This document shows, piece after piece, positions 1 to 44,733 of a stretch of 44,733 nucleotides of DNA. Under the pieces are notes generated by a model. That model saw nothing but the letters and a program-made list of their open reading frames with translations. It made no database searches and was not told the origin of the DNA. A program made the translations under genes and the position numbers. This stretch comes from Candidatus Promineifilaceae bacterium (lineage in GTDB: Bacteria > Chloroflexota > Anaerolineae > Promineifilales > Promineifilaceae): the NCBI GenBank assembly GCA_046259695.1, contig JBJYWX010000209.1:1-44733 (forward strand), given 5' to 3'. Each line of letters opens with the position of its first letter. Positions within the stretch are counted from its first letter, which is position 1.

Positions 1-1118
1 CGACTTCCGCCTACCCGGCAGTCGACAGCTATCCTGACCAGGATGGAGAGGAGTCCGTTGCACGCACGCCAGAAACGCAGGCCAATCTCACCTACCTGCC
101 CTTCGCCGGCGCCCAACAGCCCGCCGCCGCTACATTGGAGGCGCCCATCGAACCTACGACCGAGCCGGTTCCTACCCTCGACTTCGCCGCGCTGCGGTCT
201 GATCTAGAGGCACAGGGTGAGGAACTCACCTTTGTGAAAACCGGCTTTCACGTCACGCTGCCCGAAGATCGGACGCTTCTGGATGGGTGGATGACGCGCC
301 TTGACGCGGCCGGCGTTCCCATTTTTATTAAGACGGTAGACAACGCCGAGCCACTTTATAAGGCCCAGGAGTTAATGCGCAAGAGCGGCGTACCACACGT
401 GCTGGTCTTCCGGGCGACGGGAGGTGTACCCCATTATGAGCTCCCGCCTCAGCAGGCGGCGCAGATTCATTGGGAGATGCACCGCGACCTGTTCCCGCCC
501 GAGCTCGATCCGAGCCTGGTTTGGGTGGAAACGCTGAACGAGCCGGACCGCACCAACTCGGAATGGCTGGCGGAGTTCGCCCTGGAAACGGCGCGCCTGG
601 CGATGGCTGATGGCTTCCGCTGGGCCGCATTCGGCTGGGCCTCGGGTGAGCCGGAACCGGAGCATTGGCAGGGACCAAAGATGCAAGAATTTCTGCGTCT
701 GGCCGGGGAGAATCCTGACAAGATCGCTATCGCACTGCATGAATATAGTTACCTCAAGGATGAAATCGGCCATGAGTACCCTTACAAGATCGGCCGTTTC
801 CAGGAATTGTTCCGCATTGTGGATGAATTGGGAATCCCGCGCCCGACGGTCCTGATCACCGAGTGGGGCTGGGAGCACAACGAAATTCCCGCACCAGAAC
901 GGGCCATCAAGGATCTACGCTGGGTGGCTGAACTATATGCCGCTTATCCGCAGGTGAAGGGGGCGGCAATTTGGAACCTGGGCATCGGCTGTTGTTTCGG
1001 CGATATCTCAGAACAGGTCCAGGAAATCATCGAGCCAGTGACGGAGCTAAGTCTGACCACCTATTTCGCAAAGCCACCCGGACAGCAGGCTGTAGACGAA
1101 GCCAAGTTTCAACCTTAG
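1..1118 (+). CDS. Clan GH-A (TIM-barrel, GH5-like) glycoside hydrolase, probably 5'-partial at the window edge
   Basis: The ORF track starts at TTG 135, but the same frame has no stop codon back to base 3, so the CDS likely begins outside the window. Ordered motifs VETLNEPD (acid/base NEP), ALHEYSY and LITEWGWE (nucleophile Glu) are typical of clan GH-A. The family cannot be assigned by eye. Confidence 0.55.
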   Translation, partial: TSAYPAVDSYPDQDGEESVARTPETQANLTYLPFAGAQQPAAATLEAPIEPTTEPVPTLDFAALRSDLEAQGEELTFVKTGFHVTLPEDRTLLDGWMTRLDAAGVPIFIKTVDNAEPLYKAQELMRKSGVPHVLVFRATGGVPHYELPPQQAAQIHWEMHRDLFPPELDPSLVWVETLNEPDRTNSEWLAEFALETARLAMADGFRWAAFGWASGEPEPEHWQGPKMQEFLRLAGENPDKIAIALHEYSYLKDEIGHEYPYKIGRFQELFRIVDELGIPRPTVLITEWGWEHNEIPAPERAIKDLRWVAELYAAYPQVKGAAIWNLGIGCCFGDISEQVQEIIEPVTELSLTTYFAKPPGQQAVDEAKFQP

Positions 1119-1182
1119 ACGCGTTTGCACGTGCGTTTCCGTTCGCTATGCATCCCGACCTTTCCTACAGAAGGCGCCGTGG

Positions 1183-3315
1183 TCAGTTGGCAATCGTGAT
1201 CGGGGCCAAAAGCAGTCGGTCAGCGACTGCCTGGCCTTCTTCCTCCACCGCCAGGCGTTCTCCCGTCGGCTGGTTATAAACGCCAATCTCCAACTGGTAC
1301 TCGCCCGGCTTCAGATCGCGCGGCAGTGCCAGCGGCATGTAGCTTAGCAGGCGTTCCCCTCCCGCTTCGCGCCAGAAACTGGTAGGGTATTCGTTGGCGT
1401 CAAAGCCGGCGACTACCTTCCCATCCATATCTAGCAGATGGGCGAAGATCGTGTATTGGCGCGGCGGTCTCTGCAGCAGCTCCCAATAAAGAATAAGTTC
1501 CAGGGTGTCTCCCGGCTCCAAGGTGGAGGCATTCCGGTCATGCCCTAAGAAGCGCATGATCGTCTCAAAATTGACGGGTAGGGCAATGGGATTGCTTGTC
1601 TCCTGCAGCGTCTCCTGGTCAAAAGTTGTCGCCCATGACCAGGTGGCGGGCGTTCTGTCTCGTGGTTCGGGATAAACGGCAGGGGACCAATGCATTACCT
1701 CGGCTACCGGCCGGTCAAACCGGTCGTACACTGTCTCCACAGCTGCCAGTCCCGTGCCAAGTTCCATCAAAGCTGGCTGGGGCACATTCTCCGCTAGCAG
1801 CACGTATGTCGCCTCTTCCCCAGGTGGCGGCAACGGTAAACTCTGGCGGGCATCAAACCAGTGGATTCCATCGTATGTTTCGGGCGCCAGGAGGGCAAGC
1901 GTTGGATGCTGCATATACTGCGTCGAAAGATAGATAGCGCCGCTGGGAGGGTGACGGCGCAAATAGTCGGCGACGTAAACCATGGCGACGCGCCGGTCAT
2001 CATCGTTACGCGGCGACAGATGCCAGCGCTGGAAGTAAGCACTGGCCGTCTGTACGGTCAGCCAGACAAAGAGTATCAGCACCACAGCCGAAGCAATTTT
2101 CGAGACAGACTGCCCACCCAGGCGCCTTGCCTGGCGCAGCGCCTCATCCAGGGTCAAGGCAGGGAAGAAGTAGACAACGGGCAAAACGCCGATGGCCCGC
2201 TGGTAATAGGGCAGCGATTCGGCCGACAATACCATGGGCAGAAGCATGATTAGCAGCCACAGGGGCGCCGCCAGGTAAGCAACCCGCGATAGGTCCCTAC
2301 CCTTGTAAGCACGCCACAGAGCCAGAGGGATGCCCGCATAGAACAGCGCCCCGACGAGCCGGTTAAAAACGGGCTGCCCGGCTATGTTAAAGCGGTAATT
2401 GATATCGCCCCATACCGTCCACATACGTGCTGTTTCCAGCATGCTCTGACGCAGGCGGCCAAAAGCATCCCCGCCGGACCACTCAGGCGAGAAGACGGAA
2501 ATCTGTGCGGCACGGCCGAAGAAATCTTGGGGATGCAGCCAGAAATGGCGGCCTAGGGGCAGAAACACCAACAGGGCCACGCCGCCCATGGCGGCAAGCG
2601 GCATCCAGTGAGCCGCTACTGCCCGCCGATCAAAGAGCAGTGCAAGCACCAGTATGGACAGGATAAAAAAGGGGAAAAGGCGTACTGCCGTGTAGGTATA
2701 AGGGGAAAGGCCAAGAAAAAATCCCGCCGCCAGGAACGGCCACCAGGCAGGCCATCCGCTGCCGGCCCGCTGCCGCAAACCATAGAAAAGAAAGAGAACC
2801 ACAAAGAGCTGGACAAACGGCTGGATCACGGCACGATAGCCATTGCGGCTGGCGATCAGGTGCCACAGCGAGACGGTGAGAAGAGCGGCGGTCAGCAAGC
2901 CGATCCGGCGCGTGAACAAGGTCCGCACCGTCGTATACGTGAGGGCCACGGTCAAGATACCGATATAAGCCGATAACAACCGCCCGGTAAAGATGTTTTC
3001 CCCTTGCAGCGCAAAAAGGAAGGCTTCCAAATAGACAAAGAGCGCCTCGCGACCAGTGAAAGCGGAGAAGAAGACCGGGTGGTACTTTCCGGCAAGCACA
3101 TCGCGCGCCAGCAGTGCCTTGGTAGCCTCATCCGGGTGCCAACCAAATGGAATCGAGGCCAGGCAATAGAGACGCAAGAATGCCGCTAGCAGCAGAACGG
3201 TTAGCGGTGCGGCTGTGGTCAAAGTGAGCTGCCTAAGACTGCGCATGAGACCATATAGCGTAGTGCGAATCAAAGAATTGGCAAGCGAATGAGCGGCGGC
3301 CGGTCCGCCGCTCAC
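1183..3315 (-). CDS. GT-C fold membrane glycosyltransferase (ArnT/PMT_2, GT39-like) with C-terminal soluble beta-rich domain
   Basis: 710 aa with many predicted TM helices. The N-terminal loop motif GWHPDEATKALLARDV (DE motif) is typical of ArnT/PMT-like enzymes. The C-terminal ~110 aa (GDTLELILYWELL...YTIFAHLLD...LPRDLKPGEYQLEIGVY) is paralogous to the C-terminus of the 32273..34669 protein. Confidence 0.7.
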   Translation of the reverse strand: MSGGPAAAHSLANSLIRTTLYGLMRSLRQLTLTTAAPLTVLLLAAFLRLYCLASIPFGWHPDEATKALLARDVLAGKYHPVFFSAFTGREALFVYLEAFLFALQGENIFTGRLLSAYIGILTVALTYTTVRTLFTRRIGLLTAALLTVSLWHLIASRNGYRAVIQPFVQLFVVLFLFYGLRQRAGSGWPAWWPFLAAGFFLGLSPYTYTAVRLFPFFILSILVLALLFDRRAVAAHWMPLAAMGGVALLVFLPLGRHFWLHPQDFFGRAAQISVFSPEWSGGDAFGRLRQSMLETARMWTVWGDINYRFNIAGQPVFNRLVGALFYAGIPLALWRAYKGRDLSRVAYLAAPLWLLIMLLPMVLSAESLPYYQRAIGVLPVVYFFPALTLDEALRQARRLGGQSVSKIASAVVLILFVWLTVQTASAYFQRWHLSPRNDDDRRVAMVYVADYLRRHPPSGAIYLSTQYMQHPTLALLAPETYDGIHWFDARQSLPLPPPGEEATYVLLAENVPQPALMELGTGLAAVETVYDRFDRPVAEVMHWSPAVYPEPRDRTPATWSWATTFDQETLQETSNPIALPVNFETIMRFLGHDRNASTLEPGDTLELILYWELLQRPPRQYTIFAHLLDMDGKVVAGFDANEYPTSFWREAGGERLLSYMPLALPRDLKPGEYQLEIGVYNQPTGERLAVEEEGQAVADRLLLAPITIAN

Positions 3316-3373
3316 TTAGAAGTCACTGCATTTGCTGCTAGGTTGGTGCTTTACGCCGGATACCGAGAACGCT

Positions 3374-3389
3374 TAAGTCATTTGACGTA
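3374..3389. promoter_or_regulatory. 16-bp 7-2-7 inverted repeat TAAGTCA-TT-TGACGTA (copy A1), putative NarL-family response-regulator operator
   Basis: Near-perfect palindrome (6 of 7 positions complementary between halves). It lies 32 bp upstream of copy A2 and about 150 nt upstream of the receiver gene start. Same heptamer family as copies B and C. Confidence 0.45.
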
Positions 3390-3405
3390 GCAGCGTGGGA
3401 TCAGA

Positions 3406-3446
3406 GCACGCATTTGTCGTAGCACGGACCCATCATACGGCCGATG
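3406..3446. promoter_or_regulatory. Bipartite motif copy A2: GCACGCA-TT-TGTCGTA (only the right half-site is good) plus box 2 ATCATACGGCCGATG
   Basis: The right heptamer with flanks, CATTTGTCGTAGCA, matches copies A1, B and C. Box 2 (3432..3446) begins 10 nt after the heptamer, against 11 nt in copies B and C. Box 2 overlaps an 8-bp perfect inverted repeat, TACGGCCG-ATGG-CGGCCGTA (3436..3455). Confidence 0.4.
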
Positions 3447-3529
3447 GCGGCCGTACATTCACTTGGTATGCTAGATACAATTGGGCCAATGGCTAACGTG
3501 AAACGAGGCGGCGCGGACGCGCGCCGTCA

Positions 3530-3964
3530 TTGTGGAGGAATACCCCCTTGGACAGACGCATCCAAATCCTTATTGTCGACGACAGCACTACAGTGCGGCA
3601 GGGCTTGCTGGCCTTGATCGACACCGCGCCTGACATGACTGTTGTCGGCCAGGCCACGGATGCATCAACTGCCATAGAACTCACGCGTCGGACCCAGCCC
3701 GATGTCATCATTTTTGACCCTAGCGCCCCCCTGGAGCAAAACATAAATACGATTGCCGCCTTGCGTCAGGCAAGCGGATTAACACGCATTCTGATCCTCA
3801 CTGACGACGGTGATGAGCAGCCCGTCCGCGCTGCGCTGCAAGCCGGCGTTCAAGGATACTTGCTGAAGGATGCAGTGCTGACTGATGTCTTAACTGCGAT
3901 CCGCCGCGCGTTTGAAGGCCAGATCGTGCTTCACCCCAGCTTGTCACCGGGCTACATCATATGA
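3530..3964 (+). CDS. Stand-alone response-regulator receiver domain (NarL-type receiver, no output domain)
   Basis: ILIVDDSTTVRQGL (acidic pocket DD), PDVIIFD (phospho-acceptor Asp), ILILTD (Thr) and YLLKD (Lys) are all present. It aligns along its whole length with the receiver half of the 7615..8271 RR and stops just after the shared LHP motif, so there is no HTH. The TTG start from the ORF track is uncertain. Confidence 0.8.
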   Translation: MWRNTPLDRRIQILIVDDSTTVRQGLLALIDTAPDMTVVGQATDASTAIELTRRTQPDVIIFDPSAPLEQNINTIAALRQASGLTRILILTDDGDEQPVRAALQAGVQGYLLKDAVLTDVLTAIRRAFEGQIVLHPSLSPGYII

Positions 3965-3994
3965 CGTAGCCACACCTCTATCATTGCGCCGATG
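3953..3994. promoter_or_regulatory. Bipartite motif copy B: TACATCA-TA-TGACGTA (3953..3968) plus box 2 ATCATTGCGCCGATG (3980..3994)
   Basis: The palindrome halves are 6/7 complementary. The stop codon of the receiver gene (TGA 3962..3964) lies inside the palindrome. The motif sits about 160 nt upstream of the first LysW-like gene. Confidence 0.45.
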
Positions 3995-4128
3995 CATGTT
4001 AGCGATCGTTGTTTTACGATAGGCATAATGACCATGTCGCATAAGCGACTAATTATGCGCACCTTTCACGCGGCGGGGATGCAGGTGAACATTCCCCATG
4101 CGACGCAAATAACAGTCAGGAGATAACA

Positions 4129-4419
4129 ATGTCCTTACGTACTAAACGAGAAATTACCGCCACCTGTCCCGGATGTGGTAACGAAATATACTTTCATGAA
4201 ATGCCTCGACTCGGCCAATTTGTCACCTGCCCGGAGTGCGGTGATATGACTGAAGTCATCAGCCTCGATCCGGTCGCTCTTGACTGGTCTTCTGATTGGG
4301 AAGACGAAGAGTGGGAAGATGACTGGGAATACGAGGGCGGCTCCTACGATGAAGAAGATGAACTTGAAGATTTTGACAATGACGAGTATGACGACGAGTC
4401 GGATAATGATGATTATTAG
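4129..4419 (+). CDS. LysW-fold zinc-ribbon mini-protein with 45-aa hyper-acidic, Trp/Tyr-rich tail (paralog 1)
   Basis: SD AGGAGA (4118..4123) lies 5 nt before the ATG. CPGC...(17 aa)...CPEC is followed by MTEVISLDPVALDW, which resembles the LysW/ArgW amino-group carrier zinc ribbon. The tail (residues 52-96) has 27 D/E, no K/R, 4 W, 4 Y and 1 F, and ends in Tyr rather than the carrier EDWGE-Glu. Confidence 0.75.
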   Translation: MSLRTKREITATCPGCGNEIYFHEMPRLGQFVTCPECGDMTEVISLDPVALDWSSDWEDEEWEDDWEYEGGSYDEEDELEDFDNDEYDDESDNDDY

Positions 4420-4565
4420 TTGAGGGCATCGGCTTTGGGCGCAGCACGGCGGCCGGACCATTGGCAGACAGTAAAAGACGCCGGCGAGCTCCTTACAAGG
4501 GTTAACTTGCAGTTGTTTTAAATGGCATGTCCTAAGGCAGACGTAATCCAGGAAAGGAGAATTTG

Positions 4566-4793
4566 ATGAATCAACAAGGCGAACAGGCCATCGTGGCCAA
4601 ATGCGTTGCCTGCCGTTCCCGCATTTTCTTCAAGGCACGACCAGAGTTAGGGGACTACGTAACATGCCCTGAATGTAAGGCGCAGCTTGAGGTTGTGGCG
4701 CTGTCCCCTCTGCGTCTGGATTGGCTCTTTGAAGAAGACAGCCAGTCTACCTGGCGCCAGCCGGCACACAATCCAATAGATGTCGAACGATAA
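4566..4793 (+). CDS. LysW-fold zinc-ribbon mini-protein (paralog 2, short non-acidic tail)
   Basis: SD AAGGAG (4554..4559) lies 6 nt before ATG 4566; the ORF track starts at TTG 4563. CVAC...(17 aa)...CPEC is followed by QLEVVALSPLRLDW. The tail LFEEDSQSTWRQPAHNPIDVER ends in Arg. Confidence 0.7.
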   Translation: MNQQGEQAIVAKCVACRSRIFFKARPELGDYVTCPECKAQLEVVALSPLRLDWLFEEDSQSTWRQPAHNPIDVER

Positions 4794-4844
4794 GCCTCAA
4801 ACGGAGGGCACCGACCTTACCAACCGGCCTGAAGCGAAGCCAAG

Positions 4845-4873
4845 AACCCCATTCTTCCTGAGTGGGGTTTTTT
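4845..4873 (+). terminator. Rho-independent terminator after the LysW-like gene pair
   Basis: Stem AACCCCA (4845..4851) pairs with TGGGGTT (4863..4869) around an 11-nt loop. A run of six T (4868..4873) spans the end of the 3' arm and the following tail. Confidence 0.65.
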
Positions 4874-4876
4874 ATA

Positions 4877-4905
4877 TTGACTTCTTTTTGGCTGGACATC
4901 ATAAG
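4877..4905 (+). promoter_or_regulatory. Candidate sigma70-type promoter TTGACT-17-CATAAG
   Basis: The -35 TTGACT (4877..4882) has 5/6 matches, the spacer is 17 nt, and the -10 CATAAG (4900..4905) has 4/6. It would give a leader of about 205 nt before the 5118 start. Position-based guess only. Confidence 0.35.
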
Positions 4906-5117
4906 CTGATTTGTAAGAAACTCGTACTATCTTATGGTTAAGATGCAGCCAATGGGTCGGCATATTGTGCCAGAGGTCGACCGGCTGCTGGGATGGGATA
5001 GGAGCATAGAAGCGTACAACGAAGCCACTAGTGAGCTAAGGTATTCGATAGCAGTTAGAATTCCGGCGCCTTGGCGCCAGAATCTGGTTAAGAGCAGCTT
5101 AGTAGGAGATAAAGAAG

Positions 5118-6275
5118 ATGCACCGACGAATGGGGATGCTTCTTGTTTTTCTGGCAGTGTTGCTCCTTTCCCCGCTTGTGGCGCAGGCTAGCGCCGCTCT
5201 GTTCCAGAGCGGCCCTGCGCTCGAATATTTGGGTGAAGGGGGCAGTTATACGATAGCAGACGGGCGGCACTTTATTGTAAAACAGACTGGGCCGTTTCGA
5301 TTCATTAACGTGCCCGGGCCGACTTACACTGCTACCGGCGATGAACGGGTTTGGGCAGCTACGCTGAACGCGCCATCGCCTTTAGTACGAACATGGGTCA
5401 GCTACGGCAGTGTGCCAAAGGGCTGTGAAATCTCTTACATGGCGATCGACGATGATCCAGATGATCGGATCAATGTATTTTATATTGACGATGACCCGGT
5501 TCATGATATGCCGCAAGGCTTCGTAACCGGCGGGTCATTTGTTTCGCCATCTGCGGGCAACCTGCGCCTCCAGGCGGTGGACAGCATCGGCATCTGGCTC
5601 GACAAATGTGAGGGCGAATCTACCATCACGCCGACAACCCCACCAGTGGACACCATTACGGCGACACCAACCGCAACGGCCACCACAGATGTCACTGTAT
5701 CTCCGACGGCCACAACCCCTGTTACGGTTTCGCCAACGGCTACAGATCAAGGTCCGAGCACGGCGATAGCGCCGACTCCGGAGCAGGAAACGGCAACGCC
5801 TACGGCGACCGCCACGAAGAAACCACGACTTCCAGCCTGCTTGCGCATAAATTTTGAAGTGAGCGGTGACCTGGCAAAAGAAGGCGTGTTTGAGGTGCGT
5901 GAAACAGGTGGCAGGCTGCTTTACAGCTGGTACGCGGAAGAGGGCTGGTACGACAGCGGCTGGATCAGAGACATTGACATCTCATTCGAATCGGTCTTCA
6001 TCGAGGTTTTCTACGTGCCGGCCGACGGCCCGCGCGTGCGTATGGAGATCTTTAATCCTGCCCCCGGCACGTCATATGGCTGGTTAGGTCGCGGCATGTG
6101 CCATGCACTGGAAGTGGGCTGGCCCGATGAAACCATTACGCCTACGCCCACACCGGACGCGCAAGATGGCTTTAACGACGAGTTCGATTTGGAGCAACTA
6201 GATCTGCTGCGCTTTATCTGGCCCGGCATCCAGCCAACCGCCACGAGCACACCGGCCAGTTCGCTGCGAGGCTAA
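5118..6275 (+). CDS. Secreted two-domain protein of unknown function with Thr/Pro-rich linker
   Basis: SD GGAGA upstream of the ATG. Signal peptide MHRRMGMLLVFLAVLLLSPLVAQASA. Linker TPTTPPVDTITATPTATATTDVTVSPTATTPVTVSPTAT...ATPTATATKKP. I recognise no family in the flanking ~170-aa and ~150-aa domains. Confidence 0.6.
   Translation: MHRRMGMLLVFLAVLLLSPLVAQASAALFQSGPALEYLGEGGSYTIADGRHFIVKQTGPFRFINVPGPTYTATGDERVWAATLNAPSPLVRTWVSYGSVPKGCEISYMAIDDDPDDRINVFYIDDDPVHDMPQGFVTGGSFVSPSAGNLRLQAVDSIGIWLDKCEGESTITPTTPPVDTITATPTATATTDVTVSPTATTPVTVSPTATDQGPSTAIAPTPEQETATPTATATKKPRLPACLRINFEVSGDLAKEGVFEVRETGGRLLYSWYAEEGWYDSGWIRDIDISFESVFIEVFYVPADGPRVRMEIFNPAPGTSYGWLGRGMCHALEVGWPDETITPTPTPDAQDGFNDEFDLEQLDLLRFIWPGIQPTATSTPASSLRG
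5691..5750 (+). repeat. 2 x 30-nt in-frame tandem duplication inside the Thr/Pro linker
   Basis: gtcactgtatctccgacggccacaacccct followed by gttacggtttcgccaacggctacagatcaa, encoding VTVSPTATTP / VTVSPTATDQ. Within the shared VTVSPTAT codons the differences are synonymous third-position changes. Confidence 0.6.
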
Positions 6276-6332
6276 GCCGCCTGGTCGCCGCCGCGACCGG
6301 CAGCTTATTCACGTTTAGAATTGGAATTTACG

Positions 6333-6358
6333 AAGGGGCGCTTTGCGCCCCTTTTTTG
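6333..6358 (+). terminator. Rho-independent terminator after the secreted-protein gene
   Basis: Perfect stem GGGGCGC (6335..6341) / GCGCCCC (6345..6351), TTT loop, followed by TTTTTT (6352..6357). Confidence 0.75.
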
Positions 6359-6384
6359 TTACCATATTTCGCCTGCCGTATTCA
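6356..6384 (+). promoter_or_regulatory. Candidate promoter TTGTTA-17-TATTCA for the kinase/regulator operon
   Basis: The -35 is at 6356..6361 and the -10 at 6379..6384 with an exact 17-nt spacer. This leaves a very short leader with no obvious SD before ATG 6402. Low confidence. Confidence 0.3.
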
Positions 6385-6401
6385 TACGCTAAAATAACGA
6401 T

Positions 6402-7622
6402 ATGGTACCGGCATCAATGGGCACCGATCCAGCGCCTGACGAAAGAACACTGGCGCTGCTAGAGCAGCAGGCGGCCGACCGCACGCGCAAGCTAAGCGCG
6501 CTATATGACATTTTGGAAGCTGCCAGCGCACCCAGCGATCTGCAGACCACTATCACACGCTCGCTGCATCGCGTATTGAAAGCAGTTAAGAGCGACGCGG
6601 GAGCCATCCACTTGCTGGATAAACGGGGCGAGACGCTGCGACTGGCGGCGCAGCAAGGACTGCCTGAGAAGACCTCAGCTTTGCTGGAAAAAATCGACGT
6701 GCGCGAAAACACGCTGGCCGGCTGGGTCGTGCGCCACAATGAGCTGCTGCTCATTCCCGATATGCGCACCGACGACCGCGCGGCGAGTATTGCCGCCTTA
6801 AGCGATCATGCTGTCCTGTTGGCCGTTCCTATTGTCGCCAATGAGCAGGTGCGCGGCGTGTTGACTGTATTGGGCGACGATTTAGGCCATTATACAGCGC
6901 AGGAAGAGATGGACCTGGTCACTTCCGTGGGTGAGCAGCTCGGCGTTGTCGTAGAAAACGCGCGCCTGCGGCAGCAAATGGAAGAACTGGTAGTCATGGA
7001 GGAGAGAAACCGCCTAGCACGGGAGCTGCATGATTCCGTAACACAGTCACTTTACAGCGTGACCCTGTTTGCAGAAGCTGGTATCAATCTGAACGAGGCG
7101 GGCGAATACGAACGCGCAGGCCAGCTTTTTCCGGATATCCTGGAAACCGGTCGGCAGGCGCTTAAGGAAATGCGCCTGCTGGTCCACAAGCTGCGGCCGT
7201 CTGCTCTTGAAAAGGAAGGCTTCGCGAAGGCCATTCAGCACCGGCTGAATGCTGTTGAAGGGCGTGCAGGCATTAAGCACCAGCTTATCGTGCATGGTGA
7301 TCTAGACATGAGCCAGGAAATAGAAGAAACGATCTTTCATGTCACACAGGAAGCACTTAACAACGCCATTAAACACGCTAATGCAGACACGGTACGCGTC
7401 GAGCTGCGCCAGGATCGGTATGGCCTTACGCTCATCGTCGCCGACAATGGCCTGGGATTCGATCTACAAGCGGCGGCCGAGGGCAGCGGTCTCGGCCTGG
7501 TGAGCATGCGCGAGCGCGTTGAGGAGCTAGGCGGGTCCATTGCCTATGAATCGGCACCCGGCCAAGGCGCGCTGATTCGAGTCCAGCTGCCGGCGGGCGC
7601 GACCGGAGCGACCGATGAGTGA
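6402..7622 (+). CDS. Soluble GAF-domain sensor histidine kinase (HisKA_3 + HATPase_c, NarX/LiaS/DegS class)
   Basis: No TM segments. GAF-like N-terminal region (...GAIHLLDKRGETLRLAAQQG...VPIVANEQVRGVLTV). H-box EERNRLARELHDSVTQSLYS. N-box QEALNNAIKHANA and G-box DNGLGF...GLGLVSMRERV. Confidence 0.85.
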   Translation: MVPASMGTDPAPDERTLALLEQQAADRTRKLSALYDILEAASAPSDLQTTITRSLHRVLKAVKSDAGAIHLLDKRGETLRLAAQQGLPEKTSALLEKIDVRENTLAGWVVRHNELLLIPDMRTDDRAASIAALSDHAVLLAVPIVANEQVRGVLTVLGDDLGHYTAQEEMDLVTSVGEQLGVVVENARLRQQMEELVVMEERNRLARELHDSVTQSLYSVTLFAEAGINLNEAGEYERAGQLFPDILETGRQALKEMRLLVHKLRPSALEKEGFAKAIQHRLNAVEGRAGIKHQLIVHGDLDMSQEIEETIFHVTQEALNNAIKHANADTVRVELRQDRYGLTLIVADNGLGFDLQAAAEGSGLGLVSMRERVEELGGSIAYESAPGQGALIRVQLPAGATGATDE

Positions 7623-8271
7623 AAAGATACGTATTTTCCTCGCTGACGATCACACCGTGGTGCGCAAGGGACTGGAAACCCTCATCAGCACACAAAGTGA
7701 TATGCAGGTCGTAGGCACGGCCGTGGACGGCGTGGAAGCGGTGGACCGGATCTTACATCTGCAACCTGACGTTATCTTGCTCGACATACAGATGCCCCGC
7801 AAAAACGGCGTGGAGGCAATCAGCGAAATTAGAGCCCAATTACCTGATGCCCATATCCTGGTCCTAACCAGCTTCAGCGAAGATGATACTGTTTTTGCGG
7901 CGATAAAAGCGGGGGCATTGGGCTACTTGCTCAAGGACTCCTCATCGGGCGAGTTGATCCAGGCCATCCGCAATGTCCATCAGGGGCGCTCCTCGCTCCA
8001 TCCCGACGTGGCGCTCAAGGTTATCCACGAACTGAATAAACCGGCGCCAGAACTGCCTCTTACAGAAGAACCTCTCACTGAGCGTGAAGTTGAAGTGGTA
8101 CGCCTGGTAGCGCGCGGTTTCTCCAACCAGGCGATAGCCGAACAACTCGTGGTCAGCGAACGCACGGTACGCACCCACATCAGCAACATTCTCAGCAAAC
8201 TGCATTTGGCCAATCGCACCCAGGCCGCTCTCTACGCGCTTCGGCAAGGCCTTGCCAGCCTGGATGACTGA
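7615..8271 (+). CDS. NarL/FixJ-family response regulator (receiver + LuxR-type HTH)
   Basis: The start overlaps the kinase stop by 8 nt (ATGAGTGA). Receiver motifs LADDH, ILLDIQMP, LVLTS and YLLKD. HTH LTEREVEVVRLVARGFSNQAIAEQLVVSERTVRTHISNILSKL. Confidence 0.9.
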   Translation: MSEKIRIFLADDHTVVRKGLETLISTQSDMQVVGTAVDGVEAVDRILHLQPDVILLDIQMPRKNGVEAISEIRAQLPDAHILVLTSFSEDDTVFAAIKAGALGYLLKDSSSGELIQAIRNVHQGRSSLHPDVALKVIHELNKPAPELPLTEEPLTEREVEVVRLVARGFSNQAIAEQLVVSERTVRTHISNILSKLHLANRTQAALYALRQGLASLDD

Positions 8272-8289
8272 GCCCCACTGAGCTTAATT

Positions 8290-8331
8290 TACGTCATTTG
8301 TCGTAATGAGTTTCCCAACATTTCGCCGATG
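8290..8331. promoter_or_regulatory. Bipartite motif copy C: TACGTCA-TT-TGTCGTA (8290..8305) plus box 2 AACATTTCGCCGATG (8317..8331)
   Basis: The palindrome halves are 6/7 complementary. Box 2 starts 11 nt after the palindrome, as in copy B. The motif lies directly after the RR gene and about 110 nt upstream of the third LysW-like gene. Confidence 0.45.
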
Positions 8332-8413
8332 TGCCGCCAAATTGCAGTGACTATGATTGGTGTAACGTTTTGTTGTCTCTATACGATCTTGTTTGTTTGA
8401 GGAGATGGCCGTC

Positions 8414-8623
8414 ATGGCAAAGTCAATATCAAAAGTATTGATTGCCGAGTGTCCTGAGTGCGAGTCCCACATTCGCTTCCATCGGAGCCTGCGTCTAGGT
8501 GAGATTGTAACTTGCCCGGAGTGCAGTGAACGTTTGGAAGTGAGCCAGTTGAATCCGCTGGAACTTGACTGGGCGTTCGACGATTATGATGAAAATGACG
8601 ACAATTACGATTCGTGGAATTGA
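8414..8623 (+). CDS. LysW-fold zinc-ribbon mini-protein with acidic tail (paralog 3)
   Basis: The ORF track starts at TTG 8393. SD GAGGAG (8399..8404) abuts ATG 8405 and is 9 nt before ATG 8414, so 8414 is the better-spaced start (8405 remains possible). CPEC...(17 aa)...CPEC is followed by RLEVSQLNPLELDW. The tail AFDDYDENDDNYDSWN ends in Asn. Confidence 0.7.
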   Translation: MAKSISKVLIAECPECESHIRFHRSLRLGEIVTCPECSERLEVSQLNPLELDWAFDDYDENDDNYDSWN

Positions 8624-8663
8624 TTCATAATCCCCCCAGTAAAGTAGGCTAGATTCACTGGAG

Positions 8664-8695
8664 AGGGCCATCGCATTCGTGAGGTGGCCTTTTTT
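8664..8695 (+). terminator. Rho-independent terminator after LysW-like paralog 3
   Basis: 9-bp stem (8664..8672 with 8683..8691, two G-U pairs), 10-nt loop, then a T-run continuing to 8695. Confidence 0.55.
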
Positions 8696-8960
8696 GGTTA
8701 TTAATCGCATTTTGCGGCACGATTTCCTCATTCATGTAAGCAGGCAGGCTCGAACCATTTGGCCCCTCCTCCACCGGCCGTTGCACCTGCTTCTATCCTA
8801 GTATTTTCATCCCCAGAGCTTAGCAAACCGACAGCTTAGCATGCCGACCAGGCGCCCTACGCCCGGTACCGTGCCTAATTCAATTGCCACCCCGTGCCGG
8901 GAACCAATGCCGGGCACGAAGCGTCTTAAGAAGCACATATCCAAAATAGGAGAGATTATC

Positions 8961-9698
8961 ATGAACAAGAAACTTGCCGTAATCGCAATGGGCTTGTTAG
9001 CTATGGCCGGAATGCTGGTCGGCTGCGCCACGCCGGTCGAGGCCAACGCCGCCAATGCTCAGGAACCGCCCAATGGTGACAAGAGTATCACCGTCATTGG
9101 CCAGGGTGAGGCTCTTGGCCAGCCGGACCGCGCCCAGGTCACATTAGGCGTTGAGATCTTCGCCCCAACCGTTGGTGAAGCGACAGCGCAGAATGAAGAG
9201 ACAATTCAGGCCATTATGGCCGCGCTGGTTGAAATGGGTGTGGCCCGCACGGACGTCCAGACGGCAAATTACGGCCTCTGGGCAGAACAGAAATATGGTG
9301 ATCAGGGTCCGGAAGGGATTGCTGGCTATCACGTCACGAATCAGCTAAACACAACCATCCGTGACGTAGATCAGTTGGGCCCTGTTCTGGAAGCTGTCAT
9401 TGAAGCCGGGGCCAATAGTATCCAGGGCGTCTCTTTCAGTGTATCCGATCCGGCCCGGCTGGAAGCCGAGGCTCGTGCCGCGGCCATGGCGGACGCACGG
9501 GCACGGGCCGAGTCATTGGCCGAATTGGCCGGCGTTGAACTGGGCGAAATCCGGATCATCAACGAGGTCATGAGCCAGCCGGGTTACCCACTCCAGGGAA
9601 TGGGTGGCGTCGCCTTTGACCAGGCATCTGAACCCAGTTTCTCGCCCGGCCAACTGCGCCATCAGATGCAGGTGCAGGTAACCTTCGCCATCAATTAA
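8961..9698 (+). CDS. SIMPL/DUF541-family lipoprotein (YggE-like)
   Basis: SD AGGAGAG (8948..8954) precedes ATG 8961; the 8841 extension in the ORF track has no support. Lipobox MNKKLAVIAMGLLAMAGMLVGC. Body ITVIGQGEA...PDRAQVTLGVE...ANYGLW...GYHVTNQL...ANSIQGVSFSV...ARAAAMADARARAESLA is typical of SIMPL domain proteins. Confidence 0.75.
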   Translation: MNKKLAVIAMGLLAMAGMLVGCATPVEANAANAQEPPNGDKSITVIGQGEALGQPDRAQVTLGVEIFAPTVGEATAQNEETIQAIMAALVEMGVARTDVQTANYGLWAEQKYGDQGPEGIAGYHVTNQLNTTIRDVDQLGPVLEAVIEAGANSIQGVSFSVSDPARLEAEARAAAMADARARAESLAELAGVELGEIRIINEVMSQPGYPLQGMGGVAFDQASEPSFSPGQLRHQMQVQVTFAIN

Positions 9699-9722
9699 AA
9701 GACTCACTCAGACACAATCCGA

Positions 9723-9767
9723 GGAGCTCCTTTTGGCCGTTTGCGAAAGAGGAGTTCCTTGGTGTTT
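9723..9767 (+). terminator. Possible terminator after the SIMPL gene
   Basis: GGAGCTCCTTTT (9723..9734) pairs with AAAGAGGAGTTCC (9746..9758): 12 bp with one bulge and one G-U. It is followed by TTGGTGTTT. Confidence 0.4.
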
Positions 9768-9816
9768 GGAACCCGGCAAAAGAAAGAATCCAGGCATAAG
9801 CCTTATCTTCTTGCGC

Positions 9817-9845
9817 TTGTAACCGCCAACAGGACAAGCTATACT
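9817..9845 (+). promoter_or_regulatory. Candidate sigma70-type promoter TTGTAA-17-TATACT
   Basis: The -35 is at 9817..9822 (4/6), the spacer is exactly 17 nt, and the -10 is at 9840..9845 (5/6). This implies a ~110-nt leader containing two hairpins (GGCGC-TCCCCT-GCGCC and CTTTGC-TGCTT-GCAAAG). No SD is visible before ATG 9961. Confidence 0.45.
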
Positions 9846-9960
9846 GCCCGTCGAGCACACATTTAGATTAAAAGGCGCTCCCCTGCGCCCAATGAATGGT
9901 TCTACATGCTCCAAGGGGGTTTCCACTTTGCTGCTTGCAAAGCGGACACGCAACTGAATC

Positions 9961-11142
9961 ATGACCACGCCGCCCCAACCTGTGGAACAGAACCCGGGCC
10001 GGGAAAGTAAGGCACCAACTCAACCACCCGCTGCGGAACCGGCAGCAAGCGTGCCGGGTATTTCGCAGGACGATCTGGCGTCGCGCCCCAAAGCTGTATG
10101 GCAGCGAATCGCCTGGGCGAAGATCGCCCTGTTCCTTTTCAGCTTGCTGCTCTTTATCCTGGCCTTGATGCTGATGAAAGAGGGCGCCAAAGGCCTGGCG
10201 CCATACCTCGACGGTCGAGGGATAATAGGCAATGCGGCCAACAGCCTTGGCTTTGGCTGGCTCTTCGCTTACGCGGTGATGAGCGGATCGCCGGTAGCCG
10301 CCTCAGCGTTAACATTCCTGGACGCCGGAATCCTTAACCAGGCGCAGGCCTTCACCATGATAAGCGGGAGCCGTTTGGGCTCAAGCCTCATCGTGTTGAT
10401 CATTGGCTTTCTATATGTCTTGCGCGGCCGGGACCGCGCGACCAGCCTTGGCGCCGGGCTGCTCTCATTCACTGTCACCGGTACGCTGCATATGGGTGTC
10501 CTGCTGTTCGGCCTGGTCGTTTTGCGCAATCCGCGGCTGCAGATCGTTCCCTCTGGTGAGGGCATGCTCCTTAACGGTCTGACCGGCGCTTTCCTGGACC
10601 CGATCGTCGCCCTTGCGGCGGCACGGCTTCCTCCTTGGGCCCTGTTTCTAGCCGGCCTGCTGATCATACTTGGCAGCTTTAGCCTGTTCGATCGCTGTTT
10701 GCCGCAGATGACCCTGCAGGAAAGCCAATTCAGCCGGGTGGCGCGCCTCGTATACAAACCGATGGTCATGTTTCTTCTGGGCTGCGCCATCACGTTGCTC
10801 TCCATGTCGGTCAGCGTTTCGCTGACGCTGCTGGTGCCTTTGAGCCAGCGTGGTTTTGTACGCCGCGAGAATTTCGTCCCATACATCATGGGCGCCAACG
10901 TTACCACCTTTATCGATACGCTCTTCGCGGCGTTCATGTTGAGTAACCCGGCAGCGGTTACTGTGGTGGTCACACAGATGATCGGCGTCAGCTTGACCTC
11001 GGCCGTGATCCTGCTATTCTTTTTCCGCGGTTATGAACGCCTCCTGCTGGTCTTCTCGGCGTGGGTAACAGCTTCAAACCGGCACATTATCTACTTTATG
11101 GTCATTATAATTACCGTTCCAATCTTACTGGTACTGCTATGA
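9961..11142 (+). CDS. Polytopic membrane protein, divergent Na+/Pi-cotransporter (NptA, PF02690-like) family
   Basis: There are two internal repeats. Each has a Ser-rich helix followed by a G-x-N/R-hGT/SS-like motif: MSGSPVAASALTFLDAGILNQAQAFTMISGSRLGSS and LSMSVSVSLTLLVPLSQRGF...YIMGANVTTFIDT. This resembles the QSSSA...GANIGTT repeats of Na/Pi cotransporter-like proteins. The similarity is judged by eye only. Confidence 0.4.
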   Translation: MTTPPQPVEQNPGRESKAPTQPPAAEPAASVPGISQDDLASRPKAVWQRIAWAKIALFLFSLLLFILALMLMKEGAKGLAPYLDGRGIIGNAANSLGFGWLFAYAVMSGSPVAASALTFLDAGILNQAQAFTMISGSRLGSSLIVLIIGFLYVLRGRDRATSLGAGLLSFTVTGTLHMGVLLFGLVVLRNPRLQIVPSGEGMLLNGLTGAFLDPIVALAAARLPPWALFLAGLLIILGSFSLFDRCLPQMTLQESQFSRVARLVYKPMVMFLLGCAITLLSMSVSVSLTLLVPLSQRGFVRRENFVPYIMGANVTTFIDTLFAAFMLSNPAAVTVVVTQMIGVSLTSAVILLFFFRGYERLLLVFSAWVTASNRHIIYFMVIIITVPILLVLL

Positions 11143-11969
11143 AACCGTTGAATATACTGGTCTCTACCGGCGGCGGACTACATTCGGATCAGGCCCTCCT
11201 GGCGGCGGTAAATTTGGCGCGCAGCCTAGACGGCACAATCACCGTGTTGACTGTGGTCGAGAACGAGTCGGAGCGATCCGCAGGTCTTGCCATTGTGGAG
11301 CAGGCGGCAGCACTGCTGGAAGAGACCGGCTTTTCAGCATCGGCGAAGGTAGTTGTGGGACCAAGAGTAGCAAGCATCGTCCGCGAAGCGGACAGTGGCC
11401 AGTATGATATGCTCGTTATCGGCCAGCGCCCTGGCCATGGACTCCTGACGCGCATCCTCGGTCCCTTAACGCTGCAAGTGGTCGAACAGGTCCACCTGCC
11501 GGTATTCATCACCAATGCGCCGTTCACCTCGCTTCGGCACCTGCTGCTGTGTGACAGTGGCGGCAGCCAGGTCCCTTTGTTGGACCGGCTTTTCGCACAG
11601 TTACCACAGCTCGTTGAGGCGGCTCATCACATGACAGTACTGCACGTCATGTCGCAGATGTCGGCTGCACCAGGGATCAACGGGCAGGATCTACGGGCCA
11701 CGGCCGAAGAACTGATGGCCCACCACGCGCGTGAGGGAGAACTGCTGGAACAAGATTTACAGAAGCTGGCTCAAATGCACGTACAGCCGCAGCCGTTGGT
11801 ACGGCATGGGCTGGTGGTGGATGAAATTGTAGATGAAGCAAAACAGGGCGCCTATGACCTGGTGATCATCGGCGCCCATGAACAGGGCAAATGGCCACGT
11901 TTTCTACTAGATGACCTGGCCGGCCAGATTATTCAGCAGATCGAGCGTTCCGTCCTCGTAATCCGCTAG
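11139..11969 (+). CDS. Tandem universal stress protein (2 x UspA domain)
   Basis: ATG 11139 overlaps the upstream stop (ATGA), indicating translational coupling; the 11061 extension in the ORF track is unsupported. MKPLNILVSTGGG...YDMLVIGQRPG...PVFI, then LLLCDSGG...YDLVIIGAHEQ...SVLVIR. Two Usp-like alpha/beta units. Confidence 0.7.
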   Translation: MKPLNILVSTGGGLHSDQALLAAVNLARSLDGTITVLTVVENESERSAGLAIVEQAAALLEETGFSASAKVVVGPRVASIVREADSGQYDMLVIGQRPGHGLLTRILGPLTLQVVEQVHLPVFITNAPFTSLRHLLLCDSGGSQVPLLDRLFAQLPQLVEAAHHMTVLHVMSQMSAAPGINGQDLRATAEELMAHHAREGELLEQDLQKLAQMHVQPQPLVRHGLVVDEIVDEAKQGAYDLVIIGAHEQGKWPRFLLDDLAGQIIQQIERSVLVIR

Positions 11970-11982
11970 CAAAGAGACCGCC

Positions 11983-14900
11983 TTATTCGGCATCCAATAA
12001 AGGTATTCGGGCGTAGTCAGCGGCCGTCTGCTCCGCCTGGTTAGTTTCCACCGGAACAAAATCGGATAACCACGCTTCTTGCTGTCCTGCTTCCGGCCAC
12101 ACCAGATCCATCACCCGAGTATAGTTTGCAGCAGCCGGTGGCGCGCCGCCGATTTTCCACTGCTCGGCCGCGCCGGGCAGCACATCACGTACGCGCATCA
12201 CACCGCCGCTGGGATATCCTTCCTGGCTGAGGGCCATTGCCGCAAATCGCCAATTCTGCGGATCGTCACCCAGAATCGCTTTCGGCACGCGCAGCGTCAC
12301 TTTACGCAAGTCAGGATCAACGAGCACGTCAAATTCGCTGGAGGAGCCGATCTGCTGCGGCCCTTCCACTCCCGGCGTATAGATACCTGACGTCCATCCT
12401 TCGGACGTCACGGCGTAGTCCCAGCGCATACCCTCATCAAGAGCCAGATTGCGCCCGGGCAGCAGCGCTTCGCCGCCCTGACCGTCACCGTCCGTGTCGA
12501 TATAGACATCGAGCGTTTGCAGCGAGAGGCCATTGGGCGAGTCCCACACATTCTCCACTGGACCATGCAGGGTGAACTTGAACACGATATCGCTTTCGGT
12601 GCTACCCACCTGGAAATCGGTTAGGTCGAAATTGCCGCTGCTAAAGATACTGTCTGTCGGATAGATATAGGTGCCCGGACCGTGGTCATCCCCTTCAGGA
12701 TCAGCCACCTCAAGCACCAGCTCAGTAGTGCCCAGATCGGGCACCACTATCGTCGCCGGTCCCGCAAAGGGCAGACGTTCCAGCTCCGCCAGCGCACCGC
12801 CCATGGGAATTAGTTGCAGTACGCGCAGATTGAGGCGTGACCCTTCATCAACTGGTCCAAGAGCTGTCAGGGGAACAGCCATTTCGATCGCGCCGTCACC
12901 AACGGCGATCGTTCCGCTGCTGCCGCCGGCAAAATCAACCTGCGCCGGGCTTCCCCCTTCGACGCTGGCTGCAGAGATCCATTCGTCCTCTTCAGGAACA
13001 TAATAGGACACAGCGACAAGCGCCTGGTCATCAAAGCTCAAATCGATTAGTCCAATCGCCGGAAAGCCGAGGTTGGAACCCCCACGGCCAAAATTGCTGC
13101 CCTGGATTGCACCCGGCGCCTGGAAATAGACTTGGATAGTGGATGGGGCATCAGACCAGGCGTAGTTGGGATTGGTGTTTACGGCCAGGTAGAGGTTCTG
13201 GCCGTCAAAACCGTAGAGCAAGCTGTCGAAGCTTGACTGGGCGGCAGCCATCGCGCCGCCGGAGGCCAGGTACTGCCCGCTTCCCTCCCATTCCCCAGCA
13301 GAGACAATGCCATCGATCGTAGGGCTGATCAGCCTACTGGCGCTGCGGTCGGCCGTAACCGCCAGCTCGGGGATGATAGGAACGTCGAGGAACTTTGGCG
13401 GCTCTTCGCCCAATGCGAGATAAACCTGTTTGAGTGTGCTGCGATACTGTTGATCGAAGGATCCGTCATCACTTGAGGTCTGGTCCGCACCATACCACCA
13501 AAACCAGTCAGAGCCTTCGGCGTACATCATCGCCTCTATCGCCGCGGCCAATTGCGCTTCCGTTACCCTGCCCTGGCGGGTCCCGCTGATGTATTGCTGC
13601 AAGAAAGCCCGCACCGTGGCAAGATAATCCCAGGCGCGATTCTCCTCCTCTTCGCCAATCCAGGTCGAAAAGTCAGCGTTGATCCAAGAACCGGCATACA
13701 GCTTCTCGATTAGCGGCGGCTGCGGCGCCAGGGCTAAGAATTCGCTCGGCGTTACCGTTTTGATAAGAGGGTCGTCACTCAACAGCCGGTAAAGCGTATG
13801 CAGAAATTCTTTGCCGTCGTTCTCGTAATACTCCCAGGCGTTTTCGCCATCAAGGATAACGGAAACCAGGTGCGGGCCTTCCGCGCCGCTTGCCTCTAAC
13901 TGTTCGTGAATGGCATGGATCCTGGCTACGAAATCGGCGGCGGCCCGCTCGCCCGGCTGGCCGGAGTAGGTAAAGCCGACCTTGTCCGAAATGGCGGCGT
14001 CGCGAAAGATGATCGCCACCTCGTCACCGCGCGCGCCGTCGACCAGATAGGGGCGGTACAACTGGCCAGCTTCGACCACAGTCTCGGCGCTGTTGCGCGT
14101 GAAACTGTTCAGACCCAGGCTCTTGGCCAGCACACCTTCGTCGCTGGCCATCCATTGAATACCACTGCGGCCGACCATGGTCACGATCTCTTCAGCGACA
14201 GCGCCCTCCGCGGGCCACATGCCACGGGGCGCACGACCGAATTTCTCCTCGTATTGAGCTACGCCACGTTCAACCTGTGCCATAGCATCCTGGCCGTAAA
14301 TGAATGGTTCTGCCGGCAGTTCAATATCGGGCAGCGCCTCGCGCGCCAGGTCTGTACTGACTAACAGGGGCAAAATGGGATGGGCAAATGGCGTGGTTGT
14401 CACCTCAATCTGGCCCGCATCCTGCAGCGTCCTATGCAGCGGCACAACTTCCTCAATGAGGCGCAGGTGTTCCGCCAGGATGATCGCCTTGTCCGCCTCA
14501 TCAAAACCGCTGCCTTTAGCTACCAGTCCGGCCAGCGGCTCCGCTGCCAGCCAGTCGGGATCAGTCCAGGCCAGATTGAATAGTATCTGCAGATCGCGAT
14601 AATCGCCGGTCGTGAATTCATTAAGCGCATCCTCACTCGCGTCGCGCCTGGCCAACAACTCCGCGTAACGCGGGAAGCGCTCAATAATGCGGCGGTTGGT
14701 GTCAAAGAAGCGATCGAGAATGAACTGCTTTTGCTCGTCAGTCAGCTCTTCGGCCGGAATTTCCGTGTGCATCCAGTAGCTGTCCCTGGCGCCTGCAGCG
14801 AAGTCATCAAGTTGGGCAATGAGGCTGGGAGTCAGGTTGAAGGTGGCGTGGATATCCGGGTAGGCTTCGAGGATTGCCGCCATATCGACGTAATCCTTGG

Positions 14901-15219
14901 CGGCGTGCATGCGCACCCACGGCCGTTCATAAACATTTGTTTCCAGATCCTTATAGTAAACCGGCTGGTGCTGGTGCCAGATGATCGAGAGATAGAGCGG
15001 TTCTTCCGGCGGTGCTGTTGGCGCCGGCGCCTCGGCCGATGCAGTCACGGCCAGTTCTGGCGCCGGTACATCGGCCGGCGGCGCACTCCCTGTTGAAGCT
15101 GTGTCCGCAGGGAAGGCGGCCGTGGGCATCGCTTCGTCCTGGCGCACGCATCCTGCTATAGACAAAGCGGCCAGTACAAGCAGGGCAGCGAGCAGGCGCT
15201 TGCATCTCCAATCCATCAT
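11983..15219 (-). CDS. Extracellular GH57 alpha-glucan hydrolase (amylopullulanase/alpha-amylase-like) lipoprotein with glucodextranase-type C-terminal domain
   Basis: All five GH57 regions are present: IIWHQHQPVYY, GQIEVTTTPFAHPILPLL, GMWPAEGAV (nucleophile Glu), ILDGENAWEYY (acid/base Asp) and AEGSDWFWWYG. Lipobox LAALSIAGC. The C-terminal GDDHGPGTYIYPTD...GNFDLTDFQV...LDVYIDTDGDG is like the glucodextranase C-terminal module. SD GGGAGGA favours ATG 15219 (or 15216) over ORF-track 15240. Confidence 0.85.
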   Translation of the reverse strand: MMDWRCKRLLAALLVLAALSIAGCVRQDEAMPTAAFPADTASTGSAPPADVPAPELAVTASAEAPAPTAPPEEPLYLSIIWHQHQPVYYKDLETNVYERPWVRMHAAKDYVDMAAILEAYPDIHATFNLTPSLIAQLDDFAAGARDSYWMHTEIPAEELTDEQKQFILDRFFDTNRRIIERFPRYAELLARRDASEDALNEFTTGDYRDLQILFNLAWTDPDWLAAEPLAGLVAKGSGFDEADKAIILAEHLRLIEEVVPLHRTLQDAGQIEVTTTPFAHPILPLLVSTDLAREALPDIELPAEPFIYGQDAMAQVERGVAQYEEKFGRAPRGMWPAEGAVAEEIVTMVGRSGIQWMASDEGVLAKSLGLNSFTRNSAETVVEAGQLYRPYLVDGARGDEVAIIFRDAAISDKVGFTYSGQPGERAAADFVARIHAIHEQLEASGAEGPHLVSVILDGENAWEYYENDGKEFLHTLYRLLSDDPLIKTVTPSEFLALAPQPPLIEKLYAGSWINADFSTWIGEEEENRAWDYLATVRAFLQQYISGTRQGRVTEAQLAAAIEAMMYAEGSDWFWWYGADQTSSDDGSFDQQYRSTLKQVYLALGEEPPKFLDVPIIPELAVTADRSASRLISPTIDGIVSAGEWEGSGQYLASGGAMAAAQSSFDSLLYGFDGQNLYLAVNTNPNYAWSDAPSTIQVYFQAPGAIQGSNFGRGGSNLGFPAIGLIDLSFDDQALVAVSYYVPEEDEWISAASVEGGSPAQVDFAGGSSGTIAVGDGAIEMAVPLTALGPVDEGSRLNLRVLQLIPMGGALAELERLPFAGPATIVVPDLGTTELVLEVADPEGDDHGPGTYIYPTDSIFSSGNFDLTDFQVGSTESDIVFKFTLHGPVENVWDSPNGLSLQTLDVYIDTDGDGQGGEALLPGRNLALDEGMRWDYAVTSEGWTSGIYTPGVEGPQQIGSSSEFDVLVDPDLRKVTLRVPKAILGDDPQNWRFAAMALSQEGYPSGGVMRVRDVLPGAAEQWKIGGAPPAAANYTRVMDLVWPEAGQQEAWLSDFVPVETNQAEQTAADYARIPLLDAE

Positions 15220-15260
15220 GTTTCCTCCCAGGAATATCATATAGGGGCTCTAAACAGAAA

Positions 15261-15291
15261 GGCCCCGCAGATTGGGTAAATCTGCGGGGCC
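15261..15291 (-). terminator. Strong hairpin/intrinsic terminator between the permease gene and the GH57 gene
   Basis: Perfect 12-bp stem GGCCCCGCAGAT / ATCTGCGGGGCC with a 7-nt loop. On the minus-strand RNA it is followed by UUUCUGUUU. It lies only about 40 nt upstream of the GH57 start, so it may act as an attenuator or mRNA-stabilising element rather than a full stop. Confidence 0.55.
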
Positions 15292-15313
15292 GGGGCATTC
15301 GAGTTTGCGCAGC

Positions 15314-16204
15314 CTAGCCCTTCACGGCGCCGGTCGTCAAACCACCCACAATATAATCCTGTAAGAACAAGTAAAGCACAACAATGGGGATAGCGGCAAT
15401 GACCGCACCCGCGCAAAAGACGCCCCACCTCGTGGCAAACTGGTTCGACTGGAGCTGGTAAAGACCGACCATCACCGTAAAGCTATCAACGCTCTTCAGC
15501 AGAACGCGGGCCAGGAGAAATTCGCTGTACGTGGCGATAAACGTCAATAAGCCCACCACAACAACCACCGGCCTTACCAGGGGAAAGATCAGCTGCCAGA
15601 AAGTCTGCCAATGCGTGGCGCCATCGACCATGGCCGACTCATCGATATCGATCGGCACTGTGTCAAAAAAGCCCTTCATAAGCCAGATATTGATGCCCAT
15701 GGCCCCACCCAGGTAGACGAACCCCAGGCCGGTCAACGTATTCAGTCCCAGGAATGGGATTTGGGCGCCTAGCTGCTGGACCAGGGCGAAAATGGCCACC
15801 ATAGCCAGTATGGCGGGAAATACCTGGATCAGCAGGATTCCTTTCAGCATCGAATCACGGCCTTTGAACCGGAAACGCGAAAAGGCAAAGGCAGTTGTAG
15901 TTGTGATCAGGACAGAAATGATGGTCACCGAAATGGACACCGCCAGCGAATTAAACATCCACTGCGTATACTTCAGATCGGGCGCCGAGAACAACTCCTG
16001 GTAGTTTTTCAAGCTGGCATTCGCCGGTATCAGCGTCGTTGCAGCCAGGTTGCCGACAGGGTTTAAAGAAGCCGAGACTGCCCAGGCTGCCGGGAACAGG
16101 GAAAAGAGGATCATCACGATGGCGATAATCATGCGGATAGCTTTGCTGATCGTCCTATTGCGCGAAGCGCTAGAAGATTTTTGAGTTTGTGTTGCAGCAG
16201 TCAT
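15314..16204 (-). CDS. Sugar ABC transporter permease (MalG-like, CUT1 family)
   Basis: Six TM segments. EAA loop IDESAMVDGATHWQTFWQLIFPLVRP. The start is 1 nt after the upstream permease stop (TAACATG). Confidence 0.85.
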   Translation of the reverse strand: MTAATQTQKSSSASRNRTISKAIRMIIAIVMILFSLFPAAWAVSASLNPVGNLAATTLIPANASLKNYQELFSAPDLKYTQWMFNSLAVSISVTIISVLITTTTAFAFSRFRFKGRDSMLKGILLIQVFPAILAMVAIFALVQQLGAQIPFLGLNTLTGLGFVYLGGAMGINIWLMKGFFDTVPIDIDESAMVDGATHWQTFWQLIFPLVRPVVVVVGLLTFIATYSEFLLARVLLKSVDSFTVMVGLYQLQSNQFATRWGVFCAGAVIAAIPIVVLYLFLQDYIVGGLTTGAVKG

Positions 16205-16205
16205 G

Positions 16206-17792
16206 TTACGATGCCTCCTCCCACATGTTGGTATAGCGGAACTGGAATAAGGTGATCAAGATCACTACAAAGAAAATGATAATGCTAATCGCGGCGGCAA
16301 AGCCAAAATCTGCGCCGCGCGATCCGGCAAAGGCCAATTTATAGACATAACTAATCAATATGTCCGTGTGGCCAATGGGCGTTGTTGCTCCAGCAATAGG
16401 CGGGCCGCCGGAGTTATAGAGATAGATGACGTTAAAGTTGTTGAAGTTAAACACATAGGAAGCAACCAACAAAGGTCCTACCGCCACCAGGAGCAAGGGC
16501 ATCGTTAACTGCCAGAATTTCTGCCAGGCGTTCGCGCCATCGACATCAGCGGCGCTGTAAATGTCACTGGGGATACCTTGCAATGCACCGCTGCAGACCA
16601 GCATGAAATAAGGGTAACCCAACCACAGGTTGACGATAAGGATACCAACCTTGGCCCAAAAAGGACTCTGCATCCAGGAGGGAGAAGAGCCAAACAGGCT
16701 AACAAGTGTAGTATAGATAACCCCGACCGGTTCGAGGAACATGCCTCGCCAGATAAGGATAGTTACCAGACTGGGAATGGTATAGGGGATGATCAGTAAG
16801 GAACGGATGACTTTCTGGCCGGGTAAATCATTAAAAAGTAGAGCCGTGAACAAACCCAAGAAGAATGTGGTTAATACCGTTAAGAACGGAAAGATGAAAT
16901 TCCAGATCGTCACACTTAGGAGCGGCAGGGCGATGGCCGAGCTGCTGAAAAAGCGTGTGAAGTTACTTAGCCCGACGCCCACCCAGAAGCCGCCTGGAAG
17001 GGTTGAGCCATCAGGAGCCGTCCAAGTACCCTGGATAGGTGTATAAACAGTCCCCGTAAGCGAATCTACCATAACATTCTGTTCTGGATCATAAACGTAA
17101 CGCTGAACCGTACCTGCAGCGCTGTCCAGGTTCTGGATACGTACGATGTCTTCACCCTCGCCAAAATCAATGGCGCCGAGCTGGTCAATAATGGGCAGGG
17201 TCTGAAGGCGCGCAAGGCGATTGTATCCTTCCAATGCTTCAGGGATGCCATTTTCGTCAAGCGGCCCATACTCCTCCGGATTGGTCACAACCTGCAGCGC
17301 TTCACCGGGCCTGGCGATGACCGTGTCGCCTGCTTCGTTCATTAGCCATAGAGCAAAATCGCCATCGGGTGTCTGGAAAGCCGTCCAGCTATAAGTCGCG
17401 CCGGTCTCAGGCAAATAGGTCTGTCGCTCCAAGGTGTCAATTGACTGCTGTTCGGTCAGTAGGTGACCATCGCCATAATTTGTCAGGGAGATCCAGAATG
17501 TATAGAGGATGGGATACACAGATAATAGGGCCATGATCGACAGGCCGATTGCCATCCAGCGTAAGGGATACATACCTTTTAGCAAAAACACGACATTGAC
17601 AAAGATAGTTATCAGGCCGATCATTATCGCCAGGGGCCAGTAACCATCGTCAACTAGATTATAGATTAGCCAGACTGCCATCACATCGAAAATGGCCAGC
17701 AAGATCAGCCTCACCGCCATACCGCTCACGGTGGCTGAAGGCTGGCTTTGTGGCATTTGGTCAGGCGTCGCTGTTGCCGCCGAACTGCTCAT
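16206..17792 (-). CDS. Sugar ABC transporter permease (MalF-like, with large extracytoplasmic loop)
   Basis: EAA loop SDIYSAADVDGANAWQKFWQLTMPLL. A soluble insertion of about 150 aa between early TM helices is analogous to the MalF P2 loop. Confidence 0.85.
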   Translation of the reverse strand: MSSSAATATPDQMPQSQPSATVSGMAVRLILLAIFDVMAVWLIYNLVDDGYWPLAIMIGLITIFVNVVFLLKGMYPLRWMAIGLSIMALLSVYPILYTFWISLTNYGDGHLLTEQQSIDTLERQTYLPETGATYSWTAFQTPDGDFALWLMNEAGDTVIARPGEALQVVTNPEEYGPLDENGIPEALEGYNRLARLQTLPIIDQLGAIDFGEGEDIVRIQNLDSAAGTVQRYVYDPEQNVMVDSLTGTVYTPIQGTWTAPDGSTLPGGFWVGVGLSNFTRFFSSSAIALPLLSVTIWNFIFPFLTVLTTFFLGLFTALLFNDLPGQKVIRSLLIIPYTIPSLVTILIWRGMFLEPVGVIYTTLVSLFGSSPSWMQSPFWAKVGILIVNLWLGYPYFMLVCSGALQGIPSDIYSAADVDGANAWQKFWQLTMPLLLVAVGPLLVASYVFNFNNFNVIYLYNSGGPPIAGATTPIGHTDILISYVYKLAFAGSRGADFGFAAAISIIIFFVVILITLFQFRYTNMWEEAS

Positions 17793-17818
17793 AGTGTCCT
17801 CCTACCATAATATGGACA

Positions 17819-17853
17819 AAAGCCGAGGTAAGGCCTTCGCCCACCTCGGCTTT
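17819..17853 (-). terminator. Intercistronic hairpin / partial terminator between the binding-protein and permease genes
   Basis: Perfect 11-bp stem AAAGCCGAGGT / ACCTCGGCTTT with a 13-nt loop. On the minus-strand RNA it is followed by a U-run (UUUUG). Confidence 0.5.
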
Positions 17854-17896
17854 GTCGCATTAAATTGTTGAACTACTATTTACTGGCAGAATTATG

Positions 17897-19297
17897 TCAT
17901 TCACCAGCAATCGCTTCGCGAATCTGATTGGCCGCATTGGTGAGCGTCTCCTCTACGGGCTCATCATTGAGAATCAGCTGCAAGCCGTCCTGCCATGAAC
18001 CCCAGACAGCGCCCATCTGTGGAATGGCGGGCATGGGTTGGGCATTTTCACCGGCGACACCGAAAGCAGCCAGGTATGGATTGTCCACCTTTTCCAGCGT
18101 AGGAATCCATGCCGGAATCCGGGGATCGAGTTCGAACAGTTGGTCCATCACCTCATCCGTGGCCACGAGTTCCGTCAGGAAGGTCTGTGCCAGGAGCACG
18201 TTGTCGCCCTGTGCATTGACCAAGAATCCCTGCGCGCCAAGGAAGGGAGCGCCGGGGCCCGCAGGACCGGCAGGAACCGGATCGACCGCGAAGTTGATAC
18301 CCGCCTCTTCGTATTCACCCAGCGACCAGGGGCCGTTGAGGATAAAAGGAATCTTACCTTCGGCAAAGAGCGCGTTGGCGGTAGCGTAATCGATCGTGGT
18401 CGAGATGTAGCCATCGTCGGCCGCCTGCTGCAGCCAATCACCAAAAGCGATGAAGCCAGGGCTGTCCAGACCAACATCATCGGGCAGGTAGTTACCGTCC
18501 GCATCCTGGCCAAAGAGATAACCGCCAAAAGCGGTATGCATGCCATGGCTGGCATACTGGCTCGGAATCACGGTAATGTTCTCAACCGTACCGTCCGCTA
18601 CCAGCTGGCTGCCTACCTCAATGAATTCATCCCAGGTTTCTACAGGCTCGGGGACGAGATCGACGTTGCGATAGAGAGCCACGTTCTCGGTCATGAACGG
18701 CAGGGCATATAACTGGCTGTTGTAGTTAAAGGCCTGCAGCGCGACGGGCGTGATGTCGTCCGCCTTGGCGCCCAAGTCTAGCGGGGCAACCAGGCCGCCT
18801 TCAACAAGCTGTCCGATCTGGTCATGGGCCGTAACGAAAATATCGGGCCCTTCACCGGCCGGAATCGCCACACGCGTCTGCTCAAGCATGTCCTGGATCT
18901 GCACCTGTTCCAGAACCACTTCAACACCGGCCGTTTCGGCGAAATCATCGACCAATGTTTCCAACACAGGGATGGCTTTTTCGTGGGCCCAAATGGTCAA
19001 CGTGGCAGACGTTTCCGCAGGCGCGGACTCTTCGGCCATTTCCGGCTCGGCGGTCGGCTCTTCCATGGTTTCGGCCGTCGGCTCTTCCATCATCTCTTCG
19101 GTTGGCTCGGCAGTTGGCTCTTCCATAGCCTCTTCAACCTCTGCCGCCGCCTCATCAACGGCCTCGGCCGCCTGGTCTACCGCTTCCGCTGCCTGGTCGG
19201 CAGCTTGTTCGGCCGGCTGTGTTCCACCACAGGCGCTAAGTACCAGAGCGCCTAGGAGCAGAACAACTACGATAAGAAAGAATTTGTTGGATTTCAT
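17897..19297 (-). CDS. Extracellular solute-binding lipoprotein (MalE-like, CUT1 sugar ABC) with acidic repeat linker
   Basis: SD GAGGAG. Lipobox LGALVLSAC. Low-complexity acidic tether AEAVDQAAEAVDEAAAEVEEAMEEPTAEPTEEMMEEPTAETMEEPTAEPEMAEE (about 19027..19200). The SBP_bac_1-like body follows (LTIWAHEK...PFILNGPW...). Confidence 0.8.
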   Translation of the reverse strand: MKSNKFFLIVVVLLLGALVLSACGGTQPAEQAADQAAEAVDQAAEAVDEAAAEVEEAMEEPTAEPTEEMMEEPTAETMEEPTAEPEMAEESAPAETSATLTIWAHEKAIPVLETLVDDFAETAGVEVVLEQVQIQDMLEQTRVAIPAGEGPDIFVTAHDQIGQLVEGGLVAPLDLGAKADDITPVALQAFNYNSQLYALPFMTENVALYRNVDLVPEPVETWDEFIEVGSQLVADGTVENITVIPSQYASHGMHTAFGGYLFGQDADGNYLPDDVGLDSPGFIAFGDWLQQAADDGYISTTIDYATANALFAEGKIPFILNGPWSLGEYEEAGINFAVDPVPAGPAGPGAPFLGAQGFLVNAQGDNVLLAQTFLTELVATDEVMDQLFELDPRIPAWIPTLEKVDNPYLAAFGVAGENAQPMPAIPQMGAVWGSWQDGLQLILNDEPVEETLTNAANQIREAIAGE

Positions 19298-19566
19298 CTA
19301 TCTCCTCACATTTTGTTAGTAACGAAATCGGGTAAGAAACAGAGCCTCACAAAGTTGTCAATACACGTATGGCATCACCTCCGCTAGCAGAATCGGCGTA
19401 CTATCTCCCGTCTGAAGATAGTCTAGAGATAGGCTAATTGTAAAATACAACACGCGTAATGCCAACCCGTTCCAAATAAGCAGCCAGTCGGAAGAGGAAC
19501 CGAAAAGGCTCTATCGGACCACAATCTTACTTCCCCACTCCTGGCTGCCATTGAGAAGAAGCGCCC

Positions 19567-21600
19567 TTACCTGTTCTTAGGCTGTCTGAGGACGCGAAAA
19601 CCATACCCGTCAAGCGTGATTTCGCCGTGCAGATCGGCGCCCGAAAACAACCCCATGCCCGCAGAGTCCCCCAGTACCACCGTCTGTGGGTAAGGTTCAA
19701 AGTTGAGCAAGAAAAGATACGCCTGCTCCGCATTTGACCGTACCTGGGCTGTTACACCGCGAGGCAACGGCCGCCCCAACGCAGGCTCGAGCCGCGTTAT
19801 TTGCGCCAGCCAGCCATAGAAGTCAGCCAGAAAAGAATCCTCCAATCTGGCTCCCAGGTAATAGGCCCGGCCCGCGCCAAACTGATTAACGGTCACGGCC
19901 GGTGAGCCGGCATAAAAATCATGGTCGTAACTCCCCAATGCCTCGGCGCCGGATAAATGTAGAATATCGGCATACTGCCTGACAGTGTAGGGCCTCGTGG
20001 GCAAGCCGCCTTCGCCCATACGAATTGTCTGCCGCTGGTGCTCAAATAGGGCGTCAGTCTCCTCGACCCATATGCCCAAAAGTTGCTGAAGTGGGCCGGG
20101 GGCGCCGCCCAGGAACGTAAGATCGCTCTCATTCACGAGGCCGGAGAGATAAGTCAAAACCAGCGTGCCGCCATTGCGGACATATTCGCTCAAGGCCTCG
20201 GCCACACCTTCTTGCAGCATGTACAGCATAGGTGCGGCAATCAACTTATAGGCCACAAAATCGGTGGCCGTGCTGTTGATGATGTCGGCTGTAATGCCCA
20301 TTTGCCAGAAGGGGCGGTAATGCGCCATACAGCGCTGCTGGTAATTCTTGTCAACGCTGCGTGGGAGCTGGGCCAAGTCGATCGCCCATTCATTTTGGAA
20401 GTCATAGATAATGGCCACCTCGGACTCGTTGGCCGTGTTGATCACCGGCTGCAGTTCGGCCAGCATTTCGCCCACGGCCGTTACTTCGCGAAATGTGCGT
20501 GTATTTTCGTGCCCGGCATGGCTGACCACCGCCCCATGGAATTTTTCCTCACCGCCGCGACTTTGCCGCCACTGGAAATACTGTACGCCATTGGCGCCAT
20601 GGGCGACCGCCTGCAGTGCAGCCAACTCGTGCATGCCGGGTCTCTTGGGGCGGCTAATGCCCTGCCAGTTGGTAACACTGGGCGTCGATTCGATAAGCAG
20701 AAAGGGCCGGCCTTTGTAGGAACGATGCAGATCATGTATGAAAGCGGTGGCCACGGCCGTTCCCACGTCATCAGCCTCGCTGTGCCAGCGCGGATAACTA
20801 TCCCATGAAATCACATCCAGATGCGGCGCAAAAGCCCAGTAATCCAGGCCCACATCTGGAAGCATAAAATTAGTCGTTACAGGAATTGCAGGGGCAAAAG
20901 CGCGTAGAGGCTCAATTTCCGCCCGGCAGAAATCCAACACCTGGCCACTGACGAAGCGCCGCCAATCCAGCATCAGGCCGTGAATGGAAGGGTCCACCGG
21001 CTCAATTTGCGACCAATCTGTATAACGATGGCTCCAGAATGTTGTCCACCAGGCCCTGTTAAGGGTTTCCAGCGACCCATAGCGGTTCTCCAGCCATGCC
21101 CTGAATGCCCCTAGACAAAGATCGCAGCGGCAGCCATTATTGCCATATTCATTTGAGATGTGCCACAGAAGCAGCGCCGGATGATTCGCGTACCGTTGGG
21201 CAAGGAGCGTATTGATCTGGCGCACTTTGGCCCTGTAAATGGGCGACGTGGGGCAGTGGTTGTGGCGGAGGCGGTGCGGCTGGCGGCCGTGCTCGTCAAC
21301 AACCCTCACCTCCGGATATTTGTGACCCATCCACGCGGGCCTCGCCCCGCTGGGCGTTGCCAGGATAGCCCACAGCCCGTTCCCTGCCAGCCGATCCATC
21401 AGTTCGTCCAGCCACTCAAATTCGAATTGATCTTCTGCGGGTTCCAGCATCGCCCAGGAGAAGATACCCACGCTCATCACATTGCAGCGGGCAGCTTTCA
21501 TCAATGCAAAATCGCGCTCTAGAATCTCCGGCATATCGAGCCACTGCTCGTAGTTGTAATCTGCACCATGCAGCATTTTCTGAGGATCGAATTGGGCCAT
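19567..21600 (-). CDS. GH42 beta-galactosidase
   Basis: N-terminus MLHGADYNYEQW, acid/base WHISNEYG, trimerisation and C-terminal domains, 677 aa. A typical GH42 layout. Confidence 0.8.
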   Translation of the reverse strand: MAQFDPQKMLHGADYNYEQWLDMPEILERDFALMKAARCNVMSVGIFSWAMLEPAEDQFEFEWLDELMDRLAGNGLWAILATPSGARPAWMGHKYPEVRVVDEHGRQPHRLRHNHCPTSPIYRAKVRQINTLLAQRYANHPALLLWHISNEYGNNGCRCDLCLGAFRAWLENRYGSLETLNRAWWTTFWSHRYTDWSQIEPVDPSIHGLMLDWRRFVSGQVLDFCRAEIEPLRAFAPAIPVTTNFMLPDVGLDYWAFAPHLDVISWDSYPRWHSEADDVGTAVATAFIHDLHRSYKGRPFLLIESTPSVTNWQGISRPKRPGMHELAALQAVAHGANGVQYFQWRQSRGGEEKFHGAVVSHAGHENTRTFREVTAVGEMLAELQPVINTANESEVAIIYDFQNEWAIDLAQLPRSVDKNYQQRCMAHYRPFWQMGITADIINSTATDFVAYKLIAAPMLYMLQEGVAEALSEYVRNGGTLVLTYLSGLVNESDLTFLGGAPGPLQQLLGIWVEETDALFEHQRQTIRMGEGGLPTRPYTVRQYADILHLSGAEALGSYDHDFYAGSPAVTVNQFGAGRAYYLGARLEDSFLADFYGWLAQITRLEPALGRPLPRGVTAQVRSNAEQAYLFLLNFEPYPQTVVLGDSAGMGLFSGADLHGEITLDGYGFRVLRQPKNR

Positions 21601-21651
21601 GATTCTGGATACTCCTTGCGTTTACAATACAGTTCCTGAAGAACAAACGAC

Positions 21652-23475
21652 CTAAGCGGGCGATACCCGCCACAATCCGAATCCCGCGCCGGAGCCGGAA
21701 AAAGTAACCATACCGTCGCCGTCCGCGTGCAGGTCAACGCTGCCCACAAGTCCCTCAAGCTCCGAGCCAACGACCGTGGCGGGAATCCGAATTGGCGGGT
21801 GGCCGGCGCGAGCAGCATAAACAAGCACCATTTCAGCGGGGGATTCGCGCAGGAAAAGGAGCGCGTTTTCTTCTATGGCTATCCAGCGCAGCCCGCCGCG
21901 GCGCAGTGCCATGCTGGTATCGCGAAAGTTAAAGAGAGTGCGCGTGGCGGCCAGCCGCTGCCTATCCCAGCGTTCGGGATGGTCCCAGGGCATGGGGATC
22001 CGCGCATACTCCGGGCCCATAGCTTCTAAGCCTATCTCATCGCCGGCATAAATCATGGGTATGCCTGGATAGGCGGCGAGCATAGCGAAAGCCACATCAA
22101 CCAATCGCCGGTCTCCGAGCAACGAAATCACGCGATGCGTATCGTGGGACCCGATAAGGTTCATGGCGTGGAGTGTGCCCTGCCAGGGTGTCACACCTGA
22201 TAATTCACGCATCGCGGCTACGATCAATGGTCCTGGGAGATTAGGAAGCATGGGATACTTGCCGTGCGCATAAGGTCGCGGCTGCGGAGGGAGTAGCCAC
22301 TGCCACAGCGGCCGCGTAAAGGCGGCATAGTTCATCGTACCGTGGTAACCATCTCCGAGCAGGGCACGGCTGGCATCGTGATTGGACTCCGCCTGCAAGA
22401 ACGATTCGCTAATAGTCGCCGCCATTGTGCGGCGGATGGTCGTCGCCACGTCATGGCTGACATCAATATCGCCATGAATGCCAGTCATGTTGGCCACGTC
22501 AATGCGCCAGGAATCCAGCGCATGTGGGCCGAGCCATTTAGCAACCACTGAATCCGGGCCGTCGTACAATCTGCGGCGCAGTTCGACGCTGCGATGGTCA
22601 AAGATGGGCATCTCCCGCATGCCCCACCATGCGTCGTAAGCGTCAGGATGATCGGTGAAAAAGAAAAAGTCTGCTTCTGCCGATCGCGCATCGGCAACGG
22701 CCGCCTGGAACCATTCATGGCTGTCACCACAATGGTTGGTCGTCAAATCCCCCATCAGGTGCATCCCCAGCGCGTGCGCGGCGCCGGCTAATCGTGCCAG
22801 CGCTTCATCACCACCAAGGAGGGGATCAACCATATCAAAGCTGGAAGCGTTGTAACGATGGTTTGAACTGGCGGGAAAGAATGGCGTAAGGTAAATCGTC
22901 CCTACCCCAAGCGATCGGATGTAATCCAGATGTTCTGTAATACCGTCTAGGTCACCCCCATAATATTGGCGCGGTGTATCCGGACCCTCTCCAATTACGG
23001 GATCATCCCATTCTGCGGGAACCGACCAATCCGGCGCGGGGCGCTCTTTCGATTTTGCGAAGCGGTCCGGAAAAATCTGATACATGGTCCGTGTTGCCCA
23101 TTTGGGCGGCGGCTCGAAACTACTGAGACGAAAATCCGCGGCATCAGCCACATCATGGTCCTGCAGGCCGATGCCATTCAACCATTGGTAACTATGTTCA
23201 CCGCCATCAAGCAACCAGCGATAGCTTACGACCGGATTGACCACGGGCAGATCGGCGCGTAACCATGTGTCGCGCTGGTCTTGGCGGTCTAACGTCGTTT
23301 GAACTAGCTCGGGTTCGCCGTCCACAAGCACGCGTACCCAGGCCCGGGTCACGTCACTCGCACGCGGTACGCGCAGAAAGACGGTGACCTTCCTTCCAGG
23401 CCGGAGATGCGGGTCGGGGACATAAGTCTCCGAGCCATCGTGATGGGGTTGATTATAGGGGTAGTCGTCCGCCAT
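21652..23475 (-). CDS. GH13 alpha-amylase-family enzyme (maltodextrin glucosidase / neopullulanase-like, cytoplasmic)
   Basis: No signal peptide. N-terminal beta-domain, then YQIFPDRFA. GH13 regions GDLTTNHCG (I), SWRIDVANM (II), QAESNHD (III) and LIGSHDTHR (IV). Confidence 0.8.
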   Translation of the reverse strand: MADDYPYNQPHHDGSETYVPDPHLRPGRKVTVFLRVPRASDVTRAWVRVLVDGEPELVQTTLDRQDQRDTWLRADLPVVNPVVSYRWLLDGGEHSYQWLNGIGLQDHDVADAADFRLSSFEPPPKWATRTMYQIFPDRFAKSKERPAPDWSVPAEWDDPVIGEGPDTPRQYYGGDLDGITEHLDYIRSLGVGTIYLTPFFPASSNHRYNASSFDMVDPLLGGDEALARLAGAAHALGMHLMGDLTTNHCGDSHEWFQAAVADARSAEADFFFFTDHPDAYDAWWGMREMPIFDHRSVELRRRLYDGPDSVVAKWLGPHALDSWRIDVANMTGIHGDIDVSHDVATTIRRTMAATISESFLQAESNHDASRALLGDGYHGTMNYAAFTRPLWQWLLPPQPRPYAHGKYPMLPNLPGPLIVAAMRELSGVTPWQGTLHAMNLIGSHDTHRVISLLGDRRLVDVAFAMLAAYPGIPMIYAGDEIGLEAMGPEYARIPMPWDHPERWDRQRLAATRTLFNFRDTSMALRRGGLRWIAIEENALLFLRESPAEMVLVYAARAGHPPIRIPATVVGSELEGLVGSVDLHADGDGMVTFSGSGAGFGLWRVSPA

Positions 23476-23536
23476 CTAACTCACAAAATCGCTCGCTGCT
23501 CCCTGGTCGCCTTTACCGATCATAATGTAAATGGGC

Positions 23537-23566
23537 TTACGCGCAATACCTGATTTTTGCTATACT
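23537..23566 (+). promoter_or_regulatory. Candidate promoter TTACGC-18-TATACT upstream of asnS
   Basis: The -10 TATACT is at 23561..23566 (5/6). The -35 is weak and the spacer is 18 nt. SD AGGAGAA precedes ATG 23595. Confidence 0.35.
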
Positions 23567-23594
23567 CAGCCTTCAGTTCACCCAGGAGAAAACA

Positions 23595-24932
23595 ATGAGT
23601 GAAGCATTTACGATCGAAAATGTGGCCGCGTTTGAAGGCCAACGAGTTACCCTAAAAGGATGGTTATATGCCAGCACGCGCAAAGGCAAGCTGCTCTTTG
23701 TCCGTCTGCGTGACGGCACGGGAATGATTCAGGCCGTGGCCTACCGGCCTGAAGTCGGTGACGAGCTATTCGAAACGCTCAAACGACTGGGGCAGGAATC
23801 GTCGCTTATTGTAACGGGTACAGTACGCTCCAATGATCGCGCGCCCGGCGTTCCCGGCGGTTATGAAATCGGTATTGAAGAAGCCACCGTCTTGCAGAAT
23901 ACCGAAGAGTACCCGATTACACCAAAAGATCATGGTGTCGAGTTCTTGCTCGACCGGCGCCACTTGTGGCTGCGATCCAGCCGCCAATGGGCCATCATGC
24001 GCGTCCGCGCCACGGTCAAAAAAGCTATTGTGGATTATCTCGACAGCCAGGGATTCCTGAACATTGACACGCCTATCATTACTCCGTCAGCGGCTGAGGG
24101 CACCAGTACGCTCTTTCCGGTCGACTATTTTGGCGAGCAGGCCTACCTGGCGCAGACCGGCCAACTTTACAACGAAGCGGATATCGCTGCCTTCGGCAAG
24201 GTATACTGCTTCGGACCCACTTTTCGTGCAGAGAAATCCAAGACGCGGCGGCACCTGACAGAATTCTGGATGGTCGAGCCGGAGATGGCCTTCTACGATC
24301 TGGACGATCTAATGGACTTTGAAGAAGCGTTTGTGAGCTATATTGTGCAGACAACGCTGGCGGAGAGAAGGCCAGAACTCGAGGTGCTGGAGCGAGATGT
24401 CACCGCGCTGGAAAAAGTAAGCCCACCGTTCCCACGCATCAGCTATGACGAGGCCCTGGAACGCCTGTTAGCGATTCGCGAGGCCGCCGAGGATCCGCTG
24501 TTAAAGGAAGAACTTGCCATCGAGTGGGGCAGCGATTTTGGTTCGCCCCACGAAACAGAATTGACCAAACAGTTTGACAAGCCGGTCTTTGTCTACGGCT
24601 ATCCGACGCAGGTCAAGGCTTTCTACATGGAGCCGTGGCCGGGGCGGCCAGAAATATGTAAATCCGTCGATTTGCTGGCGCCGGAGGGTTATGGCGAGAT
24701 CATCGGCGGCAGCGAGCGCATGAGTGATCCCGACCTGCTCATCTCGGCTATTGAGCGGCACCAGCTTCCGCTTGAGAACTACGAATGGTACATTGACCTG
24801 CGTCGCTTCGGTAGTGTCCCCCACAGCGGGTTCGGCCTTGGACTTGAGCGAACGGTGGCCTGGATCTGCGGCATCGATCACCTGCGTGAGGCAAGCCCTT
24901 ACCCGCGTATGTTGAACCGGATCTCGCCCTAG
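23595..24932 (+). CDS. asnS: Asparagine--tRNA ligase
   Basis: 445 aa class IIb synthetase with an N-terminal OB anticodon domain. Motif 2 region [24 protein letters not shown] and motif 3 [10 protein letters not shown]. Length and motif 2 favour AsnRS over AspRS. Confidence 0.8.
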
Positions 24933-24970
24933 ACATCGTCGTCGTTGAGGCTGCGGCTGAGCGGCCATTG

Positions 24971-25990
24971 ATGAACGATAGCTCACAACTCAGTTCTAGG
25001 CGCATCTTAGGCGTCATGGTCGTCATCGCGGCCATTGTCGTCGTCTTCCTGCTCCTCGTCGATTTGGAAGAGGTGTTTGCCCAATTAGAAACGGCCGATC
25101 CCGCGCCGCTGCTACTCGGCTCGGCCGCCTTTCTGGCCGGGCTGGTGGCCTTTGCCGCCCGTTGGCGCATGCTGCTGAATGATGAACCGAGCCTGATCTT
25201 CACTTTCCACGCCGGTAACCTGGGCCAAGCTGGCAATATCCTTCTACCATTTCGCTTCGGCGAAGCGCTGCGCGTGCTGGTGATGGGTACCGATGATCAG
25301 GTATCCCTGGCGGAGTCAACGTCCAGTTTTGTCGTAGAGCGCCTATTCGAGCAGTCGATGCGCCTGCTGGCAGTAATGGGCGCGGTGCTGATAGGCGCCG
25401 GACTGGAGACATCACTAGAAGCAATCGCCGGCGGCATGCTGTTCGTCGTCGCCGGATTCACCGCGCTGTTCTGGTTGATTAATCATCCTGACTTCACGCT
25501 GCGTCAGGGCACGCGGCTGCTTGCCGCAGTTCCCCGCGTCAGCGAGACACGCGCCCGGCAGGCGACAACTGATTTCTTGAGCAATGTGAGTGGTATTGCA
25601 GAGCCGCGTCGCTTTGCCGGCGTGCTCGGCTGGTCATTCGCCTCATGGGGTCTTTTCTGGCTCTTCTTCTGGCTCACGCTGCGCGCTTTGCAAACAGGGC
25701 TCTCGCTGGACGACCAGCTGGCGATCTCGCTCGGGGCGTTGGCCCTCTCCCCCCCTTCGGCAGCTACGCAGCCGGGCCTTTTCCATGCTTCGGTCGTCGC
25801 CCCCCTGGGAGCGATCGGTTTCGATGTAGAAATGCTCACCGCCTACGCGGTGCTGCTGCACATCCTGGAAATGGTCTGGCTGATTATCCTCGCTGTGTGG
25901 GCTCTCTTCGCTACAAAAATAACGCTGGGTGAGCTGCGCGCGCTGTTTAGCAGCGACGAAACATCAGGCAACGCGCCGCCAACCGAATAG
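24971..25990 (+). CDS. Membrane protein, LPG-synthase-TM / UPF0104 (flippase-like) family
   Basis: AARWRMLL...GNLGQAGNILLPFRFGEALRV is the hallmark segment of PF03706-type proteins. About 8 TM helices. ATG 24971 is preferred over TTG 24968. Confidence 0.55.
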   Translation: MNDSSQLSSRRILGVMVVIAAIVVVFLLLVDLEEVFAQLETADPAPLLLGSAAFLAGLVAFAARWRMLLNDEPSLIFTFHAGNLGQAGNILLPFRFGEALRVLVMGTDDQVSLAESTSSFVVERLFEQSMRLLAVMGAVLIGAGLETSLEAIAGGMLFVVAGFTALFWLINHPDFTLRQGTRLLAAVPRVSETRARQATTDFLSNVSGIAEPRRFAGVLGWSFASWGLFWLFFWLTLRALQTGLSLDDQLAISLGALALSPPSAATQPGLFHASVVAPLGAIGFDVEMLTAYAVLLHILEMVWLIILAVWALFATKITLGELRALFSSDETSGNAPPTE

Positions 25991-26527
25991 GTGGCGCTTG
26001 ACCGGGTCGCCCATAGCGGCCGCCTTGTTGTCACGCCAGAATTCCCCCGCCGGCAGTCCTGGCGCCGCCACTTGAAAAGTGTAAATCGTATAGCGCGTGC
26101 GCAGGCCAGGGTAAGAAGGCGAATTAGATTCCGTCTCTTGCACGTCCGCATGCGCAGTCAGAAAATGCGCCTCCGCCGGACCAAGGTTCAGTTCCTCAAA
26201 CAAACAGCGGTGGGCCGCCGTCCTGGCGGACTCACCGGCAAGCAGCTTCTCGGAAGGCGGCATGAGGCGCCGGCGCGTCCGGCCATCGCCAAACTCCTGG
26301 GCGATCTCCAGAAGACGGTCTTCGCCCCTCGTCAAAATTATCTGAACAACGCGGACATGGCGCGCTGGCGGATCATCATCAAACGTGATTTCGCCCAGGT
26401 AATACTCATGCCAGAGGTCATTTAACGACTTGGCGCCCGCCAGGCCCCAAGCTGCCGCATTCACGCCTTGCCCTCGCAGCCATGCTGCCAATTCTTGTTG
26501 GTCGCGGAAACGCTTTTCACTCACCAC
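25964..26527 (-). CDS. Nudix-fold-like protein with degenerate Nudix box
   Basis: EKLLAGESARTAAHRCLFEELNL fits GX5EX7REUXEEXGU except for G->E, E->C and G->N. The flanking beta-strand pattern (VRVVQIILTR, LLEIAQEF) is compatible with the fold. The GTG start overlaps the aminotransferase stop by 1 nt (TAGTG). Confidence 0.4.
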   Translation of the reverse strand: MVSEKRFRDQQELAAWLRGQGVNAAAWGLAGAKSLNDLWHEYYLGEITFDDDPPARHVRVVQIILTRGEDRLLEIAQEFGDGRTRRRLMPPSEKLLAGESARTAAHRCLFEELNLGPAEAHFLTAHADVQETESNSPSYPGLRTRYTIYTFQVAAPGLPAGEFWRDNKAAAMGDPVKRHLFGWRRVA

Positions 26528-27645
26528 TATAGGTCGTCCTGCAGCAGGAACGACTCGTAATGGGCCAGGCCCTGTTCGAAGTCAGCGCGACCAAAACCCA
26601 TACGCACGTGCCCGTCGCCATAACCCAAGCAGCTGCTGGGTAGAAGAAGTACGCCCGCTTCCTGCGCCAACCGGTGGCAGTAGGCGGTAGCCGACGGATG
26701 ATTCAAGCCGACCAGGGCAATCGAGCCTGCCTGCGGGGGGCGCCACACAAACATATCGAGCCATCGTTCGAAAAATGGTTCAGCCACCGCGACGTTCTGT
26801 TCGATCAGGCGGCGATTGCGCGTGATGAGTTCAGCGCGCGCAGACAACGCCGCCTTAGCCAGGAACTCCGTCGGCGCCGCTGGGCAGATGCTGGTGTAAA
26901 ACTTCCAGTTGATGATCGCTTCTCGCAGCGCAGCGTCGCGCACAACCAACCAGCCGGCGCGCAGCCCCGGCAGACCATAGACTTTAGACAGCCCTGCCAG
27001 CACGACGGCTCGCTCGTACAGGTCAACCGCAGAGGGCAGGGTCGAACGGCCGCCCAGCTCCAGGCCGCGATACATCTCGTCACAGAACAGCCAGGCATTA
27101 TGGCGCGCGGCAACAGCCGCGATTTCCGACAACTGCTCTGCTGAGGGCAAAAATCCGGTTGGATTATGGGGAAAGTTGATTACGATCAGTTTCGTGTTAT
27201 CTGTGATCAGATCAGACAATTGATCTATGTCGAGCTGCCATGCCCCTTCAACTGCCCGTATTGGCCACTCGGAAACGTTGCCGCTTACGTGGCGGGCCAG
27301 GTTGAGCAGCGAATCATAAGCGGGCGTTAGCACAATAACGTGATCGCCCGGCTCGAGCAAGGCACGCATGGCCAGATAAATGCCCTCTTCCGGTGAGCCA
27401 AGAACAACCACCTCTCTGGGGGCGCGTCCGTTATACGTGGTGGCGATCGCCGCGCGCAGCTCAGGATCACCTTGTGACTCGGTGTAACCAAGTGGAAGGG
27501 CCGCCATGTCCTTTAAGCTCTGCCCAGCCAGGGCTACTAATTCACCTGCGCTCATCGTCTCACAGTCGGAAGCGCAGAGCAGGAATCGCGTGTTAAATTC
27601 ATAAAGGGCAAAATACTGTTCGATGGCAAACGGCTCGATATACAT
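26527..27645 (-). CDS. Class I/II PLP-dependent aminotransferase
   Basis: NFPHNPTG, FCDEMYRGL, and LSKVYGLPGLRAGW (PLP-Lys in SK, then the Arg). 372 aa. Confidence 0.8.
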   Translation of the reverse strand: MYIEPFAIEQYFALYEFNTRFLLCASDCETMSAGELVALAGQSLKDMAALPLGYTESQGDPELRAAIATTYNGRAPREVVVLGSPEEGIYLAMRALLEPGDHVIVLTPAYDSLLNLARHVSGNVSEWPIRAVEGAWQLDIDQLSDLITDNTKLIVINFPHNPTGFLPSAEQLSEIAAVAARHNAWLFCDEMYRGLELGGRSTLPSAVDLYERAVVLAGLSKVYGLPGLRAGWLVVRDAALREAIINWKFYTSICPAAPTEFLAKAALSARAELITRNRRLIEQNVAVAEPFFERWLDMFVWRPPQAGSIALVGLNHPSATAYCHRLAQEAGVLLLPSSCLGYGDGHVRMGFGRADFEQGLAHYESFLLQDDL

Positions 27646-27774
27646 AGCGACTCAGAAAACTGACTTACCTAGCGGTTGCGGAATGCCTACCTCCCGCAGC
27701 ATCGAGGAATCATAGCACGTTTTACTCTTTTTCCAGACTGCGTTAAGATCGCCACGGAGAGTGGATTTCAACAT

Positions 27775-28686
27775 ATGCACATGCTTGTTTCAGGCCTAAT
27801 CAACATCGAAACCACGCTGCGCGTCGATGGGTTCCCACTGGCCTACGAGCCAGTTCGCTACCCTTTCTTCGGGATCAACAGCACGGTCTCGGGCGTTGGT
27901 TATAACATTGCCAAGGCGCTCACCGTCCTTGGCGAGCCGGTGACTTTTCTCTCACTGATTGGACAAGATGCGGCCGGATGGTTGGTGCGCGACGCCTTGG
28001 CTGCCGATGGTATAAACGACGCTTATGTTCGCGCCGATATGCCGGCCACGGCACAGTCATTGATAATCTATGATCCAAACGGCCGCCGCCAGATTCATAC
28101 CGACTTGAAGGATATTCAAGAACGAGTCTTTCCCCAGGCGCTCTTTGACAAGGCGCTTTCTGGCGCTGCCCTGGCCGTACTCTGCAACGTCAATTATAAC
28201 CGGCCGTTCCTGGCACAGGCACGAGACGCCGGTGTCCCGATAGCTACCGATGTGCACACAATAGGCGATCTGAACGATCCCTACAACAGTGATTTTATGG
28301 CCGCGGCCGACATTCTGTTTCTCAGCGACGAAGCTCTGCCGGCCGACCCGCAGTACGTCATCCGCCAGCTACAGGCCCGCTACAATAACTCCATCATCGT
28401 GATTGGCTTGGGAGCGGAGGGCGCCCTGCTGGCCGTGCGCGGGGATTCGCGCCTCAGGCGCGTCAACGCGGTGCAAACTCGGCCGGTGGTAAACAGCATT
28501 GGGGCGGGTGATGCGCTTTTCTCCAGCTTCTTGCATGCCTATCGGCAGGATGGCGACCCATTTCTGGCCCTGCGCCAGGCGGTAGTTTTTGCATCATATA
28601 AGATTGGCGCGACGGGTGCGGCGGAAGGCTTCCTTAGTGCGGAAGAGCTGTCGCAGCTAGCGGAAACTGTTTACGCCCGAGACTAA
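27775..28686 (+). CDS. PfkB-family carbohydrate/nucleoside kinase
   Basis: ATG 27775 is preceded by GGAGAG; the 27676 extension is unsupported. C-terminal NSIGAGDALFSSF (the GAGD anion hole/catalytic Asp motif) and a ribokinase-like N-terminus. Confidence 0.7.
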   Translation: MHMLVSGLINIETTLRVDGFPLAYEPVRYPFFGINSTVSGVGYNIAKALTVLGEPVTFLSLIGQDAAGWLVRDALAADGINDAYVRADMPATAQSLIIYDPNGRRQIHTDLKDIQERVFPQALFDKALSGAALAVLCNVNYNRPFLAQARDAGVPIATDVHTIGDLNDPYNSDFMAAADILFLSDEALPADPQYVIRQLQARYNNSIIVIGLGAEGALLAVRGDSRLRRVNAVQTRPVVNSIGAGDALFSSFLHAYRQDGDPFLALRQAVVFASYKIGATGAAEGFLSAEELSQLAETVYARD

Positions 28687-29126
28687 TCAAGCCATAAGAG
28701 TTCAGTACGGCCATCGGCCGTGTAGCGTGCCTGGATCTGCTCAACACGTTCAAAGAATTCAAAACGTTTATCTCGGGCCCACCACAAGGCGCACGTCAGG
28801 TCGGGGCACTGTGAACCCAGGGCCAGGACCCGCATTTCGCCGGCAATAGTGGTCGATTTTTCAGCCAGGTAGAAGCGCCGGAAGTTCTCAGGAATGGGTG
28901 GAAGCTCAGCCGATTTGAACTCTACAAGCGGCCTGCAGCGGCTGAGCAGCAGCAGCAGACTGCCGGCAGAGAGAGCAGCCGCTTTCATGAACTCCCTGCG
29001 GGAGAGCCTTGCCTGGTCGTCCACTTCTGGGCCGTGTTCTTGCCCGTCTGCAGTCAGGTCTTGCTCTTCTGAAGGCAGAAGAGGCAGCCCTTCGTCCGTG
29101 GGCAGTTGTTCCGTATGCTCGTCCAT
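28683..29126 (-). CDS. Small exported protein of unknown function with twin-arginine signal
   Basis: SRREFMKAAALSAGSLLLLL matches the Tat consensus S/T-R-R-x-F-L-K plus an h-region. It is preceded by a 40-aa acidic N-extension. The mature part is about 85 aa with 3 Cys. Confidence 0.45.
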   Translation of the reverse strand: MDEHTEQLPTDEGLPLLPSEEQDLTADGQEHGPEVDDQARLSRREFMKAAALSAGSLLLLLSRCRPLVEFKSAELPPIPENFRRFYLAEKSTTIAGEMRVLALGSQCPDLTCALWWARDKRFEFFERVEQIQARYTADGRTELLWLD

Positions 29127-29302
29127 TTGAGTCGCGCTAGTATCCTCGCCGTGCTTGATTATCGCCCCCTCTCTTAATTATTACATTACGATCCCTTTCG
29201 CTTTTCCTACGACGAACCGTCGAACAATGCATCATCAGCGCGGCCGTATTGCAATTATCCCCAATGAAAGTATGCTTCCTGCATCAGTACGGACAGCAGC
29301 GC

Positions 29303-30061
29303 ATGAAAGATAGGACCGTTTCGCCGCCTGAAACAAAGATCCTTGGCGTGCCCGTTCATGGCGTGACTATGGACCAGACAGTGGCGTTGGTCAGGGACTT
29401 CTATATGGCACGGCCAGGCTGCAACCAGATCGCGACCGTAAATCCGGAGTTCGTCATGGCTGCGCAGCGGGATGAAGCGTTTATGACGGTGCTGCGGCAG
29501 GCTGACCTGTGCCTGCCGGATGGCATCGGTCTCGTCTATGCCGCGCGGCGATTGGCAAATCCTTTACCACAACGCGTTCCGGGCTCAGAACTCGTCTATA
29601 GATTGGCCGAAGAAGCAGCCGCACAAGGTTGGACGTTATTCTTGCTGGGAGCGGCCCCTGGCGTGGCGGAAGAAGCCGGCGCTGTTTTACAAGCGCGGTA
29701 TCCCGGCTTGATACTTGCCGGCGCTTATGCCGGTTCGCCGCAGATGGAAGAGAACGAGCAAATTCTCAGCCTGATCAACGCCAGCGAGGCCAGTATGCTC
29801 TTTGTAGCGTATGGCGCGCCGGGGCAGGACAAGTGGATCGCACGCAACAGGGACCGTTTCACGACCGTACGGCTGGCGATGGGTGTTGGCGGCTCGCTCG
29901 ATTTCATTACAGGCAGAGCGGAACGAGCGCCGCTCTGGGTGCAAAACCTCGGCCTGGAGTGGCTGCACCGTTTAATCAAAGAACCGTGGCGCTGGCGGCG
30001 AATGCTGGCCCTGCCCCAATTTGCAGCGCGAGTCCTGATCAGCCCGGCGGATAATTCTTAA
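29303..30061 (+). CDS. WecB/TagA/CpsF-family glycosyltransferase (GT26)
   Basis: ILGVPVHGVTMDQ, NPEFVMAAQRD, LCLPDGIGLVYAAR, FLLGAAPGVAEEA, APGQDKWI, GVGGSLDFITG..RAP.W and GLEWLHRL..EPWRW. ATG 29303 is preferred over the ORF-track TTG 29249. Confidence 0.8.
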   Translation: MKDRTVSPPETKILGVPVHGVTMDQTVALVRDFYMARPGCNQIATVNPEFVMAAQRDEAFMTVLRQADLCLPDGIGLVYAARRLANPLPQRVPGSELVYRLAEEAAAQGWTLFLLGAAPGVAEEAGAVLQARYPGLILAGAYAGSPQMEENEQILSLINASEASMLFVAYGAPGQDKWIARNRDRFTTVRLAMGVGGSLDFITGRAERAPLWVQNLGLEWLHRLIKEPWRWRRMLALPQFAARVLISPADNS

Positions 30062-30181
30062 GCCGTTTTCTGCGGGCAGGCGCCTATTTTATAATGGTAA
30101 ATTTGCCGCCGGCATAGCTGGCGGACGCGCAGTGTGTCGAAAATGGAGCGGACCGACGTTCGCTCCAGTGGAGAAAGAAGC

Positions 30182-31132
30182 ATGCGAATCTTGATTACAG
30201 GCTCAAGCGGCCAGATTGGCACCAACTTAGGGCTGCGCCTGTTGGAAAGCGGCCACGAACCGTTTGGCGTTGATGTGCGTCCCAATCCCTGGACGGATGC
30301 TATTCCGACGCTGCTGCAAGATTTGAGCGTGCCCTATGCTGATTTCGACGGCGGACTGGGATATGTGCCATACCCGCCTAATCTGGACGCCGTGGTCCAT
30401 TTCGCGGCCCATGCCAAGGTGCACGAGTTGGTGGAACAACCGCACCGCGCCCTGGAAAACATCTCCATGACTTTCAATGTCCTGGAGTACTGCCGTCACA
30501 ATGGTCTGCCAATCATTTTTAGCAGCTCGCGCGAGGTATATGGTGATATCCATCGTTACATTACGGAAGAATCTTATGCCGATTTCGCTTTCACCGAAAG
30601 CCCTTATTCGGCCAGCAAGATTTCTGGTGAGGCGCTGATCTATTCTTATGCCCAGTGCTACGGGCTACGCTACCTGGTTTTTCGCTTTAGCAATGTCTAC
30701 GGCCGCTATGATAACGACCTGGCGCGCATGGAGCGCGTCGTGCCGAAATTCATTGACAAGATCGGCAAGCGCGAGCAAATCACGATTTACGGTCGAGACA
30801 AGATCCTCGATTTTACCTACGTAGACGATTGTATAGCCGGCATTGCGAGCGGCATTGAGCTTTTGGTCAGCGATCGTCCAGCAAACCAGACGATTAATCT
30901 AGCTTACGGGCAGGGCAATTCGCTGGCGGCGATGGCGCGGTTGATCGGCGAAGCGCTGGACGTAGAGCCTGATATCGTGTTCGAGCCGCCGCGCGTGGGC
31001 GAGGTGACCCATTACGTGGCTAATGTGGGCAAGGCGCGCGCCCTGCTCGGGTACCAACCTCAGACGCCCTTGGAGGAAGGCATATTCCACGCGGTGGCCT
31101 GGGACAGGGCATGGCGCGCCGGCGCAGCCTGA
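30182..31132 (+). CDS. NAD-dependent sugar epimerase/dehydratase (extended SDR)
   Basis: MRILITGSSGQIGTNL (Rossmann GxxGxxG) and YSASKISGE (YxxxK). SD GGAGAAAGAAG precedes ATG 30182. Confidence 0.8.
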   Translation: MRILITGSSGQIGTNLGLRLLESGHEPFGVDVRPNPWTDAIPTLLQDLSVPYADFDGGLGYVPYPPNLDAVVHFAAHAKVHELVEQPHRALENISMTFNVLEYCRHNGLPIIFSSSREVYGDIHRYITEESYADFAFTESPYSASKISGEALIYSYAQCYGLRYLVFRFSNVYGRYDNDLARMERVVPKFIDKIGKREQITIYGRDKILDFTYVDDCIAGIASGIELLVSDRPANQTINLAYGQGNSLAAMARLIGEALDVEPDIVFEPPRVGEVTHYVANVGKARALLGYQPQTPLEEGIFHAVAWDRAWRAGAA

Positions 31133-31141
31133 TTTCTTGAG

Positions 31142-32266
31142 ATGATCACGATCGACATATCAGCCGCCGTGCATTCGCGCGCCGGGCTGGGCCGCTACAG
31201 TGAACATCTCGCCCGGGCCCTGGTCGCAGACCGGCCCGCGGACTATACCTTTTTCTACAATCAGGGTTCAGACGGCCGTTTCCCACCCTCCCTGCCGCCT
31301 GGCGTTCCCCGTCATACGATCCGTATGGGGTATAAACCGTGGCGCATGGCTGTCTTGCTGGCCCAGCAGAGTGGCCGCTCTTTCGGCCGACTGGTCCCTG
31401 AAACAACGCTCTTTCACAGCACCGAACATCTACTTTTTCCCCTGCCGGAACGGCCGGCGGTGCTCACCGTACACGACCTCATCTTCAAGCTCTTTCCCGA
31501 TTATCATAAGCGGCTTAATCTGTGGTACCTAAATCGCGCGATGCCCCTTTTTTGTGAGCGCGCCACGGCCATCATCGCCGTTTCTGAAGCCACCAAGCGC
31601 GATATTGTCACCTATTACGGCGTCGATCCGGACAAGATCCATGTCGTTTACGAAGCGGCCGCTGACCATTTCACGCCTCCGCCCGTCGAGCAGATCGAGC
31701 TGATACGCCGCAAATACGAGCTGCCTGCCCGCTATCTCGTACATCTCAGCACGATTGAACCGCGCAAGAACCTGGATCGCCTGCTGGACAGTCTCTTGCG
31801 CATCAGGCAGCAAATTCCCGATATGCACCTGGTGTTAGCCGGGGCTAAGGGCTGGTTGTACCATGATTTCTTTGCCCGGCTGGCTGCCGATAGCCTGGAT
31901 AAAGTCGTGCATACACTGGGCTGGGTTGATGATGCCGATCTGCCGCCAGTACTTGCCGGCGCGGAACTTGCCGTACAGCCCAGCCTTTACGAAGGGTTCG
32001 GCCTGCCCATCCTGGAACAGATGGCCAGCGGGCAGGTAGTCGCCGCGAGCAATGCCTCCAGCCACCCAGAAGTGGGCGGCGCAGCAGCGGCTTATTTTGA
32101 TCCAACCGACGTCGCCGATATGACGGCCGTCATCTTGCACCTGCTGCGCGACCGGCAAGAATACGCGCAGCGGCGCGAAGCAGGGATCAAACAGGCGGCC
32201 AGTTTTAGCTGGGCACGGGCCGCGAGAGAGACGAGAGCCGTCTATGACCGGCTGCTGGCCGGATAG
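31142..32266 (+). CDS. GT4 (GT-B fold, Glycos_transf_1) glycosyltransferase
   Basis: C-terminal EGFGLPILEQMASGQVVAASNASSHPEVGG (E-x7-E type motif). 9-nt gap from the upstream gene. Confidence 0.8.
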   Translation: MITIDISAAVHSRAGLGRYSEHLARALVADRPADYTFFYNQGSDGRFPPSLPPGVPRHTIRMGYKPWRMAVLLAQQSGRSFGRLVPETTLFHSTEHLLFPLPERPAVLTVHDLIFKLFPDYHKRLNLWYLNRAMPLFCERATAIIAVSEATKRDIVTYYGVDPDKIHVVYEAAADHFTPPPVEQIELIRRKYELPARYLVHLSTIEPRKNLDRLLDSLLRIRQQIPDMHLVLAGAKGWLYHDFFARLAADSLDKVVHTLGWVDDADLPPVLAGAELAVQPSLYEGFGLPILEQMASGQVVAASNASSHPEVGGAAAAYFDPTDVADMTAVILHLLRDRQEYAQRREAGIKQAASFSWARAARETRAVYDRLLAG

Positions 32267-32272
32267 CACGCG

Positions 32273-34669
32273 ATGCGCAGATTTCTTAAACCCGAACTGC
32301 TGCTCATCCTGCCGCCCCTGTTATACGTAGCAACGATGGCCCACGGACTGGTGTTGGGCGATCCAACTGAATACACCTTTGTAGCCAATGTGCTGGGCAT
32401 CGCCCATCCACCAGGCTATGCGTTTATCACCTTGCTGGGCAAGCTGATCCAGACCTTGGTGCCCTTCGGCGAAATACCGTGGCGTATGCATCTCCTATCT
32501 GTTCTGGCGGCGACAACGGCCGTGATCCTGGTCTATGGCACCGTGCGCGCCTACGCCGCCGGGCTGCCCGGCGCCCCGACCCAGACCGGCCCCCGAGACG
32601 CGGCCGTCGCTGGGATTTTTGCCGCCCTAAGCCTTGCCTTCGGCGCAGATTTCTGGCAGCATGCCATCCATACCAACCCGCACATCATTACGGCAACGTT
32701 TCTGGCTGCGAATCTCTTTTTTCTCACTCGCTGGTGGTCATTAGGCGGTCAAGGTAAACAGGCGGAGCGCTGGCTGCTGCTCTTCTCCTTCAGCGCCGGC
32801 CTGGGCGTCACACACCACCCCTTAACCGTTTTTTCCTTTCCTGCCTACGCGCTGTTCATCCTGGCCGCGCGGCCGGGTATATGGCGCGACGGGCGGCTGA
32901 TTGGCAAGATGTTGGCGCTGGCGCTGCTGGGACTCGCCGTCTGGCTGTATTTCCCGATTCGCAGCGCGATGGGACCGCCCTTCGGTCCAACAGGCATGAA
33001 TACGCTGGACGGCTTCCTGGCTCATGTACTGGGCCGCGGCATTACCGAGGCGCTGCCCTATTACGCACTTTACGAACAGGGTGACCGCGCTATTGTATTC
33101 TGGTCTATTCTGCGCTTGCAGTATACGCTGCCGGTCATCTTCCTCGCCGCTGCTGGGGCGCTGTGGCCGATTATTTCGTGGGCGGCGAAACGTTTCGGCC
33201 GGCTCACGAGCTTCCCCGCTGCCGGCCTGCCGCTGCTGCTTTTCCTGCTGGCCTTCCTCTGCAATTATGTCTTCGTGATTAGTCTCAAAGCGCAGGATAT
33301 TATGGCCTATATCCTCGGGCTGCTTCTGATCGTCGCCTTGCTGGCGGGCATCGGGCTCTACTATCTGCTGGAGGGCGTACAGCGCGCGCTGCGGCCTGGC
33401 AGAACGGCTTTGACTCTCTTCGCAGTTGCCCTTTTTCTCATTGGCCCCTTCGTTCAGATGGTACGTTACTTGCCGCGTATCTCGCTGCAGGACTATAACG
33501 AAGGAGACGCCTATGTGCAGGCGGTTTTCTCTGAGTTCGCTGGGCGCGGTGAAGAAGCGGTTCTGCTAAATGATTGGGAGCACATGACGCCACTCTGGTA
33601 CACACAGCTCGTGCAGGGTCGCTGGCCGGATGCGGCGGATGTACGGCCAGAGTATGTATCCACAGCACGGCCGTGGGTGGACTTTGTCTATGACTTTTTG
33701 CCCGGCGGACCCGTCTACCTGAGCAATTATCGCCGCGAGGTCGTTGATGCCGGTTTCAGACTGCGACCGTACGGACCCTTTTACCAGGTGGTCGAACCCG
33801 GAGATAGGCGGCTGCCCTCAGAATTTACTGAGCTGCCTGCAGAAGCTGGGGCAGCGGTGGAGCTTGTCGGTTACGAATTGCCGCAAGACGCGGTACAGGT
33901 GGGCGACTATGTACCTTTAGCGCTCGCCATGCGTACAGCGCATGGAACAGATGACTACGTGGTCCCGGTGGTACGGGTAGGAGATCTGAGCTTTCCCTTC
34001 ACCACCGACAGTCACCTGGTAAGCCCAGAATGGCAGCCGGGTGAAGTGATCGTGGAGCGCTTTGATCTCGCTCTGCCGCTTGATCTCGCAGCAGGAACAT
34101 ACCCCGTCCAGGCCGGCCTGAAAAATCTGAGCAGTGATACGGAGCCAACCTTGTTCTATCAACTGGGGAACCTGGAAGTCAGCGCTACGAATGCGCCCGC
34201 ACAGGCGCCGGCCTTATTGGCTAATTTCCGCCAACGTGTTGGTCTTGTCGCGGCGGCAGCGCGCCTCGGTTGGAAGCGCTACAACGCCCCCTGGATGTCG
34301 CCCATTCAGGTGCATCCGGGCGACATTATCCATCTGACCCTTGATTGGCGCAGCCTGGCCAAAGCTGAAGAGAGTTACACCGTCTTTGTGCACCTGATTG
34401 ATGAAGCAAACCGGCCGATCGTGGCCCTCGACTATACGCCGCTGGGTGGCGCCGCGCCCACCCATCTCTGGATACCCAAGTGGCTGCCCGGCCAACAGTA
34501 TGTCGATCCTTACCGGCTGCAAATCCCCCCTGATCTGGCGCCAGGCACTTATCTGATTGAGGTCGGCCTATATGAAATGGTCGGCAAACGGCGCTTGCAC
34601 CTGGCTGATGAGGCGGGTAATCTCATCGGGGATCGTTACATTCTCGGGCCGGTTGTGGTCTCACGATGA
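32273..34669 (+). CDS. DUF2723 / TMEM260-like GT-C membrane glycosyltransferase with duplicated C-terminal soluble domain
   Basis: N-terminal GDPTEYTFVANVLGIAHPPGYAFITLLGK is the DUF2723 signature as I recall it. About 11 TM helices follow. Then two copies of the L.L.W....Y.vFvHL.D...PG.Y...GlY module also found in the 1183..3315 protein. Confidence 0.7.
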   Translation: MRRFLKPELLLILPPLLYVATMAHGLVLGDPTEYTFVANVLGIAHPPGYAFITLLGKLIQTLVPFGEIPWRMHLLSVLAATTAVILVYGTVRAYAAGLPGAPTQTGPRDAAVAGIFAALSLAFGADFWQHAIHTNPHIITATFLAANLFFLTRWWSLGGQGKQAERWLLLFSFSAGLGVTHHPLTVFSFPAYALFILAARPGIWRDGRLIGKMLALALLGLAVWLYFPIRSAMGPPFGPTGMNTLDGFLAHVLGRGITEALPYYALYEQGDRAIVFWSILRLQYTLPVIFLAAAGALWPIISWAAKRFGRLTSFPAAGLPLLLFLLAFLCNYVFVISLKAQDIMAYILGLLLIVALLAGIGLYYLLEGVQRALRPGRTALTLFAVALFLIGPFVQMVRYLPRISLQDYNEGDAYVQAVFSEFAGRGEEAVLLNDWEHMTPLWYTQLVQGRWPDAADVRPEYVSTARPWVDFVYDFLPGGPVYLSNYRREVVDAGFRLRPYGPFYQVVEPGDRRLPSEFTELPAEAGAAVELVGYELPQDAVQVGDYVPLALAMRTAHGTDDYVVPVVRVGDLSFPFTTDSHLVSPEWQPGEVIVERFDLALPLDLAAGTYPVQAGLKNLSSDTEPTLFYQLGNLEVSATNAPAQAPALLANFRQRVGLVAAAARLGWKRYNAPWMSPIQVHPGDIIHLTLDWRSLAKAEESYTVFVHLIDEANRPIVALDYTPLGGAAPTHLWIPKWLPGQQYVDPYRLQIPPDLAPGTYLIEVGLYEMVGKRRLHLADEAGNLIGDRYILGPVVVSR

Positions 34670-34714
34670 GCAGACACGTCCTGGCAGGAACCTGAGGCGA
34701 TAGAAAAGCGTCTT

Positions 34715-35203
34715 ATGTCTATGCGTAAACGAAGCACATTTTTCTGCAGGCATCGCCTGCCATTCTTGACGATGCTGCTGATACTGCTCAGTCTGATTTT
34801 GGCTTGTGGGCCATCCACAGGCTCCGGGCTGGAAGGCACTGTCTCCTCTTCAGATGCGGTGATTATTTACAGTCGCGAGGGCGGTTTCGCAGGAGTTAGC
34901 CAGGAGTGGGTCATTCATCTTGACGGCACGATAAACGCGCCGGCCGGGGAGACCCTGACTGTATCGCCGGAAGCCGTGCGCGAATTGGTCGAAATCGGCG
35001 CCGAAACCAATTTTGCCAATCTCGCCGGCGCTCCCACGCCCGATGCGTGCTGCGACCAGTTTGTCTACACACTCACTTTTTCCACCGCTGACCAGAGCTG
35101 GAGCTTAAGCACCACCGATTCGGCCGAACAAGACCCAGTTGTTAGCGAGCTTTTCGACATGGCGGCCGCTTTGATTGCCTCCGCCGAACCCGCCTCAGGG
35201 TAA
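34715..35203 (+). CDS. Small lipoprotein of unknown function
   Basis: Lipobox LLSLILACG. The 130-aa mature domain matches no motif I recognise. Last gene of the glycosylation operon. Confidence 0.5.
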   Translation: MSMRKRSTFFCRHRLPFLTMLLILLSLILACGPSTGSGLEGTVSSSDAVIIYSREGGFAGVSQEWVIHLDGTINAPAGETLTVSPEAVRELVEIGAETNFANLAGAPTPDACCDQFVYTLTFSTADQSWSLSTTDSAEQDPVVSELFDMAAALIASAEPASG

Positions 35204-35258
35204 CGTATTCCGGCACGCGGGCATGAATATTTCTTAGGAGCGGTTAGCCAGTGAGGGG

Positions 35259-37517
35259 CTACTTTTTACGGCTCTCGCGCCAGCGCCGGTAACGTACTGC
35301 CAGGCTTTCCTTCATCAGGATTGGCCGTAGTTCGCGCCACTGCTGCCGCGGATCAAACCCTTCATCCGTCTGATATGCGCCACTGAATTGCTTGCGCACA
35401 TATTCATGCGTCAGTTTGCGGATTGGAGCTTGCCCTTGGGGCACAACCGCAGTCATACGCTCCGCCCGTTCATACGGCGTGTCCGATGGTCCGTAGAGTA
35501 TACCTAGCAGCCCGGCCCAGAAGCCAAGTCGCCCATAACTGCGGTCGATATCGCCTTCGGCGCGCCGGTTGAGTTCGTAGCCAATGAAAACCAGGATACC
35601 GGCGGCCAGCAATATAAGCACGGCAAGCAGTGCCTGCCAGACCGGGAAGTTTATCCCGGCATTCGACGGATCCGGCAAACCGTCGAGGGCAATACCGGGG
35701 TCTTCCTCGGATAGCCGGGGGTCGATCCCATCGTCCAGTGGCGCCGCTTCGCGGTTAAAGACAGGGGAGGCAAAAGCATCGCCGCCGCCGGAGGTCTCCG
35801 GCCGTTCAATCACGGGAATGGCAGCGGTCGGTTCAAACTCGATCCACCCATACTGTGGAAAATAGACTTCCACCCAAGTATGCGCATTGTTAGCCCGCAC
35901 ACGGTAGGAGCTGCTCTCCTCGTCGAAATCGCCTTGTGCGTAACCACTCACAACGCGCGCGGGAATGCCTTGTGAGCGCAGCATAACAGCCATCGCCGAG
36001 GCATAGTAGGTGCAGTATCCCTCTTTGCTTTCGAATAGCGTGTAATGAACCGGTTCGACGTCTTCCGGCGGCGCGGCAATCTGGTCGTTGTAAGTGATGT
36101 TGCTGCGCAGATAATCGCGCACAGCCAGAGATTTATCAAAAGCATTATCGTAGGGAGCGGTCAGGTCGGCGGCCAGCTGCTTAGTTTCCTCCGAAATCGT
36201 ATCCGGCAGCTGCATATAGCTTTCCGTCACCCAGGCAGGATAGTTGGCGCCTGCACTTCGCAGACTCTCCATGTCAGCCGTTGAAACGCGCGACGTCACA
36301 TCATATGTGTCGCCCTGGCGTAAAACGAAGCGCGAACGCGCGGCTGTAACCAATTCGCGATCTTGCTCATCGAGCCGGCTCTCAATAAACATCTGCTTAT
36401 CGGAACTGACCAGCTCCGGCGCAGCATAAATGAACCCGGAATTGGGGACATAATTATGCACCGTGTAGCTCACTGCTTCCCGGGCGACCGTTGCAGGTAT
36501 AGGGAGCGGGCCGTCATCGGGATAATGAAGCCGGTTATCCAGCTCTTCGCCGACGCGCCACCCTTTGCCGTCGTAGGCATCATAGGCGATCGCCTGCCAA
36601 TAAACCGAACGTAGTTGGCGCGGGACCACCACATCCATAATAAGTGTATTGCCTACTGTGCGCGGGCCGCCCAACACAAGGGAATCCTGGTAAGGATCAG
36701 AGGTCGCCGTGCCGTACGTGCGCAGCGAAGAGAAAAGGCGTGTCCAATTGTCCTGGAAGTCGCGCCACGGGCCCTGCGTGCCGCTCAGAGCGTCATTTAC
36801 AACGGTGTTAGCGGATAGAGTTGGCAGGCTCCAGGAGAACAGTAGCAGCAGGACCGAAGCCAGAAGCCCAGCGCGCAAGAATGCGAACCAGATGCCCCTA
36901 TCGTAACGGACGGCCGCGCGCCGCCACTGCAGCTCTTGCTCGTGTACATTTGTGCGCACGGCGTAAAGCAGCGCAAGGATGGCATAGGCCGCCAGGTAGA
37001 GCAACAGCGGGCGCGGGCCATTGTAGTAATAGACAACGCTGAGCAGCACAAGGCCGGTCGGCAAAATAACACGCCATAGACGCGGGTTGCGGAACGTGTA
37101 CCAGGCCGCGCTAAAACCAAGGATCCAATATACGGCCGTGGTTTGGATTACAAAAATCAGCCCATCGCGGCTGGTGCCGCCGGTGACTGCCTTCTGCAGC
37201 CATGCCCCCTGGCGCGACAAGATTTCATAGACCCGTTCGCGCCAGACTGCTTCGCCCGGCAAAATGAGCCCGACCAGGTAAGTAACAGTGAAAATACCAA
37301 AGACCAGGAAGAAGAGGAACGCGGTACGGTCCCTAAAAGCGCTTTTGGACAGGGCAAGGCCAGCGAACAAGCCCGCCGTGGCAGCGACAGACACGACTTG
37401 CAAACCATCGATAAGATTGGTCTGTGTTATGGCGGAGGATGCCACCAACAGCATCGCCCAGAGTAAGAAGAATGTTGACCAACCTTCTTCAAGCCGGAAT
37501 CGCGAGCGAATGTCCAT
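35259..37517 (-). CDS. Transglutaminase-like membrane protein (TgpA-like: N-terminal polytopic domain + transglutaminase core + C-terminal TM/DUF4129-like)
   Basis: Core EGYCTYYASAMAVMLRSQGIPARVVSGY (Cys) ... NAHTWVEVYFPQYGWIEFEPT (His, Asp/Glu). Six or so N-terminal TM helices and one TM after the core. Confidence 0.75.
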   Translation of the reverse strand: MDIRSRFRLEEGWSTFFLLWAMLLVASSAITQTNLIDGLQVVSVAATAGLFAGLALSKSAFRDRTAFLFFLVFGIFTVTYLVGLILPGEAVWRERVYEILSRQGAWLQKAVTGGTSRDGLIFVIQTTAVYWILGFSAAWYTFRNPRLWRVILPTGLVLLSVVYYYNGPRPLLLYLAAYAILALLYAVRTNVHEQELQWRRAAVRYDRGIWFAFLRAGLLASVLLLLFSWSLPTLSANTVVNDALSGTQGPWRDFQDNWTRLFSSLRTYGTATSDPYQDSLVLGGPRTVGNTLIMDVVVPRQLRSVYWQAIAYDAYDGKGWRVGEELDNRLHYPDDGPLPIPATVAREAVSYTVHNYVPNSGFIYAAPELVSSDKQMFIESRLDEQDRELVTAARSRFVLRQGDTYDVTSRVSTADMESLRSAGANYPAWVTESYMQLPDTISEETKQLAADLTAPYDNAFDKSLAVRDYLRSNITYNDQIAAPPEDVEPVHYTLFESKEGYCTYYASAMAVMLRSQGIPARVVSGYAQGDFDEESSSYRVRANNAHTWVEVYFPQYGWIEFEPTAAIPVIERPETSGGGDAFASPVFNREAAPLDDGIDPRLSEEDPGIALDGLPDPSNAGINFPVWQALLAVLILLAAGILVFIGYELNRRAEGDIDRSYGRLGFWAGLLGILYGPSDTPYERAERMTAVVPQGQAPIRKLTHEYVRKQFSGAYQTDEGFDPRQQWRELRPILMKESLAVRYRRWRESRKK

Positions 37518-37673
37518 ACACGTACACCTCGTTGTTCAAGTAGTCTTGGCCGGCCTCTGGTATTGTCGATCGTATACCGGGGCCAGCCGGCAAGCCAGTC
37601 CCTGCTCTGGTTAGGCAAGTATAACGCAGCAGGCGCACGGCGCCGCTCAGATCGCCCGTTATTTCAGCCTGAT

Positions 37674-38189
37674 TTAATCTGATGGCGTGCGGCGGCGCTG
37701 CCAGATACCGAGCAGAAGAACAAATGCCAGTCCCGCCAGCCCCAGCCAAAACCAGTTGAAACGGGCTGGCGGCAGCACCTCAAGATCCAATGCCAATTCA
37801 CCCGAACCGGCCGGCCCGCTTACCGCGATCGTAGTCGCATAAAGGCCCGGCTGCTCAATATCCAGATCTGTCTCGTAGAAGAGGCGATTAATGGATTGTT
37901 CCGTGGTAGCAGACGAAGCGATAGGCGACGCCGTCTGCTCTGTCTGAGCCATTGTGATCAAAATCTGGGCATCCAGCACGGGCGCACCATCACCGGGCGC
38001 GGCCACACCGACCGTAAAATGCACCGGGGCGCCTGCACGTGGTTGGGGCGGGTTAACCCAAACGGATACCATGTAGGGACCAGTCGCGACCGGTCCCGCC
38101 ACCAACGCTCCGCCGCCATGGGCCGCGACTTGAGCCACCATCATTACCGGCAGGAGAAATAGAACGGCCAGAATCGCCCTCATACGCAT
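37674..38189 (-). CDS. Secreted, C-terminally membrane-anchored protein of unknown function (beta-sandwich, FixH/YtkA-like by guess)
   Basis: ATG 38189 is 7 nt after the SURF1 stop. Signal peptide MRMRAILAVLFLLPVMMVAQVAAHG. The soluble domain is about 120 aa. C-terminal TM FWLGLAGLAFVLLLGIW followed by RRR. The 38504 start in the ORF track overlaps SURF1 and is rejected. Confidence 0.5.
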   Translation of the reverse strand: MRMRAILAVLFLLPVMMVAQVAAHGGGALVAGPVATGPYMVSVWVNPPQPRAGAPVHFTVGVAAPGDGAPVLDAQILITMAQTEQTASPIASSATTEQSINRLFYETDLDIEQPGLYATTIAVSGPAGSGELALDLEVLPPARFNWFWLGLAGLAFVLLLGIWQRRRTPSD

Positions 38190-38196
38190 GACACCT

Positions 38197-38988
38197 TCAG
38201 TCGGACCGCTGGTTGTTCTTGCGCACAAAGAGCAGATAAGCAACGCCCAGGCCGATAGAGAAGATAAACCATTGCACGGCGTAGCTGAGATGCGGGCCCT
38301 CGGAGAGATCAATTTGCCGTTCCAGGCGATAAGGCAGGGCCGCATTATTGTCCACCGGCGACTGTATAATGTAGAACGGCAGCAGCTCATATGGCAGCTG
38401 CTGCTGAATTTCGGCAATATCGACGCGGTAGACCTCATCTTGCGGGCCTTCGGGCGTGGCTGCTGAGCCGCGCGATAACGCTTGTGATAGGGCGATATAA
38501 CCATCTATCGTTACCTCGCCGGGCACATCGTAAGCGGAACGCGCTTCCACACCCCTTTCGGCGTCGGGAATCCAGCCGTTGTCCACTAGGACGGCTTTCT
38601 GGCCGTCGTCCATAACTAGCGGCGTGATAAGATGGACACCGGCGCGCGAATCCCAATTTTGCACCTTGAGCAAGATCTGCCGGTCGTAGTCAAAAGAGCC
38701 GCTGGCATCCACCAGGCGATTTTCCCAGGACGAGAGGTCCAAGGGGATAGGCGTATTATTCAGGTCAAAAGGCGGGGTTTCGAGCGAAGCGGCAATGACG
38801 GCGTTGGACGCGCGGCGTTGGGCCAAACGATCCAGCTGCCAGATCCCAAGGCGTGCCAGCACAATCATTAGGGCGATGACCAGTAGAGTAACCCACCACC
38901 AGCGGCGGCTGAAGAGCGATCGGATTAATTCCACGGCCGGTATTACTTCTCCATGCCGGGGGCGATCAATTTCTCCTCGGCGCTCCAC
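38197..38988 (-). CDS. SURF1-family cytochrome oxidase biogenesis protein
   Basis: RRWWWVTLLVIALMIVLARLGIWQLDRLAQRR (N-terminal TM plus WQ..R motif) and C-terminal HLSYAVQWFIFSIGL. The alternative GTG start at 38934 (after SD GGAGAAG) would remove the 46-nt overlap with ctaG. Confidence 0.75.
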   Translation of the reverse strand: MERRGEIDRPRHGEVIPAVELIRSLFSRRWWWVTLLVIALMIVLARLGIWQLDRLAQRRASNAVIAASLETPPFDLNNTPIPLDLSSWENRLVDASGSFDYDRQILLKVQNWDSRAGVHLITPLVMDDGQKAVLVDNGWIPDAERGVEARSAYDVPGEVTIDGYIALSQALSRGSAATPEGPQDEVYRVDIAEIQQQLPYELLPFYIIQSPVDNNAALPYRLERQIDLSEGPHLSYAVQWFIFSIGLGVAYLLFVRKNNQRSD

Positions 38989-39881
38989 GTACGCGCCGGC
39001 AGCGGCGGCTTATCTGCTTCGCTGCCCAGGTACTGCGACATCAGCACAAGCGCAGCCAATAAGAACATCATGCTCCCCGGAATCCACATAATGACGCCCC
39101 CGATTCGCTGGTCAGTGAGCGCATCAATGCCCCAAACGCGTGGCACCGCTTCGTAATAAGAATAAATGACTCTGCTGTTAAAGGCCAGCCAAATGCCCAG
39201 AATCATGTTGGCCGGCACGGCAGCCAATACAAAGCCGATACGGCCGATCTGGCCAAACTGCTTGTGTATGCGCGGACCGGCGCCGATCACGTGCCACCAC
39301 AACAGCATACTGGCAATAAAAAAGCTAAGATGCTCCAGGTCATGCACGAAGTCATGTCGAAGCGCCGCGTTGTACATGGATGGGTCATGCCAGCCGAAGA
39401 GGGCGATGATCCAGACCAGCCAGATGATTCCCGGCGCGGTAATCGTACGCAGCCAGGACCGGTACTTGCTATCGCGATGCAGTATGTGTCCCATGGCGTG
39501 CCCCACGCGCAGGCGCAGGCGGTCGGGCAGGCCCCACAATAGAACAGGCATAGGATTGGCGATCAGCAGCAAGACCGGAGCGATCATGATCAACAAGAGG
39601 TGCTGGATCATGTGCATGAAGAACAGCTGCTGGCTCAATGCGTCAATAGGAGAGAGCAAGGCGAGCGCCACAAAAATCAGGCCAGTCACGTAGCTGATCG
39701 GCCGCCAGGCGGCGGTCAGGGGATAGTAAGAGTTGCTGCTGCCTTTGCGGCGATTACCGGCCGTGCGCTTGCGCAGCCGCCACCATCCCGCGACATACAG
39801 GTAACCGAGAATCAATAGCGGCAGGAGCACCTCGAGCCGCCAGTTCCAACTGCGTAAAACTGCCTGGGTAACCGGATCCAT
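38943..39881 (-). CDS. ctaG: Cytochrome c oxidase assembly factor CtaG (caa3-type, PF09678-like membrane protein)
   Basis: Polytopic. FFMHMIQHLLLIMIAPVLLL and FVHDLEHLSFFIASMLLWWHV His-containing helices are typical of caa3_CtaG. Confidence 0.65.
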   Translation of the reverse strand: MDPVTQAVLRSWNWRLEVLLPLLILGYLYVAGWWRLRKRTAGNRRKGSSNSYYPLTAAWRPISYVTGLIFVALALLSPIDALSQQLFFMHMIQHLLLIMIAPVLLLIANPMPVLLWGLPDRLRLRVGHAMGHILHRDSKYRSWLRTITAPGIIWLVWIIALFGWHDPSMYNAALRHDFVHDLEHLSFFIASMLLWWHVIGAGPRIHKQFGQIGRIGFVLAAVPANMILGIWLAFNSRVIYSYYEAVPRVWGIDALTDQRIGGVIMWIPGSMMFLLAALVLMSQYLGSEADKPPLPARTWSAEEKLIAPGMEK

Positions 39882-39909
39882 GAAGTTGTAAGGCGGGTAA
39901 TAGAAATAA

Positions 39910-39937
39910 TATAACGGCCCGTTGGCGAGCCGTTATA
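39910..39937 (-). terminator. Hairpin/terminator between ctaE and ctaG
   Basis: Perfect 9-bp stem TATAACGGC / GCCGTTATA with a 10-nt loop. On the minus-strand RNA it is followed by UUAUUUCUAUU. Confidence 0.45.
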
Positions 39938-40039
39938 CTGTCCCTACTTATCTTAGCTCCCAGAAAACAGCGTGGTCAAGAGAGTCTTATGATCAAAGCA
40001 CGCCCGGCCAATCCGCTGTTAGATTTAGCTTGGCCTCTG

Positions 40040-40687
40040 TCAGAAAGGCGTCCCCATTAAATAAAGGGCCGGATAGTAAAACACCCACACGACATCGACG
40101 AAGTGCCAATAAAGGCCCGCGCCTTCCACGCCCCAGCTTCTTTCCGGCGTAAACTCGCCTCGGCGTCCTTTGTTCCACATGATCAGCAGCAGCATCAATC
40201 CCGTGACAACGTGCAGCGCGTGCCAACCTGTCATGGCGAAGAAGATGCCCGATTCCACGCCATCGGAAGGCTTAAGATGGCCGAATAACTCAATACCAGC
40301 CACATTGGCCTGCAGCCCAAAGACATTCCACTCAAAGAAAACAACACCAACCAGGAACATGAGACCAAACAAAGAAGCCAACAGGAAATTAGTTTGGAAT
40401 TTCTTGCGATCGCCGAATTCCATGGACGTCTGGCCACGATAGACGAACCAACTGCTGACCAACAATGTGACCGTCGCCATCAGTCCCATTTCCTGGCTCA
40501 ATTCCGGCCGGTGTTCGCCCCACAGCACAAAGCGAGCAGTCAGAAGAGCGCCAAACAGAAAAACCTCAGAGAAAATGAACAGCCACATGCCCAGGCGGTT
40601 GCTGCGCAGCTGCACAGGCCATGGCACTTCATGGCCGTGGGGCTCGCCGTCATGATGTTCGTGTGGCGTAGTTGAGACCATACTCAT
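40040..40687 (-). CDS. ctaE: Cytochrome c oxidase subunit III
   Basis: LGMWLFIFSEVFLFG, WHALHVVTG and YWHFVDVVWVFYYPALYL. ATG 40687 overlaps the subunit IV stop by 1 nt (TGATG) and is preferred over ORF-track 40735. Confidence 0.85.
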   Translation of the reverse strand: MSMVSTTPHEHHDGEPHGHEVPWPVQLRSNRLGMWLFIFSEVFLFGALLTARFVLWGEHRPELSQEMGLMATVTLLVSSWFVYRGQTSMEFGDRKKFQTNFLLASLFGLMFLVGVVFFEWNVFGLQANVAGIELFGHLKPSDGVESGIFFAMTGWHALHVVTGLMLLLIMWNKGRRGEFTPERSWGVEGAGLYWHFVDVVWVFYYPALYLMGTPF

Positions 40688-40890
40688 CAATGACTCTCCT
40701 CTCGCCAAAGGCGGGTGACGTGCATAAAGACCCAAACGATTAGGGCTGCCTTCACAAGGGCTATCAAGAAAAGGGCGATTATTGAGGCATGAAAAACGAA
40801 AGCGACGATGAACTCAATAATTGTCAGGACCATGAGGGCCAAAAAGGTCCAGGTGCCGCGGCGCATCGCGTTGGATTTACTTTCACTCAC
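40687..40890 (-). CDS. Small cytochrome oxidase subunit IV-like protein (COX4_pro family)
   Basis: 67 aa with two TM helices. ALVKAALIVWVFMHV resembles the K..lv..yFMH motif. It sits between subunits I and III. Confidence 0.55.
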   Translation of the reverse strand: MSESKSNAMRRGTWTFLALMVLTIIEFIVAFVFHASIIALFLIALVKAALIVWVFMHVTRLWREESH

Positions 40891-40925
40891 TACTTGCTTC
40901 TCCTTTCTGCGGGCACATGCCGCGC

Positions 40926-43043
40926 TCAGTCACCGGTTGGAGCCGGAATCGCCTTCGTTGTGTAAGGCGCATCGTGCAGGCCATAGTCGTAGGGATCGCC
41001 AACGACAACGATAGGTGCATCATAGTTGAATTCGGGCGGCGGGCTGGAAGTGTGCCACTCCGGCGAGCGCGAACGCCAAGGGTTGCGCCCTGCCGCCGGT
41101 TGGGTTCGCATGCTCGTAGCAAAGTTGTACAAGGCTATCAGCACGGCCCAACCAATCACTAACGCAGCAATTGTTACCAGCATCTGGCCATGTTGGACGC
41201 CCAGCGCCGGATCGTAATCCGCGATGCGGCGGCGCATGCCGGCAATGCCGATGCTCATCTGGCCAAAACTCATTACCCAGAACCCAGGCACCATCAACCA
41301 GAAGTGGATCTTGCCCAGCTTCTCATTGTACATATGGCCGGTGATCTTCGGATACCAATAGTAAATCGCGGCAAAGAAGGGAAAAATAAAGCCGCCGAAC
41401 ATCGTGGCATGGAAATGCCCTACGACCCAGTAACTATCATGCAGGTGCATGTCGGTGGGAATTGTGCCCAGGATAGGGCCGGTCACACCGCCGATAAGAA
41501 AAACCGAGATCGCGCCGAGTACGAACAGCATGGGAGTCTCAAAGGAGAGCTTGCCGCCCCATAAGGTAGCCACCCAACTGAAGAATTTTACGCCGGTCGG
41601 AATGGCAACCAGCATGGTCGCCATCATGAATGGAATCCGCAGGGCATCATTCATGCCGGAGACAAACATATGGTGCGCCCAAACCAGAAAACCCACGGAC
41701 GCAATACCCAAACTGGATAACGCCACCCATTTATAACCGAACAACGGCTTGCGGCTGAAGACCGGCAGCAGCTCGCTGATGACTCCCAGCCCCGGCAGCA
41801 CAAAAAGATAGACAACTGGATGAGAGTAGAACCAGAAGAGATGCTGGTAAAGAAGCGGATTGCCGCCATAGTTCGGATTGAAGAACGTCAGACCATAGGC
41901 ACGTTCGAGCACAGTGGAGGTCAGGGCCACACCGACCGTCTGGGTGGAAGTAAACTGGATCAGGGCCGCGCCCATGGCGCCCCAAACAAAGATAGGCATG
42001 CGGAAGGGGGTCATGCCTGGCGCGCGCATGGTGACGGTCGTCACAATCATATTGATAGCGCTGGCAATGGAGGAGAATCCATTGGTCCAGAAGCCAAGTA
42101 AGAACAGGAGTACACCAGAACTTGGCGTAAACAGGCTCAAAGTCGGATAGCCAACCCAACCGGTGTCCCATCCGCCAATGGCCATGCCGGACAAGATCAA
42201 TATAACGGCAGGTATGCCCACCCAGAAGCTAAATGCATTAAGACGCGGGAAGGCCATGTCAGATGCGCCGATCATGATCGGCACCAGGTAGTTGATCATG
42301 GCGCCAACGCCTAGGAGGATGCTGGCGATCATGACAATGCCGTGTGCACTGAAGAGGGTATTGTACTGATCGTTGGTAAGCCACTGCATACCGGGCTGCG
42401 CCAGTTCAATACGGAAGATAATGGCGAAGATACCGCCGATAAGCAGCACCAGGAGGCTGGTAACACCGTATTGAATACCGATCACTTTGTGGTTCACATC
42501 GGCCGTGAAATAGCGGAACCACTCTGGTTTGCCTTCAGGCGCCCCGTGATGCAGGGGCGTATCATGGCCGCCAATCCACAACAGCCAGTCCGTAATTGCG
42601 CCGGCGCCTAATACAAAGCCTATGACGCTGACGATCGCGCCAAAGACCATCGCTCCTTCGGTCATCTCAAACAAGGGCTGCCGCGTGAGCAGGTTGAATA
42701 AGGGGAAGGCCAGGATGAAAGCAATTGCCATACCCACAATGCCGCGGAAAAGCGCCGTAGCCGAGCCATAGTAAAGGAATTTGCCCAGGCTGAATTTGCG
42801 GAACATGCCCAACCCGGAAGCAAAGCCAAGGGCCGCCAGGCCAAGCACAAGGAGCGCTGCCAAGCCCGGCAAGAAAAGGTTGGCCACGACAGGTGGCTGC
42901 TCCAGGCCCAATCCCCTTACCAGGATCAGGTCCTGCAGATAGTAGAAGATGCCAAAGAGGATACCGCCGACGACTGCACCGAACAGGGCACCCATCAGGG
43001 CATCAAATGGCTTAGAGCGGGTGATTCTTAGCACGAACTGCAT
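40926..43043 (-). CDS. ctaD: Cytochrome c oxidase subunit I with a ~170-aa N-terminal membrane extension
   Basis: SD GAGGAG lies 7 nt before ATG 43043; the ORF-track TTG 43058 lies in the SD. The canonical core starts at VNHKVIGIQY (ORF residue 188). WFYSHPVVYLFVLPGLGVISE, WAHHMF and HFHATMFGG are present. Confidence 0.9.
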   Translation of the reverse strand: MQFVLRITRSKPFDALMGALFGAVVGGILFGIFYYLQDLILVRGLGLEQPPVVANLFLPGLAALLVLGLAALGFASGLGMFRKFSLGKFLYYGSATALFRGIVGMAIAFILAFPLFNLLTRQPLFEMTEGAMVFGAIVSVIGFVLGAGAITDWLLWIGGHDTPLHHGAPEGKPEWFRYFTADVNHKVIGIQYGVTSLLVLLIGGIFAIIFRIELAQPGMQWLTNDQYNTLFSAHGIVMIASILLGVGAMINYLVPIMIGASDMAFPRLNAFSFWVGIPAVILILSGMAIGGWDTGWVGYPTLSLFTPSSGVLLFLLGFWTNGFSSIASAINMIVTTVTMRAPGMTPFRMPIFVWGAMGAALIQFTSTQTVGVALTSTVLERAYGLTFFNPNYGGNPLLYQHLFWFYSHPVVYLFVLPGLGVISELLPVFSRKPLFGYKWVALSSLGIASVGFLVWAHHMFVSGMNDALRIPFMMATMLVAIPTGVKFFSWVATLWGGKLSFETPMLFVLGAISVFLIGGVTGPILGTIPTDMHLHDSYWVVGHFHATMFGGFIFPFFAAIYYWYPKITGHMYNEKLGKIHFWLMVPGFWVMSFGQMSIGIAGMRRRIADYDPALGVQHGQMLVTIAALVIGWAVLIALYNFATSMRTQPAAGRNPWRSRSPEWHTSSPPPEFNYDAPIVVVGDPYDYGLHDAPYTTKAIPAPTGD

Positions 43044-43084
43044 AACGTTTCTCCTCAATCAACGTTAGGGTTTTCTACCTAGGT

Positions 43085-44221
43085 TCACTCCAGCGTCTTC
43101 ATGAACGCGATAATGTCGGCGACGATATCTATTTCAACACCTTGAGAAGCCAGGATCTCTGCCTGCCTGGCGGTGAACAGTTCTTCGTAGTTCAGCGGCA
43201 TAGAGACGGTATAGCCCTCAACAACCTTGGCCGCCGGATCATATATCGACTCACGGATGTAGGCGTCGTCTACAGTCACCACGGTGCCGTCGGATAGTTG
43301 TTCCTCACGGCCGTAAATGCCCTGCCACGTCGGCCCTACAATCTTGGTGCCATCCAGGCTGTGGCAGCTCACGCAGCCAAAGCCTTCAGCGCTGTACCAG
43401 AGAGCGCCACGCTCTTCCGGTGTCATTTCCGCATACTGCGGCGCCGCAAGTTTCTCGGCAATCCAGGTGTCGTATTCATCCTGCGCAACCACGCGCACCG
43501 GCGCGAGCATGTTGGCATGTTGGGTCCCACAGATCTCGGCGCAGCGCACTTTGTACTCGCCGATTTCCGTCGGTGTTATAGAGAGAGTCGTAACCTGGCC
43601 CGGGACCAAATCCTGCTTAACACGAAATTCAGGCACCCAAAAATCATGCAGCACATCTTCAGAGTGCATGTTCAATTGAATTGGTTGATTAACGGGCAAA
43701 ACCAGCTCCGCAGACTGGAACTCTCCTTCGGTAGGGTACTTGAAGCTCCAGGACCACTGGCGGCCGATCACCTCGACCTCCATGGCATTGGGCGCAGCGG
43801 CGGTGATATCACGCAGTACGATTGCTCCCCACACGCCAAGCGCGATAACAATAATTAACGGTATGACCGTCCAGATGATTTCCAGCATCGCATTACCGTG
43901 GACGTGCGGGCCATCTTCCTCATCGTCCGGATTTCGGCGGAAGGCAAAGGCCGAATACAGCATGATGACCATGATCAACGAAAAGAAAAGGGCGATCAGC
44001 CAGAAATGAACGTTGAACATGATATCGATGGGCCCGGCCTGCGAACTGGCAGCGGTCGGCAAGCCGAAAAGCCACGTAAATACCCAGCGCAAGAACAGGG
44101 TTGAGATGAGTATCAAGGCGATAACGCTAATAACGTGTCTAAACTTCTTCATCTTCCGTCCTATAATAATATCCTGCTGCGGGCGCTGTTTTTCTCCCGT
44201 GCGCGCTTGCGCATTGCCCAT
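43085..44221 (-). CDS. ctaC: Cytochrome c oxidase subunit II fused to a C-terminal cytochrome c domain (caa3 type)
   Basis: Two N-terminal TM helices. CuA site HDFWVPEF...CAEICGTQHANM. Heme c motif CVSCHS. The start is uncertain: ATG 44152 (MKKFRHV...) is an alternative to 44221. Confidence 0.85.
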   Translation of the reverse strand: MGNAQARTGEKQRPQQDIIIGRKMKKFRHVISVIALILISTLFLRWVFTWLFGLPTAASSQAGPIDIMFNVHFWLIALFFSLIMVIMLYSAFAFRRNPDDEEDGPHVHGNAMLEIIWTVIPLIIVIALGVWGAIVLRDITAAAPNAMEVEVIGRQWSWSFKYPTEGEFQSAELVLPVNQPIQLNMHSEDVLHDFWVPEFRVKQDLVPGQVTTLSITPTEIGEYKVRCAEICGTQHANMLAPVRVVAQDEYDTWIAEKLAAPQYAEMTPEERGALWYSAEGFGCVSCHSLDGTKIVGPTWQGIYGREEQLSDGTVVTVDDAYIRESIYDPAAKVVEGYTVSMPLNYEELFTARQAEILASQGVEIDIVADIIAFMKTLE

Positions 44222-44306
44222 ATGGCGGCGCCTAAGGAACCATTCAACACAAACTGGTGCGCACCGCCGAGGCTGTATTCAGCCCGCCCCTTAACTTCTA
44301 CATACT

Positions 44307-44733
44307 TCAAGCAGGTCGATTCAAGAAAATGATGAGACCAATACCCAGGCCAAGGACAAGGGCGCCGGCCAATATGACAACGATGGCGTCCCAGGGTATG
44401 CCGGCATCCGCTCTGGCATTTATTTCAGCCAGACGGGTTTTATCCATGCGCAGCGCGAGATACAGCAGGGTTAACAGGAAGAAAGCGCCGCTAATGATCG
44501 CCGCGATATTAATGATCTGGTCCTGGTTAACAATCTGACCTTCAGGAAAAAGAGAGCCCGCAACCAGATACCCCAGCACAATAGCAAAGAAAAGCATCAC
44601 CAGAGAAGTTGCCAGAACAGCCCAGCGTGTATAGTCATGTTGCTGAGTCTGGTCAGCAGGCGCGGCTGCTCGGTCCTCTGCTAATTCCGCGGTCTCACGT
44701 TGCTCCAGAACGGTTGTGCCTTCCTGATAGGAT
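44307..44733 (-). CDS. Membrane protein of unknown function, 5'-partial (N-terminus beyond the right window edge)
   Basis: The ORF track starts at GTG 44600, but the frame stays open to base 44732 (SYQEGTTVLEQRETAELAED...DYTRWAVLATSLVMLFF). The GTG lies in the middle of a predicted TM helix, so the protein most likely starts outside the window. Three TM helices are visible. Confidence 0.4.
   Translation of the reverse strand, partial: SYQEGTTVLEQRETAELAEDRAAAPADQTQQHDYTRWAVLATSLVMLFFAIVLGYLVAGSLFPEGQIVNQDQIINIAAIISGAFFLLTLLYLALRMDKTRLAEINARADAGIPWDAIVVILAGALVLGLGIGLIIFLNRPA

Follow-up and report, generated by a model that had tools for sequence, protein, structure and literature searches.

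Amino-group carrier proteins of the LysW/ArgW type (TIGR01206, Pfam PF21344), found in Thermus, Sulfolobus and Thermococcus, are the closest described relatives of the proteins analysed here. In Streptomyces secondary metabolism, amino-group carrier proteins occur with LysX/Z/Y-type enzymes and keep the C-terminal Glu. ATP-grasp enzymes that act on acidic protein tails are also known, such as RimK on ribosomal protein S6 and the tubulin tyrosine ligase (TTL) family on tubulin. Small-protein modulators of two-component systems exist as well, as do pseudo-receiver regulators under the control of a protein, AmiR with its controller AmiC being one. Regulators of the NarL type recognize 7-2-7 operators, with TACYYMT as the E. 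coli half-site. A literature search found no description of LysW-like proteins in a signalling system of the type presented below.

LysW homologs with non-canonical tails

The window, that is, the whole 44.7-kb stretch of DNA analysed, contains three ORFs on the forward strand, at 4129..4419 (protein A, 96 aa), 4566..4793 (protein B, 75 aa) and 8414..8623 (protein C, 69 aa), each with an AGGAG-type ribosome binding site 6–9 nt upstream of its ATG. The original prediction described them as paralogs of LysW type, and the searches agree. All three contain the pattern CxxC-17 aa-CPEC, followed by (L/T)EV..L.P(L/V).LDW, and all three exceed the gathering score (27) of the Pfam family Zn_ribbon_LysW (PF21344), with 43.5, 40.5 and 53.4 bits for A, B and C, respectively (E-values of 2e-10 to 2e-14). 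Their scores against the lysW equivalog model TIGR01206, in contrast, were 43.1, 34.4 and 36.0, all below its cutoff of 53.2. A profile of the family matched the LysW proteins of T. thermophilus (E = 9.8e-14) and T. kodakarensis (E = 9e-10), and the Thermus LysW sequence given in the original prediction was consistent with PDB entry 3wwl when aligned. When an AlphaFold model of C was compared with the PDB using Foldseek, the best six matches were all LysW chains, led by 5eio_C (TM 0.88, rmsd 0.8 Å). By homology and fold, A, B and C descend from LysW and have diverged from this amino-group carrier.

The LysW-like proteins share with LysW/ArgW the zinc-ribbon globular domain, the length class and an acidic C-terminal extension after a D-P-L-x-L motif. 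Their tails, however, can be extended to more than 60 residues and do not end in EDWGE or Glu, a difference that holds for A, B and C. Translation gave the C-terminal residues Tyr, Arg and Asn, as had been claimed. After the zinc ribbon and the LDW motif, A continues for 43 aa, of which 26 are Asp/Glu and eight aromatic (net charge, -30); C has a 16-aa acidic tail ending in ...DSWN. The tail of B is short and almost neutral (net charge, -2).

The family comprises 733 clusters at E ≤ 1e-10, and all its named members belong to Chloroflexota. It is large and unstudied, and databases wrongly label its members as lysine-biosynthesis genes. Several paralogs per genome, double and triple ribbon forms, and a conserved motif, P-x-E-L-D-W-A-(F/Y)-(D/E), whose LDW-A-(F/Y)-(D/E) part is specific to the family, set it further apart from LysW/ArgW. 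The four Cys are invariant; the tails vary, although they are usually strongly acidic and aromatic-rich (median tail charge, -16). Such invariant Cys residues and extreme charges would be expected of stress-induced polyanions or metal-binding proteins acting with no specific protein partner, whose tail or Cys4 site would buffer polyamines, beta-lysine-type amines, Zn or other metals. Sporadic cation-related neighbours would suit such a role (LysE exporters, Spermine_synth, a polyamine-type ABC transporter at locus L005 and a cation-chloride cotransporter at L139), but they are few and come mostly from one lineage, and bulk charge alone would not demand conservation nearly as strict as that of the ribbon and the LDW(A)(F/Y) motif. 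Besides the nearly neutral tail of B, many double-ribbon relatives have basic tails, so that the term 'polyanionic adaptor' does not cover the whole family. A purely ionic or metal-binding function is thus very improbable.

The two-component genes and predicted promoters of the locus

The genes neighbouring A, B and C proved in domain searches to be those originally described. At 3530..3964, the forward strand encodes a receiver-only response regulator, its receiver being of the NarL-family type (Response_reg, 64.7 bits). The NarL profile covers only its positions 6–135, with no output domain, and no GerE remnant was found downstream of the gene; the canonical Asp/Thr/Lys residues are kept, and the protein is 38% identical to the receiver of the NarL-type regulator described below. 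Its true start is likely to be the TTG at 3548, which lies 3′ of a GGAGG. The product of the ORF at 5118..6275 (forward strand) carries a signal peptide and, at aa 181–216, a linker rich in Thr and Pro; it matched no Pfam or NCBIfam family, and homology searches found no homolog of it at any related locus. A strong intrinsic-terminator-like hairpin (6332..6354, forward strand; 10 pairs, seven of them G-C, then a T run) separates these upstream genes from an operon for a histidine kinase and a NarL-type regulator. The kinase (6402..7622, forward strand) is soluble, with GAF, HisKA_3 and HATPase_c domains and no transmembrane segment; most of its orthologs (46–71% identity) have an extra PAS domain. 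The NarL/GerE-type response regulator (7615..8271, forward strand), whose gene overlaps that of the kinase by 8 nt, has a canonical receiver and is 61% identical to its ortholog at locus L052.

The original prediction also pointed to an upstream DNA motif shared by these transcription units. Indeed, the inverted repeat TACGTCANNTGACGTA occurs three times in the window with at most one mismatch (at 3374, 3953 and 8290), against 0.01 occurrences expected. Box 1 (TAAGTCATTTGACGTA, 3374..3389), which has one mismatch to TACGTCANNTGACGTA, lies 5′ of the receiver-only regulator gene and is followed by a half-site, TGTCGTA, read from the sequence at 3415–3421. Box 2 (TACATCATATGACGTA, 3953..3968), identified in a palindrome search, overlaps the stop codon of that gene and is located 161 nt upstream of A. 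Box 3 (TACGTCATTTGTCGTA, 8290..8305) lies 19 nt past the stop codon of the NarL-type regulator gene, and a perfect copy of it occupies the equivalent place at locus L001.

Downstream of boxes 2 and 3, on the forward strand, are predicted promoter cores for A (3982..4020) and C (8319..8357). The former, an exact match, consists of CATTGCGCCGATG (3982–3994), a 20-nt spacer and TACGAT (4015–4020); the latter, detected as a match to the composite pattern, consists of CATTTCGCCGATG (8319–8331), 20 nt and TATGAT (8352–8357). The composite promoter ahead of A and C can thus be written as a TACGTCA-N2-TGACGTA palindrome, 13 nt, CATTNCGCCGATG, 20 nt and a -10 hexamer. A promoter-like element of the same element-20 nt-hexamer geometry (CATACGGCCGATG with two mismatches, 20 nt, TATGCT; 3434..3472, forward strand) precedes the receiver-only regulator gene. 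B has no box of its own and is therefore probably co-transcribed with A.

In the 1.2 Mb of DNA fetched, the composite promoter was found eight times (twice in the window, and at loci L001–L005 and L007), against no copies in 10 shuffles, a count that is descriptive because the pattern was derived from the very sequences then counted. All eight copies are located 5′ of a LysW-like gene adjoining an orthologous kinase/NarL pair. Five other species have the same promoter ahead of LysW-like genes beside this pair, and its 13-nt and 20-nt spacings are invariant between species. With two inverted 7-nt half-sites set 2 nt apart, 5′ of genes that adjoin that of a NarL-family regulator, the boxes have what we take to be the 7-2-7 geometry of NarL sites. 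Their half-site, TACGTCA, differs from that of E. coli. This geometry and the position of the boxes suggest that they are binding sites for the NarL-type regulator. Since A and C lie behind a promoter that is conserved beside orthologous two-component genes, they look like direct outputs of the GAF-kinase/NarL system.

Linkage to response regulators

The linkage between LysW-like and signalling genes is conserved far past close relatives, in line with the association originally noted, and was seen from the LysW-like, the regulator and the kinase sides. Searches starting from the LysW-like gene led to kinase/NarL-linked loci L001–L005, L007 and L052, and five of six kinase orthologs at 46–68% identity had LysW-like genes within 3 kb. 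Orthologs of A (65% core identity) occur at L004 and L007, likewise 5′ of the kinase gene; those of C lie 3′ of the NarL gene at L001–L003 and L139, and one ortholog of C, P0003, is 87–93% identical to it.

Across the family, the LysW-like genes are most often partnered not by the kinase/NarL pair but by an OmpR-type regulator whose receiver is a pseudo-receiver. The original prediction missed this, as it did the Ddl-like ligase described below. This regulator is encoded directly 5′ of the LysW-like gene at 24 of 52 genome loci. The regulator-based search found the reverse association at 63 of 68 informative metagenome loci, where a LysW-like ORF lay directly 3′ of the OmpR-type regulator homolog. 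In all 23 aligned genome copies of the regulator, neither the phospho-acceptor Asp nor the conserved Lys is present, so that these regulators would need another input. The LysW-like proteins could supply it, acting as partner-switch modulators ('connectors') whose ribbon or acidic tail binds the regulator of the adjoining 5′ gene, at its receiver or at its DNA-binding domain; in the window they would exert feedback on the NarL-type and receiver-only regulators. AmiC-AmiR is a precedent for such control of regulators without a phospho-acceptor, and small proteins whose genes accompany a two-component system and are induced by it are a further parallel, induction being predicted here. A connector role would also account for the LysW-like gene following a regulator gene of whatever output type (pseudo-receiver OmpR, NarL or receiver-only). 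Nevertheless, plain control of the downstream gene by the regulator would explain the adjacency just as well, and the promoter boxes of the window point to exactly such control. Moreover, no fusion proteins or other signs of interaction were found, about 40% of the genome loci have no regulator nearby, and the LysW-like proteins are not homologous to these modulators. We regard this role as unlikely.

ATP-grasp ligase and lysine 2,3-aminomutase at related loci

No LysX, LysZ, LysY, LysJ or LysK gene was found among the scanned ORFs of the window, as originally claimed, or among the neighbours at 52 related genome loci; unlike those of LysW/ArgW, the LysW-like genes adjoin response regulators. 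The prediction of a non-carrier role drawn from this absence and from the tails is not established, since an ATP-grasp ligase adjoins the LysW-like gene at about 25–45% of related loci (14 of 52 genome and 31 of 80 metagenome loci), as happens with LysW itself. This setting partly resembles one that the original prediction had named as counting against it. This ligase is D-Ala-D-Ala-ligase-like (Ddl), not LysX/RimK-like, and can be almost contiguous with the LysW-like gene (gaps of 20 nt at L143/L144 and 1 nt at L009). Lysine 2,3-aminomutase (KamA) is present at 11 of 52 genome and 22 of 80 metagenome loci and is genuine, matching 2a5h (E = 3.6e-153) with Asp293 and Asp330 kept. At over half of the loci of the family, neither gene lies nearby.

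This linkage may indicate a carrier or acceptor role. The LysW-like proteins might be true amino-group carriers of a non-canonical pathway, the Ddl-like enzyme attaching lysine or beta-lysine to a tail carboxylate for chemistry on the tethered substrate, and the copies of the window relying on enzymes whose genes lie in other parts of the genome. Their LysW ancestry and the EDWGE-like ends (-SWE or -EWE) of P0003 and the ATP-grasp-adjacent copies of L143/L144 agree with this. On the other hand, the three proteins of the window end otherwise, and C-termini across the family (D, Y, E, F, G, W and others) conserve no acceptor residue, even beside ATP-grasp genes. LysZ/Y/J/K-type tailoring enzymes do not recur in the neighbourhoods, and the conserved Asp293 and Asp330 suggest that the substrate of the aminomutase is free lysine, its epsilon-amino group unattached. 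The Streptomyces carriers offer a parallel for a LysW homolog used with an ATP-grasp ligase outside lysine/arginine biosynthesis, but here the ligase is Ddl-like, the tails are unconserved and the aminomutase is the sole recurrent co-enzyme. Carriage of an amino group is accordingly a distinctly doubtful function. With this type of ligase and with unconserved C-termini, the chemistry is not that of the canonical carriers, but the LysW-like proteins may serve as acceptor or scaffold.

The explanation we favour, with about an even chance of being right, is that A, B and C are output genes of the two-component system whose products provide a LysW-type handle with an acidic tail for docking, the favoured partner being the Ddl-like ligase. 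Once phosphorylated, the NarL-type regulator would occupy the 7-2-7 repeats, whose centres lie some 65 nt 5′ of the predicted transcription starts. From there it would switch on three promoters with a weak '-35', those ahead of the receiver-only regulator gene, A (with B) and C. The LysW-like proteins would keep the physical role of LysW, as a small zinc-ribbon handle with a flexible polyanionic tail able to dock on basic surfaces of partner proteins. Family gene context best supports the Ddl-like ATP-grasp enzyme as that partner, in many cases alongside lysine 2,3-aminomutase. For this ligase the tail might be a scaffold or an acceptor; in this organism the ligase may be encoded elsewhere or be absent. 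RimK-S6 and TTL-tubulin would be analogous for the ATP-grasp-linked loci only, as pairings of an ATP-grasp enzyme with a polyacidic-tail protein, although their substrates are unrelated in sequence to the LysW-like proteins, whose putative modifying ligase is of the Ddl class.

Scanning of the window ORFs (Pfam on the ten ORFs of 270–378 aa; KamA and ATP-grasp probes on all ORFs) likewise revealed nothing resembling KamA or Ddl. This lack of an ATP-grasp or aminomutase gene was counted against the explanation just given, as were the many family loci without these genes, the type of ligase, the unconserved C-termini and the non-acidic tail variants. The ligase and the orthologous kinase/NarL pair occur together at L007, L052, L143 and L144, and L007 has extra boxes facing the divergent ATP-grasp gene.

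LysW-derived proteins without the functional hallmarks of LysW

Three genes on the + strand of the window, here named A (4129–4419), B (4566–4793) and C (8414–8623), code for small proteins of 96, 75 and 69 aa, respectively, each preceded by an AGGAG-type ribosome-binding site located 6–9 nt upstream of the ATG. The three proteins share the pattern CxxC-17 aa-CPEC followed by (L/T)EV..L.P(L/V).LDW, with identities of 36–42% both among themselves and with Thermus LysW. The Pfam model PF21344 (Zn_ribbon_LysW; gathering score 27) recognized all of them (43.5 bits for A, 40.5 for B and 53.4 for C). A profile derived from 116 members of the family, when compared with all PDB sequences, matched LysW from Thermus thermophilus (3wwl; E = 9.8e-14) and from Thermococcus kodakarensis (E = 9e-10). 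An AlphaFold2 model of C (mean pLDDT 75.7) contained five short strands and a low-confidence tail; in a Foldseek search of the PDB its six best matches were all LysW chains, the best being 5eio_C (TM 0.88, rmsd 0.8 Å over 44 residues). The agreement of these three approaches indicates that A, B and C have a LysW fold and are homologous to LysW, in line with the original prediction of three LysW-fold paralogs. Chance reading frames were rejected in view of the Pfam E-values (1e-10 to 1e-14), the orthologs found in other species and the ribosome-binding sites. The FYDLN_acid family (PF09538), which also combines a zinc ribbon with an acidic tail, was rejected as well, its match to A (E = 0.016) falling short of the cutoff.

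The LysW equivalog model TIGR01206, which the original prediction had proposed as a check, scored the three proteins at 43.1 (A), 34.4 (B) and 36.0 bits (C), all below its cutoff of 53.2, and NF041070 gave at most 29.3 against a cutoff of 75. The EDWGE-type tail of LysW, whose terminal Glu bears the substrate on its gamma-carboxyl, was absent from A, B and C; a WGE terminus was present in only one of the 266 family proteins retrieved. The C-termini are Tyr, Arg and Asn, as had been claimed, and the tails are unlike those of LysW. Protein A has a tail of 43 residues, 26 of them Asp or Glu and eight aromatic, with a net charge of -30 (ending in NDDY); the tail of B is short and almost neutral (last residues DVER), and that of C is acidic and 16 residues long (last residues DSWN). 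LysW/ArgW is the closest family, alike in domain and physical design, but it differs in tail, enzymes and gene context, and A, B and C should therefore not be filed as LysW. With equivalog cutoff, tail and gene context all failing, a canonical LysW identity was rejected: A, B and C derive from LysW but show none of its functional hallmarks.

In 116 family sequences the four Cys, Pro48, Leu51, Asp52 and Trp53 were invariant. The tails had a median of 26.5 residues, 69% of them Asp or Glu, and the C-terminal residue was scattered (D, Y, E, F, G, W and others). Tails of such composition, attached to a zinc ribbon, might be taken to serve merely as a non-specific polyanion or in a metal-related role; this is very unlikely, and the tail of B carries almost no net charge.

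Gene neighbourhood of A, B and C

The neighbours of the three genes are those originally described: a receiver-only regulator (3530–3964), a protein with a signal peptide (5118–6275), a soluble histidine kinase with GAF, HisKA_3 and HATPase domains (6402–7622) and a NarL/GerE-type regulator (7615–8271). Both regulators have the canonical Asp/Thr/Lys residues. The HisKA_3 and HATPase_c domains of the kinase, together with the receiver and GerE domains and the Asp/Thr/Lys set of the regulator, place the pair in the NarL/HisKA_3 class of two-component systems. A strong terminator-like hairpin (6332–6354) separates the kinase/regulator operon from the genes upstream. The possibility that the receiver-only gene is a decayed NarL-type gene was rejected, as tblastn found no GerE remnant in 3900–4135; likewise, a receiver-only gene in the related locus L052 is not its ortholog, since BLASTP gave no alignment.

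The original prediction also stated that no enzyme of the LysW pathway is encoded nearby. A Pfam scan of ten size-matched ORFs of the window found no LysX, LysZ, LysY, LysJ or LysK; these ORFs code for transporters, glycosyltransferases, a class I/II aminotransferase, a sugar kinase and parts of a cytochrome oxidase. A census of 113 other neighbours in related loci (L001, L004–L055) agreed with this, the RimK, AA_kinase, Semialdhyde_dh and M20 set not recurring among them. No homolog of lysine 2,3-aminomutase (KamA) or of a D-Ala-D-Ala-ligase-like (Ddl-like) ATP-grasp enzyme was present among the window's ORFs.

The signal-peptide protein has no Pfam or NCBIfam match and contains a Thr/Pro-rich linker (aa 181–216); its gene includes imperfect 30-nt DNA repeats at 5676–5735. 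It lies between B and the kinase gene only in the window, the LysW-like genes of related loci being followed directly by the kinase gene. Most kinase orthologs (P0269–P0301) are about 520–535 aa long and have an N-terminal PAS_3 domain, while the window kinase (401–406 aa) and a minority of the orthologs lack it. Elsewhere in the window there are two PMT_2-type glycosyltransferase genes (1183–3315), a sugar-modifying/glycosyltransferase cluster (29249–34669) and cytochrome c oxidase subunit and assembly genes (38943–44221), with no apparent relation to the LysW-like genes.

A composite promoter with an inverted-repeat operator

The palindrome TACGTCA-N2-TGACGTA, with one mismatch at most, occurs three times in the window (at 3374, 3953 and 8290), while 0.01 occurrences would be expected; the shared upstream motif proposed to link the transcription units is therefore real. 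All three boxes are intergenic and lie upstream of the genes for the receiver-only regulator, A and C. The box at 3953, which precedes A, overlaps the preceding stop codon, and that at 8290, which precedes C, starts 19 nt past the NarL stop codon. The element CATTNCGCCGATG follows the box after exactly 13 nt at both A (3982) and C (8319), with an exact match in both cases, and is in turn followed, exactly 20 nt later, by a -10-like hexamer (TACGAT for A, TATGAT for C). The promoter of the receiver-only regulator is looser; it includes the full box at 3374, a half-site at 3415–3421, an element with two mismatches at 3434 and, after 20 nt, TATGCT.

The same composite promoter was found upstream of LysW-like genes in related loci L001–L003 (orthologs of C) and L004, L005 and L007 (orthologs of A in L004 and L007). 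The composite pattern occurred eight times in the 1.2 Mb of DNA retrieved, always upstream of such genes, and was absent from ten shuffles; since the pattern was built from sequences later counted, the figure of eight is descriptive, and the weight of the promoter evidence is carried by the spacings, which are invariant across species. At least A and C therefore have a dedicated promoter with an inverted-repeat operator conserved across species. Operators of the NarL family have the inverted 7-2-7 arrangement seen in these boxes. This geometry, the position of the boxes and their conservation across species suggest that they are bound by the NarL-type regulator encoded at 7615–8271. The GAF kinase would respond to a cytoplasmic signal by phosphorylating this regulator, which would then activate the promoters of the receiver-only regulator, of A (together with B) and of C. 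Riboswitches or leader RNAs between regulator and LysW-like genes were searched for with Rfam, and neither the window nor any of five loci gave a match.

At locus L005 (2178–6880) a copy of the box, TACGACAAATGACGTA, lies upstream of a SET-domain gene, and genes for a polyamine-type ABC transporter (a solute-binding protein, then a TOBE-domain ATPase) follow, just upstream of the LysW-like genes; the regulon may extend to this stretch. At L007, extra palindromic boxes face a divergently transcribed ligase gene.

Conservation of the link to the two-component genes

The original prediction tied the LysW-like genes to the two-component genes, and this linkage is conserved in related loci whether the search starts from the LysW-like genes or from the kinase. 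The close relatives L001–L003 keep the order NarL-type regulator, C-type gene. Three GTDB species representatives (L004, L005 and L007) have an A-type gene, a second LysW-like gene and an orthologous kinase (E-values of 1e-88 to 2e-93), followed by an orthologous NarL-type regulator in L004 (4e-81) and L007 (2e-82); the L005 contig stops at the kinase. A NarL ortholog with 61% identity lies beside a LysW-like gene at L052. Starting from six kinase orthologs (L139–L144; 46–68% identity), LysW-like genes were found within 3 kb of five; none was found within that distance of the L140 ortholog. The order at L139 is kinase, NarL, LysW-like gene, while L143 and L144 show kinase, NarL, LysW-like gene, Ddl-like ATP-grasp gene and a second LysW-like gene. 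At L141 and L142 LysW-like genes lie on either flank, and one of these follows a receiver-only regulator, an arrangement that echoes the layout of the window. A gene for a GreA/GreB-family elongation factor was repeatedly observed downstream of a LysW-like gene in these two-component loci (L141: 2569–3473; L142: 2985–3757; L001: 1856–2664).

A pseudo-receiver OmpR-type regulator as the commonest partner

In 24 of 52 genome loci, the gene directly upstream of the LysW-like gene, on the same strand and 100–260 nt away, codes for an OmpR-type regulator of about 230 aa (Trans_reg_C). None of the 23 regulators that were aligned has the phospho-acceptor Asp, in whose place S, A, V or I is found; the conserved Lys has likewise given way to R, M or L, and the acidic pocket is missing. 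The Pfam receiver model scored them below threshold. The OmpR-type partners are pseudo-receiver regulators. In a reverse test, metagenomes were scanned with the alignment of OmpR-type regulators: a LysW-like ORF was present within 700 nt downstream, on the same strand, in 63 of 68 informative loci, and in a 64th the longest LysW-like reading frame extends back into the regulator gene. Pseudo-receiver regulator and LysW-like protein thus form a very tight two-gene module.

The LysW-like proteins might act as partner switches on the neighbouring regulators. Such a role has its appeal, given that phosphorylation is not an option for the commonest partner, and there are regulators controlled by small proteins or protein partners, as in AmiC-AmiR; we consider it rather doubtful.

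Words of the form TTT(A/G)(T/C)ACA are enriched between the regulator and LysW-like genes (a single hexamer was present in up to 29 of 73 regions, against 13 at most in shuffles), often with two to five copies per region. They could be direct-repeat operators of the OmpR type or mere -35-like hexamers, from which they are indistinguishable. A gene of the LysE type (lysine/arginine exporter family) lies directly upstream of the regulator/LysW-like pair at L034, L036 and L040–L042, and a LysE homolog within 3 kb at seven metagenome loci (L059–L063, L102 and L138), mostly of one lineage; together with the aminomutase described below, LysE is another lysine-related neighbour of LysW-like genes.

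Ddl-like ligase and lysine 2,3-aminomutase

Next to the LysW-like gene, 14 of 52 genome loci and 31 of 80 metagenome loci encode a Ddl-like ATP-grasp enzyme, which matches Dala_Dala_lig_C and aligns with E. coli DdlB (E = 5.6e-38). For a lysine 2,3-aminomutase the corresponding counts are 11 of 52 and 22 of 80; this enzyme matches 2a5h (E = 3.6e-153) and retains both lysine-binding Asp residues. The order of the ligase and aminomutase genes differs from locus to locus, and the gap to the LysW-like gene is 20 nt in L143 and L144 and 1 nt in L009, where the genes are contiguous. The ligase also accompanies the orthologous two-component system, at L007, L052, L143 and L144. Absent from the window, the ATP-grasp ligase accompanying the small protein is of the Ddl class where relatives have it. 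No further Pfam family occurred in more than four loci among the 113 neighbours of the census. A small peptide with an ATP-grasp enzyme and a radical SAM protein could also be read as a RiPP precursor system, which is unlikely: the radical SAM protein is a genuine aminomutase and the 'peptide' a folded zinc domain.

The original prediction assigned the LysW fold a non-carrier role in signalling. Redeployment of the fold in a signalling context is supported and extended by these data; however, to exclude carrier chemistry is not safe, because relatives so often adjoin an ATP-grasp ligase. That the proteins are true, non-canonical carriers is unlikely.

Across the family, the LysW-like genes are thus linked to response regulators with three different types of output; a sizeable minority of loci add a Ddl-like ligase, accompanied or not by lysine 2,3-aminomutase. 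The preferred reading, to which we give about an even chance, combines both: the LysW-like genes would be outputs of the two-component system, the zinc ribbon would serve as a handle, and the tail, acidic and rich in aromatic residues, would provide for docking or as an acceptor, in the way LysW works with its own enzymes, with a Ddl-like ligase, not encoded on the window's 44.7-kb contig, as the best-supported class of partner. The regulatory half of this combined reading is much better supported than the biochemical half. RimK-S6 and the tubulin ligases, in which ATP-grasp enzymes act on acidic protein tails, are with AmiC-AmiR the nearest functional analogies, none of them homologous to the LysW-like system.

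On a further, more speculative reading, Anaerolineae and Caldilineae would have an undescribed, regulator-governed protein-modification module. The Ddl-like ligase would place lysine, or the beta-lysine produced by the adjacent aminomutase, on side-chain carboxylates of the genetically encoded polyacidic tail, and the protein, whether modified or not, would go on to act on the regulator encoded beside it, be it of the pseudo-receiver OmpR type or of the NarL type. This full sequence of steps is improbable as it stands; if true, it would amount to a templated aminoacylation, comparable to that of cyanophycin or tubulin, by which the charge of the tail is reversed, and the window would be the version wired to a GAF kinase.

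In the literature searched, no description was found of LysW-like proteins linked to response regulators, of an aminomutase and Ddl-like ligase with a LysW-like protein, or of a two-gene module of a pseudo-receiver OmpR-type regulator and a LysW-like protein. A LysW-type scaffold in a regulator-governed setting appears not to have been described before. The two-gene module, with its recurrent extension by aminomutase and ligase, offers a concrete handle on the control of phosphorylation-independent response regulators and on a second evolutionary use of the LysW scaffold. The system merits experimental follow-up, and the window lends itself well to it, with a single kinase/regulator pair, three small products and three promoters that are predicted targets and have a defined operator.

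Distribution and annotation of the family

The 52 genome loci, from a collection of species-representative genomes, are all Chloroflexota MAGs (Anaerolineae, Ardenticatenaceae, Promineifilaceae and Caldilineaceae), although the LDW motif formed part of the search patterns and the scan is therefore biased toward the LDW subfamily. A word-indexed profile search retrieved 742 proteins, and when 1.84 billion cluster representatives were searched exhaustively with an HMM, 2979 matched at E ≤ 0.001 and 733 still did so at E ≤ 1e-10. Every named organism with a family member belongs to the Chloroflexota, including Litorilinea aerophila, a cultured relative; as far as seen, the family is confined to this phylum. 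Members are named 'lysine biosynthesis protein LysW', 'alpha-aminoadipate carrier protein LysW' or 'hypothetical' in their sources. Hundreds of Chloroflexota proteins thus carry pipeline labels for lysine biosynthesis or an alpha-aminoadipate carrier while lacking the defining features of LysW, and an aminoadipate lysine pathway inferred for Anaerolineae from such genes in metabolic reconstructions would be wrong.

Several LysW-like paralogs per genome are common. The metagenome contig L056 has four LysW-like genes within 6 kb (6001–12082), adjoining a 109-aa protein that consists of the OmpR-type DNA-binding domain alone (Trans_reg_C, without a receiver). Double and triple ribbon forms also exist (retrieved proteins P0005, P0006, P0014 and P0121–P0135), many with Lys/Arg-rich linkers and basic tails. 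At L004 (10303–10785) and L007 (4484–4990), the gene for such a multi-ribbon protein comes immediately after that for the acidic A-type protein, an arrangement suggestive of an acidic/basic pair.

Follow-up and report, generated by a model that had tools for sequence, protein, structure and literature searches.

INTRODUCTION

In Escherichia coli, NarL binds inverted heptamers with a 2-bp spacer, which begin TAC and end GTA and lie upstream of the −35 at activated promoters. The Dev box recognised by DevR (DosR) of Mycobacterium tuberculosis has a consensus of the GGGACT-TT-AGTCCC type. DevR binds cooperatively to tandem P and S boxes at −42.5 and −63.5 (PMC3177182). At Pdes of Bacillus subtilis, the DesR site farther from the start has the higher affinity, and activation needs both sites to be occupied (PMC4251995). 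VraR of Staphylococcus aureus has two sites, R1 and R2 (PMC6612188), and LiaR of Enterococcus faecalis, whose 16-bp consensus is T(X)4C(X)4G(X)4A (PMC4482077), occupies a consensus site and an adjoining secondary site as a tetramer; the active form of LiaR/VraR is probably a higher-order oligomer. The DesR, VraR, LiaR and DevR promoters offer a precedent for pairing a strong distal site with a weaker or dissimilar proximal one.

Here we describe a locus in which three promoters are most likely switched on by a neighbouring response regulator (RR) of the LiaR/VraR type. It would be an ordinary type of bacterial gene switch, here in uncultured Chloroflexota.

RESULTS

A two-component system among LysW-like genes

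All of the genes considered lie on the + strand of the window (the whole stretch of 44,733 nucleotides that was analysed). A soluble GAF-HisKA_3-HATPase histidine kinase (6417..7622; Pfam, with the start taken from the gene call in a near-identical contig, L001) overlaps, and is cognate to, a NarL/LuxR-family RR of the VraR/LiaR branch (7615..8271; Pfam Response_reg and GerE), the proposed binder of the palindromes described below. The closest solved relatives of the kinase are DesK, VraS and DevS, with DesK the best match to the kinase core. Compared with PDB, the RR matches VraR/LiaR best (E 1e-51), then DevR (5e-41), DesR (6e-36) and NarL (5e-34).

Around this pair lie an orphan single-domain receiver (3549..3964; Pfam Response_reg, E 1e-17) and three LysW-like genes. 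The listed receiver ORF begins at 3530, the likely start being the TTG at 3549, after GGAGGA; the gene call in L001 is 138 aa. LysW-like gene 1 (4129..4419; Pfam Zn_ribbon_LysW, E 2e-11) encodes a zinc ribbon with a long acidic tail, and is probably co-transcribed with LysW-like gene 2 (4566..4793; Pfam), for which motif searches of the window gave no motif of its own. LysW-like gene 3 (8414..8623; 69 aa; Pfam, E 2e-14) is also a gene call in L001. Terminator-like hairpins, read by eye, follow gene 2 (∼4846–4874) and gene 3 (∼8664–8695).

A composite motif occurs three times

A sequence-only reading of the window had reported a repeated motif, consisting of a palindrome and a second box (box 2), upstream of the receiver (P1), LysW-like gene 1 (P2) and LysW-like gene 3 (P3). 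Its coordinates and strings were all exact on re-check, and 11 of the 15 positions in box 2 are invariant, as it had counted. All copies are on the + strand, and are numbered here from the predicted starts given in the next section. P1 has a full palindrome far upstream, TAAGTCATTTGACGTA (3374..3389, centre ∼−97.5), which fits T-N4-C-N4-G-N4-A, and a distal site, GCACGCATTTGTCGTA (3406..3421, centre ∼−65.5), that reads GCACGCA-TT-TGTCGTA and is conserved in its right half only. The palindromes of P2, TACATCATATGACGTA (3953..3968), and P3, TACGTCATTTGTCGTA (8290..8305), are both centred at ∼−66.5; the first runs across the TGA stop codon of the receiver (3962–3964), and the second lies 19 nt past the stop codon of the RR. 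The copies of box 2 are ATCATACGGCCGATG at P1 (3432..3446, ∼−47 to −33, its final ATG opening a weak −35), ATCATTGCGCCGATG at P2 (3980..3994) and AACATTTCGCCGATG at P3 (8317..8331). From palindrome to likely start codon the distances are ∼143 nt (TTG 3549), ∼176 nt (ATG 4129) and ∼124 nt (ATG 8414), so that the 110–170 nt reported earlier is roughly right and is corrected to ∼124–176 nt.

Taken separately, the pieces of the motif are not unusual in frequency: GCCGATG alone is found 18 times in the window, against 12 expected, and TTTGWCGTA, with up to one mismatch, 10 times against 9.4. The composite, in contrast, is highly non-random, and the repetition of the two-part motif is genuine. When both strands of the 44.7-kb window are searched, CATNNNGCCGATG matches only the three reported sites, all on the + strand, and the palindrome TACRTCAWWTGWCGTA, with up to one mismatch, is found in the window only at 3374, 3953 and 8290. 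The box 2 pattern followed by N20 and TANNNT gives three exact matches in the window and none in any of 100 shuffles.

Box 2 lies at a fixed distance from a −10 hexamer

The earlier reading was right to reject the palindrome as a −35, but it overlooked a conserved −10-like hexamer. Exactly 20 nt past GCCGATG there is TATGCT at P1 (3467..3472), TACGAT at P2 (4015..4020) and TATGAT at P3 (8352..8357), all on the + strand, placing the predicted starts near 3479, 4027 and 8364, and the related sites in other Chloroflexota contigs all have a −10-like hexamer at the identical distance. TAnnnT exactly 20 nt after GCCGATG was found at the three window sites and at five sites in other Chloroflexota contigs, these five having been selected by box 2 alone, and was absent from eight other strict box 2 matches (chance, controls and other phyla). 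In a frequency matrix of 21 sites, partly chosen by eye with the help of the −10, information peaks at −45 to −43 (CAT), −39 to −33 (GCCGATG), −32 and −31 (TG) and −12 to −7 (TAtgAT).

This spacing places box 2 at ∼−47 to −33, overlapping a weak −35. It therefore cannot be a leader, and of the three roles that had been suggested for it (second factor site, unusual promoter element or 5′ end of a leader) the last falls away, box 2 being a promoter-proximal element. The best reading is that each site makes up the upstream portion of a promoter that is of the housekeeping-sigma type and depends on an activator. Such a promoter would combine a good −10 hexamer (TAtgAT), a weak −35 (ATGtgn, its first three bases being the last three of GCCGATG) separated from the −10 by 17 nt, an asymmetric proximal box of 15 nt, (G/A)TCAT-N3-GCCGATG, with a pseudo-dyad TCA-N4-GCCG centred at −41.5, and a distal 16-bp 7-2-7 palindrome, TACGTCA-WW-TGACGTA, with its centre at ∼−66 in most sites. 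In some sites the palindrome is one or three helical turns (9 or 33 nt) farther upstream, and the gaps between palindrome and box 2 are 11–13, 22 or 44–46 nt.

It is extremely improbable that the repeat works in RNA, as a hairpin or leader in read-through transcripts, or that it arose by chance. The palindrome could form a 6-bp hairpin, and P2 and P3 each come immediately after an upstream gene. However, both boxes are upstream of the conserved −10 and hence are not transcribed from their own promoter; moreover, right-half-only sites are conserved, half-site variants are uncompensated (TGTCGTA against TACGTCA) and an Rfam search gave no match. A chance repeat is excluded by the 0 matches in 100 shuffles.

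The motif accompanies orthologues of the RR

Across many lineages of Chloroflexota the motif is retained immediately downstream of the RR orthologue. In the spacer between the RR and LysW-like genes of seven lineages (RR identity 47–90%), nothing but the palindrome, box 2 and the −10 is conserved, and each of the three is a conserved block at P3 in alignment A3. The order RR, motif, LysW-like gene is found in the window, L006, L015, L090, L092, L098 and L100; in L096 a receiver gene separates the RR gene from the LysW-like gene, with a separate motif for each. The layout of P1 recurs in L095 and L096, where a full palindrome precedes the CAT of box 2 by 44–46 nt; a right-half-only site with the 12-nt gap of P1 is present in L095 and probably, read by eye, in L096. 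A tblastn search of 87 other loci found RR orthologues in three, L006, L010 and L015, each of which bears the motif. The motif is also present in L003 and L013 (the same organism as L010), with no RR on the short stretch covered. Of the 11 RR loci, 10 carry one or more palindrome-like sites, and 8 do so when the limit is two mismatches; in one RR-orthologue locus, L099, the palindrome was absent within 12 kb.

The RR is also suited to such a site. Its recognition helix, SERTVRTHISNILSKL, aligns with TLKTVKTHVSNILAKL of LiaR, in which K174, K177 and T178 contact the bases; these residues are R, R and T here. The palindrome carries T1, C6, G11 and A16, matching the LiaR consensus. Conservation, RR linkage and this fit together support the earlier proposal that the sites are predicted operators of the adjacent NarL-type RR.

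Could both boxes instead serve another regulator, such as a lineage-wide stress regulator, with the two-component neighbours incidental? We regard this as improbable. RR-anchored loci contain 19 palindromes with up to two mismatches in 181 kb, and LysW-only control loci none in 429 kb, although the controls are phylogenetically distant, mostly from other phyla, and lineage, not the RR, could account for some of the enrichment. In L003 no RR was found within 8 kb of the motif, and in relatives many stress-type genes preceded by it (Usp, BON and MgtE) are several kb from the RR. Against this, the palindrome lies ∼10 to 55 nt from the RR stop codon in at least eight lineages, a LysW-HK-RR operon in L010/L013 has the motif at its head, and a 7-2-7 arrangement with T-N4-C-N4-G-N4-A is typical of LiaR-branch GerE/LuxR-type HTH dimers. 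A local regulon of the receiver and LysW-like genes, as first proposed, is thus supported by conservation and linkage; it is not small in relatives, where the motif also precedes Usp, MgtE, BON, MFS, ATP-grasp ligase and other genes.

A model for activation, and the reader of box 2

The direct observations are the anatomy of the motif, the constant spacing of 20 nt before the −10, the cross-lineage conservation, the RR linkage and the LiaR-box fit. The overall explanation that we favour, with a probability of roughly 0.7, is that these are RR-activated promoters with a distal palindrome and a proximal box by the −35. The soluble GAF/HisKA_3 kinase (6417–7622) would phosphorylate the LiaR/VraR-like RR (7615–8271), a dimer of which would bind the high-affinity distal palindrome. 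A second RR dimer, or another factor, would then occupy the proximal box abutting the −35 and recruit RNA polymerase, turning on the receiver from P1, LysW-like genes 1 and 2 from P2 and LysW-like gene 3 from P3.

Box 2 would on this model be a second RR site, centred at −41.5, and its 5′ part does resemble the left half-site, since six of the seven positions of TACRTCA are matched both by CACATCA in L006 and by TGCGTCA in L015. The distal and proximal centres are ∼24–25 bp apart, which is no whole number of helical turns, and both this spacing and the displacement of the palindrome by 9 or 33 nt are hard to reconcile with a rigid tetramer. In addition, the 3′ half of box 2, GCCGATG, is conserved at least as well as the palindrome and is unlike the half-site TGACGTA, and the reader of box 2 may be something other than the RR. 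A possible, though doubtful, alternative is that the palindrome is the RR operator whilst box 2 is read by a second DNA-binding protein encoded elsewhere, a dedicated sigma factor or another promoter-recognition element replacing a normal −35. The near invariance of GCCGATG would suit this, as would its rigid, core-promoter-like 20 nt to the −10 when the distance to the palindrome varies, and in L095 such a promoter is immediately followed by the gene for a second NarL-type RR. However, the loci have no conserved gene for a second regulator or a sigma factor in common, the −10 resembles an ordinary housekeeping −10, and a palindrome or half-site lies upstream in 14 of 17 relaxed box 2 matches, the other three being chance-like. 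LiaR, too, has been reported on a secondary site without discernible homology to its consensus.

DISCUSSION

The palindrome described here shares with NarL sites the inverted 7-2-7 heptamers that had first suggested the analogy, together with the TAC and GTA ends and a position upstream of the −35. The heptamer TACGTCA, however, agrees with the NarL consensus TACYYMT at only five of seven positions, and by sequence NarL is more distant from the RR than VraR, DevR or DesR. DesK–DesR resembles the present system in combining a HisKA_3 kinase with a NarL-family RR and in its two adjacent sites. DesK, however, is a membrane thermosensor whereas the kinase here is soluble, and the DesR sites are 2 nt apart on one helix face, whereas the spacer here is ∼8–11 nt and extendable by 9 or 33 nt. 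The DevR system likewise pairs a GAF-containing soluble HisKA_3 kinase with a NarL-family RR and has primary and secondary boxes in tandem, and Usp genes are in the regulon of the relatives here, although the Dev box sequence is unlike the palindrome.

LiaR/VraR (E. faecalis liaXYZ and liaFSR; S. aureus vraSR R1/R2) provide the nearest RR sequences. The window has neither LiaF nor an intramembrane-sensing LiaS/VraS, the kinase being a soluble GAF(-PAS) protein, and the targets are unrelated to cell-envelope stress genes. The secondary sites of VraR and DevR are poorly conserved, whereas the proximal box here is nearly invariant, and at liaXYZ the LiaR secondary site lies upstream of the consensus. 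What the LiaR/VraR promoters and the present ones have in common is the 16-bp box with T1, C6, G11 and A16, and a conserved primary site adjoined by a dissimilar secondary one.

The motif and the genes around it

Gene order was taken from Pfam together with the gene calls of L001, a metagenome contig 99.9% identical to the window. Upstream, on the reverse strand, lies a PMT_2 glycosyltransferase gene (1183–3315). On the forward strand follow the orphan receiver (3549–3964), LysW-like 1 (4129–4419), LysW-like 2 (4566–4793), a secreted protein with no known domain (5118–6275), a soluble kinase of GAF-HisKA_3-HATPase architecture (6417–7622), a NarL/LuxR-type response regulator (RR) with Response_reg and GerE domains (7615–8271), LysW-like 3 (8414–8623) and a SIMPL gene (8841–9698). 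The predicted secreted protein, encoded between LysW-like 2 and the kinase gene, has 385 residues and contains a Thr/Pro-rich linker. Pfam assigns it no domain, none of the fetched loci encodes a relative, and a strong terminator (6332–6354) follows its gene.

An inverted heptamer pair with a 2-bp spacer, TACGTCA-TT-TGTCGTA, and sites related to it lie at 3374, 3953 and 8290, and in the window the 16-bp palindrome occurs only at these places when up to one mismatch is allowed. The second element, box 2, has the form (G/A)TCAT-N3-GCCGATG and lies at 3432–3446, 3980–3994 and 8317–8331. Its core CAT-N3-GCCGATG is found three times on both strands of the 44.7 kb, only at these sites and always on the forward strand. 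Taken alone the parts are unremarkable, with 18 copies of GCCGATG observed against 12 expected, and 10 copies of TTTGWCGTA at up to one mismatch against 9.4 expected.

The genes downstream of the three full sites are the receiver, LysW-like 1 and LysW-like 3, and we refer to the corresponding predicted promoters as P1, P2 (serving LysW-like 1 and 2) and P3. Terminator-like hairpins, read by eye at ∼4846–4874 and ∼8664–8695, mark the ends of the P2 and P3 units. There is no terminator between the receiver and LysW-like 1, so that read-through from P1 is possible. The P2 palindrome (3953–3968) overlaps the receiver stop codon, TGA at 3962–3964, and the P2 operator is thus partly coding sequence. 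By eye, neither a motif upstream of the kinase gene (6276–6416) nor a divergent promoter leading from the palindrome at 3374 to the PMT_2 gene was found. At 3290–3315, between the PMT_2 start region and the first palindrome, the GC-rich sequence GAGCGGCGG-ccggt-CCGCCGCTC makes up a perfect hairpin.

A three-part promoter

The motif had been described from the sequence alone as having two parts, and while its strings and coordinates all proved exact and both parts were borne out, that description lacked a third element, a −10-like hexamer, which makes the whole a promoter. When sites were anchored on GCCGATG and compared with related sites of other contigs, such a hexamer was found exactly 20 nt (N20) 3′ of GCCGATG in every site compared. 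In the window it reads TATGCT at P1 (3467–3472), TACGAT at P2 (4015–4020) and TATGAT at P3 (8352–8357), and on the fetched contigs TAGGAT (L006), TATACT (L015), TAAGAT and CATACT (L013) and TATGAT (L003). The combined pattern CATNNNGCCGATG-N20-TANNNT is matched exactly at three places in the window, and in 100 shuffles not once. Strict box 2 matches number 16 in all 692 kb fetched; TAnnnT stands at N20 in all eight Chloroflexota matches that have an upstream palindrome and in none of the eight others, which comprise chance matches, controls and other phyla.

Setting the hexamer at −12 to −7 places GCCGATG at −39 to −33 and the whole of box 2 at −47 to −33, with the palindrome centred at ∼−66.5 for P2 and P3 and ∼−65.5 for P1, where an additional full palindrome is centred at ∼−97.5. 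The predicted transcription starts are near 3479, 4027 and 8364. Box 2 therefore lies upstream of the predicted starts and is no leader, contrary to the suggestion in the sequence-only reading that it might be a leader's 5′ end. An RNA element was likewise rejected: Rfam 15 gave no match at gathering score anywhere in the window, and there are no compensating changes. In a matrix of 21 sites the information is concentrated in CAT (−45 to −43), GCCGATG (−39 to −33), TG (−32/−31) and TAtgAT (−12 to −7). The −10 helped to guide the partly visual choice of these sites, so its T, A and T cannot count as independent evidence, unlike the enrichment of T at −10 and of A at −8.

No hexamer near TTGACA is present 16–18 nt before the −10 at these sites, and the slot at 17-nt spacing holds ATGTGC, ATGGCG or ATGCAT, that is, a weak ATGnnn. 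A consensus promoter scan did not report P1, P2 or P3, because they lack a −35. A weak or absent −35 is typical of activator-dependent promoters.

Other promoter readings were considered and rejected. Taking the right half of the palindrome (TTGACG/TTGTCG) as a −35 and CATnnn or GCCGAT as a −10 gives spacers of 12–14 or 20–21 nt, and the sequence further downstream holds a better −10 that is conserved. Against GCCGATG as a sigma-28-type −10 (GCCGATAA), TAAA is missing 15 nt upstream, and the element occupies the −35 position relative to a conserved −10 of ordinary type. As for the other −10 candidates, TACAAT at 3476 and CATAAT at 4024 (29 nt after box 2), only the N20 hexamers are conserved in all lineages.

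Conservation and linkage to the response regulator

A strict motif scan over one genome per species, with the source genome not among these representatives, gave seven matches, two of them clear homologues from Chloroflexota MAGs. L006 has the order RR, motif, LysW-like gene, and in L003 the motif precedes a secreted-protein gene of unassigned function. When a LysW alignment was searched against metagenome contigs, the motif was found in only L015 and L013/L010 among the 80 loci obtained. L015 has the order histidine kinase, RR, motif, LysW-like gene, ATP-grasp ligase, and L013/L010 has divergent motifs, one before an ATP-grasp gene and one before a LysW–LysW–kinase–RR operon. A tblastn comparison of the window RR with 87 other loci matched only L010, L015 and L006, all of which bear the motif.

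A protein search with the RR gave many orthologues of 70–90% identity from MAGs of Anaerolineae, Promineifilaceae and Ardenticatenaceae among them. In 11 RR-anchored loci chosen without reference to the motif, a palindrome-like site was present in 10 at up to three mismatches and in eight at up to two. At the latter threshold there are 19 copies in 181 kb of RR-anchored loci and none in 429 kb of LysW-only controls, although these controls are phylogenetically distant and the enrichment alone is no proof of a link to the RR. Perfect copies occur in L006, L015, L093, L094, L098 and L100; one RR orthologue locus, L099, has no palindrome within 12 kb. Alignment of the spacer between RR and LysW genes from seven lineages left only the palindrome, box 2 and the −10 as conserved blocks. 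In many lineages an orthologue of this GerE/LuxR-type regulator is followed by the motif, and the position of the site directly after the RR stop codon in these lineages and its fit to the LiaR box are the stronger arguments for the link.

In relatives, the three-part promoter also precedes a Usp-CBS-transporter operon, genes for MgtE, a BON-domain protein and an MFS transporter, an orphan receiver, a Ddl-type ATP-grasp ligase followed by a lysine-2,3-aminomutase-like gene, an OmpR-type regulator pair, a transaldolase and a second NarL-type RR. In L090 a single palindrome (4026–4041) seemingly serves two divergent promoters, towards MgtE and towards the Usp-CBS-transporter operon, in each direction with a separate degenerate box 2 and −10. 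Outside the phylum, L009 (Aureimonas ureilytica, an alphaproteobacterium, NZ_LDQA01000016.1) carries at 2776–2813 a perfect TACGTCATTTGACGTA and CATTCCGCCGATG with a gap of 14 nt, in front of a Peripla_BP_5 gene, which encodes a periplasmic binding protein of the urea/amide type. The site lacks TAnnnT at N20, and the 8 kb fetched contain no RR orthologue. About four chance matches were expected in the scan that found it; a perfect palindrome among them was not.

The LysW-like proteins

The Zn_ribbon_LysW domain is recognised in all three LysW-like genes (Pfam, E 2e-10 to 2e-14), and no LysX/Z/Y/J/K-type enzyme was found by Pfam between 1183 and 11142. LysW and ArgW carriers have a conserved C-terminal tail of the EDWGE type; the proteins here end in DNDDY, IDVER and DSWN. 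They are thus zinc-ribbon proteins with long acidic tails and non-conserved ends, lacking the usual lysine-pathway neighbours, and may be carriers or tail-modified proteins. In relatives (L015 6026–7267, L013 922–1995, L093 6084–8887, L096 5458–7568 and L098 881–2512), the LysW-like genes adjoin a Ddl-type ATP-grasp ligase and a lysine-2,3-aminomutase-like radical SAM enzyme, as well as a GreA/GreB-like factor (L090, L096, L098, L100) and, in L098, a histone-deacetylase-like enzyme and sulfotransferases.

Other members of the family have different upstream regions. Two LysW-like genes, in L011 (∼1620–1760) and L012 (∼1400–1545), share a regular TTGTAA-N17-(C/G)ATAAT promoter and then a conserved leader, TAAACCnCAGGTA...GATGCAC...CCCTGATGGAGGAGGCA, and these loci have no palindrome, box 2 or RR. 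Two further LysW-like genes, in L014 (∼1250–1400) and L019 (∼700–850), have in common the upstream repeats GTGTCAAAAAT / GTGACAAAAATGGCAC and TTTGTCAC / TTTGACAC, which suggest yet another regulator for this gene family.

The regulator and its probable sites

The closest solved relatives of the RR in a PDB search are VraR/LiaR (E 1e-51), followed by DevR, DesR and NarL, and the kinase core is closest to those of DesK, VraS and DevS. The DNA-binding domain of the RR aligns gap-free with the LiaR domain crystallised on DNA, its recognition helix SERTVRTHISNILSKL aligning with TLKTVKTHVSNILAKL of LiaR, and the LiaR base contacts K174, K177 and T178 correspond to R, R and T. The LiaR consensus is a 16-bp T(X)4C(X)4G(X)4A (PMC4482077). 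The palindrome TACGTCATTTGACGTA has the same T1, C6, G11 and A16, as do the sites at 3374, 3953 and 8290, and so takes the form that a regulator of this branch would be expected to bind; the 3406 site has only C6, G11 and A16. The proposal from the sequence alone that these are operators of the adjacent RR is accordingly supported by the comparative evidence, in the refined form of the three-part promoter. That the sites precede a good −10 with a weak −35 argues for activation rather than repression. On our model the kinase would phosphorylate the RR, a dimer of which would bind the palindrome; a second RR dimer would be recruited to box 2 and would in turn recruit RNA polymerase, so activating the receiver, LysW-like 1/2 and LysW-like 3.

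The 5′ part of box 2 is like the left half-site of the palindrome: L006 has CACATCA and L015 TGCGTCA, both matching TACRTCA at six of seven positions. In the 3′ part, GCCG retains the G-x-C-G core found in TGWCG, shifted one base further away. On this likeness the box may be read as a putative 7-3-7-like pseudo-dyad centred at −41.5. However, GCCGATG is unlike the half-site and as conserved as the palindrome, whereas the secondary sites of DevR and VraR are poorly conserved.

Spacing bears on the same question. Box 2 stands a rigid 20 nt from the −10 (21 nt at one site), and the gap from palindrome to CAT falls into three classes, of 11–13, 22 and 44–46 nt, so that the palindrome–box 2 distance of ∼24–25 bp can grow by 9 or 33 bp. 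This growth, with the dissimilarity of GCCGATG to the half-site, makes a serious rival of the idea that a second factor or special promoter-recognition element reads box 2, although the fetched loci share no conserved gene that might encode such a factor and we consider the idea unlikely. The 44–46 nt class comprises P1, L095 and L096, each before a gene that follows an RR or a receiver. The site at 3406–3421 had been rightly read as a right half only, and this feature is conserved: a lone right half-site stands at the gap-12 position in P1 and L095 and, by eye, probably in L096. In L095 (10683–10783) and L096 (4711–4810) the full palindrome comes directly after the RR stop and before the RR terminator hairpin, with the half-site, box 2 and −10 after it, so that the operator straddles the terminator.

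A bolder proposal, which we rate as less probable still, is that box 2, rather than being a second RR site, is the target of an undescribed promoter-recognition partner which, with the LiaR-like RR, defines an uncharacterised Anaerolineae stress regulon. The acidic LysW-like zinc-ribbon proteins would be its core products, acting together with the Ddl-type ATP-grasp ligase, the lysine-2,3-aminomutase-like enzyme and the GreA-like factor. If true, two-component control would here extend to a new pathway of carrier proteins or of protein tailing.

Significance and comparison with known systems

To our knowledge, almost nothing is known of transcriptional regulation in uncultured Anaerolineae. 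For a two-component system that is widespread in this group of Chloroflexota, the finding provides a model of promoter and operator that can be tested, with a binding site, predicted starts and target genes. It brings small acidic LysW-like proteins and an orphan receiver into one candidate regulon, joined in relatives by stress-type genes and an ATP-grasp ligase, which offers a starting point for the roles of LysW-like proteins and an aid to annotation in an uncultured lineage.

The mechanism itself would be conventional. DesR has two sites, the distal of higher affinity and both required (PMC4251995); VraR has a conserved R1 and a less conserved R2 needing the phosphorylated dimer (PMC6612188); LiaR binds, as a tetramer, its consensus site and, next to it, a secondary site of no recognisable homology. 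LiaFSR and VraTSR combine LiaF or VraT with an intramembrane-sensing kinase, whereas here the kinase is of the GAF-HisKA_3-HATPase type and no LiaF-like gene was seen in the window or the relatives' loci. DevR binds its P and S boxes cooperatively at −42.5 and −63.5 (PMC3177182); the centres here are ∼−41.5 and −65.5/−66.5 from the predicted starts. The layout proposed here, a strong distal symmetric site with a proximal site abutting the −35, would thus be an unsurprising repetition of the design documented for DesR, VraR, LiaR and DevR.
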